Virus record (IMG/VR): IMGVR_UViG_3300045988_077255
DNA: 36,751 nucleotides
Strand: one strand, 5' to 3'
Origin: a virus
A program made the translations under genes and the position numbers. The notes beneath the pieces are model-generated. The model was not told where the DNA came from. It saw only the letters and a list, made by a program, of their open reading frames with translations, and did not search any database. Positions 1 through 36,751 of this stretch are shown here, one piece after another; the first letter of the stretch is position 1, and the number at the start of each line of letters is the position of its first letter.

Positions 1-24
1 ACTATGCAACACGAAATGCAACAC

Positions 25-54
25 AAAATAAAAAAAGTACCGTAAATACAGTAC
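25..54 (-). terminator. Rho-independent terminator of the target tRNA (copy within repeat 1)
   Basis: Minus strand reads GUACUGU-AUUU-ACGGUAC (7-bp stem, one G.U) followed by UUUUUUUAUUUU, directly 3' of the tRNA end. Confidence 0.6.
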
Positions 55-62
55 TTTTAAAG

Positions 63-85
63 CAGGGGATGAGGGATTCGAACCC
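63..85 (-). tRNA. tRNA 3' fragment (T-loop, T-stem 3' strand, acceptor 3' strand), duplicated copy
   Basis: Minus strand reads GGG-TTCGAAT-CCCTC-ATCCCCT-G. This gives a canonical T-loop, a 7-nt acceptor strand implying A1:U72, and discriminator G73. Confidence 0.55.
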
Positions 86-130
86 ATAACAGCGATATTG
101 TTTAAATTTAACTAATTATTTGAAAGCCGT

Positions 131-155
131 AAAAGTACCGTAAATACAGTACTTT
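131..155. repeat. Internal second copy of the att-repeat hairpin element (B')
   Basis: AAAAGTACCGTAAATACAGTACTTT at 131..155 equals 33..57. Confidence 0.85.
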
Positions 156-204
156 CATGATTTTCAATTCCGTTTTAACATGATTATTTATGTTAAAATA
201 TAAC

Positions 205-228
205 ACTATGCAACACGAAATGCAACAC
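205..228. repeat. Internal second copy of the att-repeat distal element (A'), carrying 2 x ATGCAACAC
   Basis: ACTATGCAACACGAAATGCAACAC at 205..228 equals 1..24 and 36667..36690. Confidence 0.85.
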
Positions 229-386
229 GGAGATGATACAATTTTTAGTTGCCAGCAAATTGATAGTAATTTTATGCTGGCAACTATTGTCAGACAATTC
301 ACTCAAAAATTTATTTGAAAACATCCATTTAAATAGGTAGAAACTCGACTTTGTTAGTCTAAGATTAGCCTAAGCAGAAACTTAAC

Positions 387-1130
387 TCAAATTGCAATCA
401 AGTCACGCCACATGTCCTGTCCACAGATGCCATCGCCTCTACCATTTCCGATTTTCTTACCCTGTTTCATTCGTTCTACTTGATATTTGTTGACAGCGTT
501 CATAAGCTGTTTTCCAAATACTCTATCTAACTTCCCATCATAGTATCCTCGTGCTTTCAGAATCTCTTCTAAAAGCAATACACTTGTGTTGCAATCTCCA
601 GCTTTACAGCTTTTCGGTTCGAACATATATTGTACCTCCTTTGCTGTCGTATTTACTGTTGTATTAGATGCGCTAGTATTAGTATTATTTGTACTCTTTG
701 CATTAGCAATTTCTGTAAAAGGGAAATTTTTCCCTGGGCAATTTGTTGAGCATACTTCTCTATGAGCCTGTACTTTGCTAATTTTATATTTCTGCTTAAG
801 ATAAGCTACAAGCTCTTTTCCGGCATTAATCTGCGCCTGAGGCATAGTTTCCGTCATATAAGAACCCTCGAAACAAATTCCAATGCTATCAGAATTTGAG
901 CCAGATGCGTGTGCTCCTATTTTGCCTTCCGGACGCAATCTGTAAACAGTTCCATCTTTTCTCACAAGAAAGTGATATCCTGCTCCAGACCAACCATTAT
1001 TCAGATGCCACTGGTGAATATCCTGTGCAGTGCAATTGCTAGCTTCTGCGTGATGAATAATAATTCTGTTTGTACTGTTTCTATTTGTCAAAGCAGTTCT
1101 GAACTTTAAATTTGTTTCAATAATATTCAT
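387..1130 (-). CDS. Endolysin, N-acetylmuramoyl-L-alanine amidase (Amidase_2/PGRP type) with C-terminal PG_binding_1-like domain
   Basis: Track ORF is 387..1154 (TTG start). ATG at 1130 behind AGAGGAG is more likely. Motifs: IIIHHAEA, GYHFLV, IGAHA, GICFEG. A T/N-rich linker precedes LLLEEILKARGYYDGKLDRVFG. Confidence 0.9.
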   Translation of the reverse strand: MNIIETNLKFRTALTNRNSTNRIIIHHAEASNCTAQDIHQWHLNNGWSGAGYHFLVRKDGTVYRLRPEGKIGAHASGSNSDSIGICFEGSYMTETMPQAQINAGKELVAYLKQKYKISKVQAHREVCSTNCPGKNFPFTEIANAKSTNNTNTSASNTTVNTTAKEVQYMFEPKSCKAGDCNTSVLLLEEILKARGYYDGKLDRVFGKQLMNAVNKYQVERMKQGKKIGNGRGDGICGQDMWRDLIAI

Positions 1131-1182
1131 GCCAATCTCCTCTTTGTTCTTCAAAAAAAGAGGGCTTTTCTGCCCTCTAAGT

Positions 1183-1518
1183 TTATTTTTTATTGTATTT
1201 ACTTCTGTTCCAGATTTTTGTAATCCGTTCCCATCCTCCTGTGCTTACTAAATACACAATAAAAGCAGCAATCATGGCAGCAAAAATATAATACCACTCA
1301 ATCACTACTTTATAGTAAGTGCACAAGATAATTACGCTAATTGGTGTCAAAATCAATGCTGTGACTAATGCAATGACATTTGTCTGAATCTTTTTAAGAC
1401 CCGGCATTTCTTTGATTGACTGTACAATTACACTTACCAAAAAAGCAAGAACTCCGATTCCTGTCAGCAAGTAACTCATATACTGCAATAGCATCTCTGC
1501 ACTAATTACTCTTTCCAT
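1183..1518 (-). CDS. Holin
   Basis: 111 aa with 3-4 hydrophobic helices and a Lys-rich C-terminal tail. It sits directly upstream of the amidase. Confidence 0.7.
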   Translation of the reverse strand: MERVISAEMLLQYMSYLLTGIGVLAFLVSVIVQSIKEMPGLKKIQTNVIALVTALILTPISVIILCTYYKVVIEWYYIFAAMIAAFIVYLVSTGGWERITKIWNRSKYNKK

Positions 1519-1747
1519 TCTGAACCTCTCTTTCTAATTCTTCCAAACTATCAATTCTGTGATGAGCAGACCGTGTGGACTGCTCTACCACTACCATTCT
1601 CTCAATCAGATTATTATGTTTCTTTACTTTTTCTTCCAACTGTTCAATGCGATACATTGTCAGCTTATTCGCCGTCATAATCCCCGCAAGAGACCCTGCA
1701 AGTGTGCCAAGCAAGGAGCAGACAGCAACTACAACTTCTGGTTGCAT
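1502..1747 (-). CDS. Small membrane/coiled-coil lysis-cassette protein
   Basis: Track ORF is 1502..1777. ATG at 1747 lies behind AGGAGGTGG. One N-terminal TM helix then a coiled coil (IEQLEEKVKKHNNLIERM). It overlaps the holin start. Confidence 0.5.
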   Translation of the reverse strand: MQPEVVVAVCSLLGTLAGSLAGIMTANKLTMYRIEQLEEKVKKHNNLIERMVVVEQSTRSAHHRIDSLEELEREVQNGKSN

Positions 1748-1758
1748 TGCGCCACCTC

Positions 1759-2199
1759 CTATGCTAATACCCAACAAAGATTAATATAATATTCTTTATT
1801 AGTCTCTGATAATTGTGAGTCATTCACAAGAGCTACTACTCCATCTGTATTAATTCCGATGTTTCCGTAGCGCAAATCATATCGAGGAGCAAGGAGGCGC
1901 ACATAGCGATTCGGGCGATAACCCGCTGGAATCGTTGCAAGTGTTGCACCTGCCGCTGTTGCGCTTGTTTTTAATCTTCCTAATGCAACCACAATATTGC
2001 CATGCTTTCTAAGTGTGATATCTCCTGTGCTTCCGCTTGCTAATGTTGCTTTTGCTGTCGTGCCGTTAAAAATCGCTTCCGCTGTTGTTGTAGAATTATC
2101 TGAGTTTGTATGTGCTACCTGTGCCGAATCTGTTTTGTGATGGTATTCATCCCATGTACTTCCATTAAAAATTTTAAAAATTGCTTTCTTAATTGCCAT
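1759..2199 (-). CDS. Hypothetical fibre-module protein
   Basis: 146 aa with RBS TAGGAGG. It is the last gene of the tail-fibre block. No motif was recognised. Confidence 0.5.
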   Translation of the reverse strand: MAIKKAIFKIFNGSTWDEYHHKTDSAQVAHTNSDNSTTTAEAIFNGTTAKATLASGSTGDITLRKHGNIVVALGRLKTSATAAGATLATIPAGYRPNRYVRLLAPRYDLRYGNIGINTDGVVALVNDSQLSETNKEYYINLCWVLA

Positions 2200-2213
2200 T
2201 CTTTTACCTCCTA

Positions 2214-2390
2214 CTATATATTAATCCAAACAGTTCCAGTTGCGACTCCGGTCGGAGCAGATGTTTGAGTATAAATTTTTGTTCCATCTGCACCTTTAGG
2301 ACCAGCCGGTCCCGTTGCTCCTTTTTGTCCAGTATCTCCTTTCGGTCCAGTCGCTCCAACTACTCTACCTAAATCAACTGTGCTTGCCAT
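2214..2390 (-). CDS. Small collagen-like protein (58 aa), not in the ORF track
   Basis: ATG at 2390 behind GGAGGTAAGAA. Reads MASTVDLGRVVG, then about 8 G-X-Y triplets, then TKIYTQTSAPTGVATGTVWINI, then TAG at 2214..2216. The N-terminus is paralogous to that of 2409..4004. Confidence 0.6.
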   Translation of the reverse strand: MASTVDLGRVVGATGPKGDTGQKGATGPAGPKGADGTKIYTQTSAPTGVATGTVWINI

Positions 2391-2408
2391 TTCTTACCTC
2401 CATTTTAC

Positions 2409-4004
2409 TTACGGATAAATTGCAATCAAATGTCCATTCGAATCAATCTGAAACGTCGGGCTATCACCTTTATCGCCTTTGTCGCCTTTTGCTCCGGTTG
2501 CACCGGTGGCACCTTTTGCACCTGTATCTCCCTTATCTCCTTTAGCTCCGGTTGCACCGGTGGCGCCTTTTGCTGCTATCTGTAACCAATAAGTCGTATT
2601 CGTTGGAATGATACTAGAAGAAGCAGTGTGGCTCTTGATACAGGCATAGGTATTGCCATTGTATGTAACGATATCAATATAAGATGTATCATTCACATAA
2701 GCAGTTCCGGATGCCCATGCATTTTTCAGTCTCATACTGACACCGGTCGAACCTTTTGCTCCGGTATCTCCCTTTGCTCCAGTTGCGCCAGTGTTTCCGG
2801 TTGCTCCTTTTGCTGCAATTTGAGTCCAGTATGTAGTATTTGTCGGAACGATGTTGGAAGAAGCAGTATGACCTTTTGCACAAGCATAAGTACTGCCGTT
2901 GTAAGTCACAATATCAATATACGTCCCATCATTGACATAAGCAGTTCCAGATGCCCATGCGCCTTTCAAACGCATACTCACACCTTTTGCACCTTGTGCC
3001 CCCTGCGGTCCCTGCGCTCCAATCGGTCCTTGCGCACCTGTCTCGCCTTTTGCACCTGTCGCTCCAGTAGCTCCTGTTGCCCCCTTGATATTGCCGGTCT
3101 TCGACCATGCACCAGAGGCTCTTTTATATACATCAAAATTCGATGTATTTAAGAAGAAATCTCCGTCTTTTCCCTGTGATGCAGATGGTGCAGCTGTTCC
3201 GGTCAACCATGTTGCCCCATCTGCTCCTTTTGCACCAGTCGCACCAGTTGCACCCTTGTCACCTTTTGCTCCTGTCGCACCGGTATCGCCTTTTGCTCCT
3301 TTCTCACCTTTTGGTCCTTGTAAGTCAACAACCATCTGAAAACCGGAGATATGTACTTTGTATCCTGCCGGAAGTCCTGCTTTTAACTTAATTCCTTTTC
3401 CATCTGAGTTTTCAGTAAATGTCGTTCCATCCTGTCGTACACCATCAACATATACTTCCAGAGCATTTCTATTCAACGGAAACTGATAATCTGTCCAAGA
3501 AAAAGAAGTTTGCCCCTCTGTAGAGGTAAAAATCTTCTCAAAGCGAATATAGCTTTCTGTACTTCCTGCCGGCCCCTGAACACCTCGTTCACCTTTTGGT
3601 CCCTGTGGTCCAGTCGCACCGGTATCACCTTTGTCACCTTTTACACCCTGAATACCCTGTGGTCCCTGAATACCTTGGTCTCCTTTATCGCCTTTCGGTC
3701 CTTGAATGCCTCGTGCACCAGATAAGTCAACGATATAAGTATAGGCACTTGAATTTTTACAATATAATTTACCGGTATCCACATCATCTACACTCCCGGT
3801 ATCAATCATGACAAAACTTCCTACGCTTACTCCATCTGTAGAATATCCAGCATTCATGGCTGATACACTTTTGTAAATTTTAGCGATTTTAAACGGCTCT
3901 CCCGGGTCACCTTTTAGCCCCTGCTTTCCTTGAGGTCCCTGTGGTCCCTGTGCTCCTTGCGGTCCCTGCGGACCGATTACTTTACCTAAATCAACTGTAC
4001 TCAT
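2409..4004 (-). CDS. Collagen-like tail fibre / receptor-binding protein with two tandem CBM5/12 (ChtBD3)-like modules
   Basis: 531 aa with several G-X-Y tracts. A duplicated ~70-aa unit reads AWASGTAYVND..YIDIVTYNG.TYAC.K.HTASS.I.PTNTTYW.QI, matching the chitin-binding type 3 pattern. Confidence 0.85.
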   Translation of the reverse strand: MSTVDLGKVIGPQGPQGAQGPQGPQGKQGLKGDPGEPFKIAKIYKSVSAMNAGYSTDGVSVGSFVMIDTGSVDDVDTGKLYCKNSSAYTYIVDLSGARGIQGPKGDKGDQGIQGPQGIQGVKGDKGDTGATGPQGPKGERGVQGPAGSTESYIRFEKIFTSTEGQTSFSWTDYQFPLNRNALEVYVDGVRQDGTTFTENSDGKGIKLKAGLPAGYKVHISGFQMVVDLQGPKGEKGAKGDTGATGAKGDKGATGATGAKGADGATWLTGTAAPSASQGKDGDFFLNTSNFDVYKRASGAWSKTGNIKGATGATGATGAKGETGAQGPIGAQGPQGAQGAKGVSMRLKGAWASGTAYVNDGTYIDIVTYNGSTYACAKGHTASSNIVPTNTTYWTQIAAKGATGNTGATGAKGDTGAKGSTGVSMRLKNAWASGTAYVNDTSYIDIVTYNGNTYACIKSHTASSSIIPTNTTYWLQIAAKGATGATGAKGDKGDTGAKGATGATGAKGDKGDKGDSPTFQIDSNGHLIAIYP

Positions 4005-4015
4005 TATTTACTCCT

Positions 4016-5194
4016 TTAATCTTCATAAATTGCAATCAAATGTCCATCGGTATTTATCATCATCTGAGGTGTTTTTCCATCTTCTCCTTTTATTCCCTGA
4101 ATCCCCTCTACCAACTGCATAGAAGTGGTGGAAATATCTGAGATTTTTTCTAAGATGGTTTTCTGTGTCGTTCCAAATGTCGGTGAAATAGAATATCCAT
4201 TCTCGTCAAAAGTCTCTGTCGTCTCAACAATTCTCTCATTCATGTTTACTGCATATTCACGGTCAACCGTTACAACGATATCTCCGATATCCCATTTAAT
4301 TTTATACTGGGAAGAATCCACTTCTGAGGAGTAAGTGTCATTACAAGCACATTCTGCCAGTTTTGACTTTCCTCTATCTGGAAGTGCTGTATCATCTTCT
4401 ATATCTCTTGCATCAACAAACAGCTCATACCGCTCTAATCCAGAATTTTCATTTCCAACATAACGAATACGGCGCTCTGCTCCCTCTCCCTGTCCTGCTA
4501 CAATCGCAGTATTTTTATATTCAGAAATATCTGAGATAAATTCCCGATTTGTGACATTATCATAATCTACATTAAAAATCATTGGTGGACGATTGCTTTG
4601 ATTCGCAGAACGGTCAACTCCCTCTAAAACTTCAAATAAAAGCTGTTGGTTTTCCGGAATTAGTGAAATACTCACACCAAGCCCCGATGCTTCGCATAGA
4701 GCGGTTACTGCCTCATCTAAATTGTCATACCTGGTCTGGTAATACACTCTGTCGCCACGTCCTGAGGATGCTTTCACCTTTAAAAATGGAATATTTCGCT
4801 TTGTATCTGTCGCATTTGTGGCATTCGCTTTTACTAGACTGCAGATAATATTTTCTGCAGTGTCATGAAAACTATGATATGCAAGCCCTTTCGGAGGGTA
4901 CGTTATACGCTGCGTTAACAAATGCAACAGTGTATATCCACTGATGGTTGCGGGTGTACTAGAATTATCATCGTCAGAACATTCAATTCTCTTGATAATT
5001 CCAGTTTTCTTCCTGTCATTATCCAGCATAATATAGTTCCCTATTTTCATCTGCTTCGTAATTCTATACACAAAAATTTGGAACGTCCCGTATTTTGTCC
5101 AGCGTGTAATAAATTCCAACCCCTCATAAGCATCCAGTTCACCGATAAATTTCAAGTTTTTATCAAAAAATCTTACGTTAATTCGTTTATCCAT
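4016..5194 (-). CDS. Tail/baseplate protein (Siphovirus ReqiPepy6 Gp37-like) with short C-terminal collagen stretch
   Basis: Track ORF is 4016..5251. ATG at 5194 (MDKRINVRFFDKNLKFIGELD) overlaps the upstream stop. The C-terminus reads GIQGIKGEDG...TDGHLIAIYED. Confidence 0.65.
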   Translation of the reverse strand: MDKRINVRFFDKNLKFIGELDAYEGLEFITRWTKYGTFQIFVYRITKQMKIGNYIMLDNDRKKTGIIKRIECSDDDNSSTPATISGYTLLHLLTQRITYPPKGLAYHSFHDTAENIICSLVKANATNATDTKRNIPFLKVKASSGRGDRVYYQTRYDNLDEAVTALCEASGLGVSISLIPENQQLLFEVLEGVDRSANQSNRPPMIFNVDYDNVTNREFISDISEYKNTAIVAGQGEGAERRIRYVGNENSGLERYELFVDARDIEDDTALPDRGKSKLAECACNDTYSSEVDSSQYKIKWDIGDIVVTVDREYAVNMNERIVETTETFDENGYSISPTFGTTQKTILEKISDISTTSMQLVEGIQGIKGEDGKTPQMMINTDGHLIAIYED

Positions 5195-5796
5195 ATACTT
5201 CCGCTCACCGCCCCTGATGGTGTTGTGCTCTGTGTATAGATGTTTCGCCATCCTGTTCCTTGCTGTTGTTTAAACCACTCGTCAAACAGACGCTGATTTT
5301 CTTTCATTGCGGCATTATAAGCAGTTAAAGTTTTTGGACGAATTGCACCGCATACAAGATTATTCGACCTCTCATCTCTTTCAAGTGTAATTCCTCCGTT
5401 TTTAGTCACTCTATACTGTCCTAATGACAATTCATAAATAGAATCCGTTCTTGTAAGCGCCGGTGTTGATGGAGCACTGGATGCACCGCCAGCTCTTACA
5501 AGCAGTCTCACAGATGATTGAGCAACATTCAACTGCAAAATCACTCTATATTTTTTTGAATAATTTACATCCGGAGAAAGCTGGAACTCTTTTGGCGAAT
5601 CATTATAATGATAAAAACCTTTTAAAATAGCAAATCCTTTTCCTACCGTCACTTTTCCGGAACTGATTGCAATTGGGTACTGCATAGAACCATCAGAATT
5701 TACTGCAATTCCGGATTCATAGATATTATCAAAATACCGGTTAAATTCTTCCTGCCCATATTCCGTACCCCCATTAAAAAATCCATAATATTCCAT
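5173..5796 (-). CDS. Hypothetical baseplate/tail protein
   Basis: 207 aa, tightly packed between the Dit-like and Gp37-like genes. Confidence 0.6.
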   Translation of the reverse strand: MEYYGFFNGGTEYGQEEFNRYFDNIYESGIAVNSDGSMQYPIAISSGKVTVGKGFAILKGFYHYNDSPKEFQLSPDVNYSKKYRVILQLNVAQSSVRLLVRAGGASSAPSTPALTRTDSIYELSLGQYRVTKNGGITLERDERSNNLVCGAIRPKTLTAYNAAMKENQRLFDEWFKQQQGTGWRNIYTQSTTPSGAVSGSIWINELT

Positions 5797-5797
5797 T

Positions 5798-6640
5798 TTA
5801 CACTCCTATATATCTGTTTTTGTATCGTACTTCCACGGACTGAGGGTCTAAACCGTTTTCAGACGTATATTCAAGCATGTTATCACCTACTTGCAAGGAG
5901 AAAAATACAGACTGCAGATCAATGTAATCAAATGCATCTGTGCTTACTCCACCTCTTATAATTTCAACTTTCTTCTGTCCAAAAGCAGTATTGATATACA
6001 AAATATCATCCGAAGTCAGTTCCCTCTTAATTCGGATAAATTCTCCTGTAGACAAATTCGTAATCTTAGGATTAACTGCCGGTCCGTGAAAATAAATTTC
6101 AATAGGTGCTTCTGTATGTCCGGAATTAAAGACGTTCTTTTTAGGTTCTCCCCTCTCTTTGAGCTTAAAAGGGAGCGTGAATTTCCACGCCCACCCTTTT
6201 ACCCATGTAGAAATTGCCTCTCCAGTCTGCACAATGTCCTTGAACATTGGATCCATACAGGAAAGTTCTATTTCAAATTCAAGAACATCATAAATATTCT
6301 GACTTGTAAAACGAAAACTTTCTACTTCGTATTCAATTTCTCTTTCCACACCAAGATGATTCACCGTTAAAATTCCGGAAGAAAACGGACTGAAAAAACG
6401 GATTAATTCCTGACGCTTATCGGATTTATCCTCGTTTCCGAGATAATCCGCTGAAATAGCAATCGGTCTTGAAAGAACTTTTTTTCGCTTTAACCGTTCT
6501 CCAATAAAGTTCGAATTTACGCTTTTTTCCAGTTCATAATCTGTTGCTTCAATTCCGGAATATTCTGTTACACCAAAATCTGGCTCATCTAGTACAAGCG
6601 TCTCTTCTCCTTTCGAAAAGCTAAACACTATCCTATTCAA
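5798..6640 (-). CDS. Distal tail protein (Sipho_tail family, Dit-like)
   Basis: 280 aa, immediately downstream of the TMP with a 4-nt overlap. This is the typical position and size. Confidence 0.7.
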   Translation of the reverse strand: MNRIVFSFSKGEETLVLDEPDFGVTEYSGIEATDYELEKSVNSNFIGERLKRKKVLSRPIAISADYLGNEDKSDKRQELIRFFSPFSSGILTVNHLGVEREIEYEVESFRFTSQNIYDVLEFEIELSCMDPMFKDIVQTGEAISTWVKGWAWKFTLPFKLKERGEPKKNVFNSGHTEAPIEIYFHGPAVNPKITNLSTGEFIRIKRELTSDDILYINTAFGQKKVEIIRGGVSTDAFDYIDLQSVFFSLQVGDNMLEYTSENGLDPQSVEVRYKNRYIGV

Positions 6641-9600
6641 GTTAATGCCAACCTCCTTGCTTCTTTTCTGAGAGCACGGCTCATCTCTACTGGAGACTGA
6701 ACTGGCTGATAGAAATTAATCTCCTGTTTCACTTCTGTATTTTGAGAAGCTGCATGTCCGTAAGCCTGTGGTGCTCTTTCGAGCATTTTGTTTGTCGTGA
6801 TTCTGGAAACTGTTTCACTTACTGCTCCTCTCATCATTCCAAGCAGAGACTTTACATCCACCTGCATGGCATCGGTTACCATTTCCGCAGCCTGTGTTAC
6901 AACAGAAGTATTATCTTCCATTCCTCCACTGATACCGTAATCAAACATCTTACCAATCCAGGCGCCCACTCGTGATGGAGAATGAATTTGTAAGTTTGCT
7001 TTTGCCGCATTAGCTGCCGCACTTGCTACAGATGCCGCTGCGCTTGCAACCCCATAACCGCCCGCACGAATACCATTCGCAAAGCCATTTGAGAAGTTTA
7101 CTCCAATCGAATAACTGCCACCGGAATTGTTTGCCAGAGCGTCTCTTGCTCCACTTCCAAGAGAAGCCGCTACCGATGAAGCACTACCTTTCTTTTCATT
7201 AATTCCGTCTACAAAGCTGGAACCCAGTTTGTTTCCTTGAGTTTTTGCAGAATTTGCGACATTTGCACCGCTTAATCCTTTTGTCGCTGCTGTTCCAAGT
7301 CCTCTTGCTGCCGATGAAGCACTATTTGTTCCATTCCGGATTCCAGCCGCAAACTGATTTGTCGCTGTTTTTGCCTGCTGAGTAAAATTACTCGGAATGT
7401 TCGTTCCTTTTAAGGAATTTTTTGCAGAGTTTCCAAGTGCTGATGCAGATGCTTTTGTACTTCCCTGCCCTGCAGATAACGTTCTTGCGAAGTTCTGCGT
7501 TGCCGATGTTGCTGCGGTTTGATAGTTTCCGGCAACAGACATGTTTCCAAGACCGGATTTTGCCGCATTTCCAAGTGCTGACGCTGCCGATGAAGCACTA
7601 CCAGCTCCACTGTTCAAGCTATTTACAAGCCCTGATACTGCACTTTGAGACTGGGAAGAAAATGTTCCTGGCATATTTCCGGCAACAATCCCGGTATTTG
7701 CTGCGTTTCCAAGAGCCGATGCTGACAACTGCATAGATTCTGCACTGCTCAACAAATATGTATTCGCTGCTGATGCGGCGGCAGATGCATTTGAGCCAAA
7801 CACTGCCGGCATGTCTGCCGCCGTAAATCCAGTTGCACCAGACTGAGCAACTGTTAATGCCGCCATATACAGTTCTTCCTGATGTGCAAGCACTTCCTCT
7901 ACTGTCATTCCGCACGCTTTTGCCGCCGCAAACACTGCTCCGGAATAATCTGTTTCCGTAAATCCTCGTGTAATTGCACTTGCACTGTTTCCTGCCGCTG
8001 TCCGAATAAAATCCTCACCAGTTTCAAGCTGATTGATTGTGGAATCAACTGCATCACTTGCTTTCTGAGCAGGAGTAGTCTGCGTATCAACTTCATCAAT
8101 GCCTTGAATCAACTGTTCGATTGCTTCTGTTCCGACATCACCAAGTGCACCACTATCTTTTAAGTAGGTAGCAAATGTCTTTATGATTTCTTCTGATGTC
8201 ATAGATGAAACATTCTGAAATTCTGGAACTTTATCTTTCATTCCTTCCATTGCTTCGCTCATGCCAGAAGCTAACGCTTCTTTTCCCTCTGGACCCAGTT
8301 TTTCAATATTATTAATTGCATTTGTAATTGCTTCCTGGAGAGTCTTTGGAATTTCTCCACCAGAGACTTTGATCTCCTCTGCTGCCATTCTGAAACCTTG
8401 CGACATTTTTGCATAATCAGTAGATTCAAGTGCTTTTTCTATTACATCCTGACTATACTTTACAGCTTTTGCTGCTTTATCTGATTCTGTTGGAATCTTT
8501 GCATAAGCATCCAATGCTTTTTGAATACTTTCTGGTGTTCCCTCTCCAAGCAAATCCATAACTTGGTCCAGGGAACTGGTTTGAACCTCTGCTTTTTTTG
8601 CTTCCTTTGTAGCCTCAGAAAGATTTTCTCTTGTATCTTCAAGATTTTCATTTGCCTCTTTAAATGCCTTTTTAGCATTTCCATCCCATGTTTTCGTATA
8701 CTCTTCTAACGCTTTTGCATACTCGTCTAATGCTTTATTATACTGGTTCTGGGCTTTTGTTAAATCTGCCTGTATTTCAGACTGTTTCTGCAAATTATCG
8801 GCATATTGGTTTGTTACAGCTTCCTGAACAGCTTTCTTTTTCAAGCTACGCACATATTCATCAATGGACTGTGTTACATCTCCAAGAGACTGCTTCACAC
8901 CCTCATTATTCTGAATAAATCCATCTGCGGTAATGGAATACTCTGTTCCCATTGCCTCATTTAGCTGATTCAAAATAGAGCCTGCAAGCTGTTCACAGCC
9001 TTGTTTCATCTTTCCGGTTTCATCAAAGGCTTCTGACAATTTACCTTTCAGACGTTCCAGAGGAGCCGCGGAACTTTCTGCTGAGTTATTTGTGCTTTCA
9101 ATCGAACTGGATAACTCGTCTAATTCATTTCGATTCTTCTCAATCGAAGCGGATAAGTTATCAATTTCTTTCTGGAATGCAACCTGTTCTTTGCTTGCCT
9201 CATTTGATTTAAGTGCAAGAAAGGCAATTCCACCTGCCAGTGCACCAATTCCGATTGCAATCATTGCCGCTGGATTTGCGCTCATCACCGCATTTAATGC
9301 AGCCATTACTCCACCAGCTTCGGAAGATACTCTGCTTAACTTCGTAATTACAGATACAACTGTTGTAACCGGTCCGCTGACTGTTTTAAAAGTCTTAAAA
9401 GCAGCTACAAGCGAAACAGTAACAGGTGCTATTTTATCCATATTGTCAGCAAGTTTAATGAATATTTTTCCAAGTCCGCTTACGTTTGGTTCTGCAATCT
9501 TTACAATACTTTTTAATCCAGCATCGAACGTCCGTTTTAAAGCGTCCATTCCTTTTTTGGCTGGATCCTGCATTTTCTTTGGCAAAAGTTTAATGAGTCC

Positions 9601-10263
9601 AGTGCTTAATACATTTACAATCTCTGTTGCTGACTTTTTAAGCTGACTCTTATTGTTTACAACTCCTTTTGCAAACGCTTTGATTAAAGATACCGATGCG
9701 TTGACCATCTTTGGAGCAGACTGTGCTACTTTAACGGATAAATCCGCAAGCACTGCACCAGCTTCCTCTACTGCCGCATCCAGTCCACCATTTTGCAAAG
9801 CATTTGATATCCTGCCGACTGCACCAATTCCCTCTTCTGCCGCTTCTTTCAAAGAATCTTCGATGTTCTCGTAGATTCCGATGCCTAATCCCTCAAGAGC
9901 AGAATTTAATGTTGTCATTTTTCCTTGTAAGTTGTCCTGCATCGTATCAGCCATCTGTCCGGCTGCTCCGTCTGCATCTTCAATATAACCTTTCAGCTGG
10001 TCGAAACGTTCTCCTGAGTTCGCCAGTAATGCATTGACGCTCTTCAAGTCGACCTTGTTGAAAATGGTGTTTAAAACCTGTGTTCTCTCGCCCTCATTCA
10101 TTGAGCCTAAGATTTTGTTCAAATCATTAAATGTATCATTTAGAGGACGCATCTTTCCCTCTGCGTCAAATACATTCAAACCAAGCTCTTCCATTTTCTT
10201 TTTCGCCGTATCCGTTGGTGCGGATAGGCTTAAGATAACATTTCTAAGGGCGGTTCCACCTTC
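6637..10263 (-). CDS. Tape measure protein, exon 2 (1209 codons)
   Basis: The track ORF 6637..10194 stays open upstream of its Met back to TAG 10264..10266, reading EGGTALRNVILSLSAPTDTAKKKMEELG. The protein is long, Ala/Ser/Gly-rich and helical. Confidence 0.85.
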   Translation of the reverse strand, partial: EGGTALRNVILSLSAPTDTAKKKMEELGLNVFDAEGKMRPLNDTFNDLNKILGSMNEGERTQVLNTIFNKVDLKSVNALLANSGERFDQLKGYIEDADGAAGQMADTMQDNLQGKMTTLNSALEGLGIGIYENIEDSLKEAAEEGIGAVGRISNALQNGGLDAAVEEAGAVLADLSVKVAQSAPKMVNASVSLIKAFAKGVVNNKSQLKKSATEIVNVLSTGLIKLLPKKMQDPAKKGMDALKRTFDAGLKSIVKIAEPNVSGLGKIFIKLADNMDKIAPVTVSLVAAFKTFKTVSGPVTTVVSVITKLSRVSSEAGGVMAALNAVMSANPAAMIAIGIGALAGGIAFLALKSNEASKEQVAFQKEIDNLSASIEKNRNELDELSSSIESTNNSAESSAAPLERLKGKLSEAFDETGKMKQGCEQLAGSILNQLNEAMGTEYSITADGFIQNNEGVKQSLGDVTQSIDEYVRSLKKKAVQEAVTNQYADNLQKQSEIQADLTKAQNQYNKALDEYAKALEEYTKTWDGNAKKAFKEANENLEDTRENLSEATKEAKKAEVQTSSLDQVMDLLGEGTPESIQKALDAYAKIPTESDKAAKAVKYSQDVIEKALESTDYAKMSQGFRMAAEEIKVSGGEIPKTLQEAITNAINNIEKLGPEGKEALASGMSEAMEGMKDKVPEFQNVSSMTSEEIIKTFATYLKDSGALGDVGTEAIEQLIQGIDEVDTQTTPAQKASDAVDSTINQLETGEDFIRTAAGNSASAITRGFTETDYSGAVFAAAKACGMTVEEVLAHQEELYMAALTVAQSGATGFTAADMPAVFGSNASAAASAANTYLLSSAESMQLSASALGNAANTGIVAGNMPGTFSSQSQSAVSGLVNSLNSGAGSASSAASALGNAAKSGLGNMSVAGNYQTAATSATQNFARTLSAGQGSTKASASALGNSAKNSLKGTNIPSNFTQQAKTATNQFAAGIRNGTNSASSAARGLGTAATKGLSGANVANSAKTQGNKLGSSFVDGINEKKGSASSVAASLGSGARDALANNSGGSYSIGVNFSNGFANGIRAGGYGVASAAASVASAAANAAKANLQIHSPSRVGAWIGKMFDYGISGGMEDNTSVVTQAAEMVTDAMQVDVKSLLGMMRGAVSETVSRITTNKMLERAPQAYGHAASQNTEVKQEINFYQPVQSPVEMSRALRKEARRLALT

Positions 10264-10608
10264 CTATTCTTCATTGTCTAGGCTCTTTATCCTAGAACTA
10301 AGATTTCTCTTAGAGTTGGACTATATCTTCATCTTCAACTTTACTTGCTAAGATGTTGGGCACTCGTGGATAATTAGGCATACAAAAAGCACTCTTTTAA
10401 TGAGTGCTTCTGGTTAGCTTCTTATCTAGTCTCTACGCTTTCTAGTGGTTTCCCTCCTAGCTTAGCTCGGTATTGCCTTGTCTATTCTTATTACAATTTT
10501 ATCATAATTAGGTATAATTGCAATAAACGGCGATTAAATAAATTTAGGTTTCACCGAATTCACCCAATGTTTTTTCAAAGATATTTCTATCTAAGCGACC
10601 AAAAGTTT
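10264..10608 (-). ncRNA. Group I self-splicing intron (ORF-less, 345 nt) in the tape measure gene
   Basis: R-like GTAGAGACTAGA (10425..10436) and exact S consensus AAGATATAGTCC (10318..10329) form P7 GACUA/UAGUC. The internal guide ACUUUUGGUCGCUU pairs with both exon ends. The 5' exon ends in U and the intron ends in G. Confidence 0.8.
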
Positions 10609-11265
10609 AGCCCCTTTTACACCATTGTCAGCGAAGATTCCCAACACGGTATTGGCTTCTGTCACTCCTCCAGCAAGTGATTTTGCAGTACCACCCACTG
10701 TTAAAAGTGCTTCGCCTAACTGCTGGACGCTTGTATTACTCTTTTGAGACGTCTTCGCCATTTTGTCAACAAAGCTTTCGACCGTTCCAGCTTTATCACC
10801 AAGGGCTGACATACTGTCTGTTACCATATCAGATGCAGTCGCAAGGTCCATGTTGCCTGCTGCTGCTAAATTAAGCACCGTTGGCAAAGTTTGCACTGAT
10901 TTGTTTGTATCGTATCCGGCAAGAGCCATGTAATTTAATGCCTCTGCCGCCTGTGTAGCAGAGAACTTTGTTGTCGCTCCGGCATTTTTTGCAGCTTCCT
11001 GCAACTTAGAAAACTCTGCACTTCCATTGTGGATTTCTTCCGCAGACATTCCCATCGTTGCAGCCACTTGGCTCATTGCTGCTTCAAAGCTGGAGCCTAC
11101 TTTTATTGCATATCCACCCATGCCAGACAGGGCGGCAGATGTTGCAGTAATCGTTTTTGTCGCTGTCGCAAGCCCTTTTGATGCCAACGAAGAGATTTTT
11201 CCAAGTCCGTTTTCGATTCCCTTGGTATCCAGACCGGTTTCTATTACAATTTTACCGTCTGCCAT
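10609..11265 (-). CDS. Tape measure protein, exon 1 (219 codons)
   Basis: Track ORF 10591..11265 shows the TP901-type TMP N-terminal core (SFEAAMSQVAATMG, AEALNYMALAGY, DMVTDSMSALG, GIFADNGVKGA). The last 5 codons (KLLVA-stop) are intronic read-through. Confidence 0.85.
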
Positions 11266-11276
11266 CTTCTCACCTC

Positions 11277-11879
11277 CTAAAGATAAGGTGAGGGGTCTCT
11301 GCCCTCTTTCAAGGCTTTGATTAACTCTTCATTTTCCTCTACCTGTTGGATTTTATAATATCTCTGCATTGCCTTATAAAAAGCAACCTGCTCCTTTGAC
11401 AGACTCTTATTTGTCGTATCAATAATCCGATACTGCATAATCCGATGCAATGACACGGTTTCCGGAATATCATCCAGCATCGCAATAAATTCCCACCAGT
11501 GCAAATATTGAATGGTATGTAAATCAATGCCATACACATCGTTTCTGCGGAAAGCAGAGTAAATTAGCCAGGCATCTTCCTTGAAATTCAGTGCTTCATT
11601 ACTGTTAATTCCAAGTATTTTCTTTGATGGCTTACCTTTTTTCTCTTTCTTTCCACACTTTACAAACCAAGTTGCCTGTTTTACAGCCTCTGCAATATCA
11701 TTTCGAGGTGGTGGTATTTTATACAAAATCTGCAAGCATCTTTCTATGTCTGCTAACGTTTCATCCGCATCTTCTACCACTTCCATATAGCGTAAAACAG
11801 TACGAAAGTCTGTATTGATTGGATATTTTTCACCATTTACTTCTAAATTTTCTGGCGGTTTTTCTGTCAAAAAACTCAT
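11277..11879 (-). CDS. Tail assembly protein (Phage_Gp15-like)
   Basis: 200 aa lying between the chaperone and the TMP. The N-terminus YPINTDFRTVLRY is as in A118 gp15-type proteins. Confidence 0.6.
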   Translation of the reverse strand: MSFLTEKPPENLEVNGEKYPINTDFRTVLRYMEVVEDADETLADIERCLQILYKIPPPRNDIAEAVKQATWFVKCGKKEKKGKPSKKILGINSNEALNFKEDAWLIYSAFRRNDVYGIDLHTIQYLHWWEFIAMLDDIPETVSLHRIMQYRIIDTTNKSLSKEQVAFYKAMQRYYKIQQVEENEELIKALKEGRDPSPYL

Positions 11880-11882
11880 ATT

Positions 11883-12209
11883 TTATTCCGAATACAGTGC
11901 TAACAGATGATTCGTTTTCTCATTCATCACCTGCTCCTGTTTTCCTTTTTCTTCGCAAAGTGCAGTGTAAGCATCAATACATTTTAATAAATCATTTTCA
12001 TATCCGCACACAGCTGTTCCAACACCTTCTCCGAAAATATAGTCAAATGCCGCTTTAATAGCTTCGCACTGGATATTAATCTGTTCTGGTAAACTCTTTC
12101 CTTGTGCTCTTTCTGCTTCGTTTGCAACACTTTCATAACTGTCTATTAGTTTCTGTGCCTGATTTGCTTCAAACACATTCAGATTCAATGTAAGCCCATT
12201 AATCTCCAT
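11883..12209 (-). CDS. Tail assembly chaperone
   Basis: 108 aa, acidic, positioned between the major tail and Gp15-like genes. Confidence 0.55.
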   Translation of the reverse strand: MEINGLTLNLNVFEANQAQKLIDSYESVANEAERAQGKSLPEQINIQCEAIKAAFDYIFGEGVGTAVCGYENDLLKCIDAYTALCEEKGKQEQVMNEKTNHLLALYSE

Positions 12210-12293
12210 TTACCTTTTCCTCCTGTTTTAATTCGACAGTATTCTTTACTGCCTCTCTTTTTACTGCCTTTGTCAGCTTAGAAGAGAGGGATT

Positions 12294-12776
12294 TTACTCC
12301 CCCGCATCTTCTTTAAAGGTTTTCTTCTCAGGGTCGAAATATCCAAACACCCAGTCACCTTTACCAAGTAAGTTTCCAGAGCCTGTAATTTCTCCATCAT
12401 TGTCTGTAAATTCAGCTACTTCAATCGCTACACTTCTTTTTCTTGCTGGATATCCATTTGCAGTTTTTGCCCCTGCCAGGTCTACACGGATATATTCCGC
12501 TTCTGCATCCGGTCCTGTCTTTTCTTTTCTACCAATGTCTACAATAAATTTCACTGCTTCTTCTGTCTCAATCATGTCCATTTCGAATGGAGCAGACCAG
12601 TCATAAGAGCCGATAGACTTTGTTGTAGATTTATTGTTTACATACCGTTTTGAAGTAGTCTGTGCGGATGGGCTATCATCAACCTTTGTAAATCCGGTCC
12701 CCATGAGCACGTACTGGTCTGTTCCTGCTCCTACATTTAAGTAATCCGCTTCCTGATATCTCTGTTTTACTGCCAT
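12294..12776 (-). CDS. Major tail protein
   Basis: 160 aa, in the position upstream of the chaperones, followed by a hairpin-containing gap. Confidence 0.7.
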   Translation of the reverse strand: MAVKQRYQEADYLNVGAGTDQYVLMGTGFTKVDDSPSAQTTSKRYVNNKSTTKSIGSYDWSAPFEMDMIETEEAVKFIVDIGRKEKTGPDAEAEYIRVDLAGAKTANGYPARKRSVAIEVAEFTDNDGEITGSGNLLGKGDWVFGYFDPEKKTFKEDAGE

Positions 12777-12779
12777 AAT

Positions 12780-13214
12780 TTACTGTCTCCTTTTTTGAAA
12801 ATAAATAAATTCACACTGGATTGCATACCGAGCGGTCTTTGCTTCGGCATCTATCATGTATCCATTTGTCGTTGCTCGAATGGAAAGAGCTTCTTTTGTA
12901 CTGCTAAGTTCCGGAAAAACTTTATCTCGTGTACAATCTTCCAACCATTCCTGGAAGTGTTCGTAAAATTCTGAGGTATCAATATTTTCCATATCTCCCC
13001 AGAACACCCTGCTGCAAAAATGAAATGCAACACGTCTTATGCTGTCTCCATTTATATACCGCTTTACAATCGGCTCTGCTGGCACCGCTTCAACCATATA
13101 ATTTGTTGGATTCTCTTCCAAGAAATCAATATCTACCTTTGAAAATGTCTCTTCAAACTCATCCAGGTACGGACACGTTGCAATGAAATCTCGGATAGCA
13201 CCAATTACACTCAT
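12780..13214 (-). CDS. Head-tail joining / tail completion protein
   Basis: 144 aa in the head-tail connector block, translationally coupled to its neighbours. Confidence 0.5.
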   Translation of the reverse strand: MSVIGAIRDFIATCPYLDEFEETFSKVDIDFLEENPTNYMVEAVPAEPIVKRYINGDSIRRVAFHFCSRVFWGDMENIDTSEFYEHFQEWLEDCTRDKVFPELSSTKEALSIRATTNGYMIDAEAKTARYAIQCEFIYFQKRRQ

Positions 13215-13561
13215 CCTCTTTTACCTCCACAAAACTTTGCTGTAGATTCTACAATTTCGTTTCCTCTGTCTGCCCACATTCGCTTATCCCACTCTTTACC
13301 AGCAAGTGGTGCTTTACTTCGGTTCTTTCCGGAATTTTCATAGTACTGACGTCTTGCATAAGGCTGACCGTAAGTAATATGGGTCGTTGATTCTACAGCT
13401 GTATTTTCAAGTGGTCCATTTAATTTCGGGACATAAGGCACACACAAACGTCTCACTTCATGAGTGAAGAACTTTTGTCCTGCTCCATTTTTATTTAAAG
13501 AACGTTTTAACAGGACTTTCTGTTCGTCGTCCATTTCAACTCGCACTCTTGTCTTTGACAT
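13211..13561 (-). CDS. Head-tail joining protein (minor capsid family)
   Basis: 116 aa with ATGA overlaps on both sides. Confidence 0.5.
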   Translation of the reverse strand: MSKTRVRVEMDDEQKVLLKRSLNKNGAGQKFFTHEVRRLCVPYVPKLNGPLENTAVESTTHITYGQPYARRQYYENSGKNRSKAPLAGKEWDKRMWADRGNEIVESTAKFCGGKRG

Positions 13562-13962
13562 TATGCGCCTCCAATCCGGATATGAGGTTCTAACCCTCTC
13601 CGATTGTCTGAGTGGCTTAAGATTCTTCCAAACAGCAAGCCTTTCTTCTCTAAATCGGATTCTTTTGCAATCTCATCTTCTAAGATTCCTTTTACAAACA
13701 CATCCCCATTTGAAGCAGTGAAAAAGCCTGTCACATCTTCTTTTCTTGCATATTCTTCCGGCTCTAAGAACGTTTCTCTTCTTTCTGCCATCGGAATACG
13801 AATCTTTATCGAATCTGCACTATCTAAGCCTTTATCACTCACCGCTACCTTTTGGTCTGTGTACCAATGCACACCACAAAGCACGGTACGTTTATAGATG
13901 TACTGTCGTGTTGTCTTATCTAATCTTCGGTTGTAAAGGGTAATATCCGCATTTACAATCAT
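13561..13962 (-). CDS. Head-tail joining protein
   Basis: 133 aa, coupled to its neighbours. Confidence 0.5.
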   Translation of the reverse strand: MIVNADITLYNRRLDKTTRQYIYKRTVLCGVHWYTDQKVAVSDKGLDSADSIKIRIPMAERRETFLEPEEYARKEDVTGFFTASNGDVFVKGILEDEIAKESDLEKKGLLFGRILSHSDNRRGLEPHIRIGGA

Positions 13963-14357
13963 TCCTCATCCACTCCCATGTATAAAATACCACTTGACAT
14001 TAGATAAGTACTTGCAATCTGATATAAACGACTCTCAAACTCTTCCTCTGTCTGTTCTGTCTGATAGCTGACGGAATATCCATCGTTGTTTTCCGATACA
14101 ATATTTCCTCTTACCTTTCTCTTTTGCATTGCCTCAGCCATTTCACAGATTGCATACTTTGCATTTTGTTCCCAGTCTTTTTCTGACCAGTCACATGCAA
14201 TTCTTCCAAAGCTGAAATGTTCCAGACGTTTTTCTGCTTTCAATTCCAAAGAAAGCCAGGCACTTTCTGGCACCTGACTTCCTCCAAACCTTTCAATATA
14301 AAAACTATAATCTACTTTCATAATCTCATCAACTAGCGGTTTTTGCTGTATGTACAT
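13959..14357 (-). CDS. Head-tail connector / DNA packaging protein
   Basis: 132 aa. The start may instead be ATG 14321 (MKVDYSF), just past the capsid stop. Confidence 0.5.
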   Translation of the reverse strand: MYIQQKPLVDEIMKVDYSFYIERFGGSQVPESAWLSLELKAEKRLEHFSFGRIACDWSEKDWEQNAKYAICEMAEAMQKRKVRGNIVSENNDGYSVSYQTEQTEEEFESRLYQIASTYLMSSGILYMGVDEE

Positions 14358-15192
14358 AAATACCGTCTACTTTGTTGTCATAAGTTTCTGCAATACCGAC
14401 AGTTCTATAGTTAAACTGCCATGCATCTGCGTTCATGTTCTGTTCCGGTGTGAAAATTTTGGAAACAGTGTGCTTCTGATACTGGATAACTGCCTGTTTG
14501 TCAATCACAATAAAGTTCATCGCAAGTGCACCGGTATCTTTTGTAAATCCACCTGCTCCGGAAGCAGTCAGTTTTACTTTATTGAAGAACCTTCCCGATG
14601 GTACTTTTACGATTCCTGCAAATCCCTCCAGTGCTTTTTTGGAGGCAGTTGTATCTAAGTCATCAATCATTCCATAAAGTGCCGGATTAATGAACAGGTA
14701 ACAAGTTGCAAGATTTGCCTCTGCATTTTCAATGTGATTTCTTGCTTCACGAAGTGCTGCAAGTCCTGCCTTTCCATCTGCAATATCTGCACTTACTGTT
14801 GCTACATTCTTTGTCTGTGCATAAGCAGACAGACGATAAGCATCCAGCTCCGGGACACCCTGTGTTCTAAGAAATTCACTGGATAATTTACCAAATGCGA
14901 TACTCGCTGTATCGATATTGTCCATTGCATCTACAACAAACTTTCTACCACGGTCATAAGTACATTTCTTAGTTTCATAGTCTAATGTAATATCTCCTGC
15001 CGCATATCCGTTTGTTTTGGAATAATCTGCAAGACCCTGCATAGTCATTTTCGGAATCAAAATTTCGTTTGCATTTGCACCCTCTTTTACCAAGTTATTT
15101 GCTCCATCCAGCACAGCTGTTAAAGAGGATAACTTGTAGACCTCGTCCAAAAGGGTTGAGTACTGTTTTCTTAATTCAATTGCGTTTGGCAT
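14329..15192 (-). CDS. Major capsid protein
   Basis: 287 aa, directly after the scaffold gene. Confidence 0.8.
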   Translation of the reverse strand: MPNAIELRKQYSTLLDEVYKLSSLTAVLDGANNLVKEGANANEILIPKMTMQGLADYSKTNGYAAGDITLDYETKKCTYDRGRKFVVDAMDNIDTASIAFGKLSSEFLRTQGVPELDAYRLSAYAQTKNVATVSADIADGKAGLAALREARNHIENAEANLATCYLFINPALYGMIDDLDTTASKKALEGFAGIVKVPSGRFFNKVKLTASGAGGFTKDTGALAMNFIVIDKQAVIQYQKHTVSKIFTPEQNMNADAWQFNYRTVGIAETYDNKVDGIYVHTAKTAS

Positions 15193-15203
15193 TCAACTTC
15201 TCC

Positions 15204-15764
15204 TTATTTGTTTTCCGGAAGTCCCATAGCCGCACGAAGTGCAGACACTTCATCTGCTCCGCCGCTGCCACCATTTCCGGTTGAACCTACTGGATTCTTA
15301 AACGGTTCATCTGAGCCGAAGAGATAAGCATCAGACTCTTTTACCGCTCCAATCGCAGCCTCAATGTCGGCAGACTGGTTTTTCGATGCTTTGAGTGTTT
15401 CCATGTCAAGCATTGCCATAACTGCCTTTTCATTTCTACCTCCGGCTTTCTTAATTGCGGCACTTAATTCTCCGGAAAACTGACGTTCTGCTTCTTTCTG
15501 GGCATATTCTGCATCTTTTGCCTGCAAATCATCCTGAAGCTTTGCAATTTGACTCTGCAAGTCTTTTACGTCCACTTCGTCAAATTCTTTCAGCTTTTCA
15601 TTTACAGTATCAAGAGAAGATTTATACTCATCTCTCTTTGTAACTGCATTATCGTACTCTGCTTTGGTACGATAATTTTCTTTCCATGCTTTTTCAAAGT
15701 CTGCTTTTTTCTCTGCCGGAAGTTCAAGTCCAAATTCTTTAAGAATCTCATAGATATTTTTCAT
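15204..15764 (-). CDS. Scaffolding protein (Phage_GP20-like)
   Basis: 186 aa, highly charged coiled coil (KAEYDNAVTKRDEYKSSLDTVNEKLKEF), upstream of the capsid gene. Confidence 0.8.
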   Translation of the reverse strand: MKNIYEILKEFGLELPAEKKADFEKAWKENYRTKAEYDNAVTKRDEYKSSLDTVNEKLKEFDEVDVKDLQSQIAKLQDDLQAKDAEYAQKEAERQFSGELSAAIKKAGGRNEKAVMAMLDMETLKASKNQSADIEAAIGAVKESDAYLFGSDEPFKNPVGSTGNGGSGGADEVSALRAAMGLPENK

Positions 15765-15850
15765 GCTACATTCCTCCTGAAATCATTTATTGACCGCTCT
15801 TTCAGCGGTATGGGATATATCCGGTTCTTTAATGCCTGCCGAAAAAAGGC

Positions 15851-15878
15851 ATAAAAATAAGACGCCATCAATGCGTCT
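15851..15878 (-). terminator. Rho-independent terminator closing the moron cassette
   Basis: Minus strand reads AGACGC-AUUGAUG-GCGUCU followed by UAUUUUUAU. Confidence 0.6.
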
Positions 15879-15891
15879 TTGTTAATCTTTT

Positions 15892-16104
15892 TTATAAGTC
15901 ACTTCCATATCTGTTTCTGCTACAAATGTTGTTGTCCCCTTGTACGTTCTTACCGAATATCTTTAAGTTTTTCAGCGGAACTTTGACACTATCTTTACAA
16001 ACTATTGGATTGCCAGATATCGTTTCAAAACTATACTTTTTCATTTTATATAGCTTTTCTGGTTTCATTCCTATAAAATTTGTATCATCTACCATTTCAG
16101 GCAT
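15892..16104 (-). CDS. Short ORF, possible truncated paralogue of 16383..16937
   Basis: 70 aa. It shares the N-terminal motif FIG.K.E.LY.M.K with the 184-aa ORF and ends just before the terminator. Confidence 0.4.
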   Translation of the reverse strand: MPEMVDDTNFIGMKPEKLYKMKKYSFETISGNPIVCKDSVKVPLKNLKIFGKNVQGDNNICSRNRYGSDL

Positions 16105-16379
16105 TGTACTTCGACACCTCTTTCATCTGCCTCTTCTGGAATAATTGTCATAATTCCTTTCATCGTCGGAAGATAATTCGTATCTGCTCTGGCAGTAATT
16201 ACTTGTGCACATTCTGCCGGAATCAATAAACAATCATTTTTATTTGATGTCTCCTCAAGTGCCACATAAATATCGCCTTGAGTAAAATTCTTAACCAAGT
16301 ATTCAATTCCAGCAACATCAAATTCCAATTTTATCGGAGTATTCGCACTTGTTGCCTGTCTTTTAAAAATACACTTCAT
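16089..16379 (-). CDS. Hypothetical moron protein
   Basis: 96 aa, closely spaced after 16383..16937 (3-nt gap) and overlapping the start of 15892..16104 by 16 nt. Confidence 0.5.
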   Translation of the reverse strand: MKCIFKRQATSANTPIKLEFDVAGIEYLVKNFTQGDIYVALEETSNKNDCLLIPAECAQVITARADTNYLPTMKGIMTIIPEEADERGVEVQCLKW

Positions 16380-16382
16380 TTT

Positions 16383-16937
16383 TTACTCCTTATAAGGTTC
16401 CCATTTTTTTCTTGTTTTTCCCACTGACAACATAACACCTTTAAAAGTCGCCTCGTATTTTCCTGCTAATACACTTCCGGCTGTATTTTCTGTTACAAAA
16501 AGTCTAACTTTAACATTCGTAGCCTCTTTCGGAATAGATAAAGTAATTGCTTTTTGTTTTTCTGTAGATATCAACGTCTTATAACGATACTTGCCATTTT
16601 GCATATATGCGGCTCCAACGACTGCACTCTCATTTGGTACATTGCTTTTGTAGTCATCATATTGAAGAGTTACTGTTTTTCCAATAACTCTTTTCAATGG
16701 TATTGAATATACTACATTTACAAATTTTTTACTAGAAGCTGTTGCATTTGCCCCTATTTCTGCTTTAAGTGTAATGGAATATCCCTGTTTATCTACTTTT
16801 TTTTCTTTAATACCAAGTTCTGTTTCGGAACTTTTATATGCATTAAATAACTGTTTGCTTTTCTTTGACATCTGATATAACGTTTCTTTTTTAGTCCCAA
16901 TAAACCTCATATCACCGCTTATCATATCTCTTTGCAC
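16383..16937 (-). CDS. Hypothetical moron protein, beta-rich (possible carbohydrate-binding/decoration module)
   Basis: 184 aa with a GTG start behind GAGGAG. Inserted between the MuF and scaffold genes. Confidence 0.6.
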   Translation of the reverse strand: MQRDMISGDMRFIGTKKETLYQMSKKSKQLFNAYKSSETELGIKEKKVDKQGYSITLKAEIGANATASSKKFVNVVYSIPLKRVIGKTVTLQYDDYKSNVPNESAVVGAAYMQNGKYRYKTLISTEKQKAITLSIPKEATNVKVRLFVTENTAGSVLAGKYEATFKGVMLSVGKTRKKWEPYKE

Positions 16938-17017
16938 TAAAACACTCCTCTCATGGAGTCAGTGCTTACAAGGTTAAGTTTTACCCCCCCCCGCTCAAAA
17001 CTATTCTTTCTATTCAT
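16937..17017 (-). CDS. 26-codon leader ORF containing a G9 tract, with its stop overlapping the downstream GTG start
   Basis: AAAGGAG-N6-ATG, reading MNRKNSFERGGVKLNLVSTDSMRGVF. Its TAG shares its G with the GTG start of 16383..16937 (sequence TAGTG). Confidence 0.35.
   Translation of the reverse strand: MNRKNSFERGGVKLNLVSTDSMRGVF
16984..16992. repeat. Homopolymeric C9 (G9 on the coding strand)
   Basis: Nine consecutive C in an otherwise AT-rich genome, located inside the leader ORF. Confidence 0.95.
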
Positions 17018-17030
17018 CAAATTCTCCTTT

Positions 17031-17073
17031 AAAAATAGTATAAAAATACCACCAGTCGCTCAACTGATGGTAT
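17031..17073 (-). terminator. Rho-independent terminator after the MuF / zinc-ribbon genes
   Basis: Minus strand reads AUACCAUCAGU-UGAGCG-ACUGGUGGUAU (11 bp, one G.U) followed by UUUUAUACUAUUUUU. Confidence 0.7.
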
Positions 17074-17083
17074 TAATCAATAT

Positions 17084-17233
17084 TCAATCTTTTTTGCAAC
17101 TATCGCAATGAAAACTTTTTGTTGTTTTAAAATCTCCAACTGCAATCATTACACCTTTTTTACAACATGGACAGATAACTTTTTCGCCATTTCTTAATTT
17201 TTCCATAAATTCATTAAATTCATAAGGATTCAT
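17084..17233 (-). CDS. Small zinc-ribbon protein (49 aa), not in the ORF track
   Basis: GGAGGTG-N5-ATG, reading MNPYEFNEFMEKLRNGEKVICPCCKKGVMIAVGDFKTTKSFHCDSCKKD. Paralogue of 17277..17444. Confidence 0.55.
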   Translation of the reverse strand: MNPYEFNEFMEKLRNGEKVICPCCKKGVMIAVGDFKTTKSFHCDSCKKD

Positions 17234-17276
17234 CTTGTCACCTCCATGGTAACTCTGGATATAATTTCTTTACTTT

Positions 17277-17444
17277 TTAATCAACAATTAGCTGACTGCC
17301 ACACTTTTCACATTGAAAAGTATTTGTTTTTTTACAATCTCCTATTGCTATCATCTTTCCTTTGCACTTTTTACATAATACACATTTCCCCTCACGCAAA
17401 AGTTTCAAGCGTTCATGGGTTGGCATAAGCAAAGTATCATTCAT
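17277..17444 (-). CDS. Small zinc-ribbon protein (55 aa), not in the ORF track
   Basis: GGGAG-N7-ATG, 4 nt after the MuF stop. Reads MNDTLLMPTHERLKLLREGKCVLCKKCKGKMIAIGDCKKTNTFQCEKCGSQLIVD. Confidence 0.6.
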   Translation of the reverse strand: MNDTLLMPTHERLKLLREGKCVLCKKCKGKMIAIGDCKKTNTFQCEKCGSQLIVD

Positions 17445-17448
17445 AAAA

Positions 17449-19074
17449 TCACTCCCATTTCAAATATGGATACATGTCATCTATATATTTCATTGTATCC
17501 TTAATCGTCTCCTTTGTCAATTTCTCACCTCTATGTCTGCATTCATTCAAAAAACATTCTAATTCTTGGTTTTTAGTATTTGGCTTATTGATTTTAGCAT
17601 GTGTTGCTTCGTGTATCACAGTAAGAGCCGCATCTTTCACTTTCTTTACATTATCAGCGTATACATTAATTGTCCCTGATTCAAATGTCCCTGCTCGTCC
17701 TGGTTCAACATCCACCCCATAATATATATTTACAGGAATATCATTATCTTGTATATATGCTAATAATTCTCGTCCTATTTCAGATTTATTCATTTCTTTC
17801 ATAATGTTATGAGGCTTTATAATATCCCTCCCCTTTTGCGGACTTCTTCCATCAAAAGTAGTAAAATTCTTTTCATTATCTTTATAACGTCTTGGTGCAA
17901 TCTGAACAGTTCTTCTACCAGCCATCCTCCCCAGCCCATCCATATACACTCGTTCCATCTGCTCCGGAAGTTTCATTTTCTTTGAAAAGTCTTTATACTG
18001 ACTTAGTGTATTAAGATATCTCGCCTGAGCTGCTATCACGGTATCCAAGTCTGCATTTCCCTGTTTCAGGTTCTTAATATTTGCTCTCTGTGCCCGCATG
18101 GTCGTTTCCATCTGCCGTTGTGCCTGTGATGCCTGGTATGCATTGTAGCTTTTGCCTTTGTACTCATGCTCTTCCTGCTCTTTTGCTTCCAGCTCTTCTA
18201 ACTGCTCGTCTGTATAAGTCCTTGCAGAAAAACCATCCACAAAAGCATAGTAACTATGCTTACAATTCCATCCACATAAACCTCTTCCCTCTCCAAGTTC
18301 GCACACTCTTACAAGGTCATCGTAGCTGTAGACTTTACCGCCCCACCAGTGTTCTGGTCGGTGTCCACCATGCCATGTCACTTCGTATTTATCCGTTTTC
18401 AGGTCTTTTGCAACCATTTCGTTTATTTTACTACTCAACTGTGAAACACCTGTCATAATGGCTCGTCTTGCCGCCACAGGTGCACGGTTTTTCCATCCGG
18501 ATGCATAGTCCACTGTTTGCAGTCCAGAAGCTGTCATTTCTTTTACGACTCGCCTCAAGACAGTATTATAATCAAATGAACCTGTTACAATATCCATACA
18601 GGCAGAATCTAAATACTTCTGGTAATACGTTGCCAGTGGTGTGAATACTTTCTTACCACGCATTTGCACGGTAAATCCCATTGACTGCGTAAGATTCTTT
18701 ATCTCTCCCTGTGTCTGCTTTGAAATTGCATCTGCCCATTTTCTAATTGTCTCATTCTCTTCGAGCGGAATAAAATTACCGTTTATCTGCTCATAAGCAT
18801 CTTTATTTCTGACATATTCCCAGTCACAGACTTTATCATACAAAGCCCAAATTTCCGGATAGGAAGCATTTAAAAGATTTTTCAATTCCTTTTCTATGAA
18901 CTCTGTACTATTTCCAAGCAGCAGGAGTTTATTTATCTGATAATCTGCCGTGCTGGTAATTTCACCAGTTTTTTTGATTCTCCTTACAATATCCGCATAA
19001 ATTCGGTCTTGCAAATCATAAAAAAGTTTTTCCGTCCGAAGTGGCAGTGTTCCTTTTTCGTCTGGTGTCATCAT
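17449..19074 (-). CDS. Minor head protein (SPP1 gp7 / Mu F family) with C-terminal HExxH metallopeptidase-like extension
   Basis: 541 aa. MuF-type motifs: VTWHGGHRPEHWWGGKVY and GLCGWNCKHSYYAF. The C-terminal ~130 aa contain VIHEATHAK. Confidence 0.85.
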   Translation of the reverse strand: MMTPDEKGTLPLRTEKLFYDLQDRIYADIVRRIKKTGEITSTADYQINKLLLLGNSTEFIEKELKNLLNASYPEIWALYDKVCDWEYVRNKDAYEQINGNFIPLEENETIRKWADAISKQTQGEIKNLTQSMGFTVQMRGKKVFTPLATYYQKYLDSACMDIVTGSFDYNTVLRRVVKEMTASGLQTVDYASGWKNRAPVAARRAIMTGVSQLSSKINEMVAKDLKTDKYEVTWHGGHRPEHWWGGKVYSYDDLVRVCELGEGRGLCGWNCKHSYYAFVDGFSARTYTDEQLEELEAKEQEEHEYKGKSYNAYQASQAQRQMETTMRAQRANIKNLKQGNADLDTVIAAQARYLNTLSQYKDFSKKMKLPEQMERVYMDGLGRMAGRRTVQIAPRRYKDNEKNFTTFDGRSPQKGRDIIKPHNIMKEMNKSEIGRELLAYIQDNDIPVNIYYGVDVEPGRAGTFESGTINVYADNVKKVKDAALTVIHEATHAKINKPNTKNQELECFLNECRHRGEKLTKETIKDTMKYIDDMYPYLKWE

Positions 19075-19080
19075 AAATGC

Positions 19081-20439
19081 TTACTCCTCAATCGGGTCAG
19101 GATCTACACTTTCATCAATAATCTTCTTTGCGGCTTCTTCCTCTGTTTCACCGTACCACTTTGCACGATACTCTACTAAGGTCATCGCACCCATGTTTAC
19201 ATCCTGTCTATCCTGCTGCCGTTCTGTCTCTTCACTAGTTAAAATGGAATCACTGAATTCACAGAAGAACTCATAACCGGAAGTGTACATAGAATTATAA
19301 AATGCCAGTCCTGCCGCAAAATCTTCCAGACAGTCCCGAAGTTTTCCCTGTATTGCTTTTACACGATTATACTTTCTCGCCTTTGATGACTTGATTTCTT
19401 CCGCTGTCTTTTCAACATTCTGTACGTTTGAGAGGTCACCATAGCTTAAGCCTACAATAAACTCAATTTCTCGCTTATATTCTTCTAAGCCACGTTTAAA
19501 CGCTTCGTCACGCATTTCCGGAGAGTACTCACGGAACAGTTCTTTGTCTTTTCCATCCTCAAGATTTAAGCCACGATACAATCGTTTGCTTAGTCGTGGC
19601 AGATTAAAACGTCCACCTTTTTGCTTTAGTGCTCTCTCATCTACGTGAATGGCACGTTCTCCGGAATTGTATTCCCAGTCAAGTCTTGCCGCTTGAATAT
19701 CCGCTTTCATAATCCGCTCTTTCGCAGATTCATATACCGATACACCACAATGACTACCATCTACATTATTACGAAGCGGATTCCTGTAATATCCAAAATC
19801 CATTTGCTCCATTCCTGGATAACTGACCGGACCAGCTTCTATGTTCTGCCACTCTCCCACTTCTTCAAGAGAACATTCCTGTCCAATGTCAGCCTGTGTC
19901 TGCGAATGATAACACCTGTTTGAAATCGTAAGCACTCCATTTGCAATGGTATGCCGTTCTACTCTCGTATAATAATCAATCTCACCGATACGTTTTACCG
20001 TAAGAAACGCAACATCAGTTGGTCTGCCATTGTCTCCAAACTGAATCGGTATGAACTTATCCGCAGTAATAAACTCTGCCAATCCTCCCGGCAATGGTTT
20101 CAAACAAAAAGAGCCCAGTGCAAGACCATCTTGCAAGTGCTCATTTAAAAGTGTAAGCTGTTTTTTATATATCTTGTCCAATGCCGGTACAGAAATAGAT
20201 GTTTCCATCTCTGCTAATACGGTATCTGCAAATTCACGACAGATACCTTGCTCTATCTTAAGAGACTGCACATCGCTACTAGTCCAGTCTGCCGCTCCGT
20301 CGAGCATTAACTTCCATTCGTTGATGGCATCAATCATTCCTTGCGATAATGCCACATCCGTACCAAGTATACTTTTTAATTGCGTATAGCCAAACATTCT
20401 CGCTATCCTCCTCAGAAAATTCTTAATTCCATCAAACAT
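19081..20439 (-). CDS. Portal protein (SPP1 gp6-like)
   Basis: 452 aa, between TerL and the MuF gene, with an acidic C-terminus. Confidence 0.85.
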   Translation of the reverse strand: MFDGIKNFLRRIARMFGYTQLKSILGTDVALSQGMIDAINEWKLMLDGAADWTSSDVQSLKIEQGICREFADTVLAEMETSISVPALDKIYKKQLTLLNEHLQDGLALGSFCLKPLPGGLAEFITADKFIPIQFGDNGRPTDVAFLTVKRIGEIDYYTRVERHTIANGVLTISNRCYHSQTQADIGQECSLEEVGEWQNIEAGPVSYPGMEQMDFGYYRNPLRNNVDGSHCGVSVYESAKERIMKADIQAARLDWEYNSGERAIHVDERALKQKGGRFNLPRLSKRLYRGLNLEDGKDKELFREYSPEMRDEAFKRGLEEYKREIEFIVGLSYGDLSNVQNVEKTAEEIKSSKARKYNRVKAIQGKLRDCLEDFAAGLAFYNSMYTSGYEFFCEFSDSILTSEETERQQDRQDVNMGAMTLVEYRAKWYGETEEEAAKKIIDESVDPDPIEE

Positions 20440-20442
20440 TTT

Positions 20443-21759
20443 CTATTCCTCATCAATCAGATACTTCATATCTCGTTCAATCGTATATTCAAACGCATCC
20501 AAGCTGTCAATGTCTGTACTTCCATCGTCAAGCCGTTCATCTACTAAGGATTCTTTATCATAAACCGCATCACAAAAAGCTGTCTCCAAGCTCTCGCAAT
20601 CTTCTGTTAAGAAGAACCGTCCTGCTCCCATTAACATCTGTGTACAGCGGATACGGTCAATAATTGCTTTTTTCTTTGCTGGCTTTACAGATATCCAGGG
20701 ATATCTTGTCTCTACATTATTCCGAATGGATGCACCTAAAACTGATTCTGCATTGTCGAAAAATACTGTTTCTACATTGCAGTACTGCATGTATTCTCCT
20801 CGCCCATCCGTTACTGCATATTTATCAATAACTTCCTGTACAAATTCCAGAAAAAGCTCTGTCAGTTTCTTTGAGTCAATCCCTTCCGGAAAATCGTCTA
20901 CCATGATGCGCCTGCTCATCACACCAATAACTTCTCTGTAATTATCTGTGTATCCTCTTGCTACAAAAGCATGACCGGATTTATTTCCACCAAAGTCCAG
21001 ACCAATTTCAAGCGACACAATATCTGTTTTCTTAAACTCTCTGCGCTCCGTATTGCCCTCTATTTCGTCTTTTATCTCACAGTAGAACAACTCTGACTTA
21101 TCTGCAAAACGCTTGTAAATTGCCCCATCTGCACGCTTCCACTTGCCAAGTATGAGCCTTTCATACCACACCGTACCCTCGTACTCTTTGCAGAGCTGTT
21201 CTACATACTCAGGCGGTAAAAACGGATTATCAAAGATAGTGTACTTCTGCAAATAGATATCCAGTTCTTCGTTATCAATGAACTTTTTCAGCCAGTGTGT
21301 TGGCTGTTCTGGGTTGCACGCTCCATCAAAACACGAATACGGCTTGTCCAGTCGTGATTTAAGCATTTGGAACACATCTTGATTCCACTTTGCAATCTCA
21401 TCACCATAACAATACTTAATGCTGGAACCCTGTATTTTTGCGACCTGGCTGACTTTCTCCGCTCCAAGACAATACACGTCCTCACCGCAGATTCTTGCGA
21501 TATTCATACTGTTGATAGTTCCAATCAGTTTATCCGTGTACAGCTCTCTCATTGGCTGTAATACATTTCGTTCGATTGAAGCCTTTGACACTCCAAGAAT
21601 CGCATTTAATCCTGGCTTTCCTTTTCTTTCTCGGATCCGGAACGGAACGATATAAGCAGTATCTACAAAAGACTTTCCGGAACGAACTGCTCCGGATTTA
21701 ATGTTCCAGCGATGCGTGGCATGTAAAATATACTCATTCTGCTTCTTGCTTAACTGCAT
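20443..21759 (-). CDS. terL: Terminase large subunit
   Basis: 438 aa. Walker A motif GAVRSGKS near the N-terminus and a nuclease-type acidic C-terminal half. Confidence 0.9.
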   Translation of the reverse strand: MQLSKKQNEYILHATHRWNIKSGAVRSGKSFVDTAYIVPFRIRERKGKPGLNAILGVSKASIERNVLQPMRELYTDKLIGTINSMNIARICGEDVYCLGAEKVSQVAKIQGSSIKYCYGDEIAKWNQDVFQMLKSRLDKPYSCFDGACNPEQPTHWLKKFIDNEELDIYLQKYTIFDNPFLPPEYVEQLCKEYEGTVWYERLILGKWKRADGAIYKRFADKSELFYCEIKDEIEGNTERREFKKTDIVSLEIGLDFGGNKSGHAFVARGYTDNYREVIGVMSRRIMVDDFPEGIDSKKLTELFLEFVQEVIDKYAVTDGRGEYMQYCNVETVFFDNAESVLGASIRNNVETRYPWISVKPAKKKAIIDRIRCTQMLMGAGRFFLTEDCESLETAFCDAVYDKESLVDERLDDGSTDIDSLDAFEYTIERDMKYLIDEE

Positions 21760-22177
21760 TATCCCGCATCTCCTTTAGTATCGCATCCAGTCTATCTAAC
21801 GCTTCATCCGTCTCATTTTCACCAGTTATCTGTTGTTTCCTTGCCCTCTTTAACTCAATATCTTCGTCTGGTACTTCATACTGTCCTGCAAACCGTGCTA
21901 CAGCCTCATAAGCCTTTACATCACCCTTTAGTGCTTTCTTTATCATTGCCATATTGATTGCACTTTCAAGAGTGCTGTCTATGCCAAGACTTTCCAGAAA
22001 TGGAGTTAATTCCTCGTTCTCAATTTTTGCACTAAGCAGCAGGTTTAAAGTTTTTCTAAAATTCGCTCTTTTTCTCCTCGCCTCACCGGATGCTTCGCCA
22101 GCTCTTTTCGCTAATTCTCGGCGTTCGTTCGGAGTTCGATTATTATTTGCATCTTTTATGTTTTCATAGTTTGCCAT
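21734..22177 (-). CDS. terS: Terminase small subunit
   Basis: Track ORF is 21734..22273. ATG at 22177 (MANYENIKD) lies behind GGAAGGTGGGTGG. Motif NERRELAKRAGEASGEARRKR. It overlaps terL. Confidence 0.7.
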   Translation of the reverse strand: MANYENIKDANNNRTPNERRELAKRAGEASGEARRKRANFRKTLNLLLSAKIENEELTPFLESLGIDSTLESAINMAMIKKALKGDVKAYEAVARFAGQYEVPDEDIELKRARKQQITGENETDEALDRLDAILKEMRDNAVKQEAE

Positions 22178-22209
22178 CCACCCACCTTCCTGTCTTGCTA
22201 AATTTATGT

Positions 22210-22241
22210 ATAAAAATAGCACCCAGTAAATACTGGATGCT
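22210..22241 (-). terminator. Strong rho-independent terminator between the early region and terS
   Basis: Minus strand reads AGCAUCCAGU-AUUU-ACUGGGUGCU (10 bp, one G.U) followed by AUUUUUAU. Confidence 0.75.
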
Positions 22242-22338
22242 ATATGGATAAAATGTAAAGAAAAGAGAAACATGTAAGTTTAGCACTTACCAGCTCTTGT
22301 CCATTACCCGAACAAGTGGGCACACCGTCACGTGTGAG

Positions 22339-22412
22339 CAACAGCGGAAGGAATCGAACCCCCGACCTCTTGCAAGGCATTTGCAAGCGCTCTACCACTG
22401 AGCTACGCTTTG
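22339..22412 (-). tRNA. Aberrant tRNA-like gene (Ala-tRNA-like body, non-canonical anticodon arm)
   Basis: Arms read CAAAGCG-TA-GCTC-AGTGGTA-GAGC-G-CTTGC-AAATGCCTT-GCAAG-AGGTC-GGGGG-TTCGATT-CCTTC-CGCTGTT-G. The D and T arms are canonical. The anticodon loop is 9 nt (or a 7-bp stem with a 5-nt loop). The acceptor stem pairs at only 5 of 7 positions. Confidence 0.5.
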
Positions 22413-22601
22413 ATGCGCCTGTTGGCAATTCAACAGGCTGTGACTACATAATACATAACATTTTAGAGGATACCTATGGAAATCAAAAACCAATGACCGT
22501 AAATAGGCTAGGTAATGAAACTTTGTTTGCTCTCTGCCTTTCAAACCCATTTACACTATATCATAAGGTGAATGTCTCATTCTATTCCATCTTTTAACTT
22601 T

Positions 22602-23000
22602 TTAACGAATACCAACTTTTTCCATCAACGCTTCTTGAAGTACCTGTGAAAAGTTAATATTCATAGCAAGTGCTTCTTCATTTAACCATTCCGGAATTGT
22701 AAGTGTCTTTTTCACTGCTCTGCTATTGTGTCTACGGTCATATTCAGCTTTATCGAACTGAACTACAACAATTACACCATCTTCTGGTTTTTCTATATTT
22801 TCAATATCGGATGCCTTTGGAAGTTCTTCTTTGGATTTGATACGGTCAGTTAATGTCAAGCCAAGAGCATCTACTGCCATATTATATGCTTCTTCCATAT
22901 CATCACCCTCTGTTATACACTCAGGTAAATCTGGAAATGTAATCCAAAACCCTCCCTCTTCTGCTTTGTGAAAAATTGCTGGATAAAATAATTTCTTCAT
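22602..23000 (-). CDS. hicB: HicB-family antitoxin
   Basis: 132 aa. The N-terminus YPAIFHKAEEGGFWITFPDLPECITEGDDMEEA is HicB-type. The C-terminal part looks like a DNA-binding (RHH-like) segment. Confidence 0.8.
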   Translation of the reverse strand: MKKLFYPAIFHKAEEGGFWITFPDLPECITEGDDMEEAYNMAVDALGLTLTDRIKSKEELPKASDIENIEKPEDGVIVVVQFDKAEYDRRHNSRAVKKTLTIPEWLNEEALAMNINFSQVLQEALMEKVGIR

Positions 23001-23034
23001 TGCCTTTACCTCCTACTTTTTGAAAGACAGGGGC

Positions 23035-23223
23035 TTATTTCAGCCCCGCCTGTTTCAGTATTGTCTGTTCTGTTCCCTTTTTCAAATCCTTATTATGTAA
23101 AGGAACAATTGTTTGTTTTCCAGTTTCTTGGTTTCGCATTTTTACATGTGAACCATTCTGACTGACTATGATAAAACCGTTTTTCTTTAAAAGTTTTATC
23201 ATTTCACTTGGCTTGATTGGCAT
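23035..23223 (-). CDS. hicA: HicA-family mRNA interferase toxin
   Basis: 62 aa, reading KPSEMIKLLKKNGFIIVSQNGSHVKMRN...IVPLHNKDLKKGTEQTILKQAGL. Confidence 0.85.
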   Translation of the reverse strand: MPIKPSEMIKLLKKNGFIIVSQNGSHVKMRNQETGKQTIVPLHNKDLKKGTEQTILKQAGLK

Positions 23224-23253
23224 CTGATATTCTCCTTTCCTTAAGTTAATTCT

Positions 23254-23282
23254 ATTATACTACGTATTAATACGTATGTCAA
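23254..23282 (-). promoter_or_regulatory. Consensus sigma-70 promoter of hicAB with a palindromic operator in the spacer
   Basis: Minus strand reads TTGACA-N17-TATAAT. The spacer holds the perfect 16-bp palindrome TACGTATTAATACGTA (23261..23276). Confidence 0.75.
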
Positions 23283-23311
23283 CACTTATAAAGAAATCTT
23301 ATCCATAATTT

Positions 23312-23872
23312 TTACATTTCAAAATGTTCCAATGCTTTTCCATGTATTCTATTCACTTGTGCCCGACAATATCCTGTTTTTGCCATTACTTCTTCCCACT
23401 TCATCCCTCGAAGATAACGCATCCTTAACAAATCTGCTTCATCTGTATCGTCCATTCTTTTTATTTTCCCCTCTATCTCCATTCTGAGTTTTACTTTGCA
23501 AAGACGTTCTTCTTTCAGTTTCTCAATTAGTTCGTCCATCAACGCAACAAAGTCAGACAAATCTGCCTGACCGCTTCCCTTTGGCATCCCATCCATGGAT
23601 ACGGACGGAAACAACTTATCCGCCCGCAGTTCCTGGATTTCTTCCAAGATATTTTGTTCTCTTCTCTCTGCCTTTCTGTATTGCAAGAGGTATTCTTTTT
23701 TCTTGTCTTTTTCCTCACTCACTTCTTCTGTGACAATTTTTACCTCGTCCCCGATTCTGACATTATGCTCTTTTTCAAGTCTCTTTCTTGTTTCAGTGTT
23801 TCTTTCTGCCGCTCTCGTTCCCCAGAGCACCGAAGCGCCCTGGGATGTAATATCTCTATAACTCACTTTCAT
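23312..23872 (-). CDS. Sigma-70 region-4-like phage transcriptional regulator (candidate late-gene activator)
   Basis: 186 aa. The C-terminus ADLLRMRYLRGMKWEEVMAKTGYCRAQVNRIHGKALEHF is an HTH of the sigma r4 / DUF1492 type. The true start may lie downstream. Confidence 0.6.
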   Translation of the reverse strand: MKVSYRDITSQGASVLWGTRAAERNTETRKRLEKEHNVRIGDEVKIVTEEVSEEKDKKKEYLLQYRKAERREQNILEEIQELRADKLFPSVSMDGMPKGSGQADLSDFVALMDELIEKLKEERLCKVKLRMEIEGKIKRMDDTDEADLLRMRYLRGMKWEEVMAKTGYCRAQVNRIHGKALEHFEM

Positions 23873-24398
23873 CTACCTTCGCCCAATCAATTCTTTGCCC
23901 ACAGTTCGGGCAATAATCATATTCATCATAATCAACTTCATATACACTTCCGCAGTTCGGGCAAATCCACTCGTCCCATACTTCTGTTCCATCTGGAGCA
24001 TATCCATCACCGTCAAAAGTTGGCTTTTTAGGAATCTCTTTCTGGTTGTATTCTCTTAACAATGATTTAGTCTCTTCTAAACTACAATCATTCAAAAAGG
24101 CATCTAAATCTAAATCAACTGGCTCTGCACTTCTTTCTGTCTCAAAGTCATAACTTCCATCCATCATTGCTTTAACATCTTTCAATTCACTTATAAGCAC
24201 ATCAATACTTTCTGTTTTTGTAAATGTTAAAATCACTTCGGCTTCATTTGCGCTCCACGTATCTTCAACAGGAACTTTTTCACCAATCTGATGTGGTTCT
24301 TGAGTAATGCAACACAATGCGCCAACTCCTTCGCTTAACACTCCTGTCATTCTGATATCACCAGTACCAAATTCCATTTTTGCTTTTCCTTTAATCAT
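23856..24398 (-). CDS. Hypothetical protein with C-terminal zinc ribbon
   Basis: Track ORF is 23856..24485. ATG at 24398 lies behind GGAGGTAGAGAA. Zinc-ribbon motif CPNCGSVYEVDYDEYDYCPNCG. Confidence 0.55.
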   Translation of the reverse strand: MIKGKAKMEFGTGDIRMTGVLSEGVGALCCITQEPHQIGEKVPVEDTWSANEAEVILTFTKTESIDVLISELKDVKAMMDGSYDFETERSAEPVDLDLDAFLNDCSLEETKSLLREYNQKEIPKKPTFDGDGYAPDGTEVWDEWICPNCGSVYEVDYDEYDYCPNCGQRIDWAKVDESEL

Positions 24399-24598
24399 TT
24401 CTCTACCTCCAACATTCTTTCCACTTCCGGAATCGTACACAATCCTACATCTCCAACAATTACATTGCATTTGCATGTCTTGCAATCTTTACCATCACCA
24501 CCTATTTCTTCTGCCATCCGTCCACACTCTTTGAAATCTTCCACCATTCCGGTTGAGTCAAATTCGAGTGTGACTCCATTTTTTAACTCTACCCTCAA
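24395..24598 (-). CDS. Hypothetical protein
   Basis: 67 aa with ATGA coupling to the next gene. Confidence 0.5.
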   Translation of the reverse strand: MRVELKNGVTLEFDSTGMVEDFKECGRMAEEIGGDGKDCKTCKCNVIVGDVGLCTIPEVERMLEVEK

Positions 24599-24834
24599 GA
24601 TTTCTCTCCTTTCTGGATATTCACAACCAGCATTGTCATAGCTTCAATCGCTACATCAAAATCATGCCCTAATTCAACTGCGTCTTTCGTTCCCTGTTTT
24701 GTATCACTGCCATTTGCTTTACGTACAATATCTTGCATCATCGGCTTCAACGCTTTAAAATTAGCAATAGAATCTAACAATTCATCTTCTGTCAAAGATA
24801 TAATTACTCTGTCTTCTCCCATGTTCTTTATCAT
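24595..24834 (-). CDS. Hypothetical protein
   Basis: Track ORF is 24595..24927. ATG at 24834 lies behind GGAGGAGAGAAAGAA. Confidence 0.5.
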   Translation of the reverse strand: MIKNMGEDRVIISLTEDELLDSIANFKALKPMMQDIVRKANGSDTKQGTKDAVELGHDFDVAIEAMTMLVVNIQKGEKS

Positions 24835-24984
24835 TTCTTTCTCTCCTCCATCCATTTCTTCAAGTATTCTTCCTGCTCCGCATCGTCCTCTTTCTCCATT
24901 CCGGTATCTCGGACGACCATCCAGCAACTTGCGATTGCTAAAAATACGAGTACAAGCACAACTGTTCCCAAATTTTCACCCCCC

Positions 24985-25887
24985 TCAATTGCTTTTCAAC
25001 AACATGCTCTCTAACTCACTCATGTTGTATTTTCTTTGTTCAAAGTTACAGAACTTCGCTTTCTTTGCTTCTGGTTGTTTATTTTGTGCCTTTGTTCCTC
25101 TTGTCTTTCTTACTGGATAGAACGTTTCCCATCCTCTCATTGTTGCTTCTTTTGCAACTGCTATTTTGTCAATATCTGTCTGTGCTACTTCACACAAACG
25201 CTCTTTATACAACTCAATCTGGCTTGGATTGATAATTGCTCCTTTTTGCTTCTTGTATGAGATAAACAACAAAAAAGCATCTTCTACTTCTTGATTGTCA
25301 AAATATCTGATTTTAGTATCGATACTGGAAGTAGCATTAACCGGAGGTTTTTCTTGCGAAGCAATATATATATATTTATTTACTTTCCTTTCCTCTATGG
25401 CATTTTTCTCGGAATTATCGAAGTTATTCTCGGAAAAACTCTCATTATTCTTGGATTTATTTAAAAAAGGGTTCACTTTAATAAAGGGTTCGGTCTCCTC
25501 TTTTTTGAGAAGCCACAAATCCTCTCTTACCTGAACCGGATTTTTCAGTGCTCGTGATTTCACGGCAAGCTGAAACCGTTCCTGTATTCCGGCAGAGGTC
25601 AGAACCTTGACCGACTGAAAAAGTGTGTTATCAAACAGTGACCGTTTCAATAAGTAGTTTAAGACCTGCATCACCTTTTGCTCGCTCATCCGCAGTCGTG
25701 CTGCCATCACGAGCAGAAAATCTTCATCTACTTCTAAGTAGTAGCCCCTTTTGTATACTCTTGTGAGTAAATACATATAAATTGTAAATCCATCTGCGCC
25801 AAACTTGGCATATTCAACTTCTAAATCCTCGAAAATATCCACGTCAATCGGAAAGTAATCCAGACCTTGTTTTTTTGGTCTTGCCAT
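24985..25887 (-). CDS. Replication initiation / replisome organiser (DUF4373-type N-terminus, DnaD-like)
   Basis: 300 aa, beginning GLDYFPIDVDIFEDLEVEYAKFGADGFTIYMYLLTRVYKRGYYL. Confidence 0.65.
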   Translation of the reverse strand: MARPKKQGLDYFPIDVDIFEDLEVEYAKFGADGFTIYMYLLTRVYKRGYYLEVDEDFLLVMAARLRMSEQKVMQVLNYLLKRSLFDNTLFQSVKVLTSAGIQERFQLAVKSRALKNPVQVREDLWLLKKEETEPFIKVNPFLNKSKNNESFSENNFDNSEKNAIEERKVNKYIYIASQEKPPVNATSSIDTKIRYFDNQEVEDAFLLFISYKKQKGAIINPSQIELYKERLCEVAQTDIDKIAVAKEATMRGWETFYPVRKTRGTKAQNKQPEAKKAKFCNFEQRKYNMSELESMLLKSN

Positions 25888-26051
25888 TCGTGGATACTCC
25901 TTTCTGCAACTCTGCTGGAACCTTGTCCGACCGGAAAAGTATGCTCTAAAAACAGTGACCGTTCCGGCAAGAAGTTTCCTTTTTTGCAGAGCTGCTATGT
26001 ATTTGTGTGATATATTGATATATGTGGTAAGCAGTATGAACTGCGAATCCC

Positions 26052-26729
26052 CTAAGCTGTTTTCGCTTCCTCTTCTTTCTTATCTGGAGTTTTCTTCATT
26101 AAGTTCATCCAGTAGAGGTAACAACTGTATTTCATTTCCTTTACAACCTTTACGTTGCTCTTTTTTAACATCTTGTCTAATGCGCATCCAGTTCGATGCA
26201 CTTCCTGCATAAAGCTGGCAATCTCCTGCTCTGTAATCTTTCTGTCAGTTTGCTTTGGTGCTTCCTGCTTTGATTCAACTTTTTGATGATATTCATAAGT
26301 ATCTTCCTCTGAATCATGTGAATCATGTGATTCGCTCTCCGTTGGGATACAGAAGAGTTGGAAACATGCATATTTGTAAGCAGCTGATAAGGCTTTATTC
26401 AAACTCTTATCTCCTGAATCCATGCTTTCACCTGACATGCTTATCTTGACGGAAGAGCCATCTTCCGCAGATGTAAACTCATAGTCTACATCCACAACCG
26501 TATATTTCAATGGAGTGCCTTTTGCGGATACTCCATCTTCTCGTTTTACACTTTTTACAGTTGGAACGCAAAACACCTTATGCTTAATCAAAGCTGGCTG
26601 TAATGCATTGTAAACATCATCAATCCCTCTGAAACTATAGCTTTGCATTTTATTGTATCGGTCTTTTCCGATGCTCTTAATATCGTCCATGATTTCGACG
26701 ATTGCCGTGTAAATTTTTTTTGTTTCCAT
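26052..26729 (-). CDS. erf: ERF-family single-strand annealing recombinase
   Basis: 225 aa, reading IYTAIVEIMDDIKSIGKDRYN..YSFRGIDDVYNALQPALIKHKVF...NKALSAAYKYACFQLFCIPT. Confidence 0.8.
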   Translation of the reverse strand: METKKIYTAIVEIMDDIKSIGKDRYNKMQSYSFRGIDDVYNALQPALIKHKVFCVPTVKSVKREDGVSAKGTPLKYTVVDVDYEFTSAEDGSSVKISMSGESMDSGDKSLNKALSAAYKYACFQLFCIPTESESHDSHDSEEDTYEYHQKVESKQEAPKQTDRKITEQEIASFMQEVHRTGCALDKMLKKSNVKVVKEMKYSCYLYWMNLMKKTPDKKEEEAKTA

Positions 26730-26746
26730 ATTTTTCCCTCTTGCAT

Positions 26747-27241
26747 TTATCTGATTTTCAAACTTTCCGTCTGCTTCGTTTCAGCAATCCCCTTGAACTC
26801 TTCCGGATTCGCTTTGACATCTGCTAACAGCATTTTTCTATCCAACTTCGGTTCCTGAACAACCATGTACTTCTCCGGAATCTTTGTTGCATCAAGAATA
26901 TTCAATGATGGAGCATTTTTTGAAATACTATAAGAATGAATATCTGTCTTGAATTTCTTTTTATCCATCAACAGCATAGTATTTGTGAGATTTCTTTTTA
27001 AAAAGTCACTGCGACTCTTCAAGGTCTTTTTCATTATTGTAAGTCTTTCGATTTCTTTATCAATCTTTTCGGTGTCATTGTCTAAATTTGTAAGGATTAC
27101 AGCATAAGCATCCGCTTTTACTTCCAGTTCTGCTTCAATCCCTGCAAGTGTATCTTCAAACACTTGCGTATCCACATCGGTATCTTCTGCAATTTCGCAT
27201 AACTGCATGTATTCTTCTGCAATTTCATATAACTTTAACAT
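26747..27241 (-). CDS. Sipho_Gp157-family protein
   Basis: 164 aa. It starts MLKLYEIAEEYMQLCEIAED and ends IAETKQTESLKIR, the typical Gp157 layout. Confidence 0.7.
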   Translation of the reverse strand: MLKLYEIAEEYMQLCEIAEDTDVDTQVFEDTLAGIEAELEVKADAYAVILTNLDNDTEKIDKEIERLTIMKKTLKSRSDFLKRNLTNTMLLMDKKKFKTDIHSYSISKNAPSLNILDATKIPEKYMVVQEPKLDRKMLLADVKANPEEFKGIAETKQTESLKIR

Positions 27242-27242
27242 C

Positions 27243-27386
27243 TTAGTTCTCCTCTCTCTTTGTAATCAGAATTGTTCTTTCCAACAACTCATGTTCTTTT
27301 GCAACTTCTTTTCTGTGTCCGGCAGAGGGTGCAGAAGCCGAGCATCCAGCTCCGGTTTTCATTTCCAACAAGTATTCATCCATCAT
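27243..27386 (-). CDS. Small hypothetical protein (47 aa), not in the ORF track
   Basis: AGGAGGAAAGAAACT-ATG, reading MMDEYLLEMKTGAGCSASAPSAGHRKEVAKEHELLERTILITKREEN. Its stop lies 1 nt before the Gp157 start. Confidence 0.45.
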   Translation of the reverse strand: MMDEYLLEMKTGAGCSASAPSAGHRKEVAKEHELLERTILITKREEN

Positions 27387-27399
27387 AGTTTCTTTCCTC

Positions 27400-27639
27400 C
27401 TAAATCAACATCTTGCTTCTTTCCTCTTCTGGAACGTTCAACGTATCCAAAATAGTCCACAGCTCGCTAAGTGTGCATGTTTCCGGTTCATTCAGACGTT
27501 TTAAGAATGTATGATACTTCATACCTGCATTTTTCGCTAAGTCTTTTTTATAGCTTCCGTTTGCACAGATTGCTCCACCTAAACACCGTCTTACCTGAGC
27601 AGCACGCTGTTGCTCTTTACTTAAATATGCAACTGGCAT
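27400..27639 (-). CDS. Small hypothetical (HTH-like) protein
   Basis: Track ORF is 27400..27669. ATG at 27639 lies behind GGGATGAGAGG. Confidence 0.5.
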   Translation of the reverse strand: MPVAYLSKEQQRAAQVRRCLGGAICANGSYKKDLAKNAGMKYHTFLKRLNEPETCTLSELWTILDTLNVPEEERSKMLI

Positions 27640-27643
27640 CCTC

Positions 27644-27862
27644 TCATCCCTCTTTCCATTTCTCTCCAAATAAGTTCACAACTTTATCAAGAGTCAGTGT
27701 TTCTTTTGCCTCTACACCAATTACTGCGCCAAGCACGTCCAATGGCATGTTTTTCTCTCCGCACTTTCTTGCACTATCAAGCAAGCTATTTAAAGCTCTG
27801 ATTTTCTCTGAATCTCTAATTAACTCCTCTAATGCTGTAAATTCAATTTCCACCTTGCTCAT
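27644..27862 (-). CDS. Hypothetical protein
   Basis: 72 aa, coupled to its neighbours. Confidence 0.5.
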   Translation of the reverse strand: MSKVEIEFTALEELIRDSEKIRALNSLLDSARKCGEKNMPLDVLGAVIGVEAKETLTLDKVVNLFGEKWKEG

Positions 27863-28146
27863 GATGCTTTATCCTCCTTGATTTTCATTTTCATCCAGCT
27901 TTTAACAAACTGCTCTTTCTGCTTCTTTGCTTTATTTTTCTTTCTTGACTGACAGAAGCTGGCAACGAAACCGCTAACGAACAAAATCACTGCTGGCACT
28001 GCAATCCAAGCTACAGCAAACAATAATGCTTCTGCATCTTTGCACTCGATAACATTACATAACCAGCCACCGAAGCAGATGCCTGTCCACAGCCCCAGAA
28101 CTATTTCTAAAATATCCTTTTTTTTCTTATTGCTCATTTTTTTCAT
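27859..28146 (-). CDS. Small membrane protein (2 TM)
   Basis: 95 aa with two hydrophobic helices and Lys-rich termini. Confidence 0.55.
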   Translation of the reverse strand: MKKMSNKKKKDILEIVLGLWTGICFGGWLCNVIECKDAEALLFAVAWIAVPAVILFVSGFVASFCQSRKKNKAKKQKEQFVKSWMKMKIKEDKAS

Positions 28147-28240
28147 TGTTTTTCCTCTATGTGTCTGTTAAAATACAGAAGTGTAAAGTTTTTTTTCTGC
28201 GTCCCTTTTGAAGTTGCTGCTTCTAAGGGACTTTTTTTAG

Positions 28241-28621
28241 TTAGTCAGTGAGAATTTGCAGTTTTGCAAGTTCCACAGCTTTTCCGCGAACCACAGCTTT
28301 TCCGCGAACCACAGCATTTCCGTAAACCTCAGCATTTCCGCGAACCTCAGCATTTCCGCGAACCTCAGCATTTTCGCGAACCTCAGCATTTTCGCTAACC
28401 ACAGCATTTCCGCGAACCACAGCATTTCCGTAAACCTTGGCATTACTGTAAACCCAAGCATCACCTTTGTGTGAAAGATTTTCTTCTTTCTCAATCCAGC
28501 CGCCAAGTTCCCCTGCTACCACACTTGCAAAACTAGTGATAGCTTGAATTCTGTGCAGTGTTACATCTTTAAAAAGAAACGATACTGTTTTTGTTTCTCC
28601 TGTAAATTCGTATTTTTTCAT
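28241..28621 (-). CDS. Hexapeptide-repeat (left-handed beta-helix-like) protein
   Basis: Track ORF is 28241..28732. ATG at 28621 (MKKYEFTGETK) lies behind AAAGGGGAA. About 10 consecutive NA.V.G hexads. Confidence 0.7.
   Translation of the reverse strand: MKKYEFTGETKTVSFLFKDVTLHRIQAITSFASVVAGELGGWIEKEENLSHKGDAWVYSNAKVYGNAVVRGNAVVSENAEVRENAEVRGNAEVRGNAEVYGNAVVRGKAVVRGKAVELAKLQILTD
28278..28457. repeat. 18-bp tandem repeat x ~10 (coding; hexapeptide pairs)
   Basis: GCATTTCCGCGAACCTCA-type units with few substitutions. All three frames are open here because of the periodicity. Confidence 0.9.
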
Positions 28622-28637
28622 AATGATTCCCCTTTCT

Positions 28638-29348
28638 TTATGCAAATCGCATTTGCGAATTATGCTCCTTGATTGCAATTTGAGTATTTGTGCAAGGTCT
28701 CCAGCACTGCACATATTCAACAGCTTCTTCAAATCGTTTCTTCGGCACGTTGTTCCGTGCGTTTACACGAAAATATCGCTTCAAATCTCTATTGCACTCA
28801 GAAAATACTTTCTTTCCGATTTCTTTGTATGCATCGCTTTCTTTTCCGCCAAGCGCATCAATTACAACGTAATTAACTGCCTCGCCAAGCGCCTGCTGCT
28901 GAGCGTAATCTAAAGTCATTGTATTTTCCAGAGTCGTTACTCTCTCATCCATTTTGACAAGCTTCTTGTCATGCATTAAGATTGCTTGCATCTCTGGAGA
29001 GTAGTTCTCCATTTCATAGTGTCCTGTTTTGCGGATTGCCGGAAGCACTTCACTGGTCACCCAACGCTTAAACTTTCTCGCATTAGGCATCTTGCTGGAA
29101 AGGATAAGACTGTAAAGACCGGATTCGTTAATAAATATCACTTCTCGATTCTGACCTGACAGAACGATTCGTTCGGTCAGCTTATCTTCCTCATCAATGT
29201 GGTCTCTGATTGCTTTTGCTGTGTTTGTGTATTCAAGAATGTCTGCTACATCCTTGCCGACAAACCACACCTCTTCATTAATTGTTACTGTTCTTACTTG
29301 TCCAAATTCTTCGTTACTAAAAATCTGTAAATCATTCAATTTCCTCAC
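28638..29348 (-). CDS. Phage antirepressor (BRO-N domain + C-terminal antirepressor domain)
   Basis: 236 aa, reading LQIFSNEEFGQVRTVTINEEVWFVGKDVADILEY...NESGLYSLILSSKMPNARKFKRWVTSEVLPAIRKTG. Confidence 0.85.
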   Translation of the reverse strand: MRKLNDLQIFSNEEFGQVRTVTINEEVWFVGKDVADILEYTNTAKAIRDHIDEEDKLTERIVLSGQNREVIFINESGLYSLILSSKMPNARKFKRWVTSEVLPAIRKTGHYEMENYSPEMQAILMHDKKLVKMDERVTTLENTMTLDYAQQQALGEAVNYVVIDALGGKESDAYKEIGKKVFSECNRDLKRYFRVNARNNVPKKRFEEAVEYVQCWRPCTNTQIAIKEHNSQMRFA

Positions 29349-29371
29349 TCCAATCCTTTAATTTTTTCTGC

Positions 29372-30052
29372 CTAAATCAAATACACTTTAATGTTATCCA
29401 GCTCGGTTAAAATACCTAACTCTCCGTCCTCAAATTTGTATATCGTGTGATTTAAAATCTTTTGCTCGCCAAAAATGTCATCTGTCAATCGTGCTAATAT
29501 TTTCAAAAATTTCATTTCAACTCGATTTTTAGGAATTGTCATTACGCCATCGAAAGAAATCGTCCAAGCATAAAAATCTCCAATTTCTTCCGCTAACTTT
29601 TTCAAGACATCTTCACGTAAAAGAACGTTTGTACCTTGAGGCGCACCGTTTCTTTTACGCAAAATTCTCAGTCCATCATCCGGATAAATAATTCCAGCCT
29701 CTTTACAAATTTCCGAAGTACTTTTGATTTCATACTCTGTTTTTAATAAATTATCTAACGCTGCATTACGCACATCTTCTTTATTAATTCCAGCAATTTC
29801 CATTATCTTATCTGTAACTACCCAGTAAGTCACTTCTTCCTCTTCAAAACAACCAGGAATAAATTTTACTTCACTCCCCTTATGGTCAATTTTTCCTAAG
29901 AGATTATATGTAACCAGGCAATCCAAAAAAGTATCAAAATGTACGCCTCTGCCTCTCATTCCCTGTGCTTTTTCTCTTGGTGTTAAACAAAACTCTACAT
30001 TATCCAAAATAAAATCTTTGTTTACCGTATAAAATAATGATTCATAATTCAT
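29372..30052 (-). CDS. Hypothetical protein
   Basis: Track ORF is 29372..30139. ATG at 30052 lies 1 nt after the XRE stop. Confidence 0.55.
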   Translation of the reverse strand: MNYESLFYTVNKDFILDNVEFCLTPREKAQGMRGRGVHFDTFLDCLVTYNLLGKIDHKGSEVKFIPGCFEEEEVTYWVVTDKIMEIAGINKEDVRNAALDNLLKTEYEIKSTSEICKEAGIIYPDDGLRILRKRNGAPQGTNVLLREDVLKKLAEEIGDFYAWTISFDGVMTIPKNRVEMKFLKILARLTDDIFGEQKILNHTIYKFEDGELGILTELDNIKVYLI

Positions 30053-30053
30053 C

Positions 30054-30326
30054 TTACAGTTCTCCTTTGCTTTTCTTTCTAAAAAAATCTTCAATCTCAA
30101 CTCCCAACGCATCTGCCAGTTCCGGAAGATGCTCCACACGCAAAAGTTTTCTGTTGTTCAGAATATCACTGAAACTCTGCGAAGTAAGACCAGCCTGCTC
30201 TGCTACAAATGACTGCTTTAAGCCTTTGCTTTTGATGATATCCTTGATATTTGCGATAATATTGTTGTATGCAATACTGTCAGATGAGTCACTTTCATGT
30301 CTTATTCTTCTACTGATTTTTCTCAC
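30054..30326 (-). CDS. XRE-family HTH regulator
   Basis: 90 aa with a GTG start, reading IKSKGLKQSFVAEQAGLTSQSFSDILNNRKLLRVEHLPELADALGVEIEDFF. Confidence 0.7.
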   Translation of the reverse strand: MRKISRRIRHESDSSDSIAYNNIIANIKDIIKSKGLKQSFVAEQAGLTSQSFSDILNNRKLLRVEHLPELADALGVEIEDFFRKKSKGEL

Positions 30327-30337
30327 TCTCCTTTTGA

Positions 30338-30366
30338 TTGACTTTTTTCTCCCACTCTTTTATGCT
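30338..30366 (+). promoter_or_regulatory. Candidate sigma-70 promoter of the plus-strand HExxH moron
   Basis: TTGACT-N17-TATGCT, followed by the inverted repeat AAGGCA-N6-TGCCTT (30375..30392) and RBS TAGGAGG. Confidence 0.5.
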
Positions 30367-30433
30367 CTAATCACAAGGCACTGCCATGCCTTAACTAATT
30401 AACCACATATTAATTTTAGGAGGTACTTTACTT

Positions 30434-31225
30434 ATGGAAAAAAATCTAAACTTATTTCCTCAATTTCTGGTTCGTTATCCTGATAATGGGATAAAAAATG
30501 AAGAGGACAAACCTATCTCAATTTCAGAAGATGATTTTGAGCTTTCGCTCTTTGCAATAGATTCTTTATTGCATGTAATGAATATTTCGCTTCCAATTCA
30601 GCAAAGTCCGGAAGCTGTTATTGAATTTACAGATGCTCAAAAATTTCCTATGTGCGTAAGAACCACCAAAACCATATATCTTACTTCGAGTCCAAATGAT
30701 TGGGCTAAAACTTGTTATCAACTTGCTCACGAAATGTGCCATTATATGATTCCTAATGATGTCGTTTCAACTCTTCAATGGCTTGAAGAAACAATCTGTG
30801 AACTTGCCTCATGTTATTTTCTTCCGGAAATTTCAGAATATTGGAAACGTCTTGCTATTTTTAAACCTGCTCCTGATAAAGTTTTCGATTACAATACGTT
30901 TAAAACATATATTGAAGAATGTCTTAAAGAAAAATCTATTTTTAGTTTGAAACTTTTAGCTCCAGACACTGTTCATAGTTTCGTACCAACTCTTGAAGAA
31001 AATTGTACGCTTCGAGAGATTAATAGATATATTGTATTTCGGCTTTTACCTATTTTTAAACATTTCCCAGAAGTCTGGCATGCAGTTCCTCTTTTAAGTG
31101 AACTTAACGCCAATCAACCGCTTCTGGATGCCTTAAAACAATGGTCAACGCTCGCTCCCACGGAGTCATATATCGCTTTACAAGAGGTTGCTCAACTATT
31201 TGTTGCAGCAGTTCTTCTGGATTAA
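30434..31225 (+). CDS. HExxH zinc-metallopeptidase-like protein (gluzincin-like), opposite-strand moron
   Basis: 263 aa, reading YQLAHEMCHYMIPNDVVSTLQWLEETICE (HExxH plus a downstream Glu). It is the only plus-strand gene inside the early operon. Confidence 0.65.
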   Translation: MEKNLNLFPQFLVRYPDNGIKNEEDKPISISEDDFELSLFAIDSLLHVMNISLPIQQSPEAVIEFTDAQKFPMCVRTTKTIYLTSSPNDWAKTCYQLAHEMCHYMIPNDVVSTLQWLEETICELASCYFLPEISEYWKRLAIFKPAPDKVFDYNTFKTYIEECLKEKSIFSLKLLAPDTVHSFVPTLEENCTLREINRYIVFRLLPIFKHFPEVWHAVPLLSELNANQPLLDALKQWSTLAPTESYIALQEVAQLFVAAVLLD

Positions 31226-31406
31226 CAGGCTGCGCATAAACCCCGTCATCAAAATAAGGAATTAACACAGGGTACATCCGGCAAATACTTTGCTCGGCAA
31301 CTTCTTCCAGTTTGCCGGATGTGCTAAGTCTTGATAAATGGAAGAGGAACTCTTCTTTTGTCTTTATTGTAGGTGCTGGTGGTCCATCTGGTCCTGCATA
31401 ACACAT
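31104..31406 (-). CDS. Hypothetical early protein; its 3' end overlaps the moron convergently
   Basis: 100 aa with a good RBS (AAGGAGAG-N7-ATG). The last ~40 codons are antisense to the 3' end of 30434..31225. Confidence 0.45.
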   Translation of the reverse strand: MCYAGPDGPPAPTIKTKEEFLFHLSRLSTSGKLEEVAEQSICRMYPVLIPYFDDGVYAQPVNPEELLQQIVEQPLVKRYMTPWERALTIVLRHPEAVDWR

Positions 31407-31426
31407 TTCACATCTCTCCTTGTAAA

Positions 31427-31714
31427 CTAAAGTTCAAATCTGCAAACGCTATCATTGATTACGGTAACTAAATACTTGCCATCCACACATTTTAAAGAAA
31501 ATTCCTTTACATCGTCAAAGCAAAGACCTCTTATATCCAATGTTTTTGTATCGGTATTAAATGCAAAATCATATTCTTCTTTTTCGTTTTTAAATCTTAG
31601 TTTAAACGGATGACCGCATCGTGGGCAATGTCCAACCTCTTTAGTACCGATTGTAATTGTTTCCGGTTCACCTCTTCCTAGAAGTTTATCTACTGTTTCT
31701 CCTGTATAACCCAT
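31427..31714 (-). CDS. Hypothetical early protein with a CxxC motif
   Basis: 95 aa; contains a single CPRC (CxxC) pair within GHCPRCGHPF. Confidence 0.55.
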   Translation of the reverse strand: MGYTGETVDKLLGRGEPETITIGTKEVGHCPRCGHPFKLRFKNEKEEYDFAFNTDTKTLDIRGLCFDDVKEFSLKCVDGKYLVTVINDSVCRFEL

Positions 31715-31754
31715 TTCTCATCTCTCCTTTCAGGTGTTGTAAGTTTAAAGTTTT

Positions 31755-32000
31755 TTACATTCTGTTTACGGTTTTATCGTAATCTAATGGTAAAAAAATA
31801 AGTCTATTATACGGTACTCCATATAATTCTTCAATTTTTCTTAACACTGGAATATCCGGATAACTTTTTCCCCTTTCGTAATTTCCAAGCGTATCTGGAC
31901 TTACTCCAATTTTTTTTGCAGCTTCCGACTGTGTATATCCACATAACTCACGAGCCTGTTTCAAAGTTGTTTCCATCGTTTCTGGAATCTTGCCTTGCAC
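31755..32000 (-). CDS. Cro-like XRE-family HTH regulator
   Basis: 81 aa with a GTG start behind GAGAAAGGAAAC, reading LKQARELCGYTQSEAAKKIGVSPDTLGNYERGKSYPDIPVLRKIEELYGV. Confidence 0.8.
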   Translation of the reverse strand: MQGKIPETMETTLKQARELCGYTQSEAAKKIGVSPDTLGNYERGKSYPDIPVLRKIEELYGVPYNRLIFLPLDYDKTVNRM

Positions 32001-32199
32001 TATTGTTTCCTTTCTCCCCGTCTTGCCGATAGGTCAGCTTTTTTGTCAGACCAGCAGTAAATAAAGCCCTACTACTGTGCAAATAAGAATTACAATCGCT
32101 AAAATCAACTTAATCAATTCATAAATTAATTTTTTCATATTGATTTATCGGTGAATCCATGATAAGGTAAAAGTGGGTTGGGGCTTTCGCCCCTTCCCT

Positions 32200-32313
32200 C
32201 TAAAATAATGACTCTACTATCATTTTTATGACTGAGAGTAGAGTGCCTATTTCCAAGGCGAGCCAGATGAGTGCTGTTATCACTTTTCTGGCTTTTTTTA
32301 TTTTCTCTATCAT
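32200..32313 (-). CDS. 37-aa hydrophobic peptide, first ORF of the early transcript (not in the ORF track)
   Basis: AAGGAGGAAGAAACGGTGGATGAA-ATG, reading MIEKIKKARKVITALIWLALEIGTLLSVIKMIVESLF. The GGGGC-GAAA-GCCCC hairpin follows at 32180..32193. Confidence 0.4.
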   Translation of the reverse strand: MIEKIKKARKVITALIWLALEIGTLLSVIKMIVESLF

Positions 32314-32370
32314 TTCATCCACCGTTTCTTCCTCCTTTCTCTGTATTGCGTACTCGTTTGGTACAAGTAT

Positions 32371-32399
32371 AGTATATTACGATTTAATCGTAATGTCAA
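32371..32399 (-). promoter_or_regulatory. Early (lytic) promoter with a palindromic operator filling the spacer
   Basis: Minus strand reads TTGACA-TTACGATTAAATCGTAA-TATACT. The 17-bp spacer is a perfect palindrome (32377..32393). Confidence 0.75.
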
Positions 32400-32428
32400 C
32401 GGTTTTTTCGTAATTTTTTTAGTTTTTC

Positions 32429-32457
32429 TTGATTTTTTTACGATTTTATATTACACT
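32429..32457 (+). promoter_or_regulatory. Candidate promoter of the CI-like repressor operon
   Basis: TTGATT-N17-TACACT, with the operator half-site TTACGAT (32438..32444) in the spacer. Confidence 0.45.
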
Positions 32458-32479
32458 TACATTAAAGAGAGGTGATAAA

Positions 32480-32938
32480 ATGAATAATCTTGGCAATAAA
32501 AAAATTATGTCAAAAAATATTCTCTATTATATGGATAAACACCAAAAAACTAGAAATGAAATGTGTGAAGCTCTAGGTGTTAAATATACTACTTTCACTG
32601 ATTGGGTTAAGGGTAATTCTTATCCTAGAATTGACAAAATAGAACTCATGGCAAATTATTTCGGAATTTCAAAAGCTGACCTAGTAGAGGAACATTCACA
32701 ACTTGAAACTATCTCTATTCAGAAAAACAGCTATGAAAATTCCTTGATCAACGAAGCCTCTAAATTGAATCAAAAAGGTAAAGTAAAACTTTTGAACACC
32801 GTTCAAGAAATGACTTGCAGCCCTTTGTATAATGATAATTATTTGCAAGCAGTCGCAGCTCACGAGCGTACCGACATTGAAGTAACTGACGAAATGAAAA
32901 AGCATGATGACGATATCATGGATGATGACGACTTCTGA
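32480..32938 (+). CDS. CI-like XRE-family repressor
   Basis: Track ORF is 32429..32938. ATG at 32480 lies behind AGAGAGGTGATAAA. HTH reads TRNEMCEALGVKYTTFTDWVKGNSYPRIDKIELMANYFGISKADLV. Confidence 0.8.
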   Translation: MNNLGNKKIMSKNILYYMDKHQKTRNEMCEALGVKYTTFTDWVKGNSYPRIDKIELMANYFGISKADLVEEHSQLETISIQKNSYENSLINEASKLNQKGKVKLLNTVQEMTCSPLYNDNYLQAVAAHERTDIEVTDEMKKHDDDIMDDDDF

Positions 32939-33413
32939 TTTGGCAGGTGATTTTTTGAACTATGAAGAAATGCTGATAGAATCGGATAATGAAAATTTGA
33001 TTATAAAGGAAAAGCCATTGTGTTCCAGTGATGGGCGAATTAAAGGAAATAAAATAGCCATTCGGCACACAATTAAAACTCAAACAGAAAAATCATGTGT
33101 CCTCGCAGAAGAACTCGGACACTACTACACAACTTCCGGAAACATCTTAGACCAGACAGACGTATCGAACAGGAAACAGGAATACCGTGCACGGCTCTAT
33201 GGATTCAATCTCAAAATTGGACTTATGGGACTCGTCAGAGCATTTGAGCATGGATGCCGGTCCGCATCAGACATAGCGGAATATCTTGATGTGACGGAAG
33301 AATATTTGAAAGAAGCAGTTGACTGCTACCGGAGCAAGTACGGTGTGTATGCGACTGTGGATAATTATGCGGTATATTTCACTCCTGCTTTGGGTGTGTT
33401 GAAGATAAAGTGA
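32904..33413 (+). CDS. ImmA/IrrE-like (DUF955) metallopeptidase-domain protein
   Basis: CVLAEELGHYYT...RKQEYRARLYGFN follows the ImmA pattern, although the first His of HExxH is replaced by Glu. The start is uncertain (32904, TTG 32955 or ATG 32970). Confidence 0.6.
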   Translation: MMTISWMMTTSDLAGDFLNYEEMLIESDNENLIIKEKPLCSSDGRIKGNKIAIRHTIKTQTEKSCVLAEELGHYYTTSGNILDQTDVSNRKQEYRARLYGFNLKIGLMGLVRAFEHGCRSASDIAEYLDVTEEYLKEAVDCYRSKYGVYATVDNYAVYFTPALGVLKIK

Positions 33414-33465
33414 TTTGATTAACCAAGAGAGGTGACTTAATCTGAACAAAAAAACACCTGCTAAA

Positions 33466-33915
33466 ATGCATGACATTATGAAAAGAATGAAAACTAGACG
33501 TGAAGAATTAAATATGTCTTATCAAACTCTTTCTGAAAAAGTAGGTATTAGTAAATCTACTCTTCAAAGATATGAAACAGGATATATAAAAAATATGCCT
33601 GTTGATAAATTAGAAGAAATTGCAAACGCTCTTGAAATTTCTCCCCTATATCTAATGGGATGGGAAGAAAAAGAAATTTCTCAAATGTCTAGAGTAAAAG
33701 AAAGAATTTTCGGTGCGGTCACAATCATGAGTGAAAAGGATGCCGAAAAAATTTGGGAATTAATTCAAGCTACTTTTGTTTTAGGCAACGCAGAGGAAGT
33801 TCCAGCCGAACCAGAAGAAATTGAAACATTGAATGCTTATCAAAACGGAAATCCCGAATATCAACCACGCTACACTCATGAAGAAATGTTAAGAGAACTT
33901 GGCTTAGAGAAGTAA
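33466..33915 (+). CDS. Second XRE-family HTH regulator
   Basis: 149 aa, reading MSYQTLSEKVGISKSTLQRYETGYIKNMPVDKLEEIANALEISPLYLMGW. Confidence 0.75.
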   Translation: MHDIMKRMKTRREELNMSYQTLSEKVGISKSTLQRYETGYIKNMPVDKLEEIANALEISPLYLMGWEEKEISQMSRVKERIFGAVTIMSEKDAEKIWELIQATFVLGNAEEVPAEPEEIETLNAYQNGNPEYQPRYTHEEMLRELGLEK

Positions 33916-34020
33916 AAATCCATAGACAATTTAATACCGATGAGGTTATAATAAAATCACATAGCCGTTGACCGGCAGTATAGAAGCCATAGCACTCAGA
34001 CAACTGACGTGCAGTATCAA

Positions 34021-34049
34021 AGACCTCGTAGTAATGCGGGGTCTTTTTT
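34021..34049 (+). terminator. Rho-independent terminator
   Basis: AGACCUCG-UAGUAAUG-CGGGGUCU (8 bp, one G.U) followed by UUUUUU. Confidence 0.7.
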
Positions 34050-34124
34050 ACTTAATAAATAGTACAAAAGATAAAATAAGGGAATCAATCTACATTATAA
34101 AAAACAAGTAAAGGAGAATTGCCA

Positions 34125-35309
34125 ATGAAAAGAAAAATTGTAACAATGCTTCTACTGGCTACATTATCAGTCAGTGTCGTAGGATGCGGAACCAGTTCCT
34201 CTTCCGGAAGCACAAAAGAAGACACTAAAACTTCCCAAAGTGAAGAAAAAGAGGAAGAGGCAAAAGAACCAACTGACTTAACAGGTGTATGGGCATCTGA
34301 AAATAAAGATGGTTCTTATCAAGAAGCAACAATAACCGACGATTCTATCGAAATCAACTGGATTTCCGATGATGGGGCAACAAAATCCATTTATTGGTCT
34401 GGAACATATACTGCACCAACCGAGTTTGTTGAAGAATATTCATGGACTTCTGATAGGAATAAAGAAAAAACAGATTCCGCATTGCTTGCATCGACTGATG
34501 ATACCAAAGAATTTACATACAAAAATGGGAAAATCAGTTATGAAGTCTCAGCAATGGGTACAACTTCTACTGTTGAATTGACTCAAACTTCTAAAGATGC
34601 TCCAGAAACAGCAACTGAATCAGAAACCGGAACAAGTGATACAACTACTTCTGATTCTTCATCCTCTGACACTGCAAATAATACTTCCAAAGAACAAGCT
34701 TCTTTTGAAGTTACTTATAAGAATGTTTCATTTTACCGAGATAGCATCTCTGATTTAATTGGACAGTCTATTGTTGAAATTGAAAATACTGGAAGTAGTA
34801 ATTTGTATTTAGATTTCAGTTCCTATGAATTAACTGCAGAAGATGGAACAATCATTCATACAACCAGTGGAAGTTTTACACCTGCTCCTCAAGTAATTGA
34901 ACCAGGTGAAAAAGGTTATTATTACGAAGAACAACTTATGGATGACCAAACTCCAACCGAAGGAATTACAATCACTCCTCACATTAATGCTTCCACTGCG
35001 AAAGTAGACAATGTTCGCTTAGAAGTAAGTAATACAGAGGTTTACGATAAGGATATGGGTAGTGTTGACTTACACGGAAAAGTAAAAAACACAACCGGAG
35101 CAGCTCAGACAGATATTTGTGTAACTGCGGTCTTATTCAATGAAAATGCTGAACCGATTGGTCAGCTTTCGACTGTTCTTGCAAACACTTTACAGCCTGA
35201 TGAAGAAATTGGATTTGAATTAGAACCGGTATTTCTTCCGGAAGATATCACAAGCGCATCCATTGCAGATTATAAAGTATTCGCTTATACAAATCAGTAT
35301 CAATACTAA
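34125..35309 (+). CDS. Prophage lipoprotein (candidate superinfection-exclusion factor)
   Basis: AAGGAG-N8-ATG at 34125. Signal peptide with lipobox LSVSVVG-C, an S/T/E-rich linker, and a beta-rich DUF4352-like C-terminal half (SIVEIENTGSSNLYLDFSSYELTAEDG). Confidence 0.8.
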   Translation: MKRKIVTMLLLATLSVSVVGCGTSSSSGSTKEDTKTSQSEEKEEEAKEPTDLTGVWASENKDGSYQEATITDDSIEINWISDDGATKSIYWSGTYTAPTEFVEEYSWTSDRNKEKTDSALLASTDDTKEFTYKNGKISYEVSAMGTTSTVELTQTSKDAPETATESETGTSDTTTSDSSSSDTANNTSKEQASFEVTYKNVSFYRDSISDLIGQSIVEIENTGSSNLYLDFSSYELTAEDGTIIHTTSGSFTPAPQVIEPGEKGYYYEEQLMDDQTPTEGITITPHINASTAKVDNVRLEVSNTEVYDKDMGSVDLHGKVKNTTGAAQTDICVTAVLFNENAEPIGQLSTVLANTLQPDEEIGFELEPVFLPEDITSASIADYKVFAYTNQYQY

Positions 35310-35320
35310 TATTTATTAAC

Positions 35321-35356
35321 AAAAGAAAAACCGGCTCCTGCTCCAACAGAAACCGG
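35321..35356 (-). terminator. Minus-strand-specific rho-independent terminator between the lipoprotein gene and int
   Basis: Minus strand reads CCGGUUUCUG-UUGGAG-CAGGAGCCGG (10 bp, two G.U) followed by UUUUUCUUUU. On the plus strand the G.U pairs become C.A mismatches and there is no U-run. Confidence 0.6.
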
Positions 35357-35490
35357 CATACACAAGTAAATATCCAGAGATGATACATCTCCTATTAACA
35401 AAATTATTGTATCATCTCCGGAGCAGTCACGCAAGCAGAACATCTGTTCCAAGCTGGCTGTTATTTTTATACCCAAAAAGGAGTGATAAC

Positions 35491-36621
35491 ATGGCAACAG
35501 CACGAAAACTTGTATCAGGCTCTTGGCGATGTCAGGTATACAGTCACACGGAAGAAATTATTCAACCAGATGGCTCCGTTAAACAGAAACGTTTTTACAA
35601 ATCGTTTACCTGTGACGTACCTGGTCCAAAAGGCAAGCGAATGGCAGAGCGGATGGCTGCCGAATGGGCTTCTGAAAAGGAGCATAAGAAAAATATCTTA
35701 AACTGCACGATTGGTGAAGCGATTGAGATGTATATTAACTCAAAAGATGGTATCTTAAGCCCCTCTACAATAGCCGGATACAAAAGGATGCAAAAAAATG
35801 GATTTAAACATATCATGAATACTTATCTTACAAGTGTTGATAAGGAATACCTGCAAGAGGCAGTAAACCGTGAAGCCAAGCGAAAGAGCCTCAAAAGACC
35901 AACAGAAACTATTTCACCAAAGACCGTAAAAAATGAATATGGCTTAATCAGTGCAGCTTTAAATGCTTTCTGCCAAGGAATTGATACCAATGTAAAACTT
36001 CCTACCGTTCCGGTATTAATTAAAGATTTACAGACTCCTGATGCAATCTTTGCTGTATTCGAGGGCACAGACATCGAACTGCCAGTGTTACTTGCTATGT
36101 GGCTTAGTTTCTCAGTGTCAGAAATTCGTGGTCTTACAAAATCAAAATCTATCTCTAAGGACGGAAATTATATATCAATCACGGAAACAGTTGTAAAAGT
36201 GGATAATGACGATATTAGAAAGAAAGAAGCAAAAAATAATACCAGAATCCGCAGACACAGGATTCCGGAATATATAAAAAGCTTAATTGAAAAAGTACCT
36301 GGCGATGTGCTTGTACCATATTCCTATAACACCCTCTATAAGCGTTTCCAGTACTTATTAGAAGAGTCCGATATGCCACACATGACATTTCACGACCTCA
36401 GACACATAAATGCCTCTGTCATGGCACAGCTTCGTGTACCGGATAAATATGCCCAGGAACGTGGTGGCTGGAAAACAGACCAGATAATGAAAAAAGTATA
36501 CACTCATACCTTTTCAGATGAACGAATTGCAGTGGATAATGTTATGGATAATTTCTTTGAAAACATTGTTCAGAATCTTTCGAATTGTATGAATTGTTTA
36601 GACAAGCCCTCTCATGAATAA
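35491..36621 (+). CDS. int: Tyrosine integrase
   Basis: Track ORF is 35380..36621. ATG at 35491 lies behind AAAGGAGTGATAAC. Catalytic residues: R in SEIRGL, HDLRH, and Y in KKVYTHT. Confidence 0.9.
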   Translation: MATARKLVSGSWRCQVYSHTEEIIQPDGSVKQKRFYKSFTCDVPGPKGKRMAERMAAEWASEKEHKKNILNCTIGEAIEMYINSKDGILSPSTIAGYKRMQKNGFKHIMNTYLTSVDKEYLQEAVNREAKRKSLKRPTETISPKTVKNEYGLISAALNAFCQGIDTNVKLPTVPVLIKDLQTPDAIFAVFEGTDIELPVLLAMWLSFSVSEIRGLTKSKSISKDGNYISITETVVKVDNDDIRKKEAKNNTRIRRHRIPEYIKSLIEKVPGDVLVPYSYNTLYKRFQYLLEESDMPHMTFHDLRHINASVMAQLRVPDKYAQERGGWKTDQIMKKVYTHTFSDERIAVDNVMDNFFENIVQNLSNCMNCLDKPSHE

Positions 36622-36690
36622 ATCTCTTCATGAGAGGAAAAACACCCATTTTTAGCTATTTTAAAAACTATGCAACACGAAATGCAACAC

Positions 36691-36720
36691 AAAATAAAAA
36701 AAGTACCGTAAATACAGTAC
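36691..36720 (-). terminator. Rho-independent terminator of the target tRNA (copy within repeat 2)
   Basis: Same hairpin plus U-run as 25..54. Confidence 0.6.
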
Positions 36721-36728
36721 TTTTAAAG

Positions 36729-36751
36729 CAGGGGATGAGGGATTCGAACCC
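36729..36751 (-). tRNA. 3' end of a minus-strand tRNA gene continuing beyond the window (Trp-like: A1:U72, G73)
   Basis: GGG-TTCGAAT-CCCTC-ATCCCCT-G, truncated by the window edge. Confidence 0.55.

Follow-up and report, generated by a model that had tools for sequence, protein, structure and literature searches.

The window, by which we mean the whole stretch of 36,751 nucleotides in the IMG/VR virus record IMGVR_UViG_3300045988_077255, begins and ends with the same 85 nt and is therefore a complete genome of about 36.7 kb, assembled as a circle. Its late operon, of the standard siphovirus kind, lies on the minus strand and runs from terL through portal, major head and three unnamed small genes to the tape measure protein (TMP) gene, followed by Dit (5798-6640, directly downstream of the TMP gene), minor tail and fibre. 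When 25 kb of the window was compared with the GenBank phages by megablast, no relatives were recovered apart from a match of 107 nt that spans the 5' splice site of the intron described below. Close relatives turned up among IMG/VR and metagenome contigs and in a prophage region of a gut isolate, Firmicutes bacterium OM04-13BH; where they align with the window, identity is mostly 91-97% and reaches 98-100% in some segments. The phage can be described as a siphovirus of about 36.7 kb with a gut Bacillota, Clostridia-like host.

The TMP gene of this operon is spread over two open reading frames, 10591..11265(-) and 6637..10194(-), both of which are present as described in a preliminary description of this DNA made from its letters alone. 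The first starts with an ATG at 11265, preceded by a strong Shine-Dalgarno sequence (AGGAGGTGA), and reads ...GIFADNGVKGA before continuing as KLLVA-stop in the intervening DNA. The second has its first in-frame methionine at 10194, a position with no Shine-Dalgarno sequence in front of it and 23 codons into the conserved domain, and its frame stays open upstream as far as a UAG at 10264-10266. When 10609 is joined to 10263 the frame is kept, and exons of 657 and 3627 nt combine into a product of 1427 amino acids plus stop; the preliminary description had the join right, and its length of 1428 included the stop codon. The TIGR01760 model matches this spliced product continuously over positions 2-325 of 349 (221.6 bits), whereas the separate ORFs match positions 2-173 (110.8 bits) and 196-325 (65.6 bits) respectively, and PF10145 covers positions 1-200 of 201 in a single stretch of the spliced product. 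The host gene is a TP901-family tape measure protein gene (TIGR01760/PF10145).

The TMP proteins of phiCP26F, phiCP39-O, MT837006, Coprococcus phage NatCom_24345 and Terrisporobacter phage TPDSL_ph1 lack the interruption and run continuously across GA|EGG, so that the comparison with intron-less homologues proposed earlier reveals an exact insertion. The junction reads ...NGVKGA|EGGTALRN... in the window and ...NGIKGAEGGT.LRN... in the homologues; in a wider view the five read ...ADNGIKGAEGGT.LRNIIL... and the spliced product ...ADNGVKGAEGGTALRNVIL..., while the uninterrupted site of phiCP26F reads ...AAAGGTGCG|GAAGGAGGA... in DNA. Because the nucleotides flanking each splice site differ, the boundary cannot be shifted without altering the protein. 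In a 13-sequence alignment the 12-residue windows of the junction block score 0.71-0.74 against a mean of 0.56, and nowhere are invariant residues packed more densely than at the junction (G215, G218, G222 and L225). The interruption does fall in a strongly conserved block, but its billing as the most conserved motif of the protein is not strictly shown because two other TMP blocks score slightly higher, at 0.76-0.79.

The intervening 345 nt have stop codons in all six frames and no ORF, as the preliminary description had it. The covariance-model search that it proposed, with RF00028, gives a match of 71.5 bits (gathering score 50, E-value 2.1e-16) that spans the full model, positions 1-253 of 253, at 10297..10618(-); a tRNA is the sole additional Rfam match across the whole window. 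Three independent metagenome contigs besides the window carry the very same 345 nt, and an assembly artefact is therefore excluded. Taken together with the splicing route proposed below, we consider it very probable that 10264..10608(-) is a genuine group I intron, probably of the subgroup-IA type, in the TMP gene (Table 1).

Table 1. Features of the interrupted TMP gene and of its intron, in window coordinates and in transcript order
Feature	Position	Strand	Evidence or remark
TMP exon 1, 219 codons	10609..11265	-	TIGR01760 positions 2-173
Group I intron, subgroup IA-like	10264..10608	-	345 nt, no ORF; RF00028, intron-less homologues, covariation
Internal guide sequence	10593..10606	-	intron nt 3-16; RF00028, family pairing
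UAG stop of exon-1 frame	10591..10593	-	5 codons into the intron; no variation across the family
P2 hairpin AGAUA-GAAA-UAUCU	10579..10592	-	RF00028, family alignment, MFE fold
P3 5' strand UUGGGUG, partner 10356-10362	10561..10567	-	two both-side-change pairs; four pair types at one position
P4 5' strand (UCGGUG), J4/5, P5 5' strand (CCU)	10546..10557	-	RF00028, family alignment
L5 / P5 extension, 67 nt	10479..10545	-	site of endonuclease genes in relatives
Sigma-70-like TTGCAA-16-(TG)TAAAAT	10496-10523	-	within L5
P5 3' strand and P4 3' strand (AGGCAAUACCGA)	10467..10478	-	RF00028, family alignment
P6/P6a/P6b hairpin, GAAA loop	10437..10466	-	4 both-side-change pairs
R-like element GTAGAGACTAGA	10425-10436	-	coordinates verified
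P7 5' strand GACUA	10427..10431	-	inside R-like element; RF00028
P7.1-like peripheral extension between P7 and P3'	10369..10426	-	58 nt; closing stem GAUAA/UUAUC covaries
Hairpin AGCACUC-AUUAAAA-GAGUGCU	10388-10408	-	inside P7.1-like extension; specific to the window's intron lineage
P3 3' strand UGCCCAA	10356..10362	-	covariation
P8 hairpin	10330..10355	-	3 both-side-change pairs
S element AAGATATAGTCC	10318-10329	-	coordinates verified
P7 3' strand UAGUC	10319..10323	-	inside S element; RF00028
P9 hairpin CUAAGA-GAAA-UCUUAG	10298..10313	-	4 both-side-change pairs
P9.1 hairpin CUAGG-AUAAAGAG-CCUAG	10278..10295	-	3 both-side-change pairs
Terminal G (omega G), 3' splice site	10264	-	G ends every family member
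TMP exon 2, 1208 codons plus stop	6637..10263	-	starts GAA GGU (E220)

The R-like and S elements, the three peripheral hairpins and the guide lie exactly where the preliminary description had put them, and its P7 (GACUA/UAGUC) agrees with both the RF00028 match and the structure of the family set out below. The U that it saw at the end of the 5' exon and the G at the end of the intron, which closes as ...AAUAG, are likewise correct, as is the proposal that a single contiguous guide forms P1 and P10. In P1, intron nt 9-16 (GGUCGCUU) pair with the end of exon 1 (AAGGGGCU) at 7 of 8 positions, with one G-G mismatch and with the U of the last exon-1 codon, GCU, forming the U.G pair at the splice site. 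In P10, all six nucleotides at the start of exon 2 (GAAGGU) are paired with intron nt 3-8 (ACUUUU), and 97.6% of the P10 cells are paired across the family. Both helices are backed by pairing and have no covariation, because their pairs are invariant across the family.

To evaluate the fold we compared seven distinct cores of the family, with L5 trimmed and short exon flanks retained, and scored an explicit structure comprising P1, P10, P2-P5, P6/6a/6b, P7 (as a pseudoknot), the P7.1-like extension, P8, P9 and P9.1 against controls in which the pairing partners were slid by 1-3 columns and against 500 shuffles. In this small sample of related sequences, 94.5% of the cells are paired in the proposed structure as against 33-41% in the slid controls, 20 pairs show changes on both sides as against 1-5, and none of the 500 shuffles reaches any of the observed measures. 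The compensatory changes fall in P3, P6a/b, the closing stem of the P7.1-like extension, P8, P9 and P9.1; for instance, U-A, C-G and G-C are all seen at a single position of P3, and the closing stem changes from GAUA/UAUC to UCGU/ACGA across the family. P1, P10, P2, P4 and P7 are invariant or almost so, and the comparison is uninformative on those helices. The unconstrained MFE fold of the 345 nt recovers P2-P6, P8, P9 and P9.1 (z = -3.3). The 58-nt extension between P7 and P3', with its covarying closing stem, would place the intron in an IA-like subgroup, and an indirect similarity, by way of the JCL1032, term-IVS1 and TMP-IVS3 introns only, suggests that it may be IA1-like.

Searches with the guide sequence showed that more than 20 public loci carry this intron at exactly this site, with lengths from 274 to 1162 nt; an 18-mer scan of genome contigs gave 14 matches, three of which (L025, L026 and L029) are genuine after filtering for exon context. 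In all the loci exon 1 ends with ...AAAGGGGCU (..GGGGCU), the intron starts with AAACUUUUGGUCGCUUAG and ends with G, and exon 2 starts with GAAGG. The length differences are confined to L5 and the extension after P7. The shortest members, of 274-280 nt, are those of L009, L016, L029, L033, L035 and L039; L025 has 342 nt; the window, L034, L037 and L038 share the identical 345-nt sequence; Clostridium perfringens phage CPQ4 has 447 nt; phiCP13O, 17DYC (vB_CpeS-17DYC) and L015 have 1088 nt, with phiCP34O sharing the intron start of the phiCP13O type; and L010, L011, L014, L026, L032 and L041 have 1162 nt. RF00028 recovers the sister copies of L029, L009 and L025 with 80.3, 78.8 and 67.3 bits respectively. 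The codons before the insertion site are GGG GCU in all intron-bearing alleles and GGU GCG or GGC GCA in the intron-less ones, a difference that fits the need for the U.G pair and for P1 pairing.

The records of phiCP13O, phiCP34O, CPQ4 and 17DYC, which are deposited as C. perfringens phages, some with named host strains, carry a sister intron in the same essential gene. Their introns share the insertion site of the window, are 88-89% identical to it in the P1-P2 region formed by their first approximately 70 nt, and have the same core with compensatory changes; those of the phiCP13O type differ in having 1088 nt and a nuclease ORF where the window has 345 nt and none. At the gathering score RF00028 had no match in C. 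perfringens phage loci L001-L003, and the phiCP13O-type sisters, including CPQ4 (L003), were still undetected at E<=0.01. Since RF00028 is blind to them, the evidence for their membership is the site and the 5' 70 nt that they have in common with the other members, together with the alignment.

As far as we could find, the intron family at this TMP site had apparently gone unrecognized, the GenBank records of the C. perfringens phages annotating two CDSs with no intron. In Oakley et al. 2011 the split TMP of phiCP13O and phiCP34O goes unexplained, a fission being deemed possible and an intron never mentioned; the family described here would explain that split. The expectation of the preliminary description that standard ORF calling would yield two fragments is borne out by all four records, phiCP13O, phiCP34O, CPQ4 and 17DYC.

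Over its nt 1-123 and 123-345, the 345-nt intron of the window matches the 1162-nt intron of L026 with 100% identity, and the sole difference between the two is a block of 817 nt that is absent at window position 10486. In the relatives this block, together with the downstream core, encodes an HNH endonuclease of 278 aa (PF01844). In the phiCP13O type, L5 instead holds an unrelated protein of 267 aa with a DUF2726 domain and zinc-finger-like motifs, and CPQ4 retains only the 3' quarter of such a DUF2726-type ORF. The HNH alleles differ from one another by 1-4 nt and the ribozyme is 100% identical despite flanks of 91-97% identity; that the intron is better conserved than its flanks and its host gene indicates recent lateral spread.

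How the window came to lack the HNH gene can be read in two directions, and the 817-nt difference as such is neutral, for it is clean, the remainder is 100% identical and one event suffices either way. We think it probable that the window copy lost the gene by a clean deletion of 817 nt, given that it keeps an L5 segment of about 50 nt that it shares with the HNH allele and that is lacking in the minimal introns of 274-280 nt. This segment contains a -35/-10 pair with a TG extension, TTGCAA-16-(TG)TAAAAT, directly upstream of the position of the HNH ribosome-binding site and start in the relatives, and fits the 5' remnant of a cassette after deletion; the partly deleted gene of CPQ4 further demonstrates that endonuclease-gene deletion does happen in this intron family. 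The promoter-like element in itself is weak evidence for deletion, because the region is AT-rich and such matches are many (six sites found against 2.5 +/- 1.6 expected). Direct repeats sought at the ends of the 817-nt indel amounted to a 1-nt overlap only, and an imperfect similarity noted there by eye, TAATAAGA / TAAATAGA, is not decisive. That the ORF-less 345-nt form is instead ancestral, with the HNH gene inserted later in the relatives, is possible though clearly the less favored history. It draws on the location of the promoter-like element outside the 817-nt block, which as a mobile unit on its own would be promoterless, and on the report of Barth et al. that TMP introns keep their splice junctions while their endonuclease content turns over (PMC10448857), but it sits poorly with the minimal introns, which lack the L5 segment common to the window and the HNH allele. 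On the deletion reading, the window copy probably represents the endonuclease-free stage of a mobile intron, predicted to be able to splice and presumably unable to move alone.

Other readings of the split gene would dispense with functional splicing altogether. The endonuclease-free condition is the stage of the life cycle at which decay is expected, and the intron might be a dead relic that no longer splices, leaving the TMP broken and the phage defective; this seems very unlikely, since all core pairings are intact and the RF00028 match is full length, the ribozyme is 100% identical to that of the HNH-bearing alleles, both exons are open over 1427 codons with an intact domain, the allele is unchanged in four contigs with differing flanks, and the window is a complete contig of the circular type with a full late operon. 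Still less probable is a gene fission in which two TMP polypeptides cooperate with no RNA splicing. The two CDSs called by ORF finders and annotated in GenBank for phiCP13O, phiCP34O, CPQ4 and 17DYC would accord with it, and Oakley et al. considered it possible, but the break lies inside a conserved motif and away from any domain boundary, a start at the first methionine of the second ORF, itself without a Shine-Dalgarno sequence, would cost 23 conserved residues, what separates the two ORFs is a covarying ribozyme with a guide that pairs with the ends of both exons, and the intron-less alleles are continuous. An intein, a group II intron or a programmed frameshift or readthrough has nothing in its favor beyond the interrupted frame, and we regard this group of explanations as having a negligible chance of being correct: RF00028 is the only Rfam family that matches the 345-nt region, and the stops in all six of its frames exclude an intein and readthrough, and we rejected a frameshift on the same ground. 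The reading we retain is that of a group I intron that is predicted to splice.

The steps by which it would do so are standard for group I introns, and we infer them for the window copy from its anatomy; that TMP introns homologous or analogous to it have been shown to splice in JCL1032 and ICP1 speaks for this reading. The late transcript would fold into the P1-P9.1 ribozyme, with the guide (intron nt 9-16) pairing with the last 8 nt of exon 1 such that the U.G pair sets the 5' splice site, at which an external guanosine would attack. Intron nt 3-8 would then pair with the first 6 nt of exon 2 as P10, the terminal G would define the 3' splice site, and ligation of the exons would yield an mRNA for one TMP of 1427 aa with the motif ...ADNGVKGAEGGTALRN... 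intact. Ribosomes on unspliced RNA are predicted to halt at the UAG five codons into the intron, short of the ribozyme core. The family as a whole would home to this exact TMP site, sister copies holding either an HNH or a DUF2726-type nuclease gene in L5, and the ORF-less copy would either be inherited passively or be mobilized by an endonuclease from a co-infecting relative.

It is also conceivable, although we attach very little weight to the idea, that the endonuclease-free intron has been kept since the phage makes use of it, by way of TMP timing or amount, an N-terminal product or an intron-internal transcript. In that event how efficiently the intron splices could determine when, or how much, full-length TMP is made, the product of 224 aa made from unspliced RNA (...GVKGAKLLVA) could act in tail assembly, or the promoter-like element in L5 might drive a transcript internal to the intron. 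As a separate observation, the allele is found unchanged in several diverged phage backgrounds, which is compatible with such use and equally expected from recent spread.

The practical value of these results lies in annotation, because gene callers split an essential TMP gene into two fragments or a pseudogene at such introns, and the same mis-calling is already in GenBank for the sister introns of phiCP13O, phiCP34O, CPQ4 and 17DYC. Beyond this, the family offers a compact natural series for studying the life cycle of a homing intron at a single target site. This cycle runs through invasion, fixation, endonuclease loss and intron loss, and the series includes minimal introns, invasions by two unrelated endonuclease genes (HNH and DUF2726-type), one such gene of which part has been deleted, and a clean derivative that has none. 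No fresh question about tail-length determination is raised.

The suggestion in the preliminary description that self-splicing introns were not known from tail-length genes does not hold: they have been described in Lactobacillus phage JCL1032 (2004), in prophages of the Bacillus cereus group (2008) and in ICP1 (2023). The window intron is a further example of TMP-gene introns on record since 2004 and, alongside those three, adds to the evidence that homing introns repeatedly target the conserved motifs of TMP genes. JCL1032 is a Lactobacillus delbrueckii phage for which Riipinen & Alatossava 2004 (Arch Virol 149:2013) are cited as having shown two self-splicing introns, one of them in the TMP gene (PMC6669764, PMC2504315), and whose TMP CDS (ORF17) is a join in GenBank. 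As in the window, the intron is ORF-less and interrupts the same conserved motif of a PF10145/TP901-type TMP; by our own reconstruction it has 322 nt and matches RF00028 with 59.4 bits, and its core is homologous, with 72% identity over nt 135-331 of the window intron. It lies, however, 10 nt upstream of the window's site (..ANRGM|DGTRAGT.. versus ..NGVKGA|EGGT..) and has a different guide, in which GUCCC pairs with GGGAU. The host phage is unrelated to that of the window, and splicing has been shown by experiment for the JCL1032 intron but is only predicted for that of the window.

In the B. cereus group, Tourasse & Kolsto 2008 found that prophage TMP genes hold IA1/IA2 introns at three sites (TMP-IVS1, -IVS2 and -IVS3a/b), and that most of these introns have no endonuclease gene (PMC2504315). 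Homologous introns there hold unrelated endonucleases, of the GIY-YIG and HNH types, related introns have P1 adapted to neighboring sites, and term-IVS1, a relative of these TMP introns, matches the TMP intron of JCL1032 (PMC2504315). The hosts and phages differ from those of the window. Barth et al. 2023 referred to TMP as a 'frequently interrupted gene' and reported three introns in the TMP gene of the Vibrio cholerae phage ICP1, with splicing verified by RNA-seq and RT-PCR and with HNH content that varies among isolates, some introns being empty (PMC10448857). We obtained three RF00028 matches in this gene (77.9, 38.9 and 28.9 bits), and a stretch of 47 nt comprising J8/7, the P7 3' strand and P9 is 85% identical to the window intron. 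ICP1 differs from the window phage in being a myovirus of a Gram-negative host, and its TMP belongs to the family PF20155, as opposed to PF10145, and is interrupted by three introns as opposed to one.

The classical subgroup-IA introns of phages are those of T4 td and nrdB, the SPO1 DNA polymerase gene and Twort. They share with the window intron the core architecture and the extension between P7 and P3', an insertion that hits a conserved motif of an essential gene, and an early in-frame stop, and they hold endonuclease ORFs in peripheral loops, as do the relatives of the window intron. Apart from residing in other host genes, they differ from the window copy in that the latter presents an endonuclease-free state that is 100% identical to the endonuclease-bearing state.

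Examination of the 1162-nt allele of the window intron, present in six relatives of the window (L010, L011, L014, L026, L032 and L041), revealed that its HNH endonuclease ORF extends into the ribozyme core, where the end of the ORF (...NRQGNTELS-stop) crosses P5' and P4' and enters P6. The same ribozyme core is crossed in another frame by the DUF2726 ORF of the Clostridium perfringens phage phiCP13O, which is unrelated to the HNH ORF.

Sister introns are found in three published C. perfringens phages, namely phiCP13O, 17DYC and CPQ4 (see table), and the database records of all three annotate the tape measure protein (TMP) gene as two CDSs. A scan of these introns with the Rfam group I intron model RF00028 recovered no match even at E<=0.01. 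The TMP split of phiCP13O and phiCP34O was previously termed unexplained (Oakley et al. 2011).

In the 342-nt sister intron from the uncultured Clostridia MGBC162170 (L025), L5, the loop in which relatives carry endonuclease genes, contains the sequence GCAGATAATGGTATAAAAGGC, a near copy of the final 21 nt of TMP exon 1 from the same locus. This copy has the form of the intron-less allele (..AAAGGC versus ..AAAGGGGCT), and may be a scar left by homing or by illegitimate recombination.

The two ends of the window (1-85 and 36667-36751) form an exact direct repeat of 85 nt, and the window is therefore a circularly assembled phage genome of ~36,666 bp that is probably complete. Separately, window 60-85 (GGGGATGAGGGATTCGAACCC), when read on the opposite strand, resembles a tRNA 3' half; this segment might be the core of an attachment site. 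The genome also encodes a tRNA of its own. The three genes directly upstream of the TMP gene occupy the slot where the major tail protein and the tail assembly chaperones are expected, and the 105-aa antisense ORF is probably spurious.

Positions of sister introns (in their loci) and of further features of the window
Feature	Position	Strand	Remarks
Sister intron, phiCP13O and 17DYC (L001, L002)	locus 3034-4121		encloses DUF2726-type nuclease ORF
Sister intron, CPQ4 (L003)	locus 3034-3480		remnant of DUF2726-type nuclease ORF
tRNA-Ala, anticodon TGC	22338-22412	-	phage-encoded; terminase genes directly downstream
Three genes directly upstream of TMP	11277-11879, 11883-12209, 12294-12776	-	PHROGs of unknown function are the only matches
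105-aa ORF, TTG start	10034-10351	+	antisense to TMP exon 2 and the final 88 nt of the intron

Beyond these loci, unannotated regions of two uncultured phages from human feces, NC_055893 (cr4_1) and NC_055894 (cr6_1), match nt 9-67 of the window intron (the P1 3' strand to P4) at ~81%, which suggests that they harbor related group I introns; the record names suggest that both are crAss-like phages. In the Vibrio phage ICP1_2006_B, we recovered three RF00028 matches (77.9, 28.9 and 38.9 bits) at positions 2153-3906 of the locus L050, a stretch that includes an annotated HNH gene. These matches are flanked by two CDSs labeled 'hypothetical' that are fragments of a PF20155-type TMP, and the record annotates neither the TMP nor the introns. 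The three matches are consistent with the TMP introns of ICP1 described by Barth et al. 2023 (PMC10448857).

Follow-up and report, generated by a model that had tools for sequence, protein, structure and literature searches.

The natural variation in length of a poly-G run within a short leader open reading frame (ORF) points to an on/off switch of a kind rarely encoded by phages, which would act on a fast-evolving particle protein that resembles sugar-binding proteins. The run lies just upstream of a gene for a 184-aa protein in the window studied here, the whole 36,751-nucleotide stretch of IMG/VR virus record IMGVR_UViG_3300045988_077255, which belongs to a temperate siphovirus that infects Lachnospiraceae-type gut Firmicutes. 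Judging from the arrangement of the sequence, the most likely control on expression of the 184-aa gene is a slipped-strand (simple-repeat) switch. The explanation as a whole, in which an accessory cassette in the head block encodes a CBM-like protein and a poly-G slipped-strand switch in its leader acts by translational coupling, is one that we hold with moderate confidence, rating it a little above an even chance. The features on which the argument turns are these, in window coordinates:

17449-19074, minus strand: MuF/minor capsid protein 2 (gene call)
17277-17444 and 17084-17233, minus strand: two small Zn-ribbon ORFs
17045-17074, minus strand: upstream intrinsic terminator, a 13-bp stem plus T-run that marks the 5' edge of the cassette
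16937-17030, minus strand: leader, consisting of an SD (AAAGGAG, 17030-17024) and a 26-codon upstream ORF
16984-16992, minus strand: poly-G run, G9, inside the leader ORF
16934-16965, minus strand: two-tier hairpin over the SD, stop and GUG (predicted fold)
16383-16937, minus strand: 184-aa gene with a GTG start; product all-beta and CBM-like according to its model
16089-16379, minus strand: 96-aa gene, encoding a small stand-alone protein
15892-16104, minus strand: 70-aa ORF, a remnant of a 417-aa fibre-like gene
15851-15879, minus strand: downstream intrinsic terminator (hairpin 15859-15879), a 7-bp stem plus ATTTTTAT
15204-15764, minus strand: scaffold gene
14329-15192, minus strand: major capsid protein

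Comparison with relatives identifies the block as an accessory cassette inserted in the head-gene region, because the nearest relative, L024, has no cassette even though its portal, MuF N-domain and capsid are 96-98% identical. Twelve of 13 other related prophages also do without it, and phage-backbone homology restarts directly past the 15859-15879 stem in alignments with the cassette-free L024 and with L032, L004 and L006. GC content is 0.30-0.36 over positions ~15600-18000 against 0.40-0.46 in the flanking head genes, a low-GC zone that extends over the MuF C-terminal domain and the Zn-ribbon ORFs as well. Terminators on both sides of the block, as the initial annotation had proposed, are present as hairpins followed by T-runs at 17045-17074 and 15859-15879; a 5.5-kb scan found 9 terminator-like hairpin sites where 3.1 were expected. 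The upstream terminator closes the module formed by the MuF C-terminal domain and its small ORFs. It is kept with an altered loop in L001-L009, and in L005 and L039 another hairpin takes its place. The description of the block as a moron stands as far as its accessory character is concerned, given its absence from L024, its own terminator and its deviant GC, but not with respect to a promoter of its own: ahead of the leader (17074-17017, minus strand) there is no convincing sigma-70 site, only a weak TTGAGC-15 nt-TATACT seen by eye. Nor is the interval between MuF and scaffold genes normally empty, as had been supposed, but rather a swap hot-spot with variable MuF C-terminal domains and small ORFs.

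Searches beyond the locus set returned little. The sole DNA match in an annotated phage collection was a 104-nt piece of the scaffold gene in Blautia phage Montmirail, and a protein-based scan of viral contigs recovered two loci only, both already in the set. Scanning 185,579 reference genomes for exact 22-mer matches yielded zero copies, and thus no cultured lysogen carrying the cassette was identified.

The genomic context raises the question of whether the three ORFs belong to the adjoining MuF polymorphic-toxin system as orphan toxin or immunity modules. In the described layout of such systems (PMC5576092), small ORFs accompany a MuF gene whose C-terminal extension is swappable, and the cassette lies directly downstream of just such an arrangement. 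We find this barely credible and reject it. A terminator precedes the cassette, which remains the same across loci whose MuF C-terminal modules differ (541-, 505- and 573-aa forms), with no sign of co-variation; Pfam and PHROG gave no match to a toxin or immunity family; the 184-aa protein looks CBM-like; and the family of the third gene matches fibre-like virion proteins and also occurs without MuF toxins.

The central observation concerns the run itself. G9 at 16984-16992 is the longest homopolymer in the window and the sole G/C run of at least 7, a class for which shuffles predict 0.04 occurrences, and its earlier designation as the only long homopolymer is confirmed in that sense. Among 19 related phage loci, the lengths read from assembled contigs (metagenome or Logan assemblies) are G6 (n=1), G7 (n=1), G8 (n=8), G9 (n=8, one of which opens its contig within the run and is therefore at least 9) and G10 (n=1), all within near-invariant flanks. 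The heterogeneity that the initial annotation had anticipated is thus found in relatives, and tract length is not invariant. Two pairs are especially telling: L006 and L008 have 0 mismatches over 4,728 bp and differ solely in G8 versus G9, and L019 and L022 have 0 mismatches over 9,590 bp and differ solely in G7 versus G9. For comparison, an A7 run in the same gene is invariant in 10 loci. At the same time, the run is uninterrupted in every locus, even where the 184-aa protein is just 69-73% identical and the leader has a different 5' half, and in each locus it is the only G/C run of at least 7. On these comparisons the poly-G run is both hypermutable and maintained.

It might be argued that the length differences are homopolymer errors of sequencing or assembly, given that all of the data are metagenome or Logan assemblies and that contig L038 breaks exactly at the run. 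We regard this as very unlikely. Five lengths from G6 to G10 occur, including a 2-nt difference between contigs identical over 9.6 kb, A7/A8 runs of the same contigs are stable within lineages, and the differences are seen across many independent projects and assemblers.

The consequences of such length changes can be read directly from the sequence. The leader ORF begins with an ATG at 17017 and runs for 26 codons to a TAG at 16939-16937, which shares one G with the GTG start (16937-16935) of the 184-aa gene; this TAGTG overlap of stop and start is kept in all loci. The sequence-level statements of the initial annotation about this leader ORF, its SD, the G9 run, the TAGTG overlap and the ORF coordinates all hold, and its slippage arithmetic is correct: G8 gives CGG GGG GGG TAA, an immediate stop in the -1 frame, and G10 gives ...GGT AAA ACT TAA, a +1-frame stop three codons past the run. 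Full translation of the leader to TAGTG is possible at G6 and G9 only, with the off-frame lengths G8, G7 and G10 meeting a UAA 47 or 40 nt upstream. In the second version of the leader, found in L005 and L039 and distinguished by its different 5' half, the ATG holds the same frame relative to the G run. The layout, with stops in both off-frames just past the run and a third frame leading exactly to TAGTG, looks like that of a switch. Slippage would not fuse the leader to the 184-aa ORF, since past the run a TAA and a TGA close that frame before the GTG is reached, and promoter-spacer phase variation is ruled out too, as the run is not bracketed by any -35/-10 pair. The leader peptide is not conserved (4 non-synonymous versus 1 synonymous changes), which argues that translating the leader is what matters and not the peptide product, and an Rfam search of the leader returned no known RNA family.

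How translation of the leader could bear on the gene downstream is suggested by a predicted hairpin, GCACUG-ACUCC-(AUGAGA)-GGAGU-GUUU-UAGUGC, that pairs the SD of the 184-aa gene (GGAG, 16948-16945), the leader stop and the GUG start. The fold is predicted at -15.5 kcal/mol with a z score of only about -2 (z = -2.1). For runs from G6 to G10, the predicted probability of being paired is >=0.99 for the SD and 0.80-1.0 for the GUG. A direct action of run length through RNA structure is therefore ruled out, the masking hairpin being predicted equally at every length, and any effect of run length must act through translation. Four substitutions in the 5' arm among relatives keep the pairing every time through G-U pairs, but because these changes are one-sided and have a chance probability of ~0.28, we do not use hairpin covariation as proof; no compensatory double change was present among the relatives.

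According to the model that we favour, replication slippage would alter the length of the poly-G run within the 26-codon upstream ORF. In the putative ON state (G9 or G6), ribosomes would reach the leader UAG and in doing so melt the hairpin over the SD and GUG of the 184-aa gene, then restart at UAGUG for coupled translation of that gene. In the OFF or low state (G8, G7 or G10), ribosomes would halt at the early UAA, the hairpin would stay shut and the 184-aa gene would be poorly translated. We infer from the reading frames and the predicted fold both that the leader frame controls translation and which lengths are the ON state. The OFF state may not be absolute, as a good SD (GGAG) lies 7 nt ahead of the GTG of the 184-aa gene itself, and initiation in the absence of leader translation might be possible if the hairpin breathes.

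This last point leads to the simplest alternative, namely that the run, though hypermutable, regulates nothing: the 184-aa gene would start from its own SD and the upstream ORF would be incidental. The strength of that SD is in its favour, as are the modest stability of the hairpin (-15.5 kcal/mol) and the lack of conservation of the leader peptide. All three frames are also found in nature, and out-of-frame lengths account for about half of the loci, in fact slightly the majority, a distribution that fits a switch but fits an unselected leader frame equally well. We nevertheless think this alternative unlikely. Point mutation would be expected to interrupt a neutral G9 in a genome of 39% GC, yet the run is intact in 19 of 19 loci, the most diverged included; both off-frames are stopped just past the run while the in-frame stop overlaps the GTG exactly; the frame of the ATG is held in the second leader version; and the SD and GUG are predicted to be paired (P 0.8-1.0).

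A further alternative accepts the switch but widens its reach. An early leader stop could expose untranslated mRNA to decay or polarity and bring down the 184-aa, 96-aa and fibre genes together, or slippage by RNA polymerase could generate mixed transcripts. The genes are certainly packed in a manner compatible with control of the whole cassette, with 3 nt between the 184-aa stop and the 96-aa start, a 16-nt overlap between the 96-aa and third genes, and a single terminator after the three. However, the 96-aa gene has a strong SD of its own (AAGGAG), the untranslated gap in an OFF frame would be just 40-47 nt and thus short for Rho loading, and transcriptional slippage is best documented on A/T runs. 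Such whole-cassette control is in our view distinctly improbable.

What the switch would control is a protein with the marks of rapid diversification. Relatives of the 184-aa protein fall into twelve clusters at 69-99% identity, and their alignment has invariant ends (the N-terminal 32 and C-terminal 18 residues) around a hypervariable middle. Among close relatives, pN/pS is 1.1-4.5 for the 184-aa gene versus 0.04-0.36 for flanking genes, these being pairwise values that are not independent of each other. Changes are distributed 35/42/19 over the three codon positions, with the third position depleted, and are mostly transitions involving all four bases (A>G 26, G>A 21, C>T 18, T>C 16). The last of these features, together with the lack of a template repeat or reverse transcriptase in the window, rules out a DGR target, as the substitutions are not adenine-specific. 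The gene is frameshifted in two lineages, by A6 to A7 in L006-L011 and by an added G in L002, and is therefore dispensable; part of its fast evolution could reflect relaxed constraint.

Several lines of comparison bear on the nature of this protein. Pfam and PHROG searches with the 184-, 96- and 70-aa ORFs gave nothing significant. An hhalign comparison of the 184-aa protein with the 417-aa family gave 96% probability (E = 4e-9). By this profile match, the protein and the N-domain of the 417-aa fibre-like protein are paralogues with an N-terminal peptide and fold in common. Matches to its structural model in the PDB are to CBM16, CBM22, CBM4, CBM6, CBM27 and CBM61 (E ~2e-4, TM 0.4-0.5), for a model whose pLDDT is only 53.5. 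The initial guess of a jelly-roll or CBM fold agrees with these matches from a low-confidence model, with the profile link to the fibre-like family and with viral structure matches. Taken with its variability, the modelled 184-aa product fits a variable binding protein.

The remaining genes of the cassette point in the same direction. The 70-aa ORF, initially listed as one of the three ORFs of the block, is not a separate gene but an out-of-frame pseudogene remnant in which ~55 N-terminal codons of a 417-aa gene are fused out of frame to its last 93 nt by the internal loss of 1,031 bp. L001-L003, L005 and L020 share this deletion, whereas the third gene is intact (417-, 433- or 426-aa alleles) in L006-L010, L018 and L038 and is present as 3'-truncated copies at contig ends in L019 and L022. 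At least four unrelated backbones carry genes of the 417-aa family among their head or packaging genes, and members of the family also adjoin portal or terminase genes without MuF toxins. Viral structure matches for this family (E 7e-32 to 1e-8) carry names such as collagen, fibre, head-fibre and tail-fibre; one is named "head fiber protein" and others tail fibre or distal tail protein, and relatives of the third gene carry collagen repeats. A PDB fold search with the 417-aa model (pLDDT 87) had no match at E <=1e-3, only weak partial CBM matches, and a PDB sequence search with the family profile gave spurious designed-repeat matches or none. The 96-aa gene is under purifying selection (pN/pS 0.07-0.43) and in other phage backbones is again a partner, lying just upstream of 417-family genes; its product has no relative in Pfam, PHROG or PDB, with PDB sequence searches yielding spurious designed-repeat matches or none. 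From gene position and the names of the structural matches, we infer that the cassette proteins are virion-surface glycan binders, probably head- or neck-associated, in a phage whose tail module is separate and complete and includes a collagen-like fibre. The 96-aa protein may be their adaptor or assembly partner.

A more ambitious interpretation is that the locus is a contingency locus, in which the poly-G of the upstream ORF toggles virion display of a hypervariable CBM-like protein that shares a docking peptide with a longer fibre and maybe competes with it, so that one prophage would give rise to mixed particles as a form of bet-hedging. We put this forward tentatively, as a possibility that is well short of even. 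If correct, the bet-hedging of these human-gut Lachnospiraceae phages would serve adherence to glycans of the host or of mucus, or else evasion of recognition. More generally, the locus would offer a testable route to heterogeneous virion surfaces, for example in mucus or glycan adherence. It would also offer a simple, searchable sequence signature, the natural G6-G10 polymorphism being visible in public metagenomes, and it would flag a previously undescribed mobile fibre/CBM cassette of two or three genes that recurs in the head blocks of unrelated phages.

Several known systems share elements of this arrangement. Phage morons are familiar as HK97/lambda-type insertions between head or tail genes, and the cassette is like them in being an extra block of lower GC between conserved late genes, with its own terminator and absent from close relatives. 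Unlike morons, it has no detected promoter of its own, and its content resembles virion-associated proteins rather than fitness factors expressed by the lysogen. The accessory capsid fibres and decoration proteins, such as the phi29 gp8.5 head fibre, T4 Hoc and the collagen-like SPP1 gp12, are likewise encoded by dispensable genes among head genes, and the collagen repeats in relatives of the third gene add to the likeness, which is one of gene position and match names; other matches are tail-named. As in Mtd, the DGR target of Bordetella phage BPP-1, a ligand-binding-type phage protein here has a hypervariable region and an excess of amino-acid change, but the template repeat, reverse transcriptase and adenine-specific substitutions of the DGR system are missing from the window.

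With respect to mechanism, control of a masked start by a leader ORF is known from translation attenuation of ermC and cat and from the coupled genes of RNA phage MS2. In those systems, as is predicted here, a hairpin downstream of a short ORF hides the SD and start of the next gene until passing ribosomes open it. What differs is the input, which here would be a heritable change in DNA length and not antibiotic-stalled ribosomes or upstream translation as such. Heritable input of this kind is typical of the simple-sequence-repeat contingency loci of Neisseria, Haemophilus, Campylobacter and Bordetella (PMC1891110, PMC5084427). As at those loci, homopolymer slippage shifts a frame, near-identical genomes differ only in run length, and diversifying selection acts on the target, a gene for surface or interaction functions, here a putative one. 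In the bacterial cases, however, the run lies in the gene's own ORF or in a promoter spacer, whereas here it lies in a separate leader ORF and would exert its effect via translational coupling.

The closest phage precedent is found in the Campylobacter Fletchervirus phages, for which Sorensen et al. describe hypermutable poly-G tracts in receptor-binding-protein genes. In both cases a phage poly-G of variable length would lead to mixed expression states of a host-interaction or virion protein, here by prediction. In Fletchervirus, the runs are inside the tail receptor-binding coding sequence of lytic myoviruses whose host is itself poly-G-switching; in our phage, a temperate gut-Firmicutes siphovirus, the run is in a coupled 26-codon upstream ORF of a head-block cassette, and the gene concerned encodes a short, probably CBM-like protein paralogous to the N-domain of a fibre. 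Bacterial surface genes characteristically undergo heritable on/off switching through repeat slippage, whereas in phages this has been documented essentially once, in Fletchervirus, a case that a 2025 review calls exceptional (PMC11959909). A second example, if true, would mean that human-gut phages too use contingency loci, by a mechanistically different route, the coupled leader ORF, and in temperate phages of abundant gut Firmicutes. The locus would then represent simple-repeat phase variation in a temperate Lachnospiraceae-type phage, with the placement of the run in a separate leader ORF as its new feature.

The block under study lies on the minus strand among the late genes, which run in the order portal, MuF, two zinc-ribbon ORFs, block, scaffold and major capsid protein. 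GC content is 0.30-0.36 over about 15600-18000 vs 0.40-0.46 around it.

Features of the block and its flanks (all on the minus strand)
19081-20439: portal
17449-19074: MuF, minor capsid protein 2 (Pfam PF06152, E = 2e-89, residues 2-363 only)
17277-17444: zinc-ribbon ORF 1, paralogue of the 17084-17233 ORF
17084-17233: zinc-ribbon ORF 2, paralogue of the 17277-17444 ORF
17074-17045: upstream terminator-like hairpin and T-run, 5' frame of the block
17030-17024: Shine-Dalgarno (SD) sequence AAAGGAG of the leader ORF
17017 (ATG) to 16939-16937 (TAG): leader ORF, 26 codons
16984-16992: poly-G run (G9), within the leader ORF
16937-16935: GTG start of the 184-aa ORF, one base common to leader stop and GTG (TAGTG)
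3 nt past the 184-aa stop: start of the 96-aa ORF
overlapping the end of the 96-aa ORF: 70-aa ORF
15879-15859: downstream terminator-like hairpin and T-run, 3' frame of the block
15204-15764: scaffold (PF06810, E = 4e-35)
14329-15192: major capsid protein

The initial annotation had described terminators on both sides of the block, an SD-led leader whose stop overlaps the GTG of the 184-aa gene, and a G9 run that was the only long homopolymer in the window, and each of these elements was recovered here. G9 is the longest homopolymer and the sole G/C run of at least 7 across the 36.7 kb, where shuffles predict 0.04 such runs by chance. Rfam has no family that matches the leader, and a sigma-70 promoter was not found upstream of it.

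The length of the run varies among relatives. The 184-aa protein family comprises 12 clusters (69-99% identity), and loci were gathered from contigs encoding its members and by a search for a conserved 22-mer across collections of viruses, metagenomes and genomes. Eighteen further loci carry the leader, making 19 with the window. Invariance of the run across homologues had been named at the outset as the observation that would speak against phase variation; instead, lengths from G6 to G10 were found.

Length of the poly-G run, as assembled, at the 19 loci (L numbers denote related phage or prophage loci or contigs)
G6: L018
G7: L019
G8: L001, L004, L005, L006, L007, L009, L021, L023
G9: window, L002, L003, L008, L022, L039, L040, L038 (at least 9, as the contig begins 2 nt before the run)
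G10: L020

The roughly 130 nt surrounding the run are nearly invariant among these loci, and the run is the sole G/C run of at least 7 in every one. Two pairs of contigs each differ by a single gap: L006 and L008 (G8 vs G9) across an otherwise identical 4,728 bp, and L019 and L022 (G7 vs G9) across an otherwise identical 9,590 bp. Between the window and L001, 8.5 kb contain 37 substitutions and one gap. The 184-aa gene also has an A7 run towards its 3' end, the length of which does not vary among the ten loci aligned. A pure assembly artefact appears an unlikely source of the differences in run length, and we consider it highly probable that the run is truly hypermutable.

The leader reads in frame to TAGTG only at G6 and G9 (9 of the 19 loci), and at other lengths it terminates 40-47 nt upstream. 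As originally calculated, the leader meets a TAA at once with G8 and three codons later with G10. No interruption of the run occurs even at the loci that have diverged furthest, which carry a 184-aa protein of 69-73% identity and an alternative 5' half of the leader; in this second leader version too, the ATG keeps its frame relative to the run. The leader peptide itself is not conserved (four amino-acid changes vs one silent, 3' of the run), which points to the act of translating the leader, not its product, as the relevant event. A two-tier hairpin (16965-16934, GCACUG-ACUCC/GGAGU-UAGUGC; -15.5 kcal/mol, z = -2.1) is predicted to pair the SD, the leader stop and the GUG of the 184-aa gene. 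Because pairing is predicted at every length from G6 to G10 (probability at least 0.99 for the SD and 0.80-1.0 for the GUG), an action of run length through naked-RNA structure is ruled out. In-frame translation of the leader would require the ribosome to melt the start-site hairpin, such that translation of the 184-aa gene would be coupled to that of the leader and G6 and G9 would be the ON state. Four substitutions in the 5' arm among relatives all keep pairing via G-U; such retention is about 28% likely by chance, and is thus compatible with the hairpin without proving it. The run probably acts as a switch. The initial proposal of phase variation has strong comparative support, while the switching effect itself is deduced from sequence, and we would rate the full mechanism, a poly-G leader switch of the 184-aa gene, at slightly better than even.

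The content of the cassette is best approached through its third gene. Three ORFs had been noted in the block and all are present, the 70-aa ORF being a remnant of a 417-aa gene that occupies the same position in L006-L010. In the window, a 1,031-bp out-of-frame internal deletion fuses about codon 55 to the last 93 nt of that gene. L018 has a 433-aa allele, 54% identical, of which L019 and L022 carry 3'-truncated copies; L038 has a 426-aa allele and L004 a 37-aa stump. Proteins of the 417-aa family (82 clusters) consist of two domains with a highly conserved linker, WEPYTGG-PSPSP-YPQEI, between them, and some members carry collagen repeats or a BppU_N domain. The family's matches among gut-virome proteins bear the names collagen-like, head fibre, distal tail and tail fibre, and the Clostridium phage CPS2 virion structure protein is matched as well (E 7e-32 to 1e-8 overall); PHROG matches are to 'tail fiber protein' (E = 1e-6) and 'virion structural protein'. 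The 417-aa model is good (pLDDT 87), and the family has no significant PDB match. The 184-aa protein aligns with the N-domain of this family (hhalign probability 96%, E = 4e-9), and the two have in common an N-terminal FIGxKxExLYxMxK peptide and a C-terminal WEPY motif. A jelly-roll or carbohydrate-binding fold had been raised for the 184-aa protein; its model is all-beta with jelly-roll carbohydrate-binding modules as best PDB matches, and is itself poor (pLDDT 53.5). The 96-aa protein has no relative in Pfam, PHROGs or PDB; its family stands alone and comprises 84 clusters, nearly all 85-105 aa.

Positions of 417-family genes, often together with the 96-aa partner, in other loci
L012, 6001-7332: portal, gene, scaffold
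L014, 6001-8073: portal, gene, MuF
L016, 5711-7284: terminase, gene, portal
L032, 3046-4892: MuF, gene, scaffold, as in this phage

In two other backbones the 417-family gene is immediately preceded by a 96-aa homologue: L016/L017, where the pair lies between terminase and portal, and L032, where it lies between MuF and scaffold. L012-L015 have no such homologue. Phages whose portals and capsids are unrelated carry the family, often with its 96-aa partner, in the head/packaging block and not in the tail module, a placement unexplained by current annotation. Given this head-block position, and the presence in this phage of a separate full tail module with its own fibre, our best guess is that the cassette proteins serve as a head- or neck-associated fibre or decoration. 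The tail-fibre gene (2409-4004, minus strand) has extensive collagen-like repeats (9-nt periodic G-x-y) and an internal 240-nt duplication.

Comparison with L024, a prophage of 'Firmicutes bacterium OM04-13BH' whose portal, MuF N-domain and capsid are 98%, 96% and 97% identical to those of the window, bears out the earlier view of the block as an added accessory cassette. L024 lacks the cassette: the site holds a MuF C-terminal domain of another type, an ORF of 118 aa and a terminator, and nothing else, and homology to the window restarts exactly past the terminator stem. L032 alone carries the 96-aa/417-family pair among 14 related prophages from Lachnospiraceae-type genomes (Blautia, Dorea, Mediterraneibacter, [Ruminococcus] torques). 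For the window (15892-16937 vs flanks) and L003, L004, L005 and L018, synonymous divergence is 0.01-0.07 for the 184- and 96-aa genes vs 0.24-0.31 for scaffold and 0.16-0.26 for the MuF N-domain in the same genome pairs, which suggests recent horizontal spread of the cassette across diverged phage backbones.

For the 184-aa gene, pN/pS is 1.1-4.5 when close relatives are compared and 0.5-0.8 vs the deepest ones (flanking genes, 0.04-0.36), its variable sites fall 35/42/19 at codon positions 1/2/3, and residues 1-32 and 167-184 are nearly invariant. This pattern would fit diversifying selection on a binding surface with conserved ends as anchors. Some relaxed constraint may lie behind part of the change, because the gene is frameshifted in two lineages: by A6 to A7 in L006-L011 (six contigs, at least five samples; L006 around 4000), the lineage retaining the intact 417-aa gene, and by one added G in L002 around 4440. 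These two inactivations are independent. In L021 the gene is shortened in frame by 6 codons. The gene was rejected as a diversity-generating retroelement target: neither a template repeat nor a reverse transcriptase is present, and the substitutions show no specificity for adenine.

Beyond its Pfam domain, MuF carries a low-GC C-terminal extension of about 180 aa (17452-17985, minus strand) with a HEATH (HExxH-like) motif and a weak match to the putative metallopeptidase family DUF6782 (E = 0.004), followed by the two paralogous zinc-ribbon ORFs. MuF C-termini differ among relatives (505, 573 and 615 aa; an Ntox50 fusion in L016), and the small ORFs differ with each. A swappable extension with small downstream ORFs matches the published MuF polymorphic-toxin layout (PMC5576092), and the arrangement resembles a toxin of this type accompanied by candidate immunity genes. 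The cassette does not belong to this system and pairs freely with different C-terminal modules (541-, 505- and 573-aa MuF).

The window is a complete temperate siphovirus genome, with integrase, replication initiator, terminase, tape-measure protein, Dit, collagen-like tail fibre and endolysin among its genes. It ends in an 85-nt exact direct repeat (1-85 and 36667-36751) with a tRNA-3'-end-like GGGATTCGAACCC at its end, either a circular-assembly overlap or a prophage attachment-site core; the integrase gene (35380-36621) adjoins it. The 396-aa ORF beside the integrase (34119-35309, plus strand) has no PHROG match at E <= 1e-5. About ten 18-nt tandem units (CCACAGCATTTCCGCGAA-like) at 28237-28488 in the replication region may be an iteron/origin array or an intragenic repeat, and a tRNA-Ala (TGC) gene (22338-22412, minus strand) lies just upstream of the ORF in the small-terminase position.

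The locus has some features in common with bacterial contingency loci, with leader-ORF/masked-start translational control and with morons. Its closest precedent is found in Campylobacter Fletchervirus phages, whose receptor-binding genes contain hypermutable poly-G tracts (Sorensen et al. 2021, cited in PMC10877375), a case that a 2025 review treats as an exceptional instance of phage-encoded phase variation (PMC11959909). There the tract lies inside the receptor-binding gene, whereas here it lies in a putatively coupled leader ORF, and the phage is temperate, with another host group, another genomic module and another protein.

Follow-up and report, generated by a model that had tools for sequence, protein, structure and literature searches.

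A predicted MuF-family toxin-immunity locus with a zincin-like C-terminal domain and a zinc-ribbon partner in a temperate Blautia siphophage

Results and Discussion

Organization of the locus

The window analysed here, a 36,751-nt stretch of viral DNA (IMG/VR record IMGVR_UViG_3300045988_077255), encodes on its minus strand a 541-aa protein followed by two small open reading frames; the positions originally assigned to the three genes (17449-19074; 17277-17444, 55 aa; 17084-17233, 49 aa) are correct. The features of the region are as follows.

17449-19074, minus strand: 541-aa protein, consisting of a MuF2-type minor capsid domain and a C-terminal domain (CTD) of about 150 aa
17926-19074, minus strand: MuF2-type minor capsid / head-morphogenesis domain (aa 1-383), from Pfam, PHROGs and gene position
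17449-17925, minus strand: swappable C-terminal cassette (aa 384-541 and stop codon), a short linker and a predicted zincin-like metallopeptidase
17599-17613, minus strand: HEATH catalytic/zinc-binding motif, H488-E489-x-x-H492
17533-17565, minus strand: invariant E504, C507 and E511 and near-invariant H514, downstream of HEATH
17492-17520, minus strand: predicted sigma-70-type promoter (TTGACA-17-TACAAT) within the CTD reading frame, from consensus match
17277-17444, minus strand: mini-ORF1 (ZnR1), 55 aa, zinc ribbon of subfamily A, candidate immunity protein
17084-17233, minus strand: mini-ORF2 (ZnR2), 49 aa, paralogous zinc ribbon, candidate orphan immunity gene
17036-17074, minus strand: intrinsic terminator in the middle of the head-gene operon, closing the promoter-ZnR1-ZnR2 unit

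The gene for the 541-aa protein immediately follows the portal gene (19081-20439), itself preceded by the genes for the small and large terminase subunits, and thus occupies the position after the portal in the head module that is typical of MuF polymorphic toxin genes in temperate phages. Residues 2-363 match PF06152 (Phage_min_cap2) in the Pfam scan (E 2e-89; 300 bits, cut-off 26.3), and the protein matches the minor head protein family phrog_581 (E 1e-94). The motifs quoted in the original prediction (VTWHGGHRPEHWWGGKVY, GLCGWNCKHSYYAF and VIHEATHAKINKPNTKNQELE) are all present in the protein, and its assignment to the SPP1 gp7/Mu F type holds at the level of the MuF superfamily, the N-terminal domain belonging to PF06152 and not to PF04233, Mu F proper. 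In Jamet 2017 (PMC5576092), PF06152 is the MuF2 branch of the superfamily, alongside PF04233, MuF3 and MuF4. As a trafficking module, this domain is expected to place the 541-aa protein in the capsid. Since an integrase, an HTH_3 repressor and an ImmA-like M78 peptidase are encoded at 32904-36621, the phage is temperate.

A swappable zincin-like C-terminal domain

The extension beyond the MuF2 domain, first put at about 130 aa, is longer, at about 150-158 aa: conservation among relatives stops after the residues YMDGLGR at aa 383, the apparent recombination junction, and the folded part comprises aa 394-541. The HExxH motif and downstream glutamate noted originally are confirmed as H488, E489, H492 and E504. 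These four residues, together with C507 and E511, are invariant among 13 sequences down to 27% identity, and the four are also invariant among 79 representatives down to about 16% identity. An AlphaFold2 model of the CTD (pLDDT 93.5, pTM 0.89) is compact, with a three-stranded sheet and helices in the order H39-50, E55-59, E69-72, E75-79, H86-102 and H108-122 (model residues). The HExxH motif lies on helix 86-102 and E111 and E118 lie on the next helix, 108-122, so that the predicted fold has the gluzincin arrangement of an HExxH helix and, on the following helix, the glutamate that is the third zinc ligand. A three-strand sheet, an HExxH helix and a Glu helix make up the zincin core (PMC5512222), and all of these elements are found in the model. 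The top fold matches in PDB and BFVD are all zincins (minigluzincins 4jiu and 4qhj, M48, IrrE-N and SprT), at weak similarity (TM 0.38-0.48, 14-19% identity, E 0.003-0.2), with YbeY ranking third. The zincin fold does not always denote a peptidase, YbeY, for example, being a nuclease. As modelled, the CTD is a compact zincin-like metallopeptidase, from which we infer proteolytic activity.

Profile searches place the domain near one Pfam family. A putative metallopeptidase family, PF20573 (DUF6782), does appear when the C-terminal residues are run against Pfam as originally proposed, but only below threshold: the alignment is centred on HExxH (profile positions ~20-102 of 241), and the gathering threshold of 27 bits is missed by both the window sequence (17.1-17.6 bits) and the best family member (about 26 bits). 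Matches to PF20573 were found in 10 of 13 CTD family members at E < 0.01 (best 7e-6) and in 15 of 79 representatives, and at the sequence level these sub-threshold scores indicate remote relatedness, not membership. A literature search for DUF6782 returned no publication. The metallopeptidase toxin profiles Tox-MPTase1-5, HopH1 and ALF were absent both from the Pfam scan of the CTD (E <= 1) and from the Pfam matches of its 13 and 79 relatives, and the CTD alone gave nothing useful in NCBIfam, PADLOC or PHROGs. The sole PDB sequence match of the CTD profile, eIF2B, is spurious (E 0.5).

Compact domains of similar size (~110-150 aa) occur in the minigluzincins (proabylysin, 4jiu; selecase, 4qhj) and in other minimal zincins (M48, the IrrE/ImmA N-domain and SprT/Wss1-like proteins), which share with the CTD the order of three-stranded sheet, HExxH helix and helix with a conserved glutamate. 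Particular to the CTD family are an invariant E-x2-C-x3-E-x2-H motif and an N-terminal beta-hairpin, and whereas the minimal zincins are autonomous enzymes, the CTD is a fused and, by prediction, delivered module.

The polymorphic-toxin-like layout proposed for the locus is borne out by its relatives. N-termini that are 95% identical bear a PF14424 toxin-deaminase followed by a 118-aa ORF, another CTD followed by an 86-aa ORF, or the zincin CTD; relatives at 72% N-terminal identity encode short MuF proteins lacking a CTD, as does RG-TP1, the nearest cultured relative; and more distant relatives bear at least four other CTD types. A natural in-frame deletion variant (P0246 type) has lost the zincin core and retained ZnR1, indicating that the CTD is dispensable. 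Given these swaps, absences and the deletion, the CTD is not a fixed structural part of the gp7 clade.

An exhaustive search with a rebuilt profile (A9) expanded the CTD family to 340 clusters at 50% identity. An earlier search with alignment A1 had recovered about 200 unrelated MuF toxins, pulled in by the MuF motif PPMHPNCRCS in three of the seeds, and only those of its hits that covered the CTD were used. Among 79 long CTD representatives, the N-terminal carrier was PF06152 in 30, PF04233 in 28, PF25310 in 12 and a VgrG-like spike in one. The latter, located in a bacterial chromosome, scores above the cut-off for Phage_base_V and just below it for Phage_GPD, adjoins a gene for a PAAR-like DUF4280 protein and is followed by a small ORF that retains the first ZnR knuckle motif. 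The CTD is thus found on other trafficking modules as well, although the example of non-MuF delivery is a single one (n = 1). In a chromosomal remnant beside an integrase, the CTD and ZnR genes are all that remains. A scan of a genome collection with closer CTD sequences found the domain in only three Clostridia genomes, and none of 50,697 deposited phage genomes gave a tblastn match to the CTD; a cultured phage that encodes it is therefore not available.

A zinc-ribbon gene linked to the CTD

Both mini-ORFs have their own Shine-Dalgarno sequence as predicted, GGGAG at 17452-17456 for mini-ORF1, overlapping the final CTD codons, and GGAGGTG at 17239-17245 for mini-ORF2. They had been described as clear paralogues, and BLASTP aligns them at 48% identity over 40 aa (E 2e-10). 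The further description of the mini-ORFs as unannotated needs qualification, in that the exact proteins are deposited at NCBI as hypothetical proteins (Blautia sp. MAG, MFR5278807.1 and MFR5278806.1, and a Caudoviricetes TPA record).

Among 114 ZnR homologues, four cysteines (C24, C27, C45 and C48), one glycine and one phenylalanine are invariant. The AlphaFold2 model of ZnR1 (pLDDT 88) consists of an N-terminal helix and a three-stranded ribbon, so that the predicted fold combines the two CxxC knuckles and the three-stranded antiparallel sheet of a zinc ribbon. The nearest folds, all of them below significance, are zinc ribbons of ribosomal, Csl4 and RNA-polymerase type, and weak Pfam matches of the mini-ORFs are to transposase and TFIIB ribbons. 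ZnR2 scored 25.1 bits against PF12760, under the threshold of 25.4, such that neither ZnR reached a curated Pfam family, and NCBIfam, PADLOC and PHROGs yielded nothing useful for either protein.

A ZnR gene lies directly 3' of the CTD in 16 of 16 diverged lineages, the position expected of a toxin-specific small downstream ORF; the concern that the mini-ORFs might not be conserved in related phages accordingly does not apply to the ZnR gene next to the CTD. The zinc ribbons fall into subfamilies A and B, which correspond to CTD subtypes, and across the 16 lineages the identities of CTD and ZnR co-vary (Mantel r 0.89, 0 of 5000 permutations), though co-divergence of adjoining genes is also expected from linkage alone. 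Loss of the stop codon has produced a natural CTD-ZnR fusion on four IMG/VR contigs from different samples, and a MuF-ZnR fusion was also seen. Such fusions would also fit a role of ZnR as cofactor and not as inhibitor, and 55 aa is small for an immunity protein, which counts against the immunity reading.

A conserved predicted promoter within the CTD coding sequence

A sigma-70-type promoter sequence, with a predicted transcription start near 17485, is embedded in the CTD reading frame some 45 nt ahead of mini-ORF1. Its -10 hexamer is TACAAT in the window, making it an 11/12 consensus match. It is the best promoter match between 15000 and 22500 and, window-wide, one of only three matches with no more than one mismatch, where 0.47 would be expected. 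A perfect 12/12 promoter occupies the homologous position in L001, L002, L005, L007, L114, L116, L119 and L120 and in ~70 IMG/VR loci, and TTGACA-17-TATAAT is perfect or one mismatch off in 15 of 16 lineages, the motif being missing in L121. Related loci of ~12 kb each contain exactly one perfect match to the pattern, mostly inside the CTD (exceptions: L009/L010 and L117/L118). The codons that spell the promoter are nearly fixed (Leu TTG in 15/16, Thr ACA in 15/16 and Ile ATA in 13/15), whereas elsewhere, at conserved columns of these three amino acids, the most used codon accounts for no more than 0.29-0.71, and codon choice differs even at the catalytic His and Glu. Judged from codon usage, the promoter appears to be held in place at synonymous sites.

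The strong terminator predicted after the mini-ORFs was recovered as a 13-bp stem (17045-17074) followed by a T run, with a dG of -16.7 kcal/mol (z -4.3); none of 200 shuffled sequences folded as stably. Terminator-like hairpins also lie 3' of the ZnR gene in L001 and L007 and after an additional 64-aa ORF in L005. Bounded by the internal promoter and this terminator, the ZnR genes are predicted to form an autonomous transcription unit, which fits immunity expressed from the prophage.

ZnR2 and orphan zinc ribbons

ZnR2 is closest to subfamily B, sharing 58-68% identity with subfamily-B proteins versus 48% with ZnR1, and subfamily-B proteins pair with CTDs of the HEATHRKLG type. Its C-terminus is truncated at an A-run (17090-17095); 53-aa variants end in ..CKKRLNID. 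Among phages that are 96-100% identical, the gene is intact, frameshifted, truncated or absent. Thus, while both mini-ORFs had been put forward as partner candidates, mini-ORF1 is the one cognate to the CTD (16/16 lineages) and mini-ORF2 is a truncated and variably decayed orphan. A 656-aa protein in the ZnR2 cluster (P0274) is an unrelated enzyme placed there by a clustering artefact, and a poly-G tract at 16984-16992 that might join a short upstream ORF to a 184-aa ORF was checked and gave no fusion.

Small genes of this kind are also found away from their usual partners. L089 has, behind its zincin cassette, the 118-aa ORF found after the deaminase CTD in L092 and L094, and a tandem B+A ZnR fusion protein is encoded, without a CTD, on an integrase-bearing non-phage element.

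Proposed mechanism and alternative explanations

The toxin-partner reading of the original prediction is supported by the polymorphism of the CTD and by its linkage to ZnR. From comparative genomics we infer the toxin and immunity roles, and with them packaging, ejection, proteolysis, toxicity, a direct inhibitory action of ZnR1 and use of the promoter in lysogens. We consider it fairly probable that the locus is a MuF-family polymorphic toxin-immunity system of a temperate Blautia siphophage, with ZnR1 as promoter-driven immunity to a capsid-delivered zincin. By analogy with SPP1 gp7, the 541-aa protein would be taken into the particle at the portal and would enter the next host with the DNA, where the CTD protease would cleave one or more cytoplasmic host proteins. 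ZnR1 would be a specific protein inhibitor of the CTD, transcribed with the late operon and also from the presumably strong, constitutive promoter within the final 70 nt of the toxin gene, with transcription from that promoter ending at the 17045-17074 hairpin. Since ZnR1 has its own promoter and terminator, a lysogen would make the antidote without the toxin and would thereby be protected from the same protease carried by superinfecting particles or made on induction. ZnR2, which would be carried on the ZnR1 transcript, may be an immunity gene from the sister subfamily that was left behind or collected.

The pairing of an injected zincin with a ZnR antidote expressed in lysogens could possibly serve, in a suggestion that we advance tentatively, as a weapon of kin discrimination or enforcement of lysogeny among phages of gut Clostridia. 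Cells having, or quickly expressing, the matching ZnR would survive injection and others would be arrested or killed, and prophages and mobile elements would gather orphan or tandem ZnR genes, such as ZnR2 and the B+A fusion, against each other's particles. If so, a zinc ribbon of ~55 aa would represent a new minimal class of specific zincin protease inhibitor.

The same arrangement could arise if the zincin were a capsid-delivered effector of host takeover or anti-defence and ZnR1 merely a safety catch in the producing cell or a packaging chaperone, with no part in superinfection immunity. Such a role has been proposed for moderately toxic MuF effectors, peptidases included (PMC5512222 and PMC5576092), the dispensability of the CTD resembles that of accessory anti-defence genes, and linkage, co-divergence and natural fusions suit a chaperone or safety catch equally well. 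However, a safety catch that serves only the late stage of infection does not require a consensus promoter and terminator of its own, kept at synonymous sites, and the CTD-free ZnR on a non-phage element, the tandem fusion of two specificities and the orphan ZnR2 would be left unexplained; we therefore regard this alternative as unlikely, though one to be reckoned with.

A role in maturation, in which the zincin would trim MuF itself or other head proteins in the procapsid or after ejection, has a precedent in phage P1 DdrB and other polyvalent virion proteins, for whose metallopeptidase domains processing of this kind has been proposed; Iyer et al. 2017 (PMC5512222) discuss such a role for virion-associated zincin domains. 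In addition, a separate prohead protease was not recognized in the window. Yet near-identical phages work with a deaminase, another CTD or none, the deletion variant persists, the CTD is also C-terminal in a VgrG-like spike encoded on a bacterial chromosome, and downstream of the zincin there is no cargo domain to release, all of which make this role very improbable. Nor is it at all likely that the ZnR genes are independent morons (for example, nucleic-acid-binding regulators) unrelated to the CTD, or that the CTD is a catalytically dead structural extension. Zinc ribbons are indeed generic binders of nucleic acids and proteins, the fold matches of ZnR1 are only to ribosomal and RNA-polymerase types, the weak Pfam matches noted above point to transposases and TFIIB, and the interval between the MuF and scaffold genes is a variable moron island. 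Independence is nevertheless difficult to reconcile with co-occurrence in 16 of 16 lineages, with four different N-terminal carriers and matching subfamilies, or with retention of the pair in remnants and at the VgrG-like locus, and a dead CTD with catalytic zincin residues that are all invariant across 79 distant representatives.

Relation to known systems and significance

The favoured toxin-immunity reading places the locus in an architecture already described by Zhang 2012 (PMC3482391) and Jamet 2017 (PMC5576092), the latter including the MuF2 family, and we regard the CTD and zinc-ribbon families as new members of this known class. The present locus shares with MuF polymorphic toxins a MuF-superfamily N-terminus encoded just after the portal gene, a variable C-terminal effector, a small ORF directly 3', a temperate Firmicute phage as carrier, and a CTD that is swapped among close relatives and is common to another delivery system. 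Unlike that of known MuF toxins, the present CTD fits no curated toxin family, its only match being the sub-threshold one to DUF6782, and the 2017 survey would therefore score the protein as 'C-terminal extension, unknown domain'; the '20% metallopeptidase' proteins of that survey may include members of the present family. Neither the ZnR partners, with their two co-varying subfamilies, nor the promoter in the toxin gene is mentioned in the available portions of PMC3482391 and PMC5576092.

The transcriptional layout resembles that of another group of toxins. Nuclease colicins and similar toxins have a constitutive immunity promoter within the toxin gene and the antidote gene directly 3', and immune cells produce the antidote but no toxin. 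The present locus shares with such operons a downstream antidote gene served by a promoter, here a predicted one, within the toxin coding sequence; it differs in its proteins, in its host group and in the predicted delivery by a phage capsid.

MuF toxins are a predicted, barely tested route by which temperate phages would deliver proteins alongside their DNA. The present locus is well suited to a clean test, with a compact effector, obvious catalytic residues, a 55-aa candidate antidote and two natural specificity classes, and the conserved internal promoter makes the checkable prediction that lysogens contain the antidote without the toxin. If confirmed, the system would establish the toxin domain as a new family, with about 340 clusters at 50% identity, and would add a new family of immunity proteins and a proteinaceous inhibitor of zincins of very small size. 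It would also explain why fragments of toxin genes persist beside orphan antidotes, because such fragments carry the promoter.

The phage is present as a prophage on a 1.8-Mb Blautia contig, and the exact proteins occur on about 900-1000 contigs, making this a very common prophage of the human gut.

Gene layout of the phage

The window is a nearly complete temperate phage, in which two small zinc-ribbon genes (ZnR1 and ZnR2) directly follow the gene for a 541-aa head protein.

Features of the window
21734-22273, minus strand, small terminase (packaging/head module)
20443-21759, minus strand, large terminase (packaging/head module)
19081-20439, minus strand, portal (packaging/head module)
17449-19074, minus strand, 541-aa protein (packaging/head module)
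17277-17444, minus strand, ZnR1, small ORF of 55 aa
17084-17233, minus strand, ZnR2, small ORF of 49 aa
3' of ZnR2 and 5' of three ORFs without a family, minus strand, hairpin terminator
16383-16937, minus strand, 184-aa ORF between terminator and scaffold gene
16089-16379, minus strand, 96-aa ORF between terminator and scaffold gene
15892-16104, minus strand, 70-aa ORF between terminator and scaffold gene
15204-15764, minus strand, scaffold (packaging/head module)
14329-15192, minus strand, major head protein (packaging/head module)
35380-36621, integrase of the temperate phage
33466-33915, HTH_3 repressor, with the M78 peptidase
32904-33413, ImmA/IrrE-type M78 peptidase, with the repressor
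387-1154, amidase endolysin

Identical 541-, 55- and 49-aa proteins are recorded from a Blautia sp. MAG and a Caudoviricetes TPA record, where both small ORFs are labelled hypothetical proteins. Since the exact window proteins occur on ~900-1000 contigs, the longest of 1.8 Mb, this is a very common human-gut prophage.

A zincin-like domain on a MuF2 protein

The original prediction described the 541-aa protein as an SPP1 gp7/MuF head protein with an extra HExxH extension of ~130 aa, and the motifs quoted for it are found in the window sequence. Residues 2-363 match PF06152 (Phage_min_cap2, E 2e-89) and the minor head protein PHROG 581. Because PF06152 is placed within the MuF superfamily as "MuF2" in the classification of Jamet et al. 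2017 (PMC5576092), the protein is MuF-like, albeit without a match to PF04233. The extension is present but measures ~150 aa. This C-terminal domain (CTD) had no curated family match; the sole recurrent family signal was a sub-threshold one to PF20573 (DUF6782, "putative metallopeptidase"), with E values of 0.003 for the window CTD and 1e-5 to 7e-6 for relatives, and 10 of 13 family members matching.

Modelled with AlphaFold2 on the basis of 13 homologues, aa 394-541 are confidently predicted (pLDDT 93.5, pTM 0.89) to form an N-terminal hairpin, a pair of helices, a three-stranded sheet and, last, two long helices, with HEATH on the first long helix and E504/E511 on the second, which corresponds to the zincin core as set out by Iyer et al. 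2017 (PMC5512222). The top Foldseek matches in both libraries were exclusively zincins, all of them weak (TM 0.38-0.48): the minigluzincins proabylysin and selecase in PDB, and M48, IrrE-N and SprT-like proteins in BFVD. H488, E489, H492, E504, C507 and E511 are invariant in 13 sequences with identity down to 27%, and the H, E, H and E are still invariant among 79 representatives with identity down to ~16%. On the strength of sequence and model we class the CTD as a compact and divergent metallopeptidase domain of the zincin-like type, with putative catalytic activity.

The CTD is a swappable cassette

Relatives of the window were collected by scanning IMG/VR with the N-terminal 390 aa of the 541-aa protein, and their similarity breaks off abruptly past YMDGLGR (aa 383).

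C-termini of relatives by N-terminal identity
96-100%: same CTD
95% (L092, L094): PF14424 BURPS668_1122 toxin-deaminase (E 2.5e-19), with a 118-aa ORF
95% (L093): another CTD, with an 86-aa ORF
72% (L097-L099): 387-aa short MuF without extension
More distant: four or more additional CTD types, each followed by a small ORF of its own

The nearest cultured phage, Ruminococcus phage RG-TP1, likewise has a short form (397 aa). Two 473-aa proteins in the 90% cluster of the window protein (P0246, on contigs up to 36 kb, and P0255) have undergone a natural in-frame loss of the zincin core that fuses the MuF2 protein directly to ZnR1; in P0246, ...GRDI meets the ZnR1 start. Because such short forms and this deletion exist, the CTD is dispensable for the phage.

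Conversely, when 1.84 billion representatives were searched exhaustively with a CTD profile, 340 clusters reached E <= 1e-3, and the 79 long representatives included carriers with PF06152 (30), PF04233 (28), PF25310 (12) and a VgrG-like protein (1). The same CTD is attached to other PF06152 proteins and, in L014, L015, L082 and L083, to PF04233 MuF1 proteins. It is a separate gene after the MuF gene in L007, and in L005 (4170-6700) an HNH/NUMOD homing-endonuclease gene lies between separate PF06152 and zincin ORFs; CTD, promoter and ZnR are all intact there. The VgrG-like carrier (1079 aa; Phage_base_V above cut-off, Phage_GPD just below) follows a DUF4280 (PAAR-like) gene in a bacterial chromosome (995-kb contig L122, 4552-8484) and ends in a CTD with Ala instead of the conserved Cys. 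Such two-way exchange, in which one carrier takes variable toxins and a given toxin sits on different carriers, is what defines polymorphic toxins.

A zinc-ribbon gene accompanies every CTD

The two small ORFs are, as proposed, paralogues (E 2e-10). A ZnR homologue of ~55-70 aa is present in every CTD locus, starting 4-15 nt past the CTD stop or overlapping it, and directly follows the CTD in 16 of 16 lineages (CTD proteins <90% identical) and in ~80 IMG/VR loci. A profile search returned 204 homologues, nearly all of 55-65 aa, 114 of which share four invariant Cys, an invariant Gly and an invariant Phe. In the AlphaFold2 model (pLDDT 88) a helix at the N-terminus precedes the three-stranded zinc ribbon; the model had no significant structural neighbour, the nearest being generic zinc ribbons.

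Subfamily A, to which ZnR1 belongs (..PPHERLKLLRxGEKVLCKKC..NQLIxN), follows CTDs of type HEATHAKINKPNTKNQELEC, and subfamily B (..ERIEKMRNGEKIKCPRC..FSAVGDPKTTKVFRCDxC..GMxLT) follows those of type HEATHRKLGxxGTFxEEVEC. Pairwise identities of CTD and ZnR are correlated (r 0.89; Mantel test, 0/5000 permutations), although linkage alone gives some correlation; because the correlation holds while the N-terminal carriers are shuffled, the two travel and diverge as a unit. On four IMG/VR contigs from different samples (L027-L030, ~6433-6441) the CTD stop TGA has become GGA, creating an in-frame MuF1-CTD-GLF-ZnR fusion of 529 aa with the internal promoter and ZnR start codon unaltered. This stop loss, and the 75-aa ORF after the VgrG-like CTD, which keeps only the first knuckle motif (L.GEKV.CP.CG), tie the CTD and ZnR proteins together.

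A conserved predicted promoter within the putative toxin gene

The best sigma-70 match in 15000-22500, TTGACA-17-TACAAT (17520-17492, minus strand), lies within the CTD coding sequence ~45 nt upstream of ZnR1. A perfect 12/12 TTGACA-17-TATAAT occupies the homologous position in L001, L002, L005, L007, L114, L116, L119, L120 and ~70 IMG/VR loci. A single perfect match is found per related ~12-kb locus, mostly inside the CTD but elsewhere in L009/L010 and L117/L118. Across the 16 lineages, the codons under the -35 are nearly fixed (Leu TTG 15/16, Thr ACA 15/16), as is the Ile codon under the -10 (ATA 13/15), whereas the major codon fraction in other conserved Leu, Thr and Ile columns is 0.29-0.71 and even the catalytic His and Glu codons vary synonymously, which indicates selection on the DNA sequence beyond that on the protein alone.

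The strong terminator predicted after the small ORFs was confirmed (13-bp stem, dG -16.7, z -4.3). Similar hairpins follow ZnR in L001 and L007; in L005 an additional 64-aa ORF separates ZnR from the hairpin. Promoter and terminator together would make ZnR1-ZnR2 an autonomous unit within the late operon.

The whole window has three consensus sites with <=1 mismatch against 0.47 expected. In the other two (23254-23282 and 32371-32399, minus strand) the 17-nt spacers are palindromes, TACGTATTAATACGTAG and TTACGATTAAATCGTAA, and by sequence both sites resemble promoters that contain an operator; one lies upstream of the late/packaging genes and the other by the lysogeny genes.

Orphan zinc ribbons

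ZnR2 is 58-68% identical to subfamily B versus 48% to ZnR1. The window copy, the common 49-aa allele, is cut at a six-A run (17090-17095) relative to 53-aa variants ending ..CKKRLNID. Among phages with 96-100% identical MuF domains, ZnR2 is intact in the window, 3 aa shorter in L090, frameshifted in L091, truncated and replaced in L096 and absent from L089. In L089 the slot after ZnR1, behind the zincin-ZnR1 cassette, holds a 118-aa ORF (5340-5696) of no known family that accompanies the toxin-deaminase CTD in L092 and L094 (5352-5708), making it a candidate orphan deaminase immunity gene. ZnR2 itself resembles an orphan of the kind typical of polymorphic toxin loci, in which leftover or collected immunity genes lie behind the current cassette.

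Outside phages, a 111-aa tandem B+A ZnR fusion (L117, 2943-3278; L118, 787-1122) is encoded on an element that has an integrase as well as sigma-70 r4 and HTH genes, with no MuF or CTD gene nearby, and a chromosomal remnant adjoining an integrase (L001) retains only the MuF tail, CTD and ZnR. Both fit the same pattern.

Proposed function and alternatives

SPP1 gp7 reportedly enters the capsid at the portal, and by analogy the MuF2 domain would place the 541-aa protein there, so that it may enter the next host along with the DNA. The zincin would then cut cytoplasmic targets, and ZnR1 would bind and block it. ZnR1 would be produced alongside the toxin in the late phase and, if the embedded promoter is active, constitutively in lysogens, protecting them from incoming particles and leaky expression. 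Summaries in PMC5576092 and PMC5512222 treat the portal incorporation of gp7 as established.

The zincin could instead be an anti-defence effector for which ZnR1 is a safety catch in the producer only, but we consider this unlikely: the autonomous promoter and the orphan and tandem ZnR copies without a CTD favor immunity over a mere safety catch. Still less probable is an auto-processing (maturation) peptidase, against which stand the dispensability of the CTD and its VgrG-like context, and we give hardly any credence to the zinc ribbons being unlinked moron genes.

The overall architecture is the one set out by Zhang et al. 2012 (PMC3482391) and Jamet et al. 2017 (PMC5576092), so this kind of system is known. 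The window CTD matched none of the curated metallopeptidase toxin families. Tox-MPTase1-5 and HopH1 are entered without listed immunity proteins in the table of Zhang et al. (PMC3482391), and we found no mention of DUF6782 in the literature. What appears to be new is the family of zinc-ribbon partners, split into two specificity classes, together with the orphan and tandem ZnR copies and the promoter kept inside the toxin gene; the locus is unusually ready for experiment.

Other features of the window

Collagen triple-helix repeats and CBM_5_12 carbohydrate-binding modules occur in the 531-aa product of 2409-4004 (minus strand), which is probably the tail fibre or receptor-binding protein. The 184-, 96- and 70-aa ORFs (15892-16937) had no match in Pfam, PHROGs, NCBIfam or PADLOC; the 184- and 70-aa products share the N-terminal motif FIG(T/M)K.E.LY.M.K. 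Because the MuF-to-scaffold interval holds other genes in the near-identical phages L089 and L096 and five other small genes in RG-TP1, it is a hypervariable moron island. Shortly after the terminator, a 26-codon ORF (ATG at 17017, good Shine-Dalgarno) contains a 9-G run (16984-16992) that has 6 or 7 G in the near-identical phages L010, L011, L090 and L091. Changes in its length leave the 26-codon and 184-aa ORFs separate; the run may be phase-variable or error-prone.
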